Positions 1 through 64,000 of a DNA stretch of 64,000 nucleotides are shown piece after piece. Every line of letters begins with the position of its first letter. Within the stretch, counting starts at the first letter, position 1. Both the position numbers and the translations under genes were made by a program. The notes beneath the pieces are model-generated. The model was given only the letters and a program-made list of their open reading frames with translations, was not told the DNA's origin and searched no databases. Source of the stretch: Schizochytrium sp. TIO01 (Eukaryota > Protista > Bigyra: Labyrinthulomycetes); NCBI GenBank assembly GCA_004764695.1, contig SMSO01000014.1:1173648-1237647 (forward strand). The letters are read 5' to 3'.

Positions 1-382
1 TCCAAGTACCCTGGAGTCGCGGCTTTCTGTCGCCAAAAACGCGTGTACTGCTTGTTCTGACGGTGGGAAAAACCACTACTGAGGGATTCCGGCGGACGAG
101 AAAGGAAGAGCCCACTTTACGTGAGCTGAGTTTCGCTGTTTTGGTTAGGACTTTGCGGCTCGCGCAATTGTCCTAAAACATAAGTTCGTTTGTTCTTTCT
201 CCTGTTCACTTAATCGTTGGGCTTTTCTCGTTCTAGTTGAGTTTCTCATAGTGACAAAGAAATCAGTCAACACATTAATTATTGTGTTTACAGGAATCGC
301 AACGATTCCATAAACCTTGAGATCTTTGTAGAGTTTTCCTGAGAATCTTTGGGAGAGATAACTGCAGTCAAAGGTAGAGCCC

Positions 383-3001
383 ATGTCTAAAACTAGAGCA
401 CTGGGTGTAAGCAGAGATTGCCCTGCATCATCACTGGAGGAATGGAGAACGGCTGTAGACCCCAAGAGTGGTCAGGCGTACTTTTACAATCGCAGGACTC
501 GTGAAACGCGTTGGACCCCTCCCGAAGGATGGAAAGATCCTTTGGAAACATCTTCGGGTCTCGCAGCAAGCACATCTTCAGCAATCACAAAGTCAGACTC
601 GTCATCACAAAATGAGCTGCATAAATCAGGTGTTGCACGATTGCAGTCCGCTGGCAGAGGGTCTGATCGTACTGAGAGCGAAGCTATGCAGCTCACAAAA
701 AGCATGGTTGAAAATTTTGACATTCGAGAGGCGGTGGATCCCAAAACAGGCCGCGTTTATTTTTATGATCGCAAAACGCGTCAAGTATTTTGGACAGATC
801 CTCGTGATCTTCTCACCAGCCCAGGGTCACAAGATGATGGAGACGGTGGCGAATATGAAAGTAGCAGTGACTTCGAGGTTGACCAGGATGTCAAAGGACA
901 GAACAAACCAACATATGTTTCTGAAATTGCAAGGCTCCGGCTTGATGACGAACAGTTTCACGAATCGTTTGCTCGAAACCAGAACACAAAGAATGCCAAA
1001 AGTGGAAGCGAACACGATGTCGATGAAGGGATAGAGGTGGAAGACAACATCGATGAGAAAGATATGAAGTACCTTAATCGCATGGTCCAAAAGCCATCCA
1101 GCAATATGCAATACCAGTACCATCGCCAACTTCAGTATCAGAATGGTGACAACGATGAGGAAGATGCAGAACCCGATGATACTTATGAACCAGACTTTGA
1201 CGATGAGCAGCTTGATCATAGGGCCATGCAATCAAATGGGAGCGGAAAATCCTCAAATCCAGAAGACCTTGATGAAAGTGTTGATCATATTGAGGCCAGA
1301 CTCCAGGACTTACTAAGAGATGTTCACCACAATGGGGAAGATGATATCGATGAAGAGGACGATGAAGTTAATATAATTAACAAACTCAGTCATGGAACAA
1401 GAAGCAAACATGGCTTTGGTAACATGAATAATGGAGAGCACTCTCATCTTAAAATAGAAGGACAAGTCAAGCAAGATAGTCGGGTCTCTATTTCCGCATC
1501 AAGAGCAAGTCAAATGTCTGAGGCGCCAACCTCCGCACGGGATGAGGCGCCAATAGAGCAGGTTCGTTCTTCGCTCGCATTGCTAAAGCGTCGAATGAAG
1601 GTGAAAAGACCTTCGCCATCCCCTCCTGGGAGAATGAGCGCAGGTTCTTACGCAAACACAGCACGGTCTACACCTAGGCCTTCACGCTCGGCATGGACTT
1701 CTTCTCAGACTGCAGAACCTATGACTTCATCAAGCCGTACTCAAATGAACTCGCCAGAATATAATTATTCGCCGTCATCAGACTCCATAGATTCTCCAAT
1801 GTCTTCTTTCCCATCAGGCAAGAGGACTGGTCGTCAAGTATTTACTCCCTCTGCACCAGCCTCTGCTACTGGAGATCAGTGCACACGAAAGACTGGTTGC
1901 ACTTGTTTCAAATGCACCGTGGGGGCAAGCACTGCTGATTCAAATGATCTTTTCCCTTGTCGAAACTGCGGACGTAGCTTTGGTGCTAGCGCTCTAGAAA
2001 TTCACCAACCTGTTTGCGGAAAGGTATTTTCTACCTCAAAAAAGACTACTGCTCCGGGTTCTTCATTCAAGTTTACTCCCGCAGACAGCAGAAAACCAAT
2101 TTCAAATGACAAAAAGGGCACGGTGTCGTCAAGTGTGAAACGGACCAGTTGGAGGAATAAGTCTCAGCAATTGCGCCTTGCATTGCAGCAGCGAGCCCCG
2201 GGTACAGGCACCATGGCATCGACACTTTCAACAACTGCGTCATCTAGCAACCATGAATCTACCAGCGATGTCAACCCTGAAGGCTTAGTGGAGTGTCCTC
2301 ACTGTCAACGAACTTTTAATCCTAAGTCTGCTGAAAGACACATCCCCAAGTGCAGTAGCATTCGGGCCAAACCCAAAACTTTATTACGTGGTGCTGGAAG
2401 AGGCGCATACGCTTCACTCAAAGCTGCGAAATTACGGCAATTGTCACCTAGCCCTGATAGTGATGGAGGCGATGCAGAAGCCTTCCGCCTGCACAAATCA
2501 AATAGTAGTCGCCGCAAGTCGTTGCCCGCGAGTGTCTCGCTGAGCAGAAGACGTTCAGTGGCGGAAAGCGGTGTACAACTGCAGGAATGTCCTCATTGTT
2601 ACCGTCAGTTTGGTAAGAAAGCATACGACCGCCATTTAGAGCACTGCTCTACACTCCGGAAGCGAAACGAAAAACTCGGTATTCCCCATCTTCCGCATCA
2701 AAAACCCCGCCCAAATTCGTCAATGAAGCATTATTCTATGTCTCGATTGCATGAGCAAGACCACTCATCACACGATGATCACATTGATTCGATCAGTCGT
2801 GAAGAGATGGAGGCTTATATGCGAGCTACCTTGGGCGAGTATGCTGATGTTTATGACTTTGACGCTTATGAGGACATGAATGCTGTCGCTGCTGCCGAGG
2901 CTTACGAAGGAAACGAAAACCTTGATCCGATGTACTATGGAACCCCTTACGAGTTCATCGAAGAACGTGATTCGCTCCGTGTACAACTGAATAACATGTA
3001 A
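383..3001 (+). CDS. WW-domain and C2HC zinc-finger protein (ZC2HC1-like)
   Basis: 872-aa ORF. Two WW-like repeats (EEWRTAVDPKSGQAYFYNRRTRETRWTPP; FDIREAVDPKTGRVYFYDRKTRQVFWTDP) and three CxxC-x11-H-x3-C fingers (CRNCGRSF..HQPVC; CPHCQRTF..HIPKC; CPHCYRQF..HLEHC), joined by low-complexity linkers. Confidence 0.85.
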   Translation: MSKTRALGVSRDCPASSLEEWRTAVDPKSGQAYFYNRRTRETRWTPPEGWKDPLETSSGLAASTSSAITKSDSSSQNELHKSGVARLQSAGRGSDRTESEAMQLTKSMVENFDIREAVDPKTGRVYFYDRKTRQVFWTDPRDLLTSPGSQDDGDGGEYESSSDFEVDQDVKGQNKPTYVSEIARLRLDDEQFHESFARNQNTKNAKSGSEHDVDEGIEVEDNIDEKDMKYLNRMVQKPSSNMQYQYHRQLQYQNGDNDEEDAEPDDTYEPDFDDEQLDHRAMQSNGSGKSSNPEDLDESVDHIEARLQDLLRDVHHNGEDDIDEEDDEVNIINKLSHGTRSKHGFGNMNNGEHSHLKIEGQVKQDSRVSISASRASQMSEAPTSARDEAPIEQVRSSLALLKRRMKVKRPSPSPPGRMSAGSYANTARSTPRPSRSAWTSSQTAEPMTSSSRTQMNSPEYNYSPSSDSIDSPMSSFPSGKRTGRQVFTPSAPASATGDQCTRKTGCTCFKCTVGASTADSNDLFPCRNCGRSFGASALEIHQPVCGKVFSTSKKTTAPGSSFKFTPADSRKPISNDKKGTVSSSVKRTSWRNKSQQLRLALQQRAPGTGTMASTLSTTASSSNHESTSDVNPEGLVECPHCQRTFNPKSAERHIPKCSSIRAKPKTLLRGAGRGAYASLKAAKLRQLSPSPDSDGGDAEAFRLHKSNSSRRKSLPASVSLSRRRSVAESGVQLQECPHCYRQFGKKAYDRHLEHCSTLRKRNEKLGIPHLPHQKPRPNSSMKHYSMSRLHEQDHSSHDDHIDSISREEMEAYMRATLGEYADVYDFDAYEDMNAVAAAEAYEGNENLDPMYYGTPYEFIEERDSLRVQLNNM

Positions 3002-3487
3002 GGTATTTGGATTGAGCGTAACTTCTATATTTGTTGTGTGGCTATAGATTTACTTTGTTAGATTTTCTTCCTTGAATAGAAGAGTTGACTAAGGCCAAAA
3101 CGCTGAAGAGGGCATGTGGTATGCGAGGCATATTTCATTTACAATTTACTGGGCTCAACATACTTGGGCCTTTACATAACATAAGATTAGGCTCTGTAAG
3201 ACATTTAAATTTGTTACTAGAACTACATGTTTCTTTAATGTTTTTCGGGCGTGTGTGTTTTGTTTGAAAACGAACAAACAATAAACTATATATTCTCTTT
3301 GCTGTTGAGTCAAAGTAACGGGAAGCTGAACGACATCAACTACCACAAAACACTGGCTACTTCAGACTTCGCAGAAATACTCGATTTTTATGAATGAAAT
3401 TAACAACGTTCTCTGATTTCAATATCGTAAACATATGGAATCAGAGATATGAATACATGCAAAGCTATGCTAGCATGGGAGACGCAA

Positions 3488-6400
3488 TCAGATGAATAAC
3501 TCGTTGCCCAAAAGTGCGCCAGAAGTATCTTCAATGAGACCTGGTTTAAGGTCGTACTGTTCCAGAAATCGCAGAGGAAAGTCCACGATGTGACCTTTGA
3601 TGTGACTTAGCTCATCCTCAATCGCATTCGAAGATTCTATCACGGTGTAACGCTCACGCGAGAAGTTACGGAGGTCTGTTGAATCGCGCACATCATCGCG
3701 GGGAATGCATGGAAATATGTCTTCGAATATTTGCGTGTTTGTTTGAGAGATATTACAGAGCTCCTTAAAATTTTCTTTGTGCCATGGTGTACGAAGCTGT
3801 TTCCATAACGGGTCATGTGGATTATCTTGAATACCCCAGTGCTCAGACATGAGAGAGAGACGAAAGTTTCGAACAAAGTTCTTTCCCGTATTAGATGCCT
3901 CAATGACTACGGCCAACTCGGTGTCACGGTTTCCTGTTAAACTACGATCATTTATATTCCCACTGCCGATTATGCATTTAACATCGTCTACTACCAGGAC
4001 CTTGGAGTGGACATATACTAGCTCAGTTGCAACTCGACGCATGCCAAGTACCTCTGCTGCCTTTGAGCTTCCAAACGAAAGCGGTTCCCAGGCACGGAGC
4101 CCAAAAAAGTGGACATAGTCATCTGGATTGATTCCTTTTCGCAAGAGGTTGTAGAACAAGGATTGGCTTCCCCGATTGATACATCGATACTCATAAAAGA
4201 GCACACGGCGAATGGATGGCGATTCGGAGATATATCCATCAAATCCAGGAATTAATGGAATTAAAATCATCACCTTGAACTCAGCCCTGGCTTGATGCGC
4301 ACGAAGGATACGTTTGAAAAGAGCATCCAGAACACGATTTGCAACCTCATTATCAGAGTCCAAGCCGGAGATAAAGAACTGATTCTCAATATAAATAAAA
4401 CGCTCTGCGTCTTCAATGAGATTGCGCATTGCTTTCTCAATTGATCGCTCTTTCTCGCCAGGTGTAGAACCTGACCAAAGCCCGAGACTTCGAACAACTT
4501 GCGCGTTAACGTGGTAAACGACGTTCTCATTAATACCTTGTGTAGCACAGCTGCAAACCGACATGGAAGCAGGCCTACTCTCCTGCGATTTCCCATCCAT
4601 ATCTAGCTCTGGATTAGGAGCTTGAGGTCCAGACTTCTTTTTGTTGTGGAAACCGTTCTGATGAGCAGCTTCTCCATTCATTGTAACATTTGGTGGGGGG
4701 ACAGCCGTTGGCTCTGTGATCATCTCTCCGTGTAGCTCTGGAGGGGGCGGAAGAGAGCCATCACTGTCATCATCATCTTCTCTACCAATCTGCTCCTCTT
4801 CATCGATATCACTTTCAGTAATAGTTGGCAAGGACTGAATGTCGTCATCTTTGGCCTGAGACCGACGAGGAACAGGTGAATTCGAGCGACTTCTTGGCAA
4901 GGACGACACTGGAGAAGATGGCTGGCTACCTGGGGGGCCGATATCTTCAGCAGGGCCTTCATCACTCAGATTATCATCATCGTTTTCAAACTCGCGCAGG
5001 TGAGGGGCAATTGTGACAGGTTGACCAGCAGCAATCTCAGCAAAGTTAACGCGGTACTGATGGGGTAGTACATCCATAGGCACAAGGGCATCAGCCAGGG
5101 TTTCATCAGCATTAGCAAAACGAGCGTGGTTCCATTGATGGATAAAGTGCCGAGCGATATCACGAGCAATGGAACCCCAATATTCACATTGAACATCATG
5201 CCAAGGCATTCGTGGACAATCCCCAGCGTGCTGAATGCGTGAGAAGTCCGAGACATTCTCGAAATCATGATCACGAACGTTAGAAAAGTCGATACCAGGC
5301 CATTCTCGCCCAACATCAGAACGTGCATGTGCATGTGGATCGTACAATCGATGTGAATGTGTGTCATAACGTCCCCAGGATAAGTCAATGCCTCCACAGA
5401 ACGAATGCGTCTGATCAATGACCACAATTTTCTCATGATGACTCCAAAACCAGATTGAGTTTTTCTTAATCTTGTGCATCGGATGGCGTAAAACAGAGAT
5501 GTTCTGCTGACCCTCAAGTTTACGAAACTCTTTTTCTTGGAATGCACTATCTAAAGGAAGGGCAAGGGATACCTCATTGTACATGAGAATAGAAATTTTC
5601 ACACCTTGCTTTGCCTTCTTCTCTAGGATACCACCAAGGGTGTTTTCTTTGTCGTTACTTCGGGAGGGGCGCAGTAATGGCAAGTTCGCGCAGACCCACC
5701 ATCCTTGGATAAAGATTTGGCTCTCTGCGCTGTCAATAGCCTCGTACACCGCTTTAAAATAATTTTCAGCATCAATATGGAATTTAGCCATACACATCTC
5801 AGCACCTGGCTCGTCACGAAGGAGTCGCCGTGGCGCAAAGGATTGATTTTGGTGCGTGTCACACCAGCCAGCAGACACACCCGCATCTGCGACTTGATCA
5901 TTCCCTTCAGTGTTAGCAAGAACAGAGGAAGCTTGAAAGGCGTCGCGCATAGCACGTGACCACACCTTCTTTTGCCATCTAGTTGGCAGTTTGAGGCGAA
6001 CATTCAAAGAATCTCCAACAACGTGAATTGCACGGTGTGAGCCAGTTGTGGAGTAGCTTTTATTGATCTCATAGTTGTGGGAATACAAAATGACGAAACT
6101 TGCCTCACGTGCGTCAAGTTCATGAGGGCTCTGATCAAAGAATGCAATAAATGATGGCTTAACTACTGCCCATAGCCAGCGGTTCCGGCGATAGCTTGGT
6201 TGCAAAAATGTCTTAGCACGTTGCGGGTCTGGCGCACAAGCGCAAATACAACAGAAACAAGAAATTTTCCCCTTCCATTGTAACTTCTCGTTCTCACGAT
6301 CTCGCTTCGTCACCGTAACCCGGACCCAGCCTTCTTTATATGTCTTTCCGAATCGTGTGTCAAAGGTCAATGTACTAATGCAGAGGAATTCTTTCACAAA

Positions 6401-7645
6401 TGGCGCATTACGGATCGTTTCGTTGCACAAAATAGATTGAAAGATAGACTTAACCAATCGACGACGATCAGCTTTCACCTTCCGAATGCGCGCCGCCGAA
6501 CCCATGGCGGGCACAAACAATAATTTACTCATTCGCAAAACAAGATGGCCGTCTGGTCCAGTTGAGTGCTGGGATGACGAATCTTGCTGATCGCCACCAT
6601 GGTGTGAGGTAGCCCGTTGAGGAGAGCGACCACGTTGTTTATTCTGGTTCTGATCTCGATGCTGCTGCTGATGATGATGATGGTTCATAGCTTGATCTTG
6701 AAGAACGTTACGCTCTGAAACTTGAGGCAAGATAATTCGCCTCGAGTTAGGTGAGCGTTCTAACTGAGGGCGCCCCGGATCCATGGATTTGTGACGGCCA
6801 AGTCTCTGGCCAATATTGGTGATGTTTGTTTTGATAGCGAGCATACGATTAAGTTTAAGTTTAGAGATCAGAGCAGAGAGGTCCGTACGAGTGACGTAAA
6901 TGCTCCACTCCCCCATATCACCAAAATTTAGCCAGATTCTGTAGACGATTTCTCCTCCAACTTGGAGATTCGGAATATTTAAGGTAGATTGCTCGTTGGT
7001 GATGGTTTCATTTACTGAAAACTCCGGCTCTGGAATTACAAACATGTCCAATGTTACGCCGCTATCCCTTCGCATTACATTGGGGACCTCTGGTACAAAT
7101 CCCAGGCCGATAGTACTTGATTGACGAGACCTTGTGTCATCATCATCATAATAGTAAAATACCGACGAGGATCGATTTCCAGTTAAGAGTCGTGGTCTAG
7201 GTGGTTGTGCTGCCGAGGTTCCTGTACTATTTTGTTTGGCTGCTAGAGTTCCCTTGCTGCTTGTTCTACTTCTTTGGCGACGCGTCTTTTTGTGTTTAGG
7301 GTGTCGCTCTTGCGGGTTCGAGGTTTGAGATTTTAATACCGGTGAAATCTGGTCGCCATGCGACGGCTGTTGATCTTCTTTCTCCTCGTCGTTGGGCTTT
7401 GCATCTCCCTCTGGATCTTTCAATAATTTGCTCTGTCGCTTCGATTCATTGTTGGCTTGAGAATTTCTTTGGCCTGAAGCTTGAGCTGGAGTTGTTGTTG
7501 TTGTTGTTGATGTTGATAATGTTGGTCCTGAGGTTGATGCAGTACGATGACGACTGTGGCTGCCTTCGCGAGCAACAGCGGTATCGACTATGCCAAGACC
7601 AAAGTCGTCCTCAGGAGGAACACCGGGCGTCTTGGACGCAAGCAT
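3488..7645 (-). CDS. PLD: Phospholipase D, PX-PH type (PLD1/2, PLDzeta-like)
   Basis: 1385-aa ORF. Two HKD motifs (HHEKIVVID; HSKVLVVDD..IIGSGNINDRS), PRMPWHD..ARDIARHFIHQWN, IYIENQFF, and N-terminal PX/PH-like segments (KEGWVRV..RNRWLWAVVKPSFIAFF). Confidence 0.96.
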   Translation of the reverse strand: MLASKTPGVPPEDDFGLGIVDTAVAREGSHSRHRTASTSGPTLSTSTTTTTTPAQASGQRNSQANNESKRQSKLLKDPEGDAKPNDEEKEDQQPSHGDQISPVLKSQTSNPQERHPKHKKTRRQRSRTSSKGTLAAKQNSTGTSAAQPPRPRLLTGNRSSSVFYYYDDDDTRSRQSSTIGLGFVPEVPNVMRRDSGVTLDMFVIPEPEFSVNETITNEQSTLNIPNLQVGGEIVYRIWLNFGDMGEWSIYVTRTDLSALISKLKLNRMLAIKTNITNIGQRLGRHKSMDPGRPQLERSPNSRRIILPQVSERNVLQDQAMNHHHHQQQHRDQNQNKQRGRSPQRATSHHGGDQQDSSSQHSTGPDGHLVLRMSKLLFVPAMGSAARIRKVKADRRRLVKSIFQSILCNETIRNAPFVKEFLCISTLTFDTRFGKTYKEGWVRVTVTKRDRENEKLQWKGKISCFCCICACAPDPQRAKTFLQPSYRRNRWLWAVVKPSFIAFFDQSPHELDAREASFVILYSHNYEINKSYSTTGSHRAIHVVGDSLNVRLKLPTRWQKKVWSRAMRDAFQASSVLANTEGNDQVADAGVSAGWCDTHQNQSFAPRRLLRDEPGAEMCMAKFHIDAENYFKAVYEAIDSAESQIFIQGWWVCANLPLLRPSRSNDKENTLGGILEKKAKQGVKISILMYNEVSLALPLDSAFQEKEFRKLEGQQNISVLRHPMHKIKKNSIWFWSHHEKIVVIDQTHSFCGGIDLSWGRYDTHSHRLYDPHAHARSDVGREWPGIDFSNVRDHDFENVSDFSRIQHAGDCPRMPWHDVQCEYWGSIARDIARHFIHQWNHARFANADETLADALVPMDVLPHQYRVNFAEIAAGQPVTIAPHLREFENDDDNLSDEGPAEDIGPPGSQPSSPVSSLPRSRSNSPVPRRSQAKDDDIQSLPTITESDIDEEEQIGREDDDDSDGSLPPPPELHGEMITEPTAVPPPNVTMNGEAAHQNGFHNKKKSGPQAPNPELDMDGKSQESRPASMSVCSCATQGINENVVYHVNAQVVRSLGLWSGSTPGEKERSIEKAMRNLIEDAERFIYIENQFFISGLDSDNEVANRVLDALFKRILRAHQARAEFKVMILIPLIPGFDGYISESPSIRRVLFYEYRCINRGSQSLFYNLLRKGINPDDYVHFFGLRAWEPLSFGSSKAAEVLGMRRVATELVYVHSKVLVVDDVKCIIGSGNINDRSLTGNRDTELAVVIEASNTGKNFVRNFRLSLMSEHWGIQDNPHDPLWKQLRTPWHKENFKELCNISQTNTQIFEDIFPCIPRDDVRDSTDLRNFSRERYTVIESSNAIEDELSHIKGHIVDFPLRFLEQYDLKPGLIEDTSGALLGNELFI

Positions 7646-9812
7646 GGTAAAGTGGCCCTCGTGGCCGCAGCCAAGCGGCTCAGACTCGGGTTATGGAGGC
7701 TTCGTGCCGCAGGGAAACGATTGTCGACTCATAAAAAGTTTTACAGTGTCTATTGTTTATCTTATTTAAGTAAATCCTCACGTCAAGTGAAAATCAAAAA
7801 CAATATTAATTGTATCGCTCATTATCCTAAATCTTTACTTACTATTTTGCTCAGCTGTTGTTGTTTTATACTCCTTTCTTCTCATTCGTTTCGTTTCTTC
7901 TCGGCAGAATGAATCTTTTATCGCATATACCTTATTCATTACAAAAAGTAAGAGTGCGAATTACGAATGGACCATTTCATCCCAGTTTGCTCAGCGAAGA
8001 AGATCACGGCACAGGGTGATTAGCACACCCAGCTAGACAAGCGTGGCGCATTGAGGATGCTGGTGGTAGGTATTTAAATGCAGCAGGGTATTTATATATG
8101 CATAAAGAAGAATTCATAGAATAAGAACCAAATAGAGTGGTTGTTGTTGTCGTTCTTGGAGTGCGTGCTGTTGCTTACGTGAAGGTGTTTGCGAACTCAA
8201 ACGAACTTAAGTTTGAGGATTTCCTGAACAAGCGCTCAATCGAGGACGTAGATAGTGATCGAAGTAGTGTACCCTCCGCGTAACTTTCGTACATACGAGG
8301 TTTGCAATATGGAGAGCAAGAAACTTGCAACGATGCATGCTCGCTCGATCGTAGGATGCTGATGTATTTAACAGAAAGTGCTGTGGAGCCCCAAAGTGTA
8401 GTATCCAGTGGTAATCCTGAGAATCAACTACTCACTCATTCGCTCAGACATCGCTCAGACAGTGAGAGCAGCAGATTAGAGCAATTTCATCAAAGGCTCT
8501 GGCCATCTTGAAGGTGCTCAGGGATACTGCAAAGCAACACAAAGGGAGTCAATCTATCAATAAAGGCGGGTAGTCTCGACAAATAATACAGCTGAAGCGA
8601 GTCTTTCGCCTACCGATGACAAATTGCAAATAGAACGATATGCGTAATGGGGAAAGGTTGCAGATTGAGCCATACAAGTGTCTTCAAAGTTGCAACATAC
8701 TCGAATGCAACTAAAATCCTGTACACCGGTCGAGTGAGACTGAACAATACGAATCCAAGAAAAACCTAGAGACAAAGTAAAAAAGGCCAAAAAGGAAATC
8801 CCATCAAGCTCTCACACTCAGACATGTGTCCGTACTTAGCAATACCTTCAAGGTGACTTGCTTCTGACCCTCCTTTTGTCATCTCTCCCATTGCTCATTG
8901 TTCTGCTTCCACTCATTATCCATCGCAGCACATTCAAAGGTTGCTATACCCCTGCCTGTCTGAATGGCCACATACTCTTATTTTATATTAGTTGTTGTTG
9001 AGCATTGCCTTGAGTTCTCCCACAATTGTGTCTATTTTGTTGGCACCATACGCCTGCCGCAACCCTATGTTGTTCTGCAGAAAGGGTTCATGCATTTATA
9101 TCTCATAAAATATGTAAGAGCCTTGAGAATAGAGTTTTAGAATACCATGATTGAGGCTTGCAGAACGAAGTATACTTGATCTCAATCTCAAAGATGAATA
9201 AACAAAATTCACAATTACAAGCCTTAAACATCATTCTTGTAGTTGAAATGAAGGAGTTGAGAAAACCATTGAAGTGAGCCACTTTAACTTTCTCCGCCCT
9301 TCCTCACAACAGTAATGAAAACTTAGCAACCCAAACGCAGAGCCTCCAGATTGGCCGAGCGCTCAAATCTTATTTCTAGCCAAGATAAAAACCGTTCTGA
9401 TGCAATATATCTTCATTTCACCGTGAGATTTGGTTTGTAAGGTCAGTCTTCCCAGATTGGAACGTTCACATAGCTAGGCTTGGAATTCATCACGTGCGTA
9501 ATCATTGAATCTACTTCATTCATGATTAATTTTATTATTATTTATCATTGATATTATTGATTAAAAAATAATTTTTAATTATTAAAATAATAAAAAGAAA
9601 TGTAAATAATCTAACTACGGAAATGAAACTACTGAAGATGAGGATGTAGTATGCAATGACGCTCTCGAGCTCACGCTCAGCGCCTAGCACCAATTTCCAA
9701 GCACCAGACACCAAACGCGAACCATCGCTCGTGATCATCACATTTCTCCTGACAAAGGAATCCTCTCTATACGCTGCGTGACGCCTTTCAACAACCTTGA
9801 AGTTGCACAGGG

Positions 9813-11324
9813 ATGACCAGTGCATATGAGAAGGCACGGCTTGCCCGCATTGAAGCAAACGAAGCCTTTCTTGCGGAGCTAGACGTGGGGAAGGAAAGGC
9901 GGAATGCCGAAGCCCCTCTGGTAAAGGCAAAGCAAAGCAAGGCCCGTGCTAGAGAGGTCAATCGAAAACGTAGAGCTCGGGAAGCTGAACAGAACCCGGT
10001 TCCGCGAAGAAAATCGTCAAGGCTAGCAGGAAACCCTGCAGAGGGTATGTATGTGGATTCTGTGAGCAGAGGCAAAGTCACTATCGCAGGATTGCCATCT
10101 TCGATGACCAAAGAAGTCAGAGATCTGGTGAGTACCACGCCTGCTGCAAACTCGCGTCGCGAAAGATTCAACGAAGAGATTTTGAATTTGGAGATTGAGG
10201 GTGACGACGAGGCCCATGGAAAGGCATTCTTTGAGTCCCTGAAGAAGACTAGCAGTGACAGCGATGACAAAAACGGCAATGCCGAGGACTCCGAGGAAGG
10301 CCTCAGGGAAAGTGAGATGGACTACGCAGCAAAACTCAGTGCGCTGGAGTGTCAAGGTTCTGAAAAGGTTGTACAGAGTCGAGGTTATGCAGTGGCGTTC
10401 CACCCAAAATTGCCTATTCTATGCGCAGGCGACCGCGATGGTCAGCTAGGTCTATTAAAAATCCATGAGGACGCCGCTACAGAGCTTCAGGAAGAAGACA
10501 TCGTGCAGTTTAAACCGCATGTTTCTACAATCAATGTTGTGGAGTACGCCGATACCTCTCTTTTCACAGCCAGCTACGACGGAACTGCTCGTAAGATGGA
10601 TCTTGGAGCACCAGGTCGGTTTGAACTGTTATACAAATCTGATGAAGAGCACGGCTGGCTGCAGCATGCAGAAATCACGCATCAAGGTAACAATTTGGTA
10701 ATTGGATTTTCGGATGGCTACGTCATGAGCATCGATGCTCGCGCACCTACCGAGTCTAAACCTGCCTGGAGTTTTCAGGCCCATGATAAAAAGACACAAA
10801 CAGTGAGCCTTGACCACACTGGAAACTTTCTCTGTACCAGCAGCCTGGACCGTAGCATTAGATTATGGGATGTTCGTAAGGCCTCTTCGTCCAGGAAACC
10901 TCCTTCACCAATTTGCACGTTTGAGGACAGGTACAGTATTAACTCGTGCAAGTTTAATGCAACAGGGGATCGTCTCATCGCAGTGGGCCAAAGCAACAAG
11001 CTTCATCTCTTTATGAATCCCCAGAAATCTACAGATGGTGAACTGAAACCATCACATTCCCTTGCCCATGATAACCAAACTGGCCGCTATCTTGCTGTTT
11101 TTCATGCCAACTGGGACCCAAAGAATCCGTCTGCCTTCATTTGCGGCTCAATGTCAAAGCCTCGTCGGGTGGAAGTCTTTTCCACTGATGGTGGCAAAAT
11201 CAAACGCATCATGAACCTTGCAGGCGATGCTATTGGGTCTGTACAAAGCCGCAATGCATTTCACCCAAATCAAAATATGATTGCTTGCCTCAACGCGAGT
11301 GGGCGTGTTAGTATTTTTCGCTAA
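9813..11324 (+). CDS. WDR76: WD repeat-containing protein 76 / CMR1-like
   Basis: 503 aa. N-terminal SAYEKARLARIEANEAFLAEL and RKSSRLAG, WD40 repeats (TSSLDRSIRLWDVR), and the HDNQTGRYLAVFHANWDP motif typical of WDR76/CMR1. Confidence 0.88.
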   Translation: MTSAYEKARLARIEANEAFLAELDVGKERRNAEAPLVKAKQSKARAREVNRKRRAREAEQNPVPRRKSSRLAGNPAEGMYVDSVSRGKVTIAGLPSSMTKEVRDLVSTTPAANSRRERFNEEILNLEIEGDDEAHGKAFFESLKKTSSDSDDKNGNAEDSEEGLRESEMDYAAKLSALECQGSEKVVQSRGYAVAFHPKLPILCAGDRDGQLGLLKIHEDAATELQEEDIVQFKPHVSTINVVEYADTSLFTASYDGTARKMDLGAPGRFELLYKSDEEHGWLQHAEITHQGNNLVIGFSDGYVMSIDARAPTESKPAWSFQAHDKKTQTVSLDHTGNFLCTSSLDRSIRLWDVRKASSSRKPPSPICTFEDRYSINSCKFNATGDRLIAVGQSNKLHLFMNPQKSTDGELKPSHSLAHDNQTGRYLAVFHANWDPKNPSAFICGSMSKPRRVEVFSTDGGKIKRIMNLAGDAIGSVQSRNAFHPNQNMIACLNASGRVSIFR

Positions 11325-12399
11325 TTTTTTTTCGTGTCTTGCTTTTCTTTAGCTTCTCATTTTTTCCTTGTGGGAGCTATGTCAAATGTACCGAAAATCA
11401 CGTGACTTCTTCATATATAATAGACATGGTAATCAAAGCACTCAAAATTAAGTTAATGCTATAGTAGTCGAATCTTTGCCCTTTTAAAAAATTAAAGTAA
11501 TAGACGGATACAGTAAGTCGGGTAGAAAAGAACATTAGGTTAGGCGAGATTAATACAATAAAACACTGGTTCATTATTTGACTGGAGAGATCAGTGGCAA
11601 TTTATACTTTGAAGAATGCTGCCGGTCTTGATTCAGCCCCAACTTCACGTATATTGAAGCTAAAATATCAACCTTTATAATCCAGAACCAGAACCCAAAG
11701 AACCTGATTCCATCCTTCTTTCTCTTACACAGTTATGACAACTCCTGGGTCACATAATCGTTCTACAGTCTTTTAATTAAAAGAGAACATACCTTTAACT
11801 ATTGCGTTAGTCTATGTAGGAAGACCTGACTTGTTAAATTTATTAGATGTCTCTTGGCAAGGGCTTCGGACAAGCGAAGAGTGAATGTAACTGGTTAGCT
11901 ATGATAAACAATACCCCTTCATGATCGTGTTGATTAGGACCTAATATGGTGATCCTGAAAAAGTAATACATTGAAGGTGTATACTCCAGATTGAACTCTA
12001 ATGGGTGTCAATTGAAGAAATTAATAAACTGCAAGAAAGAAGAAATTTTTGAAGCAAGATTTTGTATTTCATCCACATACAAGATCAGCTACCTTTCTGC
12101 AACCAGATACACCGGTAATATACTTACGTGTTATTGCTGTCGTTATAAAATGTCGTGAAGCCTTTCCAGTTATCTAACATATGGAGGCTCTGAACTTGAT
12201 TCGCACCTTGAATGTAGTGTTTATTTTAGTTTTGGGTTTGGATCAGCAAGTGTTCTCTGATATAGATCATATTTTCACTGGACTGGTGTTTATCAAACTG
12301 ACTTGTCTTGTTGCCCTTGTTTCATTTCGTCTAGGTCAACGGACTCAGACTTGTGATTCCCATCTTTATCGCCTGCATCATGTTGTTGTGTTCCTTGAG

Positions 12400-15300
12400 T
12401 CATCGCATGTTGGCCTTTGGCGCTACTAGTACTTTCGCCTCCTCGGTTGCCTGCATATCTTGGAGTTGCCTGAAGTGCCGTTGTTGTTCGAGAACCGCAG
12501 AGGCCTGAAGAGCGGCCATTGTCACATAAGAGTATACCTGCTCGAGAAGAGGAACAATACTATTAATAGCAACATGCACGCCCAATGAGTTAGACACCGC
12601 TGTCGAGAGTACTCCAATCACCTGGCCATGGTCATTAATGAGAGGACCACCCGAGCTTCCCTCGAGGTTGAAAAGTGCAGCATTGATCGATGTCCGATTA
12701 GGTGAAAAACCTTGTACGCTACCCTGGTCCATACAGATGGTCTCTGCAGCACCACGTGACAAAGGAAAACCCACCAGCGCGACCTTGTCACCAATATTCA
12801 CAAGATGAGAATTGGCTATTGGCAAATCAGCAGGCAATGGAAGGCCTTCGCTAATCGGGGGGCCGATACAAAAGTTAATTTTACTGCCCCAAACAGAGTT
12901 CTCAAGACCGGTACTATTGTAAACCTCACGAACCTGCCCGACAAGGCGAAGAACAAGAAGGTCCACAAAGTTAGTCCGAGGTCTATTGATAACGCGTGCG
13001 CCAGTGGCAAAACTTGGAGGCTGGCTTCTACTTTTTTGGTCTCCGGCAGCAACAATAGCAGCTTCGTACTGCCATATTGGTAGAGAATCTTGGCTGCTGA
13101 AAAGAGCAACAATGATGCGTTTTGTCGAATTTTGACCAAATGTGAATTTCCGCGCATTCGCACGAGGATCGGTTACTAGGTGGCAAGCAGTGACGATGAG
13201 ACCGCGGTGACGATCCATAACAAATCCACTGCAGGACTCCAGGAATCGTTGTCTTTGGTCACAGTAAACACCAATGCGTACAATGGTGCGCGCATCAAGA
13301 TACTCACCAGACTGAAGAGGAAGCAAATGCTGATCCGGGCGCGTAGAGAGGCTCAAACCATAATCACCCACTGTTCTAAGACTTGGTACCATGGGTCCAC
13401 GCGGTCCACCTTGGGAGGGAGAGCACAAAAGCGTGTGTGTTTGATTTGGTGGAGGGGTTGGAGGTGAGTGGACCTCAGGTTGGGTTTGAGATGCAAAACC
13501 CCTTCTCTGGGTTCGAGAAGCCTCCAAGGGAGGGAGAAGACTGCTGAATGACTGTTCTGATGACGATGGCATGGAAGGGGAGGGGGCATGTAGTGCAGGG
13601 CGGTTCAGATTGCAATGATCCTTGGATGCAAGGTCTCGTTTAATCTCCATTTGATCAGCAATCTGTGCTTCAGCAGACTCCGGAATATCATCCAACTCAG
13701 AGTCTTCAGCAGTACCATCTTCACCATCTTCTGCAGGATTCTCTTCGGCTAGTACTTCAGCTGGTGGAGGAAGGAGCCACATGAGAGGACACTCGTGGGA
13801 TGGAATGTGTCTTGACTCAGTATCACACATTGTACGACAAAGCTGCGCCGTCGGCTTTCGCCGCGGGCGCGATCCTGCTGTCTGGCCCGAAGCCACACTA
13901 ACTGGCGCGTTTCGCGCGTGCAAATCTGCGAAATAGTCTCGCCAATTTTGCTCAAATAGATCAACCTGGCGCTCTTGTTTTTCCTCTACATCACGAATGT
14001 GAAAGGCGTGCGCACCACTGAAATCTTCGTCCTCCCGGAGATGCGCCAAGCAAACCGGGCAACGTACGAGATAGAACCAAGTGATACCCATATATTCATA
14101 AATAAGTATATCTTCGATTGTATCTTGCAGCATCTCAACCTTATCCCACATTTCGTGTAGTGCAGCACGAGGGGAACCCCATGCGCAAATATCTAAAACA
14201 GAACGTTCAGAGTCAAAAGATGGTTCGCCATCCTCGTACTCACGAGCAGCCGAGGAAGAGAAAATACGTTCTTGCTGCTGGCGAATAAGAAGTTTGATTG
14301 ACCCTTGCGAATCCAGGAGCCGAATTAAGCTTGCATCTTTCCATGTCCGAATCTCTGCTGTTGTTTGAGGAAACTGCTTGGAGACACGAGTCAATATCTT
14401 CTCCATCAGGCCGGGAGGTTTAAACCGCGGAAAAACAAAGCTTCTGCCTATCTGAATAGCGGTTTCGCATTTAGGATCAAGTTTTGGCCACCGAGACTTG
14501 ATGTCGAACAGTTTAGTGATCAAACATGGAATGATCCACTGCCGTTCATTTGTCGATGAAAGAGCGAGTGGACTACACACATCAAACTGCTCAAGAATGT
14601 GGAGTAGCCCTTCAAAGATCGCTTCGTCTTTGGATTGTTGTTGTTTGCTTCGACCCTTTGCAAATAACTCATGCCAGAGACACTTGAGAAGCTGTTCCGA
14701 TAAGATTCCCTTGTCCTTCAGTTTTTTCACATCGCTAAACATACTACTGTCCTGGCCCATGGAGACCCGACCTCGTCCCAGTCGACGTATGTTGCTATTC
14801 GAACTTGTGCTGCTCCGACTGCTCCCTGTACTTGATTGGCGAGATAAAGGCAGCCCATTGTTTGCTGATGCCCCATTACCTTCCATACGCATCCGTGCAA
14901 CCCGACGTGCAGCTACTGATTTTTGCTGTTTCGAGTTCGAGGATGTTCGTCTCAATAATTGGTCGATCACATCATGGTCTACTATACGCTTGATGCAATC
15001 AACAATGTAGTTGGGGTCTAACACCACCATGTCCACACTACGGTTCACAACAATGTGCCCAATATCCTTAAGAAAATCAACACATTGTCCTATATCTGCA
15101 GACTCAACGGGCTCCATACCTAGCGCCTCGGCGCCTGCAGCTACAGCGGTTTCGAGTTCAGCCCACGAACAAACAGGGCGCATGCGTCTGTCCCTTTGGA
15201 GTTGCTGGATTGCATCTTCCACCACACTCCAAGTTTGCGGGATACAGGCCAATGAACCAACATGAGGGAACAGATTTGAGTCACGTACGATTTGCAATAG

Positions 15301-18300
15301 ACGAGCGCGTAACTTATCAAAGCCTGCACCACTACGAGCTGAGACATCAATTATACCATCGAGGACACGTGGGCGCTGCCGAAGAAGAATTCGGGGTCGC
15401 ATCTCATGATATTCCTCTAGACCAGATTCATCTTGCACTTCCTCCTGAGATGGGCCAACGCCTGGTTGAAAAGCTGTTGTTCCTTGTGATTGAGCATCAA
15501 AACTCACATTGGGCACACCATAAACCTGCCGTCGAAGACGAGTAGAAGAAGTTTTTGCAGAAACAACACTCATGGTTGAGGCTATGTCTCCCATATCGTT
15601 CATTGATTCTTCAAGTTCCTCTTCCCTTACCATGTCAGCTAAATCTCGTTTGCGCCAGGTTTCATGTTGATTAAGACGAGCTAAAAGTTCTTTCTTCCGC
15701 TGTTCCAAAATCTCAGGGCTCACCGAATCCGCCTTTGAGGCAATAATCTGAATGACTGCTCCAGGCACGCGTGCTTGAACAGAATACACCCAAAAACATA
15801 CTGTCATATCGAGCTCAGCTTCAGTATGCTTACTCACATCCCACACAAGAAGATAGAGCGTACGTCGAGAAAGAAAGATCTGGTGTGTTCGATAGTACAC
15901 ATGTTGGCCTGCAAAATCCCACATTGTCAGTGTCTCGACCTTATCGTTGCTGTCTCGAAGTTGACACGTATGAATATCCACTCCAAATGTGCGATCTTCT
16001 TGCACACTGGTCTCACTGCAACCAGAAATCAGAGTGCGAATAAGTGATGATTTTCCAGCAGCGGAATTGCCGAGAACTACGACCTTGAAGTTCCTTCGCT
16101 TTTTAGGTGGTGGAATTGGAACAATGTTTTCTGAAGTCGTTGTGGGGCGCTGGGCAGACGAAAGAGGCTGTGGAGGTGGATGTGCTGAGAGGCCGGGAGT
16201 ACTGGCATCTTCCAGCTGTGAAGTATCTAGAAGTCCACTAAGCCCACCAGAAACTAGTGGCTTAAAATCATTTGACTTCCTATTTGGAGCAATAGCAGAA
16301 GAGTTACCTGATGACTTGCTCTTGTCTTCGAGTGAAGGTTTTCCTGGATTTTTCTCCGGGCTATTGTATTGAGATGTTTCCATGCTTCCATTTGCATCAC
16401 CTTCCGCATTTGCAACGACTCGAGAAGCTAACCCAATTTCTGCGCGAGTCGATTCGAACGAGCGCATGGAGTTTGAACGACCGAAAACACTAGGAAAACC
16501 TGAGTGGCTTGCACTTTCTTCGAAATCACTTTCGTCAATTCCTGAAATCAAACCAATCCCACGATTTTGGCTCAATGAGCCACCAGAGTTTGCACGACTG
16601 CGCCCTCCGGAAGCTTCCTCGGTATTACGAAAGTTGTCCTTGCTAAGGCTTTGGAAAAACTTGCGAACAGCAGTAGGTCCTTTCGAGACAACGCTCATTG
16701 GTGGCACTTGAAGGAGAAGATTGCCGCTCGCGCGGAGGACACGAAGGTTATCCATAAATTTGAAACACTCGGGAAGCGCCGAAAGCTGATTTGTGTGCAC
16801 GCTTAATTGCTCAATTTTCAAAATTGCCTCGCAAAAACGCACATCTAGTGTTCCCTGAAGGTTGTTCATGCCAATATCGAGGAATTTCAGAGTCCGTCCA
16901 AGTGAACCAAACAGCGCAGTAACAAATTTCTCAGAGTCTTGTTCAGGGACGAGACGCTCCAAGTCATTATCCCGCAAATCAAGATACTCCAGTGCGGGAA
17001 GTGTGACAAATGCTCTCGGGAACTCGCGAATGTGGTTATGGCTTGCAGATAAGAGTGTCAAGGATCTTAAGGTAGACATATTAGCTGGAAAGCTGGTTTC
17101 TGTGAGCTGGTTGTAATCGATGTGCAACTCTGTGAGATTGGCAAGGGTAAGAATGTGGCTTGGGAATTTTCGAATGAGGTTGCGATCGAGGTCAAGAATC
17201 CCGATTCGATTGCTGGCAACCTTGTCACGTGCCAGATTTCGTAGTGCCGGGACCCTGGTCAGCCCACGCTTACGCAGGCTCAGCTCAATTGAAACCAGAG
17301 TAGGGCTATCTCGGCATTCGCGAATAAATCGCTTCACTTCTCTACGTGTGAGGCGAATTTGTTGCTCATTGGCTTGTACAGTAGCTCCTTTGGACAACTT
17401 TGATGCATGTTTGATTCGCAACAGGTGTTTTTGAGCAGAAATCAGGGCACTTGCATCTCCTGAAAGATCAATCTGCCCGAGACGTGTAGAGTCAGGTCCA
17501 GATCCAAGACTTCCAAAAACCGTCTCCGAAGATAGCTGAAGACCTGATGCCTCGTGTGCGCCTTCACAAAGGGGCTCGCCAGACATAGGCTGTCCACCTC
17601 TGTTGTTTTTTGCGTGGGAACGTTGGAAAGTTGAACTTAAAATTTTCTGTTTCGGGGGAGATGCGTCATCTAGTGCATCATAGGATGCATCGTGCACATC
17701 AAAAAATCCAGTTTCGTCTTCGTCAAGGTCCTCATTATCTCCGTCTTCGCCATCACTATTTTCACTGTTCTCGCTTGCCTCGTTTTCGCTAGTCTCAAAT
17801 CCCATCTGGAGGTTACTTCCACCATTGACTTTCATGAAGAGTGAATTGTGCTCCCTTCCGCGGTCACTGCTGCCAGAATCTTCATTTGCTTCTGGAATTT
17901 TGCACAAGTCATTGCGTTCGTCTGAAGAAACAGATGAAAATGAAAAGTCATCTTCATCTCTGTCAGAGTCGTCCTTGTTATCGCTTTCACCATAATCGCC
18001 TTCTGTAAAGAACGCCCCTTCCGCAGAGAGAGTCCGTCGAATTGAAGGAGCATGGTTGGTGCGCCTGGACATACTCCCATCCAGAATATTTTTTTTGCCC
18101 TTAATGAGACCAGAATTCCCTCCTTGTTGCAAGCCCTTTAACGATTCGGAAGGGGAGCCCTGATCGCGTAGTAAGGTTTGAATATTCGGCGACGAGGTCG
18201 CCGTAGTCTTAAGCTCCGATGGAGCCGCCATGGTCCCATCAGCATAAGGCCAGTACCCAGATGGCGCATCTTTAAGCAGAAGATTGTGAGTACTACTTGG

Positions 18301-18579
18301 ATTTGTGAGAGCCGCCGTTGCTGGCGAAATTGAGCCGTTTGGCATTGCGCGTGGGTTACGGCGACTCCTGGTCCAGCGTCTACCATGCGTCTTTGAACGC
18401 GAACCTCCTGAAACATAGCCTTCATTCCTATCGGGGCGTTCCACAGCATTCGAGTTAGGTTCCTCCCGCACTCGTCTGGAGGATTTGCTACGTCTGCCAG
18501 ATTTTGTTCGCCGCAGCATGCGCTCCTCCAGGTCGCCGCCATGGTCGTACTCATAGAGTTCCTTTGCCTTCCCGCTCAT
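12400..18579 (-). CDS. Roco protein (LRR-Roc-COR) with C-terminal trypsin-like serine protease domain
   Basis: First ATG at 18579 (ORF track opens at TTG 18600; an upstream exon is possible). LRRs at about 17300-16700. Roc GTPase motifs GNSAAGKS, RTFGVD, WDFAGQ, SKAD, VSARSG. COR motifs VVLDPNYIV, WIIPCL, PPGLMEKIL, RCPVC. Protease motifs TACHL, VDLLVL, EGSSGGPL. Confidence 0.92.
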   Translation of the reverse strand: MSGKAKELYEYDHGGDLEERMLRRTKSGRRSKSSRRVREEPNSNAVERPDRNEGYVSGGSRSKTHGRRWTRSRRNPRAMPNGSISPATAALTNPSSTHNLLLKDAPSGYWPYADGTMAAPSELKTTATSSPNIQTLLRDQGSPSESLKGLQQGGNSGLIKGKKNILDGSMSRRTNHAPSIRRTLSAEGAFFTEGDYGESDNKDDSDRDEDDFSFSSVSSDERNDLCKIPEANEDSGSSDRGREHNSLFMKVNGGSNLQMGFETSENEASENSENSDGEDGDNEDLDEDETGFFDVHDASYDALDDASPPKQKILSSTFQRSHAKNNRGGQPMSGEPLCEGAHEASGLQLSSETVFGSLGSGPDSTRLGQIDLSGDASALISAQKHLLRIKHASKLSKGATVQANEQQIRLTRREVKRFIRECRDSPTLVSIELSLRKRGLTRVPALRNLARDKVASNRIGILDLDRNLIRKFPSHILTLANLTELHIDYNQLTETSFPANMSTLRSLTLLSASHNHIREFPRAFVTLPALEYLDLRDNDLERLVPEQDSEKFVTALFGSLGRTLKFLDIGMNNLQGTLDVRFCEAILKIEQLSVHTNQLSALPECFKFMDNLRVLRASGNLLLQVPPMSVVSKGPTAVRKFFQSLSKDNFRNTEEASGGRSRANSGGSLSQNRGIGLISGIDESDFEESASHSGFPSVFGRSNSMRSFESTRAEIGLASRVVANAEGDANGSMETSQYNSPEKNPGKPSLEDKSKSSGNSSAIAPNRKSNDFKPLVSGGLSGLLDTSQLEDASTPGLSAHPPPQPLSSAQRPTTTSENIVPIPPPKKRRNFKVVVLGNSAAGKSSLIRTLISGCSETSVQEDRTFGVDIHTCQLRDSNDKVETLTMWDFAGQHVYYRTHQIFLSRRTLYLLVWDVSKHTEAELDMTVCFWVYSVQARVPGAVIQIIASKADSVSPEILEQRKKELLARLNQHETWRKRDLADMVREEELEESMNDMGDIASTMSVVSAKTSSTRLRRQVYGVPNVSFDAQSQGTTAFQPGVGPSQEEVQDESGLEEYHEMRPRILLRQRPRVLDGIIDVSARSGAGFDKLRARLLQIVRDSNLFPHVGSLACIPQTWSVVEDAIQQLQRDRRMRPVCSWAELETAVAAGAEALGMEPVESADIGQCVDFLKDIGHIVVNRSVDMVVLDPNYIVDCIKRIVDHDVIDQLLRRTSSNSKQQKSVAARRVARMRMEGNGASANNGLPLSRQSSTGSSRSSTSSNSNIRRLGRGRVSMGQDSSMFSDVKKLKDKGILSEQLLKCLWHELFAKGRSKQQQSKDEAIFEGLLHILEQFDVCSPLALSSTNERQWIIPCLITKLFDIKSRWPKLDPKCETAIQIGRSFVFPRFKPPGLMEKILTRVSKQFPQTTAEIRTWKDASLIRLLDSQGSIKLLIRQQQERIFSSSAAREYEDGEPSFDSERSVLDICAWGSPRAALHEMWDKVEMLQDTIEDILIYEYMGITWFYLVRCPVCLAHLREDEDFSGAHAFHIRDVEEKQERQVDLFEQNWRDYFADLHARNAPVSVASGQTAGSRPRRKPTAQLCRTMCDTESRHIPSHECPLMWLLPPPAEVLAEENPAEDGEDGTAEDSELDDIPESAEAQIADQMEIKRDLASKDHCNLNRPALHAPSPSMPSSSEQSFSSLLPPLEASRTQRRGFASQTQPEVHSPPTPPPNQTHTLLCSPSQGGPRGPMVPSLRTVGDYGLSLSTRPDQHLLPLQSGEYLDARTIVRIGVYCDQRQRFLESCSGFVMDRHRGLIVTACHLVTDPRANARKFTFGQNSTKRIIVALFSSQDSLPIWQYEAAIVAAGDQKSRSQPPSFATGARVINRPRTNFVDLLVLRLVGQVREVYNSTGLENSVWGSKINFCIGPPISEGLPLPADLPIANSHLVNIGDKVALVGFPLSRGAAETICMDQGSVQGFSPNRTSINAALFNLEGSSGGPLINDHGQVIGVLSTAVSNSLGVHVAINSIVPLLEQVYSYVTMAALQASAVLEQQRHFRQLQDMQATEEAKVLVAPKANMR

Positions 18580-20256
18580 CAGAGCACCATGTGTATCCAA
18601 ATATCCGTGGCCACCTTCGGTGCTCCTGCAAAGTCTCGCTTGCTAGCAACAATTTACACCGAGAAAATTAATCAACGAAAAAACAACAAACTTGACCCAG
18701 CAGTAAGACACGAACCTGTGATGCAACAAACTGGAGATCGATGTGTCCTTTATAGTCTTAGACTTTTCGAGATTTCCAAAGTGGCTTGGATCCCAAGAAT
18801 TCACAAGAAAAATCAAAACAACCTCGGCCTCTGAAAAATATCGAGACGTTCCGAACCAGAGCAACGGTCTCGCTTCTGCTTGTAATCTTTATTGCTCGAA
18901 GGTTGGTTTGTACGAAGCCCTGAGAGTGGGAGATATTTTAAAAACTAGGCAAGCGGAAAATACAAGGAAGGAGGCAGGTGTGAACGAGCGAAATGATTGG
19001 TCAAAGAAACCAGCAGGCGCGGAATCAAACTTCGCGAACTCCTCTACAGTGAGGCCCTCCGCTCCAGATTTCGCCGCACAGTCCGCTCAGAAGAAGAGGA
19101 AGTTCTTCCAAGGCAACCCTACGCCTACGCCTGACTGATCCTCGCTCCGTTGCTCTGCGTCGAGCCTTCGAAGGGGATTGAAGGACTCTTCGACTGCGCG
19201 AACGATCGCTCTCTTTCTCTCCTTTTTTAATTTTCAAAGCCATATATGAGGCGTTTACACATAGTTACTTAGTAGGTGCCAAAGTCTAAATCAACGAAAT
19301 TTCCAACATAAAATCAAATGAAAACTCCAACGAAAATGTAGGAAGCCCCTGATCTCGAATACCTTCTTTTTTGCGTTGCCTACGAGGGTTTTGAGGATTC
19401 CTTATGTGTGTAGGGATTATTCAATATTTAGAAGGGGTGTGTAGGAGCTGACGATTGTGGATTGTTCGTCATTTCTTGCTAAGAAGAAAGCCACCAGAAC
19501 GGGCTTCTTGGCAAAGTAATGCTGAGAATCATTACAACCAATCATGATAGTAACTACCTATAGCGATACACATCTGGCCAGCAATACGAAAAGTCCATCC
19601 AGAAATGGTTGTGGCTCTGCATTCATGCAAAACACATCCTGAATAACTTCAAGTGGTTACGGATAGACTTTCTTTTATTGTAGGAAAGGAGCACCTCCTG
19701 ATGAGACTAGCAGTTTCCAATACTTTGACGATGAAATGTTTCAAAGAGCTAGCATCTTTCTTAACTTTCTTCATGAGAATTATTGCTGTTCTTTATAAAT
19801 TATTGACAAGGCAATATATGCGATTTGTTCAATGAGATCTGCCATGTAGGACATTTCATGTGCTCGTTTCATAAGAACTGCTGAGGTACCTAGGTACTTG
19901 CATAATGGGTAAAAGTTGGCGGAAAAGTATAATGTGATGAAGTTGAGCTTTTATCTGGTGTAGATGAAGCTACTGCGGAAGTTGTATGTGATGTGATTTA
20001 CTGTGACAATGATATGTTTATAAATATACCGAGTGGTCTTTGCGAAGAATGTGTCAAGGTATGATGTCGGAGCCGATTAGCACCAGCTGTGTTGTGGGTT
20101 GTGCTTATGTAATGCTGGAATTTCCATACATGAGCTAAACCGGTGTGATGAAAACGACTGGTAAATATGTGTGTTTAAAGAATTTGTGGGAGTTTTTTTT
20201 AATGGTGGGCGAGATACGACTTATTTGCCATACTTCCTTAATTCTTGAAGTGAGAA

Positions 20257-20337
20257 TGTCTTGTTCTGTAAGAGTACATTTTGCGCTAGGGTTAACTGTC
20301 TTGTTCTGTAAGAGTATATTTTTGCGCTAGGGTTAAC
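20257..20337. repeat. Tandem duplication of a 40/41-bp unit
   Basis: TGTCTTGTTCTGTAAGAGTACATTTTGCGCTAGGGTTAAC (20257-20296) is followed directly by TGTCTTGTTCTGTAAGAGTATATTTTTGCGCTAGGGTTAAC (20297-20337): one substitution and one extra T. Confidence 0.95.
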
Positions 20338-22720
20338 TTCCTTTGCAAGCATTACTACGACCGAGGTTTCAAAAAGTAAATCAGGTGATCATTGAAGTGC
20401 GACGTATCACTTGTACAAATTAAGACATTGAGCAGCTTCTTCATAGTTTCCTAAACCTAGATTTTGAGGAAGAAGATGATCTTATTTTTTCCGATTGATC
20501 TCACCACGTTGCGCATGCGTACGTATTTAAAAATATCACAATCTAAAGTTGAAAGACAAGTCGTGGAAATGACTGCAAAGCTTTTGCACAATTAACACAC
20601 AAGTCGAAAGTATTGTATGTTTGAGAAGGTGCTTGGGCGCACAGTAAATATAAGGAATCTACAGTTCAAATGCGAATTCAATAGAATATCTCTCCACGCC
20701 ACTAACAGTGTGTCTGAACCGGAAGTAATTGAGTTGAACGATAAATTAAAGAAATCGATGCTGATAAATCTCACAAAGACTCTCGTTTTGAAGGTACTAG
20801 GATGGAGAGTAATAAAATGATGGAAGATGTCGAGAATTTGTGCATAGAGTAGAACGAAAGGCATCTGAAGAGTAGAAATTATCTAAAGGAAATGCAATGA
20901 TTCAAATTTTTAGCATCACTTTGTACATGTTTTATATTGTTTAACGAATACCTGGAGTCACTGTCAAGAAAAATTAGGAACATTAGAAGTTTTGACTTTT
21001 GTGTTATCCGTCTCTAGATAGAGTAAAGAAAAGTGTAGCCAAGGGGCAAGTTGGGTGTACTAAGCCAAAGAAAGTCCCAGGTTGCTTGGTCATCTAGTTA
21101 CTCTTTCTTCGGTTCAAGTATGTTCTTCGAAGTAAAGCAGCAATCAGAAGTAGTGAGAATTATACTGCTAGGCAAAGTTTTTGAAACGTCTTTATGAGTT
21201 CTGTGGTTAAAACTAACTTTTACTTATTTATTTCACTCCGCTTGATCAACAACTATTCTACAGTGTTTTGTGACTGTGAGTTTTCTAAATCTTTTGCTTA
21301 GAAAAAAGCTTTAACATAAAGAAATTCTCGATAACTCCGACGTCGGCAGGTCACAAATATATGTGCCTGAGCTTTTCCTTCATCTTGTAGAATATATTAA
21401 GTCAACCACGACGATAGACATCCTTTCTTTAGCGTTACGCGCTGTTATGTTTTGTTGTTACGAAAAATGTAATTTTGCTTTGCAAACTAATATAAAAAGT
21501 AGCTGAGTTTAAGAAAGTATATGCAATCCAGGCAAAATTCGAAGCAAGTGCTATGCGTGCCTATGACACGTCCCTTTGAATCTGATAGGCTTTCGCTACG
21601 CATGTAATGCTTTTGAACGTTCGCATATTGCCGTTTATCTTTTTACCGCTCCCAGGTACCCCTAAAATGTGTTGATGATTCAACTTTCCCCGAGATTTTG
21701 GTAAAAGAGAGCATTTTGTAGTTACTTCAAGTTACAGATTAGCACACAGCGTGCATGCATTGGGAAAAGTGGAGCTTGAAGAAAATGAGGAATTTAATTT
21801 CCGGTTTCTCATGTATCTGTGTGAAAAACCTTAATAATATTGGACCTTCAGTGTATTATCCTTACGATGATCTCAAACTAAAACGATATTTCATTTTCTC
21901 CACTAAACCATAGTTGTAATTTATTCTATTTAAAATTTTAATAAAAAAAAGCGAAAAAAATAAAAAATACTTCGATGTCCTCAGGTTGCAAAAACCTTTG
22001 GCGTCGTTTTATTTTATTTCAATCCTAAGAAAGAATGGTATTTGTGGGCAATATTTCAGGTCTCGATAGGATAGGTTGCGGCTTGCGACGAGCGTATTCT
22101 TCATCTTCAAATCATCAAATCAAAAGTAGTACGTATATAGGTAACTAGAGGTATTAGCGGTAGTATGCGATTTTTCTAAATCTTTTTCGTTTCCTTTCTT
22201 TTGATTAAATACTTAGGAGCTCCGCCTCTGCTAGGTTTAAAACTACGACCTCTCTATCTTTCAGAATGGACTAAGGATATATATAGTTTACAGTAATAAT
22301 TGCTTCCTGTACTATCTAAGGACTTATGGGTGGACGCGCCAGAAAATCATTAATAATAGCATAAGTACCTATGCACACAATTGATGTAAGAAAGCCTGTG
22401 GGAAACAAAACCAGCGATCAGTAAAGACAAGGAGCCTCCAAGAAGCGAAACGAGACACCAACGTTCTTGCTCGGGATGTTAGGATGCCTTTTGTTTACTG
22501 TAATAAGGCGCACATGTTAGTATCTAAAAAATTTAAGTAAGAAGCCTAAAATTTGTTATTCCTATTCTTATGTTAACGTATATTATAAGCTTTAAAAAAA
22601 AGGGGGGGGGAAGGTTATAGATAGTGTGATTGGTAGCATTGCTATTATGGAGAGTTTTTCTCTGTTCTAATTTTTTTTTTTTAATAATTAAAAAAAATAG
22701 AGAGACCAAGCAGACAACTG

Positions 22721-23143
22721 TCAAAAGAAAGAAAAAGAGCAACGGTTTGTTTTGTTTGCTTGCTTGCTTGCTTTCGCAGAGCGAGCCTGAACGGGTGAGA
22801 AGAAGCCCAGAACGCGAGACAAAGCTGATTCTATGACGCAATTTAAGATTATATGGTATTCAGTAATGGCCTTTCCAACTTCACGAAGTTCGTCAGCACA
22901 CGCCATCGTAGTTGACGATCATCTCAGCTCGTTTTCAGTCTTGAGAATTGGTTTGTCCTCGATGCTATTCTTTCAGCACTCTTCCAGCAGAAATGCCACA
23001 CGCAAGTATCAAAAGCACTTCATGCACCTCGGAGCCCGCAACCAGGGTTTAACTTCGTCTGAGTTGTCGTCCGTGGCCAAGTTTGACAACTCCGTCAAGA
23101 GCTCCATGGATGACTTTGTGGGTGACGAATCTGAACGAAGTGC
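22721..23143 (-). pseudogene. Coding-like frame interrupted by three in-frame TGA codons (probable gene relic)
   Basis: Frame reads ALRSDSSPTKSSMELLTELSNLATDDNSDEVKPWLRAPRCMKCF*YLRVAFLLEEC*KNSIEDKPILKTENELR*SSTTMACADELREVGKAITEYH... It is GC-richer than its flanks and is preceded by an intron-like pyrimidine tract with CTAAT..AAAG. Confidence 0.45.
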
Positions 23144-23769
23144 CTTTTATACAAATAAATTTATTAGTTTAAACTAGAAGAAGAAAACTCATCATGCAAA
23201 AAAAGAAAAGAAAAATAAAAGAAATTGGTAAAGTAGTAAGGCAGGTAAATCGAAAGAATGTGAATAAATGCTGGTCGCTCTTTTGGAGTATGCTTTGAGC
23301 TGGGGCTCTCTTCAAGACATGTGGCAGCCAATCTTGGTTCTCAAACATCTCACCCAAGCATGAGGACCTTGAGTCGCTGCCCAGAGCTGTGGCTCAAGTT
23401 GTTCTGCCGCTGATGAATCAATCGAAGAATCGACCATCCCATTCTTGCCTTCAATCATGATGCTCAATTCTTTTCACTTTCTGTGAAGGTACATCTTTAT
23501 GCATGCATGCCTACCATCTAGATAGCGCATGCTAGCACTGCCTCTATCAGTGGTATAGTACGCCGGTGCTAGTGTTATGCTTAGGCACCTACGTCCATCC
23601 ACATTGGTATCCTCCCTCTCCTAGGGCTGTTCTAGTGGTTTCGGGTAGCTATGCTCTTTCGTTTACAGTTGAAGGAGAACATAAGAAATGAAAGAAAATT
23701 TAAAAGCGTCTAGCTAGGTAAGTAGGTAATGGTTACTCTACCTCGAAGAGAAAGAGCGAAAGATTGAGT

Positions 23770-23846
23770 GAAAGAATGACAGAATGAAAGAATGAAAGAA
23801 TGAAAGAATGAAAGAATGAAAGAATGAAGGAATGAAGGAATGAAAG
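23770..23846 (+). repeat. (GAATGAAA)n octamer tandem repeat
   Basis: About 9 copies of GAATGAAA, with GAATGACA and GAATGAAG variants, about 450 bp upstream of the helicase start. Confidence 0.92.
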
Positions 23847-24287
23847 ATGGAGAAGCGGGCAACGGCAATGACGAAGATGATCGCATCGACCTCAGCTCAG
23901 CAGTGCAAGTGGTGAGGGAGTGAGGTCTTGGGCTCTCCGCAGACAGAAATGAATGCCTGATTGATGGAACGAAGATAATGCTCGTGAACTTGAAGGAAGG
24001 AAGAGGAAGAAAGTCCCTAGTGTTGTCAGGTAGTACCTTCGTAGGCGCCTCGTAGGAAAAAGTTTTATGCTCTAAAAAGGTTTAAATATAAAAATAAAAT
24101 AAAACTTCTTATTATGACTAGTAAAGAGAATGAGAATGAATGAAAATGAGTGAACATCATCATCGATCAATCCTAAATATCGATCGATTGATCGCTCCTT
24201 GGCCGCAGCGAGCGCTCTTTCTTTCCTTTCCTTCTCTCGCGTTCTCGGACTTCGTTCCCTCGGCGCCTCTGCAGGCAGGCAGGAACC

Positions 24288-27200
24288 ATGATGGCCAGAC
24301 CGGTCCGCACGGGCCCTCGGCTCACCAAAAAGGCCCGTGAACGCAAGCATGAGGCGGAGAAGGCCGACAAGGCTTTGGGCGGTGCCACCATGAAGGAGGT
24401 TGAGGGCGAGGAGGCCACCAAGAAGACCCCGCACTGGTACGTGGAGCTCCAGTGGTTCCGACTTCTTCGTGGACAGGCCCGCCTCAACCAGATTGCACGT
24501 CTTCTCGTGGAGCTCGCGCCTAACAAGGTCTTCGACCCTCGCGAAATCTACTCTTCTCACCTCAAGGACGAGGCTGTCCACCAGATTCAGGACGGCGTTC
24601 AGGACGGCGACAACGAGGACAACAACGAGGGTGAAAGCGGTGCCACCAAGAAGAGTGCCGACAAGGCCAAGCCCAAGAAACTTAGCAAGGCAGAGCAGAT
24701 CCGTCTGCAGAACACTCTGAAGCGTCAGAAGGAGGCTGCAGCAAAGGATGCCGAGAAGTTGCGTACCCTTGGTACGCAGGCTGGCGCAAAGATTAAGCTG
24801 AAGACAGAGTCAGGTAAGCTTCTGTTGCTTCTGGGTATGTTGAAGCAGGCTGTGCGCGATAACCAGGTTGTGGATGTGTTGGACACCATGTGGGAGATCG
24901 AGGAGGTCTCAAAGGAGGTAGACGAAAAGGAGCGCAAGGCTGCTTTCAAACCGTATGCCGATGTGATCCGCCAGGCATCCGAGATTCGCAACTCGCGCGA
25001 GGCACTGGGTGGCGTAAACATTTACGACTTTCAGCTCACAGCTATGAGCGACCGCTTGCCGCCGCTCAACTTACACTCGCTCTCGGGCAAGTTTAAGCTT
25101 GATGACTGGCAGCTGCACGTCATTGACCTTATTAACCGTCGTAAGTCTGTGCTCATCACGGCCCCGACCTCATCTGGTAAGACCGTGCTCTCCACCTATG
25201 TCTGCACCACTGGCCTCAAGGTTCTCTTCACCGTTCCCTCTGAGCCGCTTGCCTGGCAGGTCGCTGCCATGCTGCGAGCACTCAAGGTTGATGTCGCTAT
25301 TCTCGTCCCCACACTCACCTACGTGCCTCTCAAGTGGACCGTTGTTGTCGGTACCCCGCACTCGCTCGAGAGTGGCCTTACGAAACAGGTTGGCTTCGAC
25401 TTTGACTATATGGTTGGTGATGAAATCCACTCGCTCAACAACCAGGACGGACCCGCTCTTCAGCGCATTATCCGTGCGATTCCCAAGACCTGTAAGGTTC
25501 TTGCTCTCTCGGCCACCATCGGTAACGCAGGTGAGCTCAGAAACTGGTGGGAAACCATCGTTGGCGAGAATGAGATTGAGCTCGTCGTGCACAAGTCTAG
25601 ATTTATCAACCTCCAGAGGTACGTCTGGGCCCAGGACTTCAGTGGAAACGAAAAGACTATTGAAGACGGCCAGGAGAACATCTCGGAGACAGGAGGTAAG
25701 CTGCAGCTGTTACATCCGGCATCAGTGCTTACGGTAGAGTACCTTGCAAGCGACGAGTACGCCTCAAGTGATTTGGCGTTCACGCCGGTAGACGCGTATG
25801 CGCTGTTCAAGGCAATGGACGCCCTGAGCAGCTCCTCTAGCGTGAATGTGGATGACCTCAAGCCCAAGTCTTTCTTTGCTAAGAATGGCGCTCAGCGCGT
25901 GACTCTCATGCAGGCCAAGGAGTACGAAGATGCTCTCAAAGAACGCCTCGTGCAGATCGCCAAGGAGGAGCCCGATATGTGCAGACTGCTGTTGGCTTCG
26001 CTCGCTCCTGGATCTAGTCTCAAGGCTATTAAGAAGACACGCAAGCCTCTTCTCAGCCAGCCCAAGGAAGAGCTCAACCGCCATGACCGCGAAACAGCGG
26101 CGCAGCTTATGGGAAGAGTTGAAGGAGCTCTCGAGTCCTCTTCTGTGAACACAAGCAACGCAGCCTTGACAGACCTTATGTTCGACTTGTACAAGTCGGA
26201 GCGTGCACCGGCCATCTGCTTCCAATTAGATAGTGTGCGTTGTCAGAGTATGTTCGACGGAATGCTCCGCGAGCTTGAAGAGCGCGAGCTCCGCAAACAC
26301 CCGAACTACAGACGCGACCTTGAAAGGAAGGCTAAGGGTCTTGAAAAGTTGCGCGAAAAGGCTGCCAAGAAGGGCGGCAAACGTGGCGGTGAGGAGGATG
26401 AGGCCGCAGAGGCGCAGGAGTTCGGAGAGACCGTGAACGAGGCAGTTGACATCAATGCACCGCACCCGGAGTTCGTGCTCACGCCGCCAGGACGTGGCAT
26501 GAGCGCTGTGGAGACACGAGATGTGGAGGACAAGCTCAGAGACGACCTCCCTCCGAGCGGAGACCTGCCTCACCCGCTGATTAGAGGTCTTCGCAGAGGT
26601 ATTGGAATGTACATCGAGGGTCTCAGCTCTGCATACCAGCGCCTTGTGCAGTCCATGGCTCAACAAGGTCGCCTTGGCGTTGTCTTCAGTGACGAGCTTC
26701 TCGCTTATGGTGTCAACATGCCGTTCAGGTCCGCCGTCTTCTTCGGAGACCCCGGTCCCGAATGGCTCACCCCGCTCCTTCACCAACAGATGGCTGGTCG
26801 TGCCGGTCGTCGTGGTCTCGATCGACAGGGTAACCTCATTTACTGCGGATTTGCACCCAGTCGTCTCAAGAGCTTGCTTCGAGGCCGCTTGCCAAGAGTC
26901 ACCGGCCGCTGGCCGCTGTACCCGACAATCCCTCTGCAGTTGGAGATGAACAAGAGATACGAGGTTGCAGGAGCACCGCTGACAGACGAGAAGATGCACG
27001 ATATCTGCTCAACGCCGCTCGCAGAGTGGCTCGAGAAGAAGACCGTGGACAACTACTACGGTGTCGCGGAGGACTGGATCAAGCAGCTCGGCATTCTCGA
27101 GCACCCGCCATCATCATACAACTACCTTATCCCCGAGCTCGTGTGGGAGCTGCGTAAGTTCCTTCCCGAATCTCTTGCTCTTGAGTACCTGCTTGAGCCC

Positions 27201-27833
27201 ATGGTGAAGAAGTACCGCGATATGGTCTACAACCAGTTTGACAAGGACGCAGACGTTGCTCACCAGACCAGTATGTTCTTGCTCTTCTGCCGCATTTGCG
27301 CTCGTGAACCGTATAAGGAGCTTACAGAGGCGGAGCTTGCTGCAAGTGGAGCCGATGAGGCAACAGCAGACGCTCTCAAGTGGGTACGCCCTCTGCCGTT
27401 CCCGCACGGCCAAGACGAGGAGTGGGATCGCTGGACGGAGATCATTAACGAAAGCCAGCACCGTATTACCAACAGCGACCTTCCGTACAAGGAACAGATG
27501 CTGTTGCCTGTGCCGCTCGACCAGCCGCTCGACAACATGGTATATGCATCATTTGTGCGCAACCAGATTGATCCGGCTTTGCCAACTCCTGTCCAGCACC
27601 ACCTTCGCGAACGCATTTGGATCGTGGGAGAGGTTCTGCGTATCACTTCGAACGTTTTGGGACGTTCGTCGGAACTTCAGCCTGTTCAGAACCTTATTCG
27701 TAAGGCCTTCGTCCGTATTCGGTACATTCTTGACGAATGTGCCACCCGCAACTGGAAAAAGTTCGACGAGGCCAGCCTCTCTGCTACCCCTGTGGCGGCT
27801 CAACCGCCCCAACCTGCTGCTGCCTCTCAGTAG
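24288..27833 (+). CDS. Ski2-family DExH RNA helicase, DDX60-like
   Basis: 1181 aa. LDDWQ (Q motif), APTSSGKT, DEIH, LSAT, LRRGIG, LAYGVNMPFRSAVF and QMAGRAGRRGLD. The APTSSGKT and GVNMP variants are those I associate with the DDX60 branch. Confidence 0.88.
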   Translation: MMARPVRTGPRLTKKARERKHEAEKADKALGGATMKEVEGEEATKKTPHWYVELQWFRLLRGQARLNQIARLLVELAPNKVFDPREIYSSHLKDEAVHQIQDGVQDGDNEDNNEGESGATKKSADKAKPKKLSKAEQIRLQNTLKRQKEAAAKDAEKLRTLGTQAGAKIKLKTESGKLLLLLGMLKQAVRDNQVVDVLDTMWEIEEVSKEVDEKERKAAFKPYADVIRQASEIRNSREALGGVNIYDFQLTAMSDRLPPLNLHSLSGKFKLDDWQLHVIDLINRRKSVLITAPTSSGKTVLSTYVCTTGLKVLFTVPSEPLAWQVAAMLRALKVDVAILVPTLTYVPLKWTVVVGTPHSLESGLTKQVGFDFDYMVGDEIHSLNNQDGPALQRIIRAIPKTCKVLALSATIGNAGELRNWWETIVGENEIELVVHKSRFINLQRYVWAQDFSGNEKTIEDGQENISETGGKLQLLHPASVLTVEYLASDEYASSDLAFTPVDAYALFKAMDALSSSSSVNVDDLKPKSFFAKNGAQRVTLMQAKEYEDALKERLVQIAKEEPDMCRLLLASLAPGSSLKAIKKTRKPLLSQPKEELNRHDRETAAQLMGRVEGALESSSVNTSNAALTDLMFDLYKSERAPAICFQLDSVRCQSMFDGMLRELEERELRKHPNYRRDLERKAKGLEKLREKAAKKGGKRGGEEDEAAEAQEFGETVNEAVDINAPHPEFVLTPPGRGMSAVETRDVEDKLRDDLPPSGDLPHPLIRGLRRGIGMYIEGLSSAYQRLVQSMAQQGRLGVVFSDELLAYGVNMPFRSAVFFGDPGPEWLTPLLHQQMAGRAGRRGLDRQGNLIYCGFAPSRLKSLLRGRLPRVTGRWPLYPTIPLQLEMNKRYEVAGAPLTDEKMHDICSTPLAEWLEKKTVDNYYGVAEDWIKQLGILEHPPSSYNYLIPELVWELRKFLPESLALEYLLEPMVKKYRDMVYNQFDKDADVAHQTSMFLLFCRICAREPYKELTEAELAASGADEATADALKWVRPLPFPHGQDEEWDRWTEIINESQHRITNSDLPYKEQMLLPVPLDQPLDNMVYASFVRNQIDPALPTPVQHHLRERIWIVGEVLRITSNVLGRSSELQPVQNLIRKAFVRIRYILDECATRNWKKFDEASLSATPVAAQPPQPAAASQ

Positions 27834-29307
27834 ACGATATAGAACAAGCTAAATTACATATTCCTTCGTGGCTTGTTGTAAACCTGGTCTGAAAGGGGAC
27901 TCTCTCGTTACCCTTTCTCTCTCTCTATTTCTCATTCTAAATACTATCAATTAAAAAACCTATAAAATAAAGCACTCATCACGTTTTACAACCTCGACTA
28001 TCTATACATGTTTACTTGTCATATGATGCATCAGGATAATTTTATCTTACCAACTTAAATTGGTCGTTTACTCCCCTTTTCTAGTACGATCTGTTTCCAC
28101 TGTTTCCTGAAGAGATTGGTTAATTAAGGTCCCGTCAATTTATTCATCTGATTCCCACTCTCCACATGAATAATACTACATATGTACTTTGTAGTGTTGG
28201 TGCATGTTTCAGCTAATCTTCGGGACTAACTTGAACGGGTTTTAGCAAGTTTCGTCACTCAAAAGAGATAGTCGAAATGTTCCTCTCAGACAGTACATGT
28301 ACTTTTAACATGGATTTTAGTCTTTTCAAGTTATCGATATCCCAATATCTATCAAGATTGTAATAATCAAGTATCTGTAACAAGGCTATTTTGCATAACG
28401 ACAACTAAGTACAACCATAATTTAATGCTGGCACTTTTATTGAAAGCTTTGTGTCTCCACTGAACCAAATAAAAGATTCTACCTAAATACCAGGCCGCCG
28501 ACTTCACATTATGAGTGCAGTACCAAATGTTTGGACTACCACATGAATTTAACAAGAACCTTGGACTTCCCCCCTTGTCATGAAACGCAAGACCCCTGTG
28601 GCTCTACTCTTTCTTTTTGGATGGCCTCTCTTCCATCACTGTTGCCAGCTCATCCTCATAGTACTTACTACCTAACTGCCATACTACAATAGTATAAAAA
28701 CAACCAAAGAACAAGTTGACCAAAGAACAAGTTATAGTACTGTCAGTACTTCCTGCTCTCACCAATGATGTCGGAGTGCAGAAACAAATCGGTTGTAGGT
28801 ACATAACTCTCGCTAAAAGGCTCCGTGCGACCTTGAACAAAACTATACTGGTAGGCTTGATAGATGCCTTATTAGCATGTTGCGAATACAGTGGTAACGA
28901 TGATGGTGACCAATTTGATGAAATGAGAAATGTTATCTTTTCAATTTGCACTTCTAGCAATACTGTTAGTAATTTATCATAGATGTAGGTAATTTGCACA
29001 AAAGTAATTTGCGGTGCTTGGCGAGGAACCTTATAGTAGAACAAATTTAAATAAACTAGAATATAGCTCAGGAATATAGTAGATAAGAATCGGATAACCC
29101 ACTTGCGCTTGTACGCGCAATCATTAGTGATGCATCAGTGATGATGATGCAGTTAGTTTGTTGCTTCACGTTATACAAGTAGGTAGGGTAGCCCCCAACA
29201 ACCAACATAAACCCAAAAACGCACGCCCTCGATAGTTGAAGCACAGAGCAATTCGCGAAGATCTTGCAGTGAAGACAGGTTTAGTTCACAAATAGCTCAA
29301 CTTCGAG

Positions 29308-29949
29308 ATGGCTGAAGCAAAAGCTGAGACCCAGGCCCCCGTGCCGGAGCCGCAAGATGCTGCCAAGGTTGCCGATGGTGTAAAGATGTTCTCACGTGAG
29401 GAAGTCTCAAAGCACAACACTGAGGAGGACCTCTACATTATTATCCAGGGCAAGGTCTACAGCGTGGCCAAGTACCTCGACAACCACCCCGGAGGCCCTG
29501 AGATTATTGCCGATGTAGCTGGCCAGGATGCCACCGACGAGTTTCTCGACACCGGACGTAAGTTAAACACACATATTTCGAGACTTTAATCTGTAGAACT
29601 TCTTCTTGAAGATTATTATTCTCAGTACAAGTTGATTTTCAACCACCAGCACGGATATACGTATGCATGATTTATGCTGTTAACTAACACCTCATCCTCA
29701 ACTGCATACTCGCTATTAACAATACTCGTCTGCGTTGCGTTCTGGTTGCAAATTGAAAAACACACACACGTTATAGACACCGCTGAGGCAAGAGAAGAGC
29801 TGAAGAAGTACTACATCGGCGAGGTCGAGGGTGGTGATCTTACTCGCACCTCCGATTCCAGGTCTAGCGAAGGCCCGAGTATGCTTATGATGATTGCTGT
29901 GCTCGCTATTCTCTTTGCCATTTTCGTGGCCATGAAGTTCCAAAGCTAA
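29308..29949 (+). CDS. CYB5: Cytochrome b5, tail-anchored; exons 29308-29557 and 29777-29949 (140 aa)
   Basis: HPGG heme motif. Splicing restores DATDEFLDTGHTAEAREELKKYYIGEV with the second His ligand. C-terminal hydrophobic anchor. Confidence 0.96.
29558..29776 (+). other. Spliceosomal intron (219 nt, phase 1) in cytochrome b5
   Basis: GTAAGT donor at 29558 and TTATAG acceptor ending 29776. Removal rebuilds the His codon C|AC and keeps frame. Confidence 0.93.
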
Positions 29950-30947
29950 GTCCTTCCTCAAAACTTATTCCTGTCCCGGCTTCTCCACCTCTGCAAAATT
30001 TCGCACACGTACACATTTCTCGCACATCTTCCAACCTATACTATCCAGGTGCAACTCACCGCGCCCTTCGATCTTCCCACATAAAGTTGAGTGATCAATC
30101 TACACCCTTGTTTACGCTTATATTCACACTTGCTGAGCCTAGCTTTGACCCCTTTTTTCTTCGCTTTATTTGGCACAATAATTCAAATATTTCTACTACG
30201 ACAGCTAAAGGATATATTCATACCTGATTGTTTTCATCTTTCTGAAAGCATCTATGTCGTGTCGAATATGCATTACAAATTTACATCTAAGCACTAAGAG
30301 AGCGTTTAGCTCTTCTTGACCTGACCATTACGGTCTAGGTATTGTCTTTCAGACAATGCATCACCACAAACTCAGAAGAAAATCTTGTAGAATCGCTTCG
30401 ATGGCTCGCAAAGAATGGTTAGTCTGTATCAATCAACCATTTCTAATATGATTACATGTTACAAATAATCTTGCAGGTCTAATTTTGAATTATAGCTATG
30501 CACCCAAAAATCTTTAATCATGAAGATACCAAGGGGAGTTCGCTATTTGAAAATGAACAAAGGTTACTTCTGGTCTTTGTCAAGCTGATCTGAAAATCAT
30601 TTCATATTTGAAACCATGACAGAGAATGTAACCTTTTTACCTTGCTCCTTTTCTAAGCATACAAATTTCGATCACATAATTTGTGAGAAGCTATAATCGA
30701 GAGCTTTCGATTAAAAAGAACAAACAAAAAAATATGCTTGTTAAATTGTTTTGAGCTTCTTTTCTATCTCTCTCAAGCTAGACTTTCCAAGAAAGATTTC
30801 AAAAGAACTTGAAGAAGGCCTCTTTTTCTTTTTTCTTTTGACTGATTAAAACTTTAAAAATATAATAATAAAATTAAATTCCTTTAAGATTCTACTTTTC
30901 TATTGGGCATGTTGCAAACCAAATTCTCTATACTCCCACCCCTCCCG

Positions 30948-31742
30948 ATGCAGCGCCCGAACTCAGCGACAGCAGGCGGGGCTGCAGTTGCATATGCTCA
31001 GGCTGAACATGCCCTGCACGATGTTGTTCGCCGTCTTGAAATAGCCCTCGAGAGCGCAACTCTTCCCGATGGTGCTTCTGCACAGTCAAAAAGTAGCCTT
31101 AGCCAATCCAACAAGAGCACTGTCGAAGGAGCTATCACTCAGGCAGCATGGGCTTTAAACAAATTAGATGCAGCAATCGAGGCTGCCAAAGTAGCTGCTG
31201 AAGAGGATGATCTTCCACAGACTATGCGAGAGTACCTTGGTAAGCTGCATATATTAAAGAATAAAGCACAAGAGGAAAGACGAAAACTTGCGCAGGTTCG
31301 ACGTGCTGGAGTTCTTGCACAGGAACAACGCAGAAATGAAGAACGCACAGCATTGCTCGCGAGATCTAGTGCTAGTGCATCAGTGGATATTGGGGGCGCT
31401 AATAACACAAGACGTCAAATGCTCGAACAAGCAAGTCTGTTGGATGTCTCCAAGGATGTCACAGCGTCACTACGGAGGACTCGTGACATGGTGATGCGAG
31501 AAGTGCAGCGACTAACTGAAACAGAGAAGGTGATTGAGAGTGATGCTCAAAAGATTCAATCAACGTATCAGGAATACGATTCGTACTCCTCTGCAGCAGG
31601 CCGCTCCGATGCTGCCTTGAAAGAGTTACAGCACCAGGAAAGGTTAGATAAAATTGCTATTGCCTCTGGATTTTCGTGCTTTCTATTAGTTGTCCTCTAC
31701 ATTGTGTGGAAACGAACCATTGGCTGGTTCTGGCCCTTTTGA
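30948..31742 (+). CDS. SEC20: Sec20/BNIP1-like ER SNARE
   Basis: Helical N-terminus, DVTASLRRTRDMVMREVQR SNARE motif, DK then a C-terminal TM helix ending WKR. Start is ATG 30948 or 30909. Confidence 0.8.
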   Translation: MQRPNSATAGGAAVAYAQAEHALHDVVRRLEIALESATLPDGASAQSKSSLSQSNKSTVEGAITQAAWALNKLDAAIEAAKVAAEEDDLPQTMREYLGKLHILKNKAQEERRKLAQVRRAGVLAQEQRRNEERTALLARSSASASVDIGGANNTRRQMLEQASLLDVSKDVTASLRRTRDMVMREVQRLTETEKVIESDAQKIQSTYQEYDSYSSAAGRSDAALKELQHQERLDKIAIASGFSCFLLVVLYIVWKRTIGWFWPF

Positions 31743-32585
31743 TCAGATCTACTTTGGGCCTGTGTCTTTCCGAGCCTAATATTCTAATAAGCTTGCACAG
31801 CCTGTATTTATACAAATCCTTTAGGATCACCTTACAAAGATGAATATGTAATACATGCAGAGCAACATCACTATTATTAATTTAATTAAGAGTAGGTTGA
31901 GTGCTACACGTGGAGCAATAGGCGTTTACTATAACCATCACTGGTTTACGCTCTGCTCCTTACTTCGAAGAAATGAGAAGGGACATGAAGCAGATTTTGC
32001 ACAAATATAAGTTACTTTTCTGTCATTGATTTAACAGTTTCATATAGATGACGATACGCATGCCTGATTAAGTATCATCTTGTTATGCACTTCCCCAAGT
32101 CGGCTATGATAATTTTAGAATTAAAGTTCCATGTTTTTCTCGAAGTCCTTAAAAGTCATTCCTAATAGCATTTTTTTTAATCCTCTGTTAGTAATATTGG
32201 TCTAGTTTTCCTAAACCCATATTCAGTCTTTCTCTACTTTCATGCTGTCCTTTACCTTCTGTATACCTTGTAACTTGTTTTCTTTGCTGGACTCATCAGC
32301 TGCCAGTTGTAGTGTTTTGAAATAAAATATTCATTTTTCAATTTAAAATTCGTTATAGAATTTTAATTGATTTTTTTTATTTTTGATTAGGATTAGTAGT
32401 AGGTGCACCTGATAGAAAATAGTTAAAACTATACCTACATATATGGGCCAATATAAAATCAAAAGAGAAGCAGAAGAAATGAGCCCACCGGACAAATAAC
32501 ACAATCAGCCCTTATCATAAGCAGCAAAAACATGACTGCAATTTCCATCGCTGGGTGAACCCCAACTGCTGCAGGGCTTTGAACA

Positions 32586-33620
32586 ATGAACACAACGCTG
32601 GGCGAATTCCCAGGCCAAAAGCTTGCTGCAGAAGTTGAAGCTGCGATAAAGCAGAGGAGCTTCCCGTTCAACCTTTCCCCGGAAGATGCTCTACAAGCCT
32701 TGGCAGCTTCAAAAGACGACTCTGCAAAGAAGACCGCACAAGTCAATGATGAAATCCAACGTGATTTAACTCTATGGATCTCTCGAACTCAAGAGAGTAA
32801 AACCTCGGCATCTAGAACAGTGGAACAGATGTTTTCGGAAAGGGTTCATGTACTTGAAAAGATCCTCAAGCGTCTAGCGATCAGATTTAGCAGACTGCAA
32901 GCCCAAAACGTTAGTGCAAACATGCTTAACTCCAGTTGGCTTGCCAATCTTCATGGGGTATATGCATTAAATTGCGCTGTCAACAGCCAACCGTCGCGTA
33001 CATGCGCTTGGGAGGAGGCCGTGAGCGTCTATGCGTACCGAATTTTACCATCACTTGGAGCAGGGCCTTTAACTCAGGCGCTTTACATGCATCCCCTGAA
33101 AACCCCAGCGGCAACTTTATCACTGAGAATATATGCGGCCAAGCTTGCTAAGATTTCTGGTGAAAAAACCATCACAGCACTTGAAGACCCGACTGGGCAT
33201 GCCGGGGCCCTAACAGAACACATTATCAATGAAATAAATGAGGTGTCAAGGCAGCAGAATACGCCTGAAGTACCCATAAATCAAGCAAAGGGCAATTCTA
33301 AACAAGCTCTACTCGGTCTAGCTTTTGAGTTATCGCTTGGGGGTAATCTTGACAGTATTATACCTGCAAAGTTAGATCCCGAGGTCATGAAGGTCTTGGT
33401 AGATACAATAGCCACCCAGGCCTCTTTATCAACTCGTGCTCATCTTGGGCTTGCGACACATGCACTTTTGCATCAAAGATCAAAGGAAGAAAGCGCACAA
33501 CGTCATGCGACACTAATTCGTGCTGCTCAAGACCTAGATAACGACATTAAGGTTTCACGACAAGGGCTTCTCGAAGCTATTGCATGGGTTTCCGACAAAA
33601 TAGACCCTCGCTCTACCTAA
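32586..33620 (+). CDS. Hypothetical protein (344 aa, Ala/Leu-rich, probably alpha-helical)
   Basis: Long ATG-initiated ORF with coding-like composition between AT-rich spacers. No motif recognised. Confidence 0.7.
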   Translation: MNTTLGEFPGQKLAAEVEAAIKQRSFPFNLSPEDALQALAASKDDSAKKTAQVNDEIQRDLTLWISRTQESKTSASRTVEQMFSERVHVLEKILKRLAIRFSRLQAQNVSANMLNSSWLANLHGVYALNCAVNSQPSRTCAWEEAVSVYAYRILPSLGAGPLTQALYMHPLKTPAATLSLRIYAAKLAKISGEKTITALEDPTGHAGALTEHIINEINEVSRQQNTPEVPINQAKGNSKQALLGLAFELSLGGNLDSIIPAKLDPEVMKVLVDTIATQASLSTRAHLGLATHALLHQRSKEESAQRHATLIRAAQDLDNDIKVSRQGLLEAIAWVSDKIDPRST

Positions 33621-34064
33621 AGTAGATGCGCCACAACGACGACCTGGAGCTGCTTTTAAATGAATACCATAACATCTCACTAGACTCTGTATATTTACAT
33701 GTCAATAGCAGGCTATCTACGGATAAAATAAAAGATTTATTTTATTAATAAAATACATCTCTAAAATGTAAGACAGTTAAATAAAAAGTCCAAACATGTC
33801 AACCACTTTGTACTTTAAAAGGTCGGGATAGCATTTTCTATTATTTATGCAACAAGGCAAGCCTTGACATAATATAGAAAGTTATTTGTTCTTACAAATC
33901 TCACAACCTTTGCGTCAAAAAAATAACAAAAAAATGTGGCCAAAAATACCGTGAGGTTTGGCTATCTTCGGATGAAAGACTTAGAACAGCGAAGCCGTCA
34001 TACACATCTAACTTAAATTCTGAAAGGTTCTGCTAATTCCCTTTTTATCAATGGAGGAATAAAT

Positions 34065-34484
34065 TTACATTTGATCCCCTAGTGTAGGTAAAGCTTCTCC
34101 TGGTGGTGGAGTGCGTTTACGATCTTTGATATAATTCCGCTTGAAAGCGGCCTTGAGCCTTCTAGCATGAGCAGCTTTTAGTTCTGCCTGAACGTCCATT
34201 TCATCTGGCAAATGGATGAAGCGAATGCGACTTCCGAGAAGCATCACCATCTCCATATCTGTGCCTTTTTGGCCTCGTCGAGGACCCTCGAGCCAGGTCT
34301 GCGACGCCTTGCCCAGGACCACAGACATGTCGCTGAGGTCCACAGCATCCAGAACTCCACAAACCTCAAGATCGTTTTTAAGCTCAACACGAACCCTTTC
34401 ACCCTCTAAACTTTGCAAGAGCGACGCCAAAGACTTCCATCGTCTCTTTTGAGGCGAAGAATCAGCTTCCCGAGTGTTCTGCAT
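34065..34484 (-). CDS. LSM10: Sm-like protein, LSm10-like (U7 snRNP)
   Basis: SLASLLQSLEGERVRVELKNDLEVCGVLDAVD (Sm1) and LLGSRIRFIHLPDEMD (Sm2). First in-frame ATG is 34484. SmD1/LSm2-related fold without an RG tail. Confidence 0.7.
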   Translation of the reverse strand: MQNTREADSSPQKRRWKSLASLLQSLEGERVRVELKNDLEVCGVLDAVDLSDMSVVLGKASQTWLEGPRRGQKGTDMEMVMLLGSRIRFIHLPDEMDVQAELKAAHARRLKAAFKRNYIKDRKRTPPPGEALPTLGDQM

Positions 34485-35490
34485 CACCTTCGCGTGTGGC
34501 GTCCTCGTTGCAGTTGTTGTTGATTGTGCCAATCTTTGCTTGCTCTCGTATAATGCTCCAGGGACCTAGCTAGTATGTTCTCTTCATGAAGATATATACG
34601 CCTTGAGTCTTTCTTTACTCAAGAAGGATAAGTGCTAACTTACCCAAAAAACCATTCTCACCTCACTTCCCACTTTGCAAAAGCCTCTCGAGCCCTCCAC
34701 TACCGCTCCTCAGCTACGTACCCTGTAGTACCTGCTAGTACGTCCTTGTGGCTTTGTTTGATCTATAGCACTATTTCTCTCTACTACTACTCCGTCAAAA
34801 TTGTTAAAAACGCGGGTCATGACTAACACGCCATCTACCACTTTCTATAGCACTGCACCTCGCCTTGCTCTCCTCCTTACCTCCAGTAAAGCGAGTTCGT
34901 GTGTAGGTAGTGCCTACGTAGCTTATATTATTAACCAGCATCGCTGTCTGTCTCGTTGTTTTCATAGTTTTGTTTTCTTTACTTGACATCAAAGTAGGTT
35001 TTAATCTTTCTTCTGTTGTTTTATTCACCCTTTCCTTTCCAGAGGAGGGGAGGGGGTCTAATATGCGGAGAGAAGAACTTTGTCGAGGAAGCCGCTTCTT
35101 ATGCCTACATTCTACCGTGCACAGACTGCAGGAACTGCATGCACGCACTCGTTTCAATCTTGCATTGCTTTGCATTGCTCTGCACGAGATGGTAGAAACC
35201 CTAGGCAAGGTGAATGGATACATTAAGAAAAGTCAGCGATTAATGAATAGGTAGGCACCACTGCTTCTTCTTTCTCGCCTGTCCTGTAAAAGCAGAGGCC
35301 TCTGGTTTACACATGGTTTGTTCAATACAGAAGAACCTACCTACTGCTGTACGTAGGAGTAGGTAGGTAGGGAGGTAAGTGAGAAGTGAATGCATTTTGG
35401 CTCTCCGTGTAACAATTTTGGCTCCTCGTCCCGTGGCAAATCCACTTCGAGTTCGCGCTAAGCAGCACCTCTGAAGACAATTCACAAAGG

Positions 35491-37278
35491 ATGAAGACAG
35501 ACTCGTTTGCGGAGGCAGTTCCGGCGGCAGCTCCATTCTCTGGGATGTCAGAAGAAGACCTCAAGGCGCATGCCAAGTACAGGTCGAGGCTTGTGGAGAT
35601 CTACAAAGAGCACGAGCCTGGCAAGCTGGCGACCGTAGACGTGACTCTTTCAGAATGGCGAGGCAGAGAGGAGGAACTTATTTCTAAAACCAAGGACCAA
35701 TATGCGTCTAGGCAGGCTGCTAAGGAAGAATATCAAAAAGTGGTCAGCACTCTGAAGGATTGCTACTCCCGAATTCGACCAGTCGAGGAGATGTACAAGT
35801 TTGACCAATTCTCCTCCCCATGCATTACCGATGCCGAGTTTGAAGCCAAGCCAATGGTTCTCCTTTTGGGACAATACTCTGTGGGAAAGACCACTTTTAT
35901 CAAGCATCTCATTGGAAGGGACTTTCCCGGAATCCGCATCGGGCCTGAACCTACCACAGACCGCTTCGTCGCTGTCATGCATGGTGACCAGGATCAGTGC
36001 ATTCCCGGAAATGCTCTTTGTGCTGCTGCAGACAGGCCTTTTACTGCACTTAACAAGTTCGGTACTTCGTTTACGAGTCGCATGGAGGCTAGTTTATGCA
36101 ATGCTAAGGCCCTCGAATCGATGACCCTCATTGATACACCTGGCGTTCTGTCTGGCGAAAAGCAGCGCATTGGACGCCAATATGACTTCACAGCAGTAGT
36201 AGAATGGTTTGCATCCCGCGCCGATCGAATTCTTCTCCTTTTTGACGCTCACAAGCTTGACATTTCTGACGAGTTTAAGCGCTGCATCGAAGCATTGCAT
36301 GGCCAAGAAGATAAGGTGCGCGTTGTCCTTAACAAGGCAGATTCGGTAACACCCAAACAGCTTATGCGCGTCTACGGAGCACTCATGTGGAGCTTAGGCA
36401 AAATTTCGCGTTCCCCAGAGGTAATGCGCGTATATGTTGGCTCATTCTGGGACAAGCCTCTGCGTCCAGACCACGAGAACCTCGCCTTATTTAAGAGTGA
36501 GTCTGAGGACCTTCTCAGCGACTTGCGTAGCTTGCCTCGCAATAGCGCTATTCGCAAAATTAATGAATTAGTCAAGCGTGCGCGTCTTGCTCGGGTTCAT
36601 GCATACATCATTTCACATCTTAAAGCGCAAATGCCCCACTTCTTTGGAAAGGCATCTAAACAACAGAAGGTCCTCGGAAACCTTGAGCTTGAGTTCCAAG
36701 AAATTGCCTCCAAATATCAGCTTGCACCGAACGATTTCCCCAATGTGAATCGTTTTCGTCAACAAATCCAGACTTTTGATCTATCCAAATTTCCCAAGCT
36801 AAACGAAAAGGCATTGAAAAAGCTTGACAAGGTTCTCAGTGAAGAGATCCCCGCCCTTATGAAGCAAATACAATTGCACGAAGCACCTAACAGCGAGGGA
36901 CAAGCTGTAGCGAGTAGCAACCCGTTTGCCATGCCAAGCGCGGGTTCTCTAACTTCATTTCCGAGTGCTTCGGGTGGTCCTTCGAGTTGGGCTGTCTCAA
37001 ACGCCCTCAAGACTGAGGCTGATAACATCTTTTTCAACTGTCCTTTACAGTCCGGCAAACTCACAGGCGTAGGAGCGGCGCAGGCTTTTGCGTCTACAGG
37101 CCTCACAAATGACGTTCTTGCCAAGGTCTGGTCCCTGGCTGACATTGACAATTGCAATCAGTTAGATCCAGAGCAATTTGCTGTTGCGCTTTACCTCTCT
37201 CGTCTCGCTCAGACTGGCCAGCCTTTGCCTGATACTCTTCCAGCCAGTCTCATTCCACCATCTCGCCGTACGATGTAG
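35491..37278 (+). CDS. EHD1: EH domain-containing ATPase (EHD/RME-1 family)
   Basis: GQYSVGKT, IGPEPTTDRF, DTPGVLSGEKQR, LFDAHKLDISDE, NKAD, RVYGALMWSLGK. C-terminal EH domain (LAKVWSLADID). Confidence 0.96.
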   Translation: MKTDSFAEAVPAAAPFSGMSEEDLKAHAKYRSRLVEIYKEHEPGKLATVDVTLSEWRGREEELISKTKDQYASRQAAKEEYQKVVSTLKDCYSRIRPVEEMYKFDQFSSPCITDAEFEAKPMVLLLGQYSVGKTTFIKHLIGRDFPGIRIGPEPTTDRFVAVMHGDQDQCIPGNALCAAADRPFTALNKFGTSFTSRMEASLCNAKALESMTLIDTPGVLSGEKQRIGRQYDFTAVVEWFASRADRILLLFDAHKLDISDEFKRCIEALHGQEDKVRVVLNKADSVTPKQLMRVYGALMWSLGKISRSPEVMRVYVGSFWDKPLRPDHENLALFKSESEDLLSDLRSLPRNSAIRKINELVKRARLARVHAYIISHLKAQMPHFFGKASKQQKVLGNLELEFQEIASKYQLAPNDFPNVNRFRQQIQTFDLSKFPKLNEKALKKLDKVLSEEIPALMKQIQLHEAPNSEGQAVASSNPFAMPSAGSLTSFPSASGGPSSWAVSNALKTEADNIFFNCPLQSGKLTGVGAAQAFASTGLTNDVLAKVWSLADIDNCNQLDPEQFAVALYLSRLAQTGQPLPDTLPASLIPPSRRTM

Positions 37279-37980
37279 GTTTGCACAGAATATAACGCGT
37301 TTGGGCATCTTAGTTGAGCGCTAAATTTATGAACAATGTAAACATTCTGTTTCAGTTGCCTTGTCAATTTGTGGTAAATTTTGTTGTAACCTAGCTGGGG
37401 CTCATTTTGAGCATCTAAAAATCAAAGAGATATCTCAAGAACTTAGGTAAACTTGTATGAAATAGAGAGGACTAATGTTACTTTAAAGGTTGTGTGGCTT
37501 GGAGTTTGCTTTGTATTCTCGAAAATGAGTTCCTCCTAGGTAGTTGTGCCATTGGATATAGATCATCAAAGATTTCTTCTGTACGATTTTTTTTTGTCGC
37601 AGAGATTGCTTTTTCATAAGTCGAGTCAAGTGTCCATCGCCAGATAAATGGACAAGATTCGGGCTATCATGGCAAATCTCTCGAAGGTAGTATCATGTTA
37701 AGGGGGGAAGAAGATAGCACATCTAAGAAGCTATAAAGTTTGTTCACTATTGTTCAAGACTAGACTTACCTGGATGGTCGTCATTTTCCCACTCTTGTTA
37801 GCGAAAGCCAACTACTATCAAATATTTTACTTTGATTAAAACTCAATTCAAGAAAACATATTACCCAAGTCATCATTATCTTTTTTTTAATTCTCTCCTT
37901 TTTTTTAAAATTGTCACCTGCGACCATTAGCAATATACTGCAAAAAAGCAAACAAGCTTCAAACACCACTTGCAAGAGAG

Positions 37981-38970
37981 ATGGGTACAAGCGAGACTCC
38001 GAAAGGCCGCGACGTCGTCGCTGAGGCAGTTAAAGCTTTTCCTGGAGACGGCCTAGTGGGTGCTTTTGCGTACGGATCTGGCGTGTTTGAGCAGATCGCG
38101 GCAAAGCAAGATGGCGCATCGACAGCCACGAAAGACAAACCCCTTGTCGATATTATTTTGATCGTAGAGGACGCTGTAGAGTGGCACAAGCAGAATCTTG
38201 AAAGATATGCTGGGCATTATTCATGCTTGAGCTTGCTCGGGCCTCAGGTTATTAGCAAAGTTCAACACTCTGGAGGCTATATGTATTTCAACACTGATGT
38301 CACCGTACCTCAGGTGCCAGAGGTGCGCCTCAAGTACGGCGTCATTTCGCAACATGATGCTATTCGTGATTTGACTGAATGGGATGCCTTATACTTGAGT
38401 GGACGTCTTCATAAGCCTGTGCGATTCATTCGTGATGCCGAGCCGGGCGAACCCTTACGCAATGCCCTTCATACAAATTTGGCCCATGCAATGCATACTG
38501 CGTTCTTACTCATGCCGGAGCGCTTCAGCGAACAACAATTGTATCATTGCATCTCCGGGCTCTCATACGCAGGTGATATTCGAATGAGCCTTGCTGAGAA
38601 CCCGGATAAGGTAGCAAACATTGTACGCGGCAGTATGCCACATTTCAAGACGCTCTACGGTCGTTTTCTTGATTCTCCCCAAAGTTCAGGGCTTTTGGGG
38701 AGCTTTTCTTGTTCGCCATCAGAAGATGGAGCGCGTGCAATCCAGCAAGATATGTGTCCGAAGGCGCGCAAATCGATTGCCTCCACGCTTCCGTTCCTAG
38801 CTCACCTTCCTGCTGATCAGCGGATAGACCCTGTAGCTATTCAGAATGTTTTGCGAAAAACTGTTTCTCGCAGCAGCCGTATTCAGAGTGCTAAGGGTCC
38901 ACTAACTGCTGGAGCCTTGACTGCTGTGCGATATGGTCTTCGAAAAGTTGGTAAGCGATTCCTTCGTTAA
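37981..38970 (+). CDS. TAM41: Mitochondrial phosphatidate cytidylyltransferase (Tam41/Mmp37)
   Basis: AFAYGSGVFEQ, YFNT, LKYGVI, DLTEWDALYLSGRLHKPV, GLSYAGDIRM..ENPDKVANIV. Confidence 0.96.
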   Translation: MGTSETPKGRDVVAEAVKAFPGDGLVGAFAYGSGVFEQIAAKQDGASTATKDKPLVDIILIVEDAVEWHKQNLERYAGHYSCLSLLGPQVISKVQHSGGYMYFNTDVTVPQVPEVRLKYGVISQHDAIRDLTEWDALYLSGRLHKPVRFIRDAEPGEPLRNALHTNLAHAMHTAFLLMPERFSEQQLYHCISGLSYAGDIRMSLAENPDKVANIVRGSMPHFKTLYGRFLDSPQSSGLLGSFSCSPSEDGARAIQQDMCPKARKSIASTLPFLAHLPADQRIDPVAIQNVLRKTVSRSSRIQSAKGPLTAGALTAVRYGLRKVGKRFLR

Positions 38971-39886
38971 TATTGACATTCATAAAATTGCTGTATGGAT
39001 ATTAGTTACTAGAAATTAAATAGAGCTACAAAGGCTATTCAATCCACTATGACCAACTTGCGTTGAGTAGATCTGTTTTTTATACTTCCGATACAATGAT
39101 GTTGAACGAAGTCACAGAATACATGCCAAGTGGCAAGTGGTTTTTGTATTGTATTGTTTTGTTTTATTTTTTCTTCCAAAGAAATTTGTTTGTTTCTTGT
39201 TCCCTTTCCTTAAATATAATAAAATAGAATAATATACAAGCTTTTTGCAACGCTCCGGATGCTGGTGTTTACAAGTAACCCCCACCCTCTTTACGTTCGC
39301 CAACTTGAGAGAGTAAGTCCTCGTTGTCCTCATTCTGTCAGGGTATTTAGTCCATCACTGTCTCGCTGCAGGTGGCTTTTCTTTCAGCCTCAATTTCTCC
39401 ATTCTGTGAGCTCGTGTGATCTTACAATTCTCGCCGGCGATGCTCTTTGTTCATAACTGAAGAATATGATTGTTAGAGAACCATAAGGAACCAATTTCCT
39501 TAACAGCCTCCTAATTGAAGTGCTAATGCTCTGATTTAATTCTTTTTGTAGCATTGGATTTTTTAAGTTGGTAAGTGGGACTTTATCAATAGGTAGTAGG
39601 TCTATGCAATATTACAATGTAATTAAAGTACAAAGAAGAATATGAGGTTTCTCCTTTTTGTTCCGTGAAGAAGAGTGCATGATTTCTTTCGGAGTCTCGG
39701 GTAAATCTGAAGCGATCTTGATCCTTTCTACATAGCTTTGGCTCCAAGCATAGGCAAAAGGGCTGTGCAAAACGGTAACGCCTCGTTTTGCAGAAGCACC
39801 TTACCTGCTGAGGGACTCTACACGGCGCGGGAGGCGTGTTTTGGGTTGAAGGACACGTCAAGGAATCGTTGACCCCAGGACTAAAG

Positions 39887-41029
39887 ATGGGTCAAGACCC
39901 AGCACGAACGGCCTCTCGAGGCGGCCAAACGATGCGAAACTGGCAGAAGACATTAATGGTGGCAATCATGTTTGCAGTGGTGATAGTACAATTATCTGCT
40001 GCTGAAATCGAAGCGAAGGTGTCACGCAAAGAAAATGTAAACTCGGCTCGCTTTATTGGCCTCGAAACAGAACTTGTCTACCTTCCGGGCCATACCAAAT
40101 TCGAGCATGTCACAAGCCCTCGCGCACACGAGCTGCTTGCTAGCCATGAAGAAACCATTCCTGAGCACTGGAATTGGGGCAATGTGAAAGGTCGCAACTA
40201 CTTGACCAAAATGATCAACCAGCACATCCCTCATTACTGCGGGTCCTGCTGGGCTCATGCTTCCCTCTCCGCTCTTGCTGATCGCATCAAAATCGCACGT
40301 CACGGAAAAGGTATTGATATTAATTTGTCCGTTCAATATCTTCTCAATTGCGGTGGCACCTTGGCTGGAAGCTGCCTCGGCGGCAGCCACAGTGGAGCAT
40401 ATCAACTCATCCACGAGAAAGGATATGTCCCCTTTGACACGTGCCTTCAGTATGAGGCGTGCAGTAAGGATGTGAATTTTTCAAAAGTCTGCTTACAGAA
40501 CAATTATGAGTGTGTCCCTGAGAACATTTGCCGCACGTGTTGGATTGATATTGGCAAGGCACCGTCGGTCTTTGTTCCCAAGTGTGGCCCTGTAGAACTT
40601 TTTCCGAATGCCACGGTTGCCGAATATGGTAATGTCACTGGTGCAGATAACATGAAGGCTGAGATTTACAAACGTGGACCCATTGCCTGCTCGATCAACT
40701 CCGTCCCAATCGCTGACTACGAGGGTGGTATTATTGATGACCCTGTCTCCCCCAAGGAAACCACACATGTTGTATCCATTGTTGGGTGGGACAAAACAAA
40801 GTCTGGCACTGAGTTCTGGATTGCACGCAACTCCTGGGGAGAATACTATGGTCACTCTGGATTCTTTTTCATCAAACTCGGCGAGAACCAGCTTGGAATC
40901 GAGTCGCACTGTTCATGGGCCACGCCCGGCCCCTTTACAGAGGTCAACCAACCATGCTATGAGGATGGTCGCAATTGCAATGAACAGGACCAGCCTCCTC
41001 ATACGTTTGAGTCTCTTGAACTTCAGTAA
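39887..41029 (+). CDS. CTSZ: Cathepsin Z/X-like papain-family (C1A) cysteine peptidase
   Basis: NQHIPHYCGSCWAH (mini-loop and catalytic Cys), THVVSIVGW, WIARNSWGEYYG, N-terminal hydrophobic signal. Start is ATG 39887 or 39932. Confidence 0.92.
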   Translation: MGQDPARTASRGGQTMRNWQKTLMVAIMFAVVIVQLSAAEIEAKVSRKENVNSARFIGLETELVYLPGHTKFEHVTSPRAHELLASHEETIPEHWNWGNVKGRNYLTKMINQHIPHYCGSCWAHASLSALADRIKIARHGKGIDINLSVQYLLNCGGTLAGSCLGGSHSGAYQLIHEKGYVPFDTCLQYEACSKDVNFSKVCLQNNYECVPENICRTCWIDIGKAPSVFVPKCGPVELFPNATVAEYGNVTGADNMKAEIYKRGPIACSINSVPIADYEGGIIDDPVSPKETTHVVSIVGWDKTKSGTEFWIARNSWGEYYGHSGFFFIKLGENQLGIESHCSWATPGPFTEVNQPCYEDGRNCNEQDQPPHTFESLELQ

Positions 41030-41252
41030 CAAGACAAGCCTAAGTCGACGACATGTTAACATGCCCAGGCAAAGTCTCTTGTTTGCGCCGAAGTTTTGTT
41101 AATGATGTGCCCTGAACTGAATTTTCTTTTTTGGAAAGTCTCTGTCCGTAATACATTTTAAAAAAAAATCAAATCCATCTATCAGTCCAAAGACATTTCT
41201 TTTATTTAGCAAGAATAAGAAGGCAATTACAAATCTGTGTCCATTGTGATTC

Positions 41253-43121
41253 TCAGCGTTTCAATTTCTTTGCGCTTGCAATAAGTAGCGAGAGTCCCAA
41301 GGCTCCTGCAGCACATACACTTGCTTCCCAGGCAAGTTGACGCTTACTAGAATCCTCAGAAAGGTTTGCGAATGCATTATTTTCTCGAAGCTTAGCAGGA
41401 GCCGAAGAGGGAGCGACCCCGCGTGGTGGCCGCGGCGATACAGTCACACGGCGCGGCCGTGTAGACCCTGCATTCTGAGCGCGAGGTTTGGGTGGAGGAG
41501 TTGAGAAATTTTCTTTCATGTCTTTAGAGCATGAGGAGCTCATGGGTTGATCAGTGCAACCCTCTTGAGGTTGAGGCGAACTTGGTGCAGACACGGTGCA
41601 TACATGTTCCTGGGATGACCCAATGCCACTGTTAGCATTTGAAGAGGATATACTCTGTAGCGGCACATCTCTTTCTGGTTTGCAAGGGGATCCCATCTTT
41701 AACTGTTGTACTTTAGGTGAGTTACCTTCCTTCCAAGCACTGACAATAACCTGCAACGCAGTACCTTCAGGGTGCCCGTCACAACTGGATTCTGACTCTG
41801 TAAACAAAGCAATACGAGCCCCTTCCTCATCCTCATCAAGTAGTTTATCGCCTGAAGAAACACTATCTTTGCATGAATCGCTACCCTCAGTAGATTGGCC
41901 ATCATCATCATCGTCAGCACCATCAACAACGCTTGTTAGCAAGGGATCATCTATCGTAAGCCGTGTTGCACTTGCGTCCGATGGAGATCTCCCAGAAACA
42001 AGCATGCCAGCTGCATCATATACTTTGTGGGTTTCTTCTATTTCCTCTTGCTCTTTTTGTTCTTCTTGTCCTTCTTGTTCTTCTTCGACGACGCTTCTAT
42101 GTACAGCAGGAACAGTTTTTAATTCGTCAATCATCTCGGTACATGTCTTGCCTTCAGCTTTAGAAGCATGTTTTGTCGCGCTGGACACAGACCTATCCAC
42201 GACGTGAACAAATTCTATGCGATTGTTAAGTCTATCAGCGTAGAATTTGGGCTCCAAACAACTTGTGAAGCAGGAAGTGTCTGGTTTCACAGAGACTGGC
42301 TTACCTTTAGGACTCTTAACAGATAGAGGCGATGTTGCTGTAGTACCATCGTGCACCAATGAAACAAAGTTCATTGATTGGTTAATAGGTAAGGTTTCGT
42401 CCGAGGACTTGCAAATGGTTTCACTTTTGGGCTGTGGAATAGACGTACTGGATTGTGGGATCTCAAATTGTTCGATTAGTAATGATTTGTTGCGGAGACT
42501 GGGCAAAACAGCTAGAGCCAAAAGCAATGGCAAAAGCAGCACACAGTCATGCATGAACTTTTCTGAAGCAAGTCCGAGCTTCACAAACTCTGATGTGCTG
42601 CCATATGATGAGGCAGACACGGTGGGTATCATGTTTCTTGCTTTGTTGATAGCTTGTGTAGGGAATGCCTCGAAGGTAAACGTCGAAGAACCCCACTTAT
42701 GCTGGATTTTCATAAAGATCTGAGCTTGCACGAAAAACTCAAGGGCAAAGACCCATTTTCGGAAAGAGTGTTGATGCATCAATGGTATGTAAAGAATATA
42801 CAAAAGTGTAGAGAGGACGAGCATGGCAAGCCCAAGCCAAGCATTGAGACTCACAAAGACCACAGTGATGGGTTGCCCGATTGACAAAACGCGGTCAAAT
42901 TCGTACAGCATATCAATAATCCCCACAAACGCTCCCATTGCTGCCATACTCGACATCGTTGTCAAGGCTGAACGGGTTGACCTTTCCTTCAAACTGATTT
43001 GGGTCGCACAAATTGCTTCATGCGCAAAGTAGAGCACCCCAAACACTAAAAATAACCATGGCACTGCACCAGCAAGACCTGAATCTAGTGACGCTTTGAG
43101 CAGCTCTCTTATCTCGTTCAT
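41253..43121 (-). CDS. Hypothetical membrane protein
   Basis: 622 aa. Several hydrophobic segments in the first ~210 aa, a long Ser/acidic disordered region, and a terminal hydrophobic helix followed by KKLKR. Confidence 0.75.
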   Translation of the reverse strand: MNEIRELLKASLDSGLAGAVPWLFLVFGVLYFAHEAICATQISLKERSTRSALTTMSSMAAMGAFVGIIDMLYEFDRVLSIGQPITVVFVSLNAWLGLAMLVLSTLLYILYIPLMHQHSFRKWVFALEFFVQAQIFMKIQHKWGSSTFTFEAFPTQAINKARNMIPTVSASSYGSTSEFVKLGLASEKFMHDCVLLLPLLLALAVLPSLRNKSLLIEQFEIPQSSTSIPQPKSETICKSSDETLPINQSMNFVSLVHDGTTATSPLSVKSPKGKPVSVKPDTSCFTSCLEPKFYADRLNNRIEFVHVVDRSVSSATKHASKAEGKTCTEMIDELKTVPAVHRSVVEEEQEGQEEQKEQEEIEETHKVYDAAGMLVSGRSPSDASATRLTIDDPLLTSVVDGADDDDDGQSTEGSDSCKDSVSSGDKLLDEDEEGARIALFTESESSCDGHPEGTALQVIVSAWKEGNSPKVQQLKMGSPCKPERDVPLQSISSSNANSGIGSSQEHVCTVSAPSSPQPQEGCTDQPMSSSCSKDMKENFSTPPPKPRAQNAGSTRPRRVTVSPRPPRGVAPSSAPAKLRENNAFANLSEDSSKRQLAWEASVCAAGALGLSLLIASAKKLKR

Positions 43122-43343
43122 TGTAGCCTATGTGGAAAGGCAAGGTCCTTGGTCCGAGTATGGCAAGATTGGGTTCTGCGCACCTTTGGCAGGACAGTTG
43201 CTAACCTCATCGATATCAGTAATAGGTCCTATTAGGAGGTAGTAGAGTTCTATTGGGCAAAATGTGTAACGTACTTGATGCTTGCAGAGAAAGAAGGTAG
43301 GGTAGGTATGGTTTGAAAGACCATTGAAAAAATCTCGTGCAGC

Positions 43344-45809
43344 TTAGAATCCAAAATCATCGTTTGTAAGAGGTGATACGAAGTGATGTGCTAGGACCTC
43401 AGCAAGATTTAAGCAATTATTGGGGTTTTCGGAAAGTGTGACCAAAGTAATGTTTATGACCTCGAGGGAATCACCGCCTTGACGTGGTTGTTGCAAAAGA
43501 TAAAGTAAAAGAGACTGTATGCGGCTACGAGCTGAGGAAGGTCCTAAAAGAACAAGTCTGCAAAGTACAAGAACGCACATATGCCTTGTTGCTGGGACTG
43601 GGTCCAGCATTGCACCTTGCAAAAGACGGTGTTCAATCTCTCGAACTAGCTCAGATGAGTCTATTGGAGATGCTGTTTGCTCAGCAAGGACGGGGTCTTT
43701 TTTGGGTGGGGATAGCGGGGAAGAGCTCGGTTTGATTGAGGGATTCTGGCTAACTGCAACGCCAGTTGATAGTTGAGTAAAGAATGGTAAATACTCGCCA
43801 AGAAATTCTACCAAAACGAAACGAGATTTGACTAAAGTCGGAGAATCGAGTAAAGCTAGAAGGTCACGCAGCACTGTGCTAGATATTATTGGGTCAGCAC
43901 ACTCAAGACAAGATCGCCAAACTATAAATAAGGACTCCACTCCAAGACCAGCAGGCCTATCTGCGTATCGAGAGTATGCCAAGTCCAGTAGAAGCCACGC
44001 GAGACCGGGGTCATAGAGAACGCGTGCTCGCAAAGTCTGCAATACTTCGCCTAGGTTTGTTTTAGAAAAGTCTGAAGTCAAAACCTTAATTTGGCGCCCT
44101 GAGCTGTGGCTCGTTGGGGTACGAGCACCTTTAATGTCACTGGCAATCCAAATCATTGCTTTGACTGCTTCTAACTGAACAGCTTCACTCGACCCTGTGC
44201 GACAGACAGCAACAAGGTGCGGCCAGAGTACACTTAAATTGGCACTTTCCTGTAATGGTAAACCAAAGGAAGACATATGGACAACGCGTTCTCGAGCCAA
44301 TGCACCAATTGCTTGACAAACACAGTATCGTGTCGCCTCAGTTGGGTTACTTGTAAGTGTGTCCAGTAGTTCATGCACAACGCAGCTCAAGACATGCTCT
44401 TCACTGCAGCCCTCAGGGTATGCAGGAAGTGACAGTGAATTGAAGAAATGCCAAGGGCACCTACTAAGTGCTGCGATCGATGCAAGACGCACCCGGCGTG
44501 GTCCAGGGTCCCGCACGAGTAAAGCCAAACTAAGAAAAAAAGCTTGAGCAACATCAACTTGACATTTTGAAGAACATGCGAGGATCGAGCAGAGCTCAGC
44601 CCATCGTACCTTCGTTAAAGTATTTCTCAGCAAAAGGTCTGCTGACGTTGGTTGCTTGCAGTGAGGAATATATGGGAAGAGACGTGTTGCAATCATTTCC
44701 GGATTGCTTCTCGCTTTATGAATTAGAAAAAGGCACGCGGATGCCCCCCCTGTACAATCAACTGCAGACAGCGCTTTTAAAGCAGCGTCGACGTCTGAAG
44801 CACGGAGCTCAATTTCTCTCAAAACTCGGAAAGCTGCTGCAGGCGGTGTTGATATTGTCTTTCTAAAGTCAATGACTTCCTTTTCTACCCGCTGAGCGTT
44901 ACTGATTGCTGCCGAACGAATTGAGCTTCTTCGTCTTGTAAGGAGAAAACTCCGCCTTTTATGAGAATCAGGCACTTGAGCTTTTGCTAAAGCATTTTGT
45001 TGCTCTTCAGCTTTTCTGTTCAGAGATGCTGATCCTGGACTCCCTGGAGCTAACGGAGAAAATTCTCCTTCTTTAACTGCTGAAACTGGCGACATTGCTG
45101 ATGTTGGGGTTTGTAGGATAGAGCTAGACCTTGCTCCCTGAACAGCTGATGATGAATTGAATTGCAAATTCAGGGAAGAGATTCCGAAAGTGTCCATGGG
45201 TCCGGACACACTCGACATTCGAGCACTACCTGCAAGACCTAGCAGTTTGGAAATTGTTTTGCCTGATTGTTGTGGTGGTGAACTTTCATTTCGACTCATA
45301 AGCGCTCGAGTGATAGATTCTTGAACTATATCTGGAACTTGGCCTTCGAACATTGCCGGAGCCCACATATCAGTGCCATTGAGAACCTGGAGCCGGTGGT
45401 TCAGGTCAAGAACTTGCGCATACAGTCGAAGCGAGGAAACCTGGCGCCAGACTTCGTCCCCTTTGAACTCTTGTGTAAGGATTGCATGACCCACAGACTT
45501 CAATGTGCATTCTGCCCTTTCCTTTGTACCCTGATCGTGCTGGTTCGCGATCTTTACTACAAGAGTTTCGAGTCCAAGCGAAACAAGCAGATATGCTACG
45601 CATCCCAACGATTTGTCCTGTTCTGAATTCCCCAAAGAAGGCAAAATATTTTGCATAAGAGCTTCCACGAGCGTTGGAGGGGGGGCTACTTGGTGAGCAT
45701 GGATCTGGGACACAAGCTCACGAAGTCTTTTCAGGAGTGCCTTCCCAGCCGTTCCTCGACCATCAAACTTGAGGCAACGCTCCTCAATGTCTGCAAATTC
45801 CCTTTGCAT
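43344..45809 (-). CDS. TSAUCER: TSET/TPLATE complex large subunit TSAUCER (TASH3-like), no SH3 domain
   Basis: Probable start is MQREF at 45809. Several collinear blocks match plant TASH3 as I recall it: AAAFRVLREIEL; LLLRNTLTKVRWAELCSILA; AFFLSLALLVRDPGPRRV; EAVKAMIWI; GEVLQTLRARVLYDPGLAWLLLDLA..LFIVWRSCL. Confidence 0.72.
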   Translation of the reverse strand: MQREFADIEERCLKFDGRGTAGKALLKRLRELVSQIHAHQVAPPPTLVEALMQNILPSLGNSEQDKSLGCVAYLLVSLGLETLVVKIANQHDQGTKERAECTLKSVGHAILTQEFKGDEVWRQVSSLRLYAQVLDLNHRLQVLNGTDMWAPAMFEGQVPDIVQESITRALMSRNESSPPQQSGKTISKLLGLAGSARMSSVSGPMDTFGISSLNLQFNSSSAVQGARSSSILQTPTSAMSPVSAVKEGEFSPLAPGSPGSASLNRKAEEQQNALAKAQVPDSHKRRSFLLTRRRSSIRSAAISNAQRVEKEVIDFRKTISTPPAAAFRVLREIELRASDVDAALKALSAVDCTGGASACLFLIHKARSNPEMIATRLFPYIPHCKQPTSADLLLRNTLTKVRWAELCSILACSSKCQVDVAQAFFLSLALLVRDPGPRRVRLASIAALSRCPWHFFNSLSLPAYPEGCSEEHVLSCVVHELLDTLTSNPTEATRYCVCQAIGALARERVVHMSSFGLPLQESANLSVLWPHLVAVCRTGSSEAVQLEAVKAMIWIASDIKGARTPTSHSSGRQIKVLTSDFSKTNLGEVLQTLRARVLYDPGLAWLLLDLAYSRYADRPAGLGVESLFIVWRSCLECADPIISSTVLRDLLALLDSPTLVKSRFVLVEFLGEYLPFFTQLSTGVAVSQNPSIKPSSSPLSPPKKDPVLAEQTASPIDSSELVREIEHRLLQGAMLDPVPATRHMCVLVLCRLVLLGPSSARSRIQSLLLYLLQQPRQGGDSLEVINITLVTLSENPNNCLNLAEVLAHHFVSPLTNDDFGF

Positions 45810-46682
45810 GACTGTATAAGATTCTCGATGGTTCGCGACGGATTTACACGGGGACTTTAGTTCTACCTGCTGTAGAATCCAAAGTTTATCGCAAAGTTCT
45901 AACTTCAAAGCTATATTTTTTGGGTGGGGGAGGATAGATAATGCAATTATATAAAAATTTAATTTTGTAAATATATACATACAGGAATATAGCTTTAAAA
46001 AAATGAATATATTTTTTATAATTTTAGAAGAAACAAATTATTATTTTTATTTTTAAAACTCGTAGGTTCCTACCTTTTTATTTTTTTTGGAACTGAAGTT
46101 CTTCACTTACCACTCTCACTGGTCAGATGTAACAAGTTAAAATCTGTCAGGTTTGGGTTGGGTATAAACTCAAGCCAAAGCAATCACTCATGGTCACCCA
46201 CCGTGACACATAGGATTAGTAATCATTCGGTACTTATTTAGATACTTCTTTGAAAAAGAAAAAGAAATCATAAAATGCGTAAAAACCATACAGCTGGCTT
46301 CTTCAATTTGCACATCATCTACAGTATGAGGTTGTCAAAGTTGCCATTAAAAAATATAATAGCAGGCCAGGCTAGACAATGTTTTCGTCAAAGAATATGT
46401 GCCGCTTGGTAAATGAATGACTTAAATTGTACATTTTCATATTTTATTTTGGAGTATTGGTAGAAACTATCAGCAGTATGAATGAACATGTATCCGGGTT
46501 GAAGTGATATTTCTGTCGAGGTCTATGAGAATTGCAGCAAACCTTAATCATAATGTTCTTCTTTCTATATTGTTTTCTGAATTGAACAGGAGCATGAAAC
46601 CAGAGGCATAACGTGCAATACATCGTATTCTCAGGCTCTATACAGTGAAAGGTTTTCGAGTCGCAGCGTCATATAGCTTAGC

Positions 46683-47405
46683 TCAGGCAGCTGTCAAGCG
46701 GTAAACGATGAAAAGAAAGACCACTGTGGCAAGCATACCACCGTAGACTAGGAGAGCATCGCCTTTCTCGCGACGGTCAATAACACGAAGAAGTGAGTCC
46801 GAAATACCTAAAGTTTCCGCAATACCCTGCAGCTTCGAGTGTGCCCCCACAAGTTTGCTGCGTTGCTGTTGGAGGTTATCAATTACACTATATCCAATAT
46901 TGATAGTTTGGTCCACCAGGTTGTGTGAATTGTTCAAAGAATCTCTCTCCTGATGATAATCTCCAATCAGATTAAGAACTCCATCAGCATCATTGCCGCG
47001 GTTTCCAAAAAGCTGTTCACGCTGTTGTTGGTGATAAGAAAGTCTGTCGTGGCGCTGCTTTTTGCTGTCGAAGTGCGAACGGAATTCCGAAAGCCGCTGT
47101 TTGTATGCATTAAGGCGCTTGCCCATGATTGTCCTCTGTTGCTGGTCACGTTCAAGTTCAAGAAGATTAGCCATCTGATCGAGAACTTTTGTGAAATCTT
47201 GAAGCTTTCGTTCAATTGCATCAAAACTTTCTTCATCACGCTTGGGAGCGCTTTGGGTTTCGTTGCGCACCTCGGGATGTAAGAGCGCCTCCAGCTCAAA
47301 CTGCATCCGTGTTGCGTCTATGTTGAGGCTACTCAAGCTTGCGGCGGCAGGACGCGCGCGGAGAGCGGCAGTGCCAGTGGCCACGCCCGCTCCTGTGGCC
47401 CTCAT
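46683..47405 (-). CDS. GOSR2: Membrin/Bos1-type Qb SNARE
   Basis: 240 aa. REQLF, then QQRSKLVGAHSKL..TLGISDSLLRVIDRREKGD, then a C-terminal TM helix. Confidence 0.88.
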   Translation of the reverse strand: MRATGAGVATGTAALRARPAAASLSSLNIDATRMQFELEALLHPEVRNETQSAPKRDEESFDAIERKLQDFTKVLDQMANLLELERDQQQRTIMGKRLNAYKQRLSEFRSHFDSKKQRHDRLSYHQQQREQLFGNRGNDADGVLNLIGDYHQERDSLNNSHNLVDQTINIGYSVIDNLQQQRSKLVGAHSKLQGIAETLGISDSLLRVIDRREKGDALLVYGGMLATVVFLFIVYRLTAA

Positions 47406-48740
47406 TTCGTAAGAGATATTTGATGAACCACAGGACGAGCTTGATGCACTGATGTGCGATGAGGTTTGAGCTTTGTCAACTCATGACGAAGCCAACTCAG
47501 CTTTACCCTAAAGAGTAATAAGGCCTAGGCCCTACTAATATAATAAATATTTTATTTCCTGGGTTTGCCATTGTTCTATTATTTTTAACTTACCGTGACA
47601 TTTTTGGCTTTCTCGAGTAGAGATCTCTTCAGTGCCTACTTTCATTCCTGCGCTTACTCCTACTAATTGCTTGCCTGCGTCTGATGTTTCGTAAAATGCC
47701 AATAGCGAGTTGAACTTGGAGGCTTGAAGAGTTATAGGTAGTAGTACCCAAGATGCCTACCATTTACCATAGCACCTTCCTAGGTAGAGGAACTAAAAAA
47801 AAGCACAACCGCCGCCTGTAAAGTACGAAGAGGCAAGTTTGGCCGTGTTTTTGCTACTTTGCCCAAAATACCAATTTTTACTATTTGGATGTTGATACTA
47901 GTTTGTCATTGTATCGCGGAGCTTGACGTCTTGCCCCAACGATATCTCTGAGTGCCCAAAGCCCTCTAGGCTTTCTCCAATAGCGGGCATTTCACGCATG
48001 TTCACTGTCAGTGGACAGGGAAAGGAAAGCCTCAATTGCAAACAGGCCACGGCTGGTTTACTACCGCAAAGACGCTCTGTGAATGCGCCTCGAGCAAGTT
48101 CTTGCGAGACCACATATAACTATGAGGTCTAGCAACTTCTATACGCCATGGCATAGGCCTTCTCTATAGTAGCTATTAGTAGCGAAAGATGAGAGCGAGT
48201 CGCTCAAAAACATAGCGAAAGAGGTATGAATATCAGGCAGTAGGAGTGGCTAACTGGAGGTTAGTGAGTGCGAATGAAGGGAAGGAAAGAAGCCCTCGAA
48301 TTGAGAACAGTATTCGAGCGTTTGCTCCGCTGAAGAGCCCTCTCTGGGCAGACTCAGCTCAGGCCGGTCTGCTTGAGCTGCTCCTTAGATGCTGCCTTTG
48401 CTGGTTTTGATTCCTTCGATTTCAGGAGTGGTGGAGACATACATCTAGACAGCGATGCGATGATAACCTTCTAAAATAATAGAATGGCTCATTCGCCTTT
48501 AGCTCGCAGTAGTACTTGCTTAGTTGGTTAGGTAGCAATTGAAAAGATGATGGATAATGAAGTGATAGAACGTGATAAGTCTAATGAATTAATGATTGAT
48601 TGATAAGAAGGTGTGATATGATAATAATGATTGATGATGAATGATTATCATCAATCTAATCAATCAGTCTACGATTGTCGTCGTTGGTGCTCGGGTAGTC
48701 GACCTGGGATCGCTAGAGAAGCTCAATCGTTTGCGCTGCG

Positions 48741-51700
48741 ATGGCACATCTGGGCCGCGGCCCGCACGCTCAGGGCGACGAGGCCTTCCAACGGCTGGAG
48801 CACCTCCTCGGGTTGATCAATGACGACACCAACCTGCCGGAGTCGCCAGATCGCCGTGCCAACCTCGTTAGGAACAGAATCGACACCAATGCTCGAGACG
48901 AGGATGACTCGATGCTGGAAGGTATGATTGAAGAAACACTCGGCACGCACCGCGTCATGAGGGAGTATCGCCAGCCTGAGACCATCCCTAATATGTCTGT
49001 GTATGATGTGGAAAATGAGGAGGACTTTGCCATTGTTGAGCACCAGGAGAACATGTTTGAGGAGGAAGATCTTGACATGGGAATAACGCTTCAAATGCCT
49101 AGGGGAGGTAGTGTGGTGCCACCTTTGGGTCTTAGACATCGCACGCAGGTCGAGGCAGCCCTACGAATCATCGATGAGAATGTAGCCCTGACCGAATTTT
49201 TGCACAGGGAGGATATCCAGCAACCAAATGATACCATGGAAGATGTCGATGATAACGCCGCAGATACCGTTTATGGAAACCGCGAAACTCTGCTGCAAAA
49301 TCACCTTTTTTGGTTTGGGCGTACTGGTAGCCTTGGATCACAGGCCGCGACACAAAGAGTGTCGGTACGTAGCACGTTTGAGGGGCAGCAGAGGCTTGAC
49401 CGCGAAATGCTATTGCGCCAAGTGCAAGAGCGCGACACCTGGCTGCTCATGTACATGCTGACAAGCGGGAAGAACCTTGCGTCCATAAGTGATATGGAAA
49501 GTGAAGGATACAATTTCGAGTCAGCTCTCATGGCTAACTACGCAAATGACGACGAGTTTCAGCGCTGGGACGTCATCTGCCGCTGGATGCAGCTTGTCTG
49601 GTGCACTGATAAGCGACTATCGCTCGCAGAAAACGGAGTGCGTGGTAAATACCGCCCCAGCACTGTTCACTCTTTGAAAACTCCTAGCAACTATATAAGA
49701 ACGACAACATCCAACCTTGTCGAACGCGCGGACCCAGATGCAGACATTCGCAGTAACGACCGAGTTGAGGACTGTCGATTCCATGCCGATGATGTGGATG
49801 ATCAAATTTTGCTTCTTGAGCAGATTTGGAGCTTGATTCGCTCTGGTGCTCTTTACACAAGTAGCCAAAGTGTTGGCGAAAGGCTCGACGATTTTTGTTT
49901 GCCTGCTAAAGAGCAAAAGTTGAATGACCTCGTTGAACGAGCTTGCTTCGAACATGGGGAGCCTTGGCGCATGGCTTCCCTTTCTGGAGGTGCTATTCTT
50001 AGCACTGAGCAATTGCGCGAGGACGATACTCCCCATCTTGTCGGTAACCCATATCGCTCCGTATGGAAGGAAACTTGCGTCAAGCTTTCCGAGAAAATGC
50101 ATAATGTCTCTAGAAATGTGGCTGAGTCATCGGAGGCTCAAGCTTACGCTGCTCTTTTAGAATCTTCAATTTATGCCATTCTAGGTGGCAACGTTCAGTC
50201 TGTACTTAACTCAGAACTATTCTCTCAATGGCGTGTGCATTGCTGGGCCGTTTTCCGTAGTAAGGTACAAGCTAAGGTAGATCAATTCTGTATCAACCAC
50301 AGATCATTTCTCGAGGACCAATACGGCCATATGCGTGGCCCGCGTAGGAGCAATGATTCACCAGAAAACCACGTATATAGACGTGCTGAGCTTACTATGA
50401 ACACTTCAGAGGAAGCTGTGTTTGACGAAATTGCTGGGAAAGTCAATGAGGATGAAACCTTCTTTTTTACAATTCAGCGTGCCTTGATTGAGGGTCGTTT
50501 TCACAATTTGTTCCAAAGCGAGTTTGAACAGAGTGGCATGGATCTTTGCGAATACCTATGCGGTTCAGCATTGAACGATGCTGTTGAGAATTTTTATGAT
50601 GAAGTCATTGGCAACACAGAGTTGCGGCAGCGGGCTGATGCTACTGCGAGGAGTAGGTCAAGTTTGCGAGATGCTACCGTTTCGCCTACACCATCTGCAG
50701 AAGGTGAATGCTGGAGGCTAAAACATCGTAGCGAAGCTGCGCAGATGTTGCGATTTACAACTCACGCAACTCTTTTTATGGTATACTCAGCATCACCATT
50801 CTGTGTTGTGAAGGAGGAGCGCAAGGTACTCCCAAAGGTTTCTGAAGCGCTTGTTCTTGCGTACATTAAGTACCTTCTGGGTGATGGTACCAATGCTGTT
50901 CAGCGTCTAATGACCATCCCCGTATTCTACCCTTCCTTTGTGACAAATCCTTCCAAGCTGAAGGTTGTTGTGCATTCTGCTCTTATGGAAACTGCTGCTG
51001 GTCTTCCTATTGACCAACGTATGTCAATCATGCAGGCTTGGACTGACACCATCAAACCATTTCACATCATTGCTCAAGCAGCGCGGCAAGCTTATCGAAA
51101 CATACGTATGCGCTGGCTGAGCCTCTCGCACGCTCCGCAATTTATTCGTGAACCTGCAGTAAGGAACTCCGTTGATCGTTTTACTAACTCTGAGGAAAAT
51201 ACATCCAATGGTGACGTCGACCCACGCATTCGCATCCGTGAGACATGGTGGTGGCTTGCAATGCACCCTAAATCTCGAGGCGAAGCCTTTGTACAGGCCA
51301 ATGCATTTATTCGCGATTTAATTTTTGCGTGGGCTTCAAGCGACCAGGGTGGCTACGAGAACGTTATGGTGGCCTTCAATTTTTACAATGAGGATGTGGT
51401 TCCACTCCTTTCTCACAATTTGGACAGGGCACGTGAAGATATTATTCATGAGGAGGAGGATGCTCCTACCCTTACCATGTCACCAATCAGCACTGATGCC
51501 GTGGTCACTGAGCGAGAGCACCTTGGTCTCTTTCTCGATTTGTCAATGATGATTTGGGAGTGGAAAAATGGTATTGCACGAATCGAAGCTGAGCATGGAT
51601 TGCACCCGACCCTACCCAACGAGGATATGACGGAAATCCTCTATCGGGCTAACGACATCTCTGATCGCATTGAAATTCTCCTGAGCCAGCATCATGGTTG

Positions 51701-52103
51701 GTTGCCTTTTGAGCCTAATGCAGCAAGACCGTTGTGGCCGGAGGAAGGCGAACGTGTTGAGGTTGTAGAGCAAGATGAAGAAATCACTCAGGAGCTTGAG
51801 CTACGCGCTTTCTTGTATGGAACCAGTCGTGATGGTCCTGGCGCCTTGCGCAAATTGGTCATCCCATTTATTATTGAGCGTTACATGGATGTATGCAATA
51901 CGGCTGCCCGCTACTCTGAACTGGCCGACAACTCACAAGTGGCTCTGGATTTCTACCAAAAACAAGTTAGAATTGTGAATCTGATTGCCAAGGAGAATCT
52001 GCGCATTTCAGTATGCTATGAGCTGCCTATGCTTCGCGATCTCCTCGAGCGTGTTCGCAGGGCAGCAAATAATCTTGTTCGTATTGAAGATTCTTTACAC
52101 TAG
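48741..52103 (+). CDS. NUP107: Nuclear pore complex protein Nup107/Nup84
   Basis: ERDTWLL, ADPDADIR, DDQILLLEQIWSLIRSG, GEPWRMASLSGG, GNPYRSVWK, ESSIYAILGGN, WRVHCWA. Confidence 0.9.
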   Translation: MAHLGRGPHAQGDEAFQRLEHLLGLINDDTNLPESPDRRANLVRNRIDTNARDEDDSMLEGMIEETLGTHRVMREYRQPETIPNMSVYDVENEEDFAIVEHQENMFEEEDLDMGITLQMPRGGSVVPPLGLRHRTQVEAALRIIDENVALTEFLHREDIQQPNDTMEDVDDNAADTVYGNRETLLQNHLFWFGRTGSLGSQAATQRVSVRSTFEGQQRLDREMLLRQVQERDTWLLMYMLTSGKNLASISDMESEGYNFESALMANYANDDEFQRWDVICRWMQLVWCTDKRLSLAENGVRGKYRPSTVHSLKTPSNYIRTTTSNLVERADPDADIRSNDRVEDCRFHADDVDDQILLLEQIWSLIRSGALYTSSQSVGERLDDFCLPAKEQKLNDLVERACFEHGEPWRMASLSGGAILSTEQLREDDTPHLVGNPYRSVWKETCVKLSEKMHNVSRNVAESSEAQAYAALLESSIYAILGGNVQSVLNSELFSQWRVHCWAVFRSKVQAKVDQFCINHRSFLEDQYGHMRGPRRSNDSPENHVYRRAELTMNTSEEAVFDEIAGKVNEDETFFFTIQRALIEGRFHNLFQSEFEQSGMDLCEYLCGSALNDAVENFYDEVIGNTELRQRADATARSRSSLRDATVSPTPSAEGECWRLKHRSEAAQMLRFTTHATLFMVYSASPFCVVKEERKVLPKVSEALVLAYIKYLLGDGTNAVQRLMTIPVFYPSFVTNPSKLKVVVHSALMETAAGLPIDQRMSIMQAWTDTIKPFHIIAQAARQAYRNIRMRWLSLSHAPQFIREPAVRNSVDRFTNSEENTSNGDVDPRIRIRETWWWLAMHPKSRGEAFVQANAFIRDLIFAWASSDQGGYENVMVAFNFYNEDVVPLLSHNLDRAREDIIHEEEDAPTLTMSPISTDAVVTEREHLGLFLDLSMMIWEWKNGIARIEAEHGLHPTLPNEDMTEILYRANDISDRIEILLSQHHGWLPFEPNAARPLWPEEGERVEVVEQDEEITQELELRAFLYGTSRDGPGALRKLVIPFIIERYMDVCNTAARYSELADNSQVALDFYQKQVRIVNLIAKENLRISVCYELPMLRDLLERVRRAANNLVRIEDSLH

Positions 52104-52749
52104 AATAAAATATCTGTATTTGTGTATCTCTGTTGATGCCCAATACAGCAGAATCCATATCAAATTTGCATCTAGTATAATGATTTGCTTTAAGAAATTG
52201 ACTCTTCTAACATTCTTGGTGCATTAACTTGTGCATTTTCTTGTACTCGAAAGAAGGCAAGGCTGTGACGACTGTTTGTGACCCCAAGTTCATTTGATTA
52301 ACTTGTGCAAATCTGTTATGCAAAACGACTGGGCTGCAGTGATAATTTTCACCTTCAGGTCCTGACTGTCGGTCCAGCCTGGTGCTTTCATGAATCAAAC
52401 CGTACACAGTCCACAAATATGTCAATATTTTAAGTGTACAAGGGCAAAAGTAAAAAAAAAAAATTTAAAAAAATATCATGGTACTAAGTACTGAACAAGC
52501 GTCTAATATTTTCATGAACAATTCTCTTAATTTTTTAGAGGATAAGGTTTCATCTCATTTTATGATTCTTTTTTGTTTTGCTTTTTTTTTTTTCAAAGAA
52601 AAGCGGAGGATTCTCTAAGATCTTACAAATCTTAAGAGCGAATTTGAGATAGGTAGAATGTCACCAGAATTGTGTTCGACGAAATGAGACCAAACAAAGA
52701 CAACCTCTATCTACATTGGGGGGGAAGGCTACATCATACGTATTTTAGC

Positions 52750-54966
52750 CTAGTCCATACCTTCGAAGTAAGTATCCTCCATGTCTACATTCAATGGGTG
52801 ATCGTCATTACCATGAAGGCTCTTCAAGATTTCCTGACGTGTCAGTCGATTTACGAAATGATTTGTCGGCGAAGTTATTTCTGTTGAGTTATTCTCGCGG
52901 TCTGTCTCATCACTGTCACATTTAAATCCATCTTGGTGCAACGTCTTTGACGGCATAGGGTTTTTCTGTGGCGTGGGATAGGGTTTGTTTGCATCGTCTT
53001 GGAAATCTATACAAACCTGATTCTCTTCATCTCTGAAAGTGTCTTCATCATCGCTGTCCTGAAAATCCAGAAAAGATGGCAGTTGTGCAGGAGCTTGCAC
53101 TTTGATAGTAGGCATTGGCCGCCCCATGACTTCTGTAGATCCAAAGGAAGCATCACTAGGTGGGTCAAGTACTAACACATGCTCATTTTGAGTCTCTTGG
53201 TACTTTGAGGCGTCAACATTTGAGCCCACCACAACCAATGCTGGCTTCATAGCTCGTGTTTGCTTTTTAGCTTTGGCAAAGGCTTTTCGACATGCATCAG
53301 CGTCTAAGGTATGGCCAGATTTTGAGTTGTACAGAATTGCTGCAGCTGAAAAATCAAAGAGTGATTTGCGCACAGCCTCTTCCAAAGTATCAAAGTCAAC
53401 TTCGATTTCATCACTTTCCTTTAACTGAGAGGATGTAGTATTCTCACTTTGGTTCTTGGTAGCAACCCCCTCAGTTAAATTGTTAGCATTTCTTTGAGGA
53501 GCAATTTGGAAGTTATCCTTATTAGCTTCGGTGATATATGTTTCTGGGGGAATTTCGGCTGAGAAGATATTTGTGTTGCGCTCAGAATCCACTGGAATGC
53601 TTTTCCTGGCGTAGTGCAATTTCAGACTTTCTTTTATACGATTTTGCGAGGAAAGATCAGACTCTGGCATCTCCTCAGTTTCTGGATTCTCGGCCTCTTC
53701 GGAGGTATGTTCGTCCCCCCATTCTGTGCTACCAATATCCAAACTTGAGTTCTTTTCAGAATCAAGGATTAGTGAGTTCGATGTAGCAGTCTCGACATCG
53801 GCGTTGACCCCCTGTTTGCCAGACTGTTCAACTGCCGAGGCCTCAGCCACTGGAGGAACTGGCGCTGATGTATCGTCCTGCACTTGGTAATTCCCTGTCT
53901 CAAACGTAGATCCATTTCGCTTTGCAGTTTCTGCAGCGAAATGGATGCCCATCATTTGAATACCATGATCCAAAACAGATTGCCTTTCTGCCTCTGCTTC
54001 TGCTAGCGCAAGTTCTCGCCTCCGCGCCTGACGGTCAGCCTCCTCCGCAGGGTCTACAGAACGATACGAAACGTAGGATTTTGGCTGAGGTACAGGCTCG
54101 CCAGCAGCAAAAGCAGCGGCAATCTTTTGCTCGCGCTCTGCGTTTGCACGTTCGCGAAATGCCTTCCATGAAGCAACATGCGATTTTGTCTGTTCTACTT
54201 CCATGGACTTCCACTGCTCACGGGCAATATCCTCTGCATTCTTGCCTCCGGTAGACCAAGCCTTGGCCAAAATTCGCTCTTTCTCGTCCACTGGACGTTC
54301 GTCCAGATAAGTAAGACGGTCAAAATGCGAAACAATAACTTTTCGATAATGCTTCATGCTACGAACGCACGGGTTACCTTGAAGATAAACAGCTGCAATA
54401 GCAGAGAGCTGAGATAGAATATCAATAAGAGCCTCGCCATCCTCAATGAAGTTACCACGAAGATCTACACTAACTAATTTCGTGCAACTCGTGAGTTCCT
54501 CAACTGCTGTTGACGACGAAAAGCGGTTTTTAGAGGCATTCAGTGTCTGGAGTGACTCGAGGCAAGCAATTCCAGATAAGTCCTCCAGCAGGTTACTACT
54601 AATATCCAGTGTAACAAGACACGAGAGCCCTTCAAATGACGGAGGTACAACCGACCTAATGAGGTTCTGTTGCAAATATAGACAACGAAGCTCGGTAAGA
54701 TGGTTGAGATTCTTTACTTCAGTCAGCCCATTGGATTCTAGGTATAGGCATTTGAGACCTGTGTATTTCTCAAGCCCTCCAATCTCTTTGAACCCCTGGA
54801 AGTGAAGATAGAGCTTGTCATTTATTTCCTCGCACTCGTAACCTTGATTTTTAAGACATAGCGAACGAATTGTGGCTGGTGTCATCAAAGGTACTCCATT
54901 CTGGTCGGTTTCCACCCGGCCTTGGGATTTTTGCGTTAGCCATGACGCCATGCGATCCGACAACAT
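52750..54966 (-). CDS. DNAAF1: Dynein axonemal assembly factor 1 (LRRC50/ODA7)
   Basis: NDKLYLHFQGF..LEKYTGLKCLYLESNGL LRRs, GNPCVR..YRK..LTYLDERPV..ERILAKAW..GG, then a long disordered tail. Confidence 0.92.
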   Translation of the reverse strand: MLSDRMASWLTQKSQGRVETDQNGVPLMTPATIRSLCLKNQGYECEEINDKLYLHFQGFKEIGGLEKYTGLKCLYLESNGLTEVKNLNHLTELRCLYLQQNLIRSVVPPSFEGLSCLVTLDISSNLLEDLSGIACLESLQTLNASKNRFSSSTAVEELTSCTKLVSVDLRGNFIEDGEALIDILSQLSAIAAVYLQGNPCVRSMKHYRKVIVSHFDRLTYLDERPVDEKERILAKAWSTGGKNAEDIAREQWKSMEVEQTKSHVASWKAFRERANAEREQKIAAAFAAGEPVPQPKSYVSYRSVDPAEEADRQARRRELALAEAEAERQSVLDHGIQMMGIHFAAETAKRNGSTFETGNYQVQDDTSAPVPPVAEASAVEQSGKQGVNADVETATSNSLILDSEKNSSLDIGSTEWGDEHTSEEAENPETEEMPESDLSSQNRIKESLKLHYARKSIPVDSERNTNIFSAEIPPETYITEANKDNFQIAPQRNANNLTEGVATKNQSENTTSSQLKESDEIEVDFDTLEEAVRKSLFDFSAAAILYNSKSGHTLDADACRKAFAKAKKQTRAMKPALVVVGSNVDASKYQETQNEHVLVLDPPSDASFGSTEVMGRPMPTIKVQAPAQLPSFLDFQDSDDEDTFRDEENQVCIDFQDDANKPYPTPQKNPMPSKTLHQDGFKCDSDETDRENNSTEITSPTNHFVNRLTRQEILKSLHGNDDHPLNVDMEDTYFEGMD

Positions 54967-56244
54967 CCTGGTATACGACTGCAGCCTTTTGTTCCCCCTC
55001 TTCTGCTCGCGTGGTCTTTCCGTGGTAATGAACGATAGCCTGTGCGTTTGCCGACAAGCGAAATTAAAGCTGTCAAAGTCTGTTGCAGTTCTTTCAGAAT
55101 GGGATACCGTTGATTAGACGTTTGTTATTATTACCTTAACAACACGGGCAGTAACAAGCGTGTCCCATTCGGCCCCAAACGTTCATATAATTTGAACCAC
55201 TTTAGAGAGATAGACCTTTAAAAGTAAAATGGTAAAATGCCTAGTTTCTGAAATATAAGTAGCTATCTATCTCAACGGATAGCTTGCTTTTCTTCTTCTG
55301 CACGTGCGCCAGCTTATGTACCTTTTAACCCTCCTTCTTAGATTTAGAGGCTGATGGCGGAAAGACGAGGATATGAAACCATTTGAAGGATAGAACTATT
55401 TGTCTACTTGCTTCTTCAGTTAAGCTAAGGCTTTTTACTCATCATTGGCAATCTTGATCTTATTTGTTAAACTCGGTGCATTTCCGACACTTGGCAAAGA
55501 CTGTTGTTCGTATTTTCGTTTCAAATATTCAATTCCAGAGAGCTGTTGAGTGTAAATTTATAATGAAAATTAAGGAACTTTTGCTGCCTCTCGCTTACAG
55601 TTAGTTCATAATTTGTGTATAGAACACCCCTAGCACACACTGACAGCATATTTGCAATTCTCACCGCATATGCCAACCGTCTCAACTTTCAATTAATCTG
55701 AGAGTCATAAGAGAGGCAGCCATACAGAAAGACACACTCTCACGAAAACTATTTACATTTGTAGTGAGTATTGTCTCTAAGCCGCAGTGTATCCGGATCT
55801 GGCTACAGCGGCAACTATTTAAACTTCCACAGCTTTCGACACAGACAAGAAGGTTCGTCGTTGGCGTGTTGGCGTGAGCTGGGCATCGACCGTATAGGAC
55901 AGTAGTTCTCCTCGAAGTATTGCACATTCTTGATTACGCCAGTGCCATTTTCCTCTGTAGTCTCCGCTGCGGGTTCATCGTTCTCTAGACAGTTTGCAGG
56001 TAGCAAACCTTGCCCATCCGGTGCACCTTCAGGTTTTATTGATTCGTTTGCTGCATTGTTCGTTCATTACGACAGCGCAGTGAACCCAAATCAGATCATC
56101 TAAAAAAGTTTCCTTTATGAGTTTTGGATAAAAATCAGAAAACACTACTTCTGATTGCGTCAAGTTTTTATTGCACGCGTGTAGGCGCCGTGCAAAATAG
56201 TTTGACTTCTTATTATCTTTTCACTATTACCTTTCACCAAGAGG

Positions 56245-58920
56245 ATGTATTCACAACGATCTCCAACAGCAGCAGTAAGTCATCGAGCAGGACAAACAGC
56301 ATCACATCAGAGGACCAAAGTATCTCATCATGGAACTACATCAAAGGCAAGGGTCTCAGGTGTCGGAGGGAACTGGTCAAATCCTATAGTTTCAACTGCT
56401 GGTAAGCAGCAATTATATACCAACCCTTTTGCTGGAGTTGCAACACACACGAGGAGAGTACGTGCCAGCCAAGGTGATAAAGATATTAATGCTCGAGGAG
56501 GTAACAAGCAATATTCAATGAGACCAAGTAGCGCTCACCAACTCAAACGAGGACTGGAGACTGCCGACCCTCGATTTAAATATGCGTCAGGACAATCTGG
56601 CGTTTCCGATGCAGGGAGTACCGGTAAAGCTCTTCAGCGAGGATCGCCAGGAATTCGTCCAAGCTCAGCACATGTGCATAAATCATCTCCAGCAGCAGGA
56701 CAAGCTCAAGTTAAGGGCACTACACGGATTACAAGCCCAATGAGTAATACATCTTCTTCGTCACGTGACCTGAAAAAGTTTTCCCAGGGAATTTCCCATG
56801 ATCCATTTCGTCTTGTCGACCAATACTATACCTCAAAACGAAATGAGAGCGAGGCTCAGGCTCGTAATCGCCAATTAATGCAGAAGAATGAACAACTTCG
56901 AAGAGAGCTGGAGCGTCTTCGAAAGCAACGCGAGACGCGTCCTCAGGTAGAGAACTTTGCACAAAGTACGACAAGTAATTTAGGAGCTCCAAAACAGTTC
57001 CTTGTATCATCTGATGCTGAAACACTTAAATCGGTTCAAGACACTGTTAATGCTCATTCAATGGTTGGTGTTTCGACATCACTCTCTACCACGCAGGGAT
57101 CTAAACTTGGTCTGACCAAAGATAGCAACAATATCGATAGCATTATCCCAATCCAAGGTAACCCAGCAAGTAGCATGGACTTCCAAAGTGGAGGCGACAA
57201 TAAGAGTAGCAAAAACACCCTCACAAACACCAACAATACGAGAGATCATATCAGCAACAACAATCATGCGAGCCAAACAAACTCAACAGATGGGTTAAGC
57301 TCAAGCAACATCCAGTATGCATCCCGTAGTGGCAAGTCAGCTGCTGGCTCTGGGGTTCATGCGGTTCGTGCGCAAGTTGTTCAGCAAGTAACAAACACTA
57401 ATTTTGTAGCTACTGCGACTAAAGTTCCGAGTACATCCATATCTCTGACGTCAACTCCAGAACAATCTGAAAGCAAGTTTGGCGAAAGTGATATGCGTTC
57501 CCAGGTTACGGCTGGCGAAGAAAATGAATCTATAAAAGGGAAATCAATGCCACGCGCATCAGCTCCGAATTGGAGTTCCAAGAATGTAAGGCCTCAGAGC
57601 GCTTCAGTACAGCGAGCTGCTCCAGGTATCTACGAGGCAACAACGACGACAGCTCGGCCACAATCTGCTCATTATCTTAAACGTGCTCAGGCCAGCGCAC
57701 AAACCACTCAGGCGCAGTCAAGAATCAAACCTTCTGCAAATGCTTCACCTAGATCGTCTGCAAGTCAAGAAACGAGTTCTCGACTGACGAAAGAGTCGGC
57801 AATAACTGCATCACGGAACCAAACGTCAGATGAGATGCCAGCACGTACAGAAAAGCAATCTGAGCAGATACGTGAAAGAGATCGAATTCGTGCAGTTGTA
57901 TCGAATGCAACATTTTCGAGAGGTGAGCCTACACTTTATGTGTTTGGAAAACTGCTAGGGCAAGGTAGCTTTGGTGTTGTGCGCGTAGCCCACCATAAGA
58001 TTACAGGCCATAAAGTTGGAATCAAAGTATACGAAAAGGCAAAATTCAAGGACTCAAATCAGCTGAAACGCTGTCGAGTTGAATTAAAATTATTGGAGGT
58101 GCTCAACCATCCAAATATTGTGAGACTCTACGAGGGATTCGAAACAACCAAACGAATCTATCTCGTGATGGAATCTTGTGCGGGCGGCAACTTATGTACT
58201 TATGTTAAGGGCAAGAAAAAGCTCCCTGAGAGAGAGGCAATGGGGATTGTCACGCAAGTTGCCGCTGCAGTCCAATATTTACATTCATGCAGCATTGTCC
58301 ACCGCGACATCAAGTTGGAAAATGTCTTATTCGAGGGAAAAATAGTCAAGCTTTGTGATTTAGGGTTTTCTACAAAAACTTCTTCAGAAAAGAAGCTACG
58401 TGTTTTCTGTGGTACACCATCATACATGCCTCCAGAAATCGTACGACGAAAGGAGTATATTGGATTCCCTGTTGACATTTGGTCTCTTGGAGTGTTGTTC
58501 TACGCATGTTTAGTTGGGCGTTTCCCTTTTACAGCGAAAACCTATCCAGATTTGTATAAAAAAATTGCAAAGGGTGTAATGACACCTTTACCTGACACAG
58601 TTAGCCCCTTCACAACAGAGCTGATCATGCGCATGCTAAGTGTGAACGCAGGAATGCGTCCCACAGCAAAACAGGTGCTAAAAAGCCTCTCAGCAGAGAT
58701 GAAGCCGACGGTGCAAGTCCCAAGTGTGAATGAGATGACTCATCTAATTTCGGAGAATCCCAAACAAGATATCCAACCTGCTTTGATCAAACAGCTAGTT
58801 GATTTTGGTTTTCAGCAAGAGCAGTTAGAGGAGGCGATTCTCACAAAACAGCGCAATCACCTATCTGCAACCTATTATCTTCTCGCGTCCAAGACTGCAC
58901 GCAAAAAACAGCAGAAATAG
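56245..58920 (+). CDS. Ser/Thr protein kinase, CAMKL (AMPK/MARK-related), with C-terminal UBA-like domain
   Basis: GQGSFG, VGIK, HRDIKLEN, DLG, FCGTPSYMPPE, DIWSLGV. Tail LVDFGF..NHLSATYYLL. About 560 aa of disordered N-terminus. Confidence 0.92.
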   Translation: MYSQRSPTAAVSHRAGQTASHQRTKVSHHGTTSKARVSGVGGNWSNPIVSTAGKQQLYTNPFAGVATHTRRVRASQGDKDINARGGNKQYSMRPSSAHQLKRGLETADPRFKYASGQSGVSDAGSTGKALQRGSPGIRPSSAHVHKSSPAAGQAQVKGTTRITSPMSNTSSSSRDLKKFSQGISHDPFRLVDQYYTSKRNESEAQARNRQLMQKNEQLRRELERLRKQRETRPQVENFAQSTTSNLGAPKQFLVSSDAETLKSVQDTVNAHSMVGVSTSLSTTQGSKLGLTKDSNNIDSIIPIQGNPASSMDFQSGGDNKSSKNTLTNTNNTRDHISNNNHASQTNSTDGLSSSNIQYASRSGKSAAGSGVHAVRAQVVQQVTNTNFVATATKVPSTSISLTSTPEQSESKFGESDMRSQVTAGEENESIKGKSMPRASAPNWSSKNVRPQSASVQRAAPGIYEATTTTARPQSAHYLKRAQASAQTTQAQSRIKPSANASPRSSASQETSSRLTKESAITASRNQTSDEMPARTEKQSEQIRERDRIRAVVSNATFSRGEPTLYVFGKLLGQGSFGVVRVAHHKITGHKVGIKVYEKAKFKDSNQLKRCRVELKLLEVLNHPNIVRLYEGFETTKRIYLVMESCAGGNLCTYVKGKKKLPEREAMGIVTQVAAAVQYLHSCSIVHRDIKLENVLFEGKIVKLCDLGFSTKTSSEKKLRVFCGTPSYMPPEIVRRKEYIGFPVDIWSLGVLFYACLVGRFPFTAKTYPDLYKKIAKGVMTPLPDTVSPFTTELIMRMLSVNAGMRPTAKQVLKSLSAEMKPTVQVPSVNEMTHLISENPKQDIQPALIKQLVDFGFQQEQLEEAILTKQRNHLSATYYLLASKTARKKQQK

Positions 58921-59253
58921 TCCTAACCTGATCATAAGTTTAATTTCCATTTTGGGGGTCATAAGATTTAATTTTACTTACTGTTGTTTTCTTTGGTTCA
59001 TCATTTGACGCAATGCCCAGTACCTAAAGAGGTGTATTTTCAAACTAAGAAGATACTCCCTAAGGGTGGTTCGAAGTGTGCACAGCAAAAAGTTACTGAA
59101 CCATACTGTTGAGATTGGCTTTTGTTCACATCAATGTCGTATTGCCCCTTCCTAAATTCATAAGAATAGTTTCCAATTAAAAGTTGTCAGCAACATTAGA
59201 AGGTTATGCTGTTTTTTATAATTTTATATGTATATCTTTTGAATTGTGTCAAG

Positions 59254-59703
59254 TCAATGCTCATCTTGGAAAACAGATTTCTCTCCAATACGTCGGAGAT
59301 CATAGTGCAAAGCAGTGATTCCGAAAGTGATTTGACGTTGTGCATTTCTTGCAGTGCGCTCTTCAGACTTTCGTTTCTCTTCCTCGATTGCATCAGTGTC
59401 CTTTTTGCTCGGAGCAATACCTGGATGCCCCCCTGCGGCATTTCGAGAAGCGCTTGTAGCAGTTCGTTTCTCGACATACGATAATTTTGTTCGCGAGCCA
59501 AAGTCTAGGTTGTGCGTGGAGATAGCATCGAATTTCGCATTTGTTTTTATAGGCGAGCGGCATTCACCAAAGCGTTGTGGTGTGTATACGCTTTGACGAT
59601 CAAAGTTTCTTAGACCATCGCGAATCAGAACACCGATTTGTGGCTTTGACGCTTGCACGCGTGCAGGTGCCTGAAAAGATTCTCCTGCTGTAGTGGAATA
59701 CAT
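59254..59703 (-). CDS. Hypothetical protein (149 aa)
   Basis: ATG-initiated ORF with coding-like composition. A GTAAGT at 59878 (minus strand) suggests an upstream, possibly untranslated, exon. Confidence 0.6.
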   Translation of the reverse strand: MYSTTAGESFQAPARVQASKPQIGVLIRDGLRNFDRQSVYTPQRFGECRSPIKTNAKFDAISTHNLDFGSRTKLSYVEKRTATSASRNAAGGHPGIAPSKKDTDAIEEEKRKSEERTARNAQRQITFGITALHYDLRRIGEKSVFQDEH

Positions 59704-60371
59704 TGGCCTGTGCTTAGCTGCTTCAAGTCGCAGCTGGTGCTATTGATGCGCCGTTGAAGTGCGCAGCACGTGTCAAGCTCTGTGCAGAAACCTTTATGTA
59801 CAGGAATGACTCTAGCTATAGCAAATGTGTAAGGGAGAAAGTTGAATACCACAGGCCAAGTAGCTAGTAAATACTTACTTGCTGTATTTTGAGAGGTAAG
59901 TCCGCGGGTGTGACTTATTCTCTCCTCTGGCTTCTCCCAAAAGTAGATTTCCTTAAAGCTGAAAACTCCAGTGTGTACTTGGGTTCTTCCGCGCTAGCAA
60001 GCTAAAAAGTGCATTTCGTTGTACTCATCTATTCCGCCTTCACTTCATAATTAATTTCCACTTTCACGCTGATCGGCTTGAGGAAACATTCATTCCGTCT
60101 ATTTGATGATATTTCCATCACTATATTGATTTGCACGAAAAACAGATTCTAGGCAACGGATACTTAGTCCTGAAATTTGGGACAGTATCCCTGCTTGTTG
60201 CTGGAGCATGATAGACTAGTATAAAAGTAGTAGATATACTACGCTTACCTACATGATTTGGGCTTCTCTCTTTCTCTCATATTAGCAGGCAAAGATAGGT
60301 TGAGATAGATTGCGCCTAGGCAAAGCAAAAATCGGATTGATTTCTATTGACCTAACTAAGCGTGCTTGGCG

Positions 60372-62805
60372 ATGTCAGGCACTGCCTCAGTGCTGTCTTC
60401 TCTTGCTGAGGGCCAAGATGTACCTTTGCAGCAGCCACCAGACTTGAGTACTGCAGAGGTTGATCTTCATCAGGTCCTTGAAGTAGCTCGGGAAGGGCTC
60501 TTCGCCGTCGTAGACGCTTGCCCGGTAAGTAATGTTTAGAATCCTCTCAGTGTGGGTTGGGGATGGCATACTCCTCGCACACTCTCGTTCGATTCACTCA
60601 AATTGTAATTTGATTGCATATTTCGAATATTGGAATCTGAGCACTTGGATCTTTACATACGAATGTGAAGGCGACCTGCTTTGGCGATGGAAAATCTTGA
60701 ATCTGACAATCTATCCTGGTGATATTTTGCCGGCTGGTATGCTTGCAACCTATGGCAACATTTTATCTTTTTGATTTTAATTTCTAAATGCGCAGGGGGA
60801 TAAATGTCTCGTTTTTGACCCAAGTGTCGCTGGACCATTAAAGCTAGTGCTAGTAGAAGGCGCATACAAACTTCGTGAGCATGGCGTCGTCAATGTTGAG
60901 GAGCTCAACTGGACGGATCTCGAAGTTTCCTGTGATACAGTGATCTATATTGTACGTCCCGAAGCCAAAATGGCACAACAAATTGCTTCACAAGTTGCTC
61001 AGAGTGGACATCGTTATAAATTCCAGGTTCACTTTGTTCCAAAACGTTCATTTCTTTGCGACCAGATCCTTAGGGACCGTGGTGTTTTTGATCAGCTTAA
61101 AAACAACATGTATGAATACCCCCTCGGCTTCATTCCATATGATACCGATGTGCTTTCTCTTGGCCTAGAGACCTCTTTTGCGCAAGTAAATTTACAGAAA
61201 GATGACTCGTCACTCATGTATGCTGCTCGCGCACTCCTGCAGCTTCAAGACACCCTGGGTCCAGTCCGCAATATACAGGTAAAAGGGGACCAAAGCAAGA
61301 AGGTACTTGACATGATCTTGCGGATGCGTCTTGAAGCCGAGGAAGAGCTTGCAACACAAACATTAGATCGTGAGATGGGGCGTTACTCTGCTGAGAGTGA
61401 TGACGATGAAGATGATCTTCATAGTGAAGATTTCATGTCACGAGATGTTAATGGCTCGAAGCAGCTCGATATGGATAGCCTTTTTGCAGAAATTGATCGA
61501 CTAGGTCCGAACTCGGATCCGCAAGAGCTAGAAGCTGTCTTAAAGAGTGATATCAATTTTGGTACCCGTAAAGCAGCTGCTGCTCAGGGCAGTGGTGCAT
61601 TGGGTCAAATTGATTCTCTTTTGCTTATTGACCGAAATCTTGATCTCGTGACGCCAATGTGTACAGCGCTGACCTACGAATCAATCATTGATAACCTCAT
61701 GGGTATTCGTAATGGCCATGTTATGTTGGATGCAGAGCTTATCGAGCCTTCCACTGCAGCAGCTACCGCAGCTACTGGTCCTTCAGGTAAAGCAGGTTCG
61801 AGAGGCGCAGTGAGACGCCCACCCAAGCTTTCGATGTCACTTAACTCTGCTGATCAGATTTACAAAGATACTCGTGACATGAATATCGATGTTGTGCTGG
61901 GGTTCTTAAATAAGAAAGCTCGGGAAATTAAAGACCACTGGCAGGACGCAAAGGCCGGTAAAGTTGAGGAACTACATAACTATGTGCACACAAGCTTACA
62001 TAACCATGTGCAGGAGAGCCAGCTTTTGCCTCGCCACATCAATATTGTTAATCGCATTCGAGACACTGTATACGACCTTCCCTTTCGTAAAATGTGGATG
62101 GCTGAGCGCGAAATGCTCGAAGGAGGAAATCAAACAAAGTACATTGAAGAATGCATCGCTCGGCAAGAGCCATGGACAAAGGTTCTGCGTCTTGCTTGTT
62201 TGCAATCTCTAGTTTTGAATGGTTTCTCACAAAGTGCATTAGATAACTTGCGACGGAGCATTGTGCAAACCTATGGATTCGAGCTCTTATTTACGTTGGA
62301 GAATCTTGAAAAGCTTGGTATGCTAAAGAAGCGAGGGGCCATGAGTGCTTGGCCTTCGCTTGTCTCAACATTCCGTCTCATTCCTTCTGGCGTTAATGTC
62401 GGAGAACCGGATGATGTGGCGTATGTTACCTCTGGCTATGCTCCTCTGAGTGTTCGCCTTGTAGAGCTTGCGATCCACCCCGGATGGGAGAAGTCGAAGG
62501 ATATAATGAAGCGCTTGCCTGGCCGTACAATTTATAAAGTTAAACAACCTGGTGTGCGCTTTCCGCCTGATGGTCAAGCAGGGTCGTCCGGCACAGAAGG
62601 AATTCGGTCTACTTTTAAGAAGAAGAAAGTTATGCTGGTTTTCTTCACAGGTGGTGTTACATTTGCGGAGATTTCTGCACTCCGTTTTGTATCTCGCCAA
62701 GATGATTGCCCATACCATTTAATTATTGCTTCAACAGCATTCATTAATGACAAGTCGTTCTTGCAGTCCCTCGTCCATGACATTGATAACACCATGCAGC
62801 GCTAA
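60372..62805 (+). CDS. VPS33: VPS33 (Sec1/Munc18 family; HOPS/CORVET); exons 60372-60524 and 60796-62805 (720 aa)
   Basis: Spliced junction reads VVDACP|GDKCLVFDPSVAGPLKLV. Motifs IDRNLDLVTPMCTALTYE, QTYGF, SGYAPLSVRL, FFTGGVTFAEISALRF. Confidence 0.95.
60525..60795 (+). other. Spliceosomal intron (271 nt, phase 0) in VPS33
   Basis: GTAAGT donor at 60525; T-rich tract and CTAAATGCGCAG acceptor ending 60795. The join is in frame. Confidence 0.92.
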
Positions 62806-63186
62806 AAATCTTAAGTTAGATTTCTATTTCTTTAGGTTATTCCCCTTGTCAAACTATTGATGTATCTAAAATTGAGAAAATATATCCACAGCAATGCAGA
62901 TATACGCATGAAAGCTAACAGCAAATTATTTAGGAAGATGGAGTAGTTGAGCCGAGTAAAATCCTTGAAAGCCATCGAGTTTCTCTATTCTGTTGACTAC
63001 AATACGTAGGAACATAAAAGTTCGTTCTGATTTAAATACTGTGCCGAGAGTATTATATTATTGTCAGAGTAGCAGAGGCGGTGCGAAGCAAATACGAACT
63101 AAACGAGGCTAAAAACGTACACAATTCCTTTGAAAAGTAAGTTTACTTAAATGGGCTATTTCGTAGTTATAATGTTACTCATCTTT

Positions 63187-64000
63187 TTAAATGGCAGGAT
63201 TTCTATGCATATACGGGAGGTTATACGTTGCATCCTTCTTGGTCAATCGAGTGCCCCCGTCCTCCTGAATAGCCACGATACGAGGTGGGGGTACAGCTGC
63301 GATTTCAGCATCTTCTTCAACTGTAACCTCTTCAATCCTTCGGAGTGTGGATTGGCTTGCATCTCCGCCAAGCCGTTCAGCAATCTTTGCAATTGATCGT
63401 GCAGAGTGAATCTGCTTAAGACTTTTCACAGAAGAAGCTGAAAGAATGGATCGTGCCGAAGCAACGCTAACGACCTCATCAACATCAACCCCATTGAGAT
63501 CTGCACGCGTACTTGAGTTCCATTCCGCAACCTTTTCTTCCGCTGCCTGTCGTCGTGCGCGCCATTCCTCACGTATATCAGCGGCGTTTTTGCGAATAAT
63601 ACCAGAACCTCCTGCTGTGAGAAAATCTCGCAATTCTGTTGTAGTTACACTTGCGAGATCGTCCCTATCATACACGTAAGCATGATTTTCACCTTCGCTA
63701 AGTAGATCAGAGCTCTCAGAAAGTTTAGTTTCATCATTGCGTTTCACACGGTCGACTCGAGATTTTGCCGCTTTGAGTGCTGCTCGAACTTCAAGATCAT
63801 TAATGAAGGTGTCAAAATCAAGCTCCATCGCAAAATTCAAAAGGTCTTCAGCTTCGTAATCCTCAAGCTCCTCGACGGCATCCTTAGTCAGAGCCCATTT
63901 GGGTCTGCTCTTTAAGGTTGTTTTCGATCTGCGAGCAGGAATCTCCGCAGACTTCGACTCATGCTGGCTTTTTTCCTCTTCCACTTCTTGCATTTCAGTC
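63187..64000 (-). CDS. Conserved-looking hypothetical protein, probably 5'-truncated by the window edge
   Basis: At least 268 aa, open to the window end. Blocks RPKWALT, LLNFAMELDFDTFINDLEVRAAL and C-terminal NLPYMHRNPAI. Confidence 0.8.
   Translation of the reverse strand, partial: TEMQEVEEEKSQHESKSAEIPARRSKTTLKSRPKWALTKDAVEELEDYEAEDLLNFAMELDFDTFINDLEVRAALKAAKSRVDRVKRNDETKLSESSDLLSEGENHAYVYDRDDLASVTTTELRDFLTAGGSGIIRKNAADIREEWRARRQAAEEKVAEWNSSTRADLNGVDVDEVVSVASARSILSASSVKSLKQIHSARSIAKIAERLGGDASQSTLRRIEEVTVEEDAEIAAVPPPRIVAIQEDGGTRLTKKDATYNLPYMHRNPAI

Follow-up and report, generated by a model that had tools for sequence, protein, structure and literature searches.

A single-copy gene of the marine thraustochytrid Schizochytrium sp. 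TIO01 (Labyrinthulomycetes) encodes a cytosolic Roco-family protein in which leucine-rich repeats (LRRs), a Roc GTPase domain and a COR domain are joined in one chain to an HtrA-like serine protease. This one-chain architecture had been proposed in an earlier note made from the sequence alone, and it is upheld by Pfam, by an invariant catalytic triad and by a predicted HtrA-like fold. Overall, the conservation of the gene seems to fit a signalling protease better than a fast-evolving immune receptor. It lies in a window of 64,000 nucleotides, the whole stretch of DNA that was analysed, in which the ORF listing gives, on the minus strand, one frame without stops (12400..18600); its first ATG lies at 18579 and yields a protein of 2059 aa. 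From the N-terminus onwards its parts are a disordered region, about eight LRRs, Roc, COR-A and COR-B, a CPxC...C cluster, a flexible tether of about 140 aa and a PDZ-less HtrA-like protease, arranged in the window as follows:

12400..18579, minus strand: coding sequence (2059 aa plus stop) of the intron-less Roco-protease gene (ORF listing, Pfam, contigs of four public runs)
17305..18579, minus strand: low-complexity N-terminal region, probably disordered, aa 1-425 (composition scan)
16645..17290, minus strand: LRR domain, aa ~430-645 (Pfam LRR_8/LRR_4/LRR_14)
15295..16089, minus strand: Roc G-domain, aa ~831-1095 (Pfam Roc at 4.7e-19, motifs, similarity to LRRK2 Roc)
14080..15279, minus strand: COR-A and COR-B, aa ~1101-1500 (Pfam COR-A, AF2 model)
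13765..14076, minus strand: Cys cluster after COR-B, aa ~1502-1605 (conserved in the family alignment)
13345..13764, minus strand: acidic, Pro/Ser-rich flexible tether, aa ~1606-1745 (composition)
12520..13332, minus strand: PDZ-less HtrA-like serine protease (PA clan, Trypsin_2), aa ~1750-2020 (Pfam, AF2, Foldseek, VIA)
12400..12519, minus strand: C-terminal helix and tail, aa 2021-2059 (AF2 model, run contigs, next-frame reading)

The ORF listing, Pfam and a motif search agree with the earlier note that LRRs, Roc, COR, a Pro/Ser-rich linker and the protease share one uninterrupted ORF, and Pfam likewise agrees that kinase and PDZ domains are absent (no such family at E ≤ 0.1). The N-terminal start, MSGK..LY.YDHGGDLEE, is kept in the Hondaea orthologue P0002. 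An artefact, in which neighbouring Roco and protease genes are read through as one ORF or the region is mis-assembled, is effectively refuted: the frame runs uninterrupted for 6.2 kb, the fusion recurs in Hondaea, as an annotated protein, and in two proteins derived from transcriptomes, and four independent public runs from four studies each give a single colinear contig of about 7 kb that spans the gene without joints. These runs are guessed to be RNA, none being recorded as such, and although the far ends of their contigs coincide at 19153-19220, they are only suggestive of expression and of the transcript ends. We found no support for an artefact; the sole oddity is an indel of 1 nt close to the stop. 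All four runs carry an extra C after 12440 relative to the window, whose last 13 codons are frameshifted relative to the strains of those runs; the alternative tail, about 36 aa longer and as in P0001, can be read in the window's next frame. The indel sits downstream of the protease domain and leaves the main finding unaffected.

A trypsin fold at the C-terminus, which the earlier note had named beforehand as a test, is confidently predicted. Pfam Trypsin_2 matches aa 1783-1990 with 51.5 bits (cut-off 27.6; 2.4e-13), and the AF2 model of the domain (pLDDT 84.9) finds HtrA1, DegP, DegS and DegQ as its top Foldseek matches at about 1e-11, with a VIA alignment to HtrA1 (3tjn_B) at Z 20.9 and an rmsd of 2.3 Å over 183 residues. 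The catalytic residues are His1800 in TACHL (1797-1801; codon 13180-13182), Asp1873 in VDLLVL (1872-1877; codon 12961-12963) and Ser1976 in GSSGGP (1974-1979; codon 12652-12654), the three codon positions first reported being exact in a scripted motif search. The triad is invariant in 6 full-length orthologues and in 18 relatives, and the protease is apparently active. Pfam finds no PDZ domain after it at E ≤ 0.1, the following 40-75 residues being mostly helical or of low complexity, and we therefore call it HtrA-like rather than a canonical HtrA. The two-barrel fold and the TxxH, D[IL]x[LV][LI] and GxSGGP motifs are common to it and to HtrA/DegP (MEROPS S1C), from which it differs in the absence of a PDZ domain and signal peptide, in an extra insertion of about 40 residues between His and Asp, and in its fusion to a GTPase. 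A trimer is tentatively predicted: the protease domain scored 0.73 as a homotrimer against 0.19 for the best of three controls, a score that the predictor may simply owe to HtrA trimers of solved structure, with contact agreement of at least 74% and partner pLDDT of at least 77 across the runs. Of 30 proteins solved as one-chain pairs, 21 attain that mark, and of 23 solved as single chains none does, a calibration that refers to two copies rather than three. Self-assembly of the protease domain as a trimer thus has tentative support in silico.

In the switch module, Pfam Roc covers aa 832-951 with 69.2 bits (cut-off 27; 4.7e-19), and the domain carries a P-loop (G1, GNSAAGKS, 837-844), G3 (DFAGQ, 888-892), G4 (SKAD, 948-951) and G5 (SAR, 1080-1082), with a conserved insertion of about 105 aa between G4 and G5 (aa 956-1060) marked by the motif RLNQHETWRKxDL. 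Its nearest solved sequence is the Roc of LRRK2 (6.9e-18). COR-A (aa 1114-1203) scores 33.8 bits, slightly below the cut-off of 35.3, which is passed in the orthologues P0003 (39.4) and P0005 (35.5); a disordered insertion interrupts COR at aa 1206-1285. The AF2 model of Roc-COR, of moderate confidence (pLDDT 66.7), aligns over about 730 columns with LRRK2, LRRK1, CtRoco (6hlu/3dpu) and MbRoco2 (4wnr), with structure matches between 1e-18 and 1e-12 (LRRK2, 1.2e-18). With a Roc that bears the G1-G5 motifs and a predicted COR directly C-terminal to it, the protein belongs among the Rocos. Like LRRK2 and LRRK1 it combines an LRR-Roc-COR core and a predicted Roc-COR fold with an enzymatic output C-terminal to COR; unlike them it lacks ankyrin, armadillo and WD40 domains, and where their kinase packs against COR its serine protease hangs on a 140-aa tether. 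Between COR-B and this tether, all 11 family members compared keep CPxC (1507-1510) and C1585, and H1595 is kept only in Labyrinthulomycetes; the cluster is possibly a metal site.

The same domain order is found in Hondaea P0002, in P0003, in Mucochytrium P0004, in P0005 and in Chattonella P0019, P0004 and P0019 each being a single assembled transcript (MMETSP). The gene is thus a member of a small stramenopile orthologue family with a common architecture, present 1:1 throughout Labyrinthulomycetes and in one raphidophyte. The NCBI name of the Hondaea orthologue, "LRRK2", is misleading. In the ESM Atlas, as a lead only, one cluster of 70 members has Trypsin_2 in 100% and Roc in 26% (score 0.97). 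G1, G3, G4 and G5 are strictly retained in all Labyrinthulomycete orthologues, which argues for a working GTPase, and their Roc cores share 63-77% identity. Both observations speak against a scaffolded, constitutive protease for housekeeping or quality control, in which LRR-Roc-COR would merely localise or dimerise the enzyme and nucleotide state would be irrelevant. This reading, which we consider improbable, draws on the long flexible tether between the modules and on two distant relatives with COR-A and Trypsin_2, P0073 and P0092, that keep the triad and COR without a recognisable P-loop (G1) or DxxG (G3) motif, from which it follows that the protease may function without a live GTPase. A candidate dead P-loop in Chattonella P0019 was dropped, as 287 aa separate DFAGQ from a GxxxxGKT upstream of it and the alignment there is unreliable.

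The conservation of the LRRs bears on what the protein senses. Pfam LRR_8/LRR_4 matches cover aa 461-615, and the domain is about 80% identical to that of Hondaea (79% at non-scaffold positions); compared across orthologues, no other domain of the protein is conserved better, and it equals or exceeds the catalytic domains. The N-terminal region (aa 1-425), by comparison, shares only 41% identity with Hondaea and 16-24% with the remaining orthologues. Going by these identities, strong purifying selection acts on the LRR surface, which suggests that this surface most likely senses an endogenous, conserved partner or signal and not a variable pathogen ligand. The earlier note had likened the protein to NLR/STAND-protease immune systems. 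Spelled out, that reading would have LRRs sensing a pathogen ligand, Roc-COR licensing assembly and the protease executing defence or cell suicide. In favour of such a sensor for innate immunity or cell death, an immune-receptor role has been proposed for brown-algal ROCOs (PMC11378527), and bacterial LRR-AP-GTPase-COR proteins with trypsin, caspase or TIR effectors have been predicted to form conflict systems (PMC8195603). The TIO01 genome itself also holds an expanded Roc-COR-TIR family of at least 21 loci (frames of about 850 aa), in which the same switch is followed by a C-terminal effector, in that case TIR. The analogy is not supported for this gene, however: the gene is single-copy with 1:1 orthologues, its ORF is continuous and free of exon cassettes, its LRRs are conserved, the opposite of a diversifying sensor, and the Roc-COR-TIR proteins form a separate family, with only 29% identity over 78 aa to its Roc. 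Moreover, Pfam gives no NACHT or NB-ARC match and the NTPase is a Ras-like Roc, which places the protein outside the STAND class, and any NLR/STAND likeness lies in logic, not family. We therefore regard an immune sensor as unlikely, if somewhat less so than a constitutive enzyme.

The earlier note knew of no characterised example and could give the impression of an unknown architecture, but two comparative papers had already listed LRR-Roc-COR proteins with a C-terminal peptidase or trypsin; the present gene adds a member and is not a new category. Brown-algal "group 3" and other SAR (stramenopile-alveolate-rhizarian) ROCOs bear the C-terminal peptidase IPR009003, are low in copy number and were inferred to descend from the SAR ancestor, ROCOs also being listed for Schizochytrium aggregatum (PMC11378527, Front Plant Sci 2024). 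Our gene fits this SAR group by its architecture (LRR, Roc-COR and C-terminal PA-clan peptidase), its low copy number and its stramenopile host, and is likened to group 3 by description. That study records the peptidase domain without analysis of triad, fold, Cys cluster, Roc insertion or LRR conservation. A query with the Chattonella protease domain returned only bacterial TPR-trypsin proteins and no brown-algal ROCOs. Among bacteria, trypsin is one of the C-terminal effectors of LRR-AP-GTPase(Roc)-COR proteins (PMC8195603, eLife 2021), whose module order equals that of our gene and whose proposed logic runs from sensor through GTPase switch to effector. The bacterial proteins differ in having multiple paralogues, at least 24 interchangeable effectors and fast-evolving LRRs. 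None of 13 bacterial Roco ORFs carried this protease domain in an HMM search, these having come from a COR-A search of 201 genomes of one order, a sample too small to speak to the published proteins. In bacterial and archaeal genomes, a scan with one protein returned no close bacterial relative of the protease domain, only generic partial HtrA-like matches, the best at E 1e-8 and confined to the C-terminal barrel. The statement that no LRR-Roc-COR-protease has been characterised stands for the literature searched.

Given a single copy and conserved LRRs, unlike the expanded Roc-COR-TIR family, we lean towards a conserved LRR-Roc-COR-protease gated by nucleotide and oligomerisation over an arms-race receptor, and consider this account as a whole somewhat probable. 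According to this model, the output of the Roc-COR switch would be the protease. Nucleotide state and partner binding at the conserved LRRs would shift Roc-COR between monomer and dimer and between conformations, as in other Rocos, whose monomer-dimer cycle runs via COR-B (reviewed in PMC6337361). This change would decide whether the tethered protease domains self-assemble, perhaps as the predicted HtrA-like trimer. In HtrA enzymes the active sites are ordered only in the assembled, ligand-activated state. Once assembled, the protease may act in trans on substrates or cleave the tether that holds it, with the LRR input most likely being a conserved endogenous partner or signal in stress, trafficking or cell-fate control. 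That nucleotide or ligand gates proteolysis can reasonably be supposed, and we speculate beyond this that the Roc state is coupled to proteolysis. Counting against gating, the tether is poorly conserved in sequence and length and modelled at pLDDT below 50, and such a disordered segment of 140 aa implies no fixed interface between Roc-COR and protease. A bolder version, which we think improbable, is an ancestral stramenopile GTPase-gated protease in which an endogenous LRR cue and the Roc nucleotide cycle drive HtrA-like assembly, and in which the mismatch between COR dimer and protease trimer forces higher-order, apoptosome-like oligomers that carry out regulated proteolysis, for instance in cell death or in remodelling under stress.

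How Roc-COR passes its nucleotide state to the output domain is a central open question for LRRK2, and to our knowledge nearly all work on this coupling has used kinases or bacterial Rocos that lack an effector. A single-copy, conserved Roco with a simple protease output and a clear read-out would offer an orthogonal test system, in a group with genetic tools, the thraustochytrids. If the ancestral GTPase-gated protease were true, control by Roc-COR of an enzyme other than a kinase would become experimentally tractable for the first time, and in a protist that can be transformed. Finally, two contrasting types of Roco occur together in the genome of one protist, a conserved LRR-Roc-COR-protease and a large Roc-COR-TIR family, and this contrast helps to tell "signalling" from "immune-like" Rocos.

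The protein encoded at 12400-18579 on the minus strand joins leucine-rich repeats (LRRs), a Roc GTPase domain and a COR domain, through a tether, to a C-terminal trypsin-like protease. A Pfam search of this Roco-protease and motif placement by script located the following features, all on the minus strand, with aa numbers referring to the protein:

aa 461-615: leucine-rich repeats, LRR_8, LRR_4 and LRR_14 (Pfam)
aa 832-951: Roc (Pfam, 69.2 bits)
aa 837-844: GNSAAGKS (script)
aa 888-892: DFAGQ (script)
aa 948-951: SKAD (script)
aa 1080-1082: SAR (script)
aa 1114-1203: COR-A (Pfam, 33.8 bits, below the cut-off of 35.3)
aa 1783-1990: Trypsin_2 (Pfam, 51.5 bits, cut-off 27.6)
13180-13182: His1800, in TACHL (script)
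12961-12963: Asp1873, in VDLLVL (script)
12652-12654: Ser1976, in GSSGGP (script)

The three triad codons are exactly those picked out in the earlier note, and its remark that neither a kinase nor a PDZ domain is visible agrees with the Pfam search, which returned neither family. The motifs around the triad fit the HtrA signatures TxxH, D[IL]x[LV][LI] and GxSGGP.

The gene is intron-less, and a single stop-free frame (12400..18600, minus strand) gives an uninterrupted translation. Its first ATG, at 18579, yields 2059 aa and is a credible start, since the N-terminal peptide MSGK..LY.YDHGGDLEE is common to P0002, the orthologue from Hondaea fermentalgiana. The assembly comprises 64 Mb in 37 contigs, and the window is part of a large one. 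The adjacent ORFs are typical of a eukaryote, namely genes for phospholipase D, a WD40 protein, a DEAD helicase, EHD/dynamin, Nup107 and a kinase. Directly upstream of the presumed promoter, GC content falls to 0.36-0.41 at 20001-24000, compared with about 0.45 elsewhere; beyond this stretch lies the GC-rich (0.54) DEAD-helicase gene at 24288-27833.

In each of four public sequencing runs from four studies, one contig of 6973-9489 nt covers the gene, and all four are colinear with 12000-17999 and have no joints. Their far ends, calculated from record length and offsets, fall at 19153, 19173, 19194 and 19220, a clustering that suggests a transcript start, with the runs only guessed to be RNA. 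The fusion is also present in two MMETSP proteins, P0004 from Mucochytrium quahogii and P0019 from Chattonella subsalsa, and relatives therefore make it as one assembled mRNA. An additional C follows 12440 in the contigs of all four runs (CCC for CC in the window), so that the gene's last 13 codons in the window are out of frame relative to the run strains; either an indel in the assembly or variation between strains explains this. A longer alternative tail, as in P0001, can be read in the next frame of the window. Further downstream, 1 nt is missing at 12234 in three of the runs, and 25 nt at 12014 (12014-12038) in two. The stretch 9660-12400 is bridged in run X9 by one 9.5-kb contig that leads from the convergent WD40 gene (9813-11324, plus strand) into the Roco gene; should X9 be RNA, these two genes yield transcripts that overlap or abut at their 3' ends.

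The closest match by sequence to the Roc domain is that of human LRRK2 (6.9e-18). An AlphaFold2 model of aa 820-1700 has an overall pLDDT of 66.7, with structured blocks at 70-90; its alignment with LRRK2 (1.2e-18), LRRK1, the C. tepidum Roco (6hlu, 3dpu) and M. barkeri Roco2 spans about 730 columns. Roc and both COR-A and COR-B are therefore present. Roc-COR proteins cycle between a monomer and a COR-B-mediated dimer as set by nucleotide state (review PMC6337361). The family adds elements of its own to this core. An insertion of about 105 aa between G4 and G5 (aa 956-1060; 15400-15714) carries the conserved motif RLNQHETWRKxDL, and no known counterpart of it was found; a disordered insertion at aa 1206-1285 interrupts COR. 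Following COR-B, the segment at aa 1502-1605 (13765-14076) contains CPxC (1507-1510) and C1585, invariant in 11 family members, along with a His conserved only in Labyrinthulomycetes. From these residues, the segment may be a candidate metal (zinc) site appended to COR-B.

The trypsin-like fold claimed for the C-terminus is supported. Across six aligned full-length orthologues, His1800, Asp1873 and the GSSGGP stretch (1974-1979) are invariant, and the His, Asp, catalytic Ser and flanking Gly residues are invariant in 18 relatives, distant ones included. On the 18-relative alignment, AlphaFold2 gave a confident two-barrel model (pLDDT 84.9, pTM 0.81). Foldseek matched the model best to the protease domains of HtrA1, HtrA3, DegP, DegQ and DegS, at about 1e-11, and VIA-align placed it on HtrA1 (3tjn_B) with Z 20.9 and an rmsd of 2.3 A over 183 residues. 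Sequence comparison alone reveals a resemblance to HtrA in the C-terminal barrel only (DegP, 5e-5). No PDZ domain follows the protease, the chain ending in a helix and a tail of low complexity. Self-association is predicted for three copies of the protease domain, at 0.73 versus 0.19 for the best of three controls, on a scale calibrated with two copies in which 21 of 30 proteins solved as one-chain pairs, and none of 23 solved as single chains, reached the 0.73 mark. Runs agreed on at least 74% of contacts, with partner pLDDT of at least 77. The predicted association may instead reflect recall of HtrA structures by the model. HtrA proteases are known to require assembly into ligand-ordered oligomers for activity.

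The LRR-Roc-COR-Trypsin_2 order recurs in the Hondaea protein P0002 (wrongly named LRRK2 in its record), P0003 (filed at NCBI under Durusdinium trenchii), the MMETSP transcripts P0004 and P0019, and P0005 (a protein from JGI, encoded on a contig of 317 kb), and COR-A plus Trypsin_2 fragments come from Aplanochytrium and metagenomes. A more distant JGI protein, P0157, has LRR_6, Roc, COR-A, WWE and Trypsin_2. P0003 (CAK9004495.1, on a 6.7-kb contig and named 'Plant intracellular Ras-group-related LRR protein 4') is labelled dinoflagellate and shares 49-71% identity, domain by domain, with the thraustochytrid protein; it may be a labyrinthulomycete contaminant in the D. trenchii assembly. An exhaustive phmmer search of 1.84 billion cluster representatives with the protease domain gave 435 hits at <= 1e-3, 12 at <= 1e-10 and 6 at <= 1e-30. 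The strong hits are Roco-protease orthologues and fragments and the others match the C-terminal barrel only; thus the domain is a narrow, divergent Trypsin_2/HtrA branch, almost always attached to COR. Bacterial and archaeal genomes gave generic partial matches only.

A 2024 study (PMC11378527) reports a peptidase domain (IPR009003) at the C-terminus of brown-algal 'group 3' ROCOs and also lists ROCOs for Schizochytrium aggregatum. In bacteria, LRR-AP-GTPase-COR proteins, treated as conflict systems, end in one of at least 24 alternative domains, among them TIR, caspase and trypsin (PMC8195603, 2021). The architecture is therefore catalogued, though not characterised. Proteases go unmentioned in the main Roco review (PMC6337361), and no paper in the literature searched combined Roco, a COR domain and a serine protease domain, so the earlier note's remark that it knows of no characterised example stands within that literature. 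The gene is a well-documented new addition to an already catalogued architecture.

Beyond this gene, the genome holds 24 or more loci with Roc plus COR-A. Two ORFs sampled from them proved to be Roc-COR-TIR. Examples of such frames are:

301-2871 of locus L007, minus strand: Roc-COR-TIR
556-3030 of locus L008, plus strand: Roc-COR-TIR

Of the open frames at the further loci, about 21 also have a TIR_2 match in the same frame; the TIR-Roco frames are about 850 aa long, with the Roc domain split by an insertion. According to PMC11378527, unicellular SAR species have no more than four ROCOs; this genome, with its large Roc-COR-TIR family of at least 21 loci, contradicts that statement. The Roco-protease is remote from these paralogues (29% identity over 78 aa) and, unlike them, is single-copy and intron-less, with the LRR domain as its best-conserved part.

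Domain identities, with the window protein as reference
Domain: Hondaea P0002; P0003; Mucochytrium P0004
LRR: 80%; 64%; 57%
Roc core: 77%; 71%; 66%
Protease: 78%; 49%; 45%

Non-scaffold LRR positions are 79% identical to Hondaea, and such conservation beyond the scaffold points to a putative conserved partner bound by the LRRs rather than to an arms race.

For the Roco-protease, the set of modules and its order, intact catalytic motifs in the GTPase and the protease, a long flexible tether and the conservation of all of these are established. Because Rocos cycle between monomer and dimer, HtrA proteases depend on oligomers and three protease copies are predicted to associate, the favoured reading is that nucleotide state and partner binding gate the protease. 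Strict coupling of Roc to protease is called into doubt by P0073 and P0092, two distant ENA metagenome proteins that retain COR-A and a Trypsin_2 domain with an intact triad and have no recognisable G1/P-loop or G3/DxxG; both are possible pseudo-GTPase members of the family. Under gating by nucleotide and partner, the Roc-COR and LRR domains would control self-assembly of the tethered protease domain.
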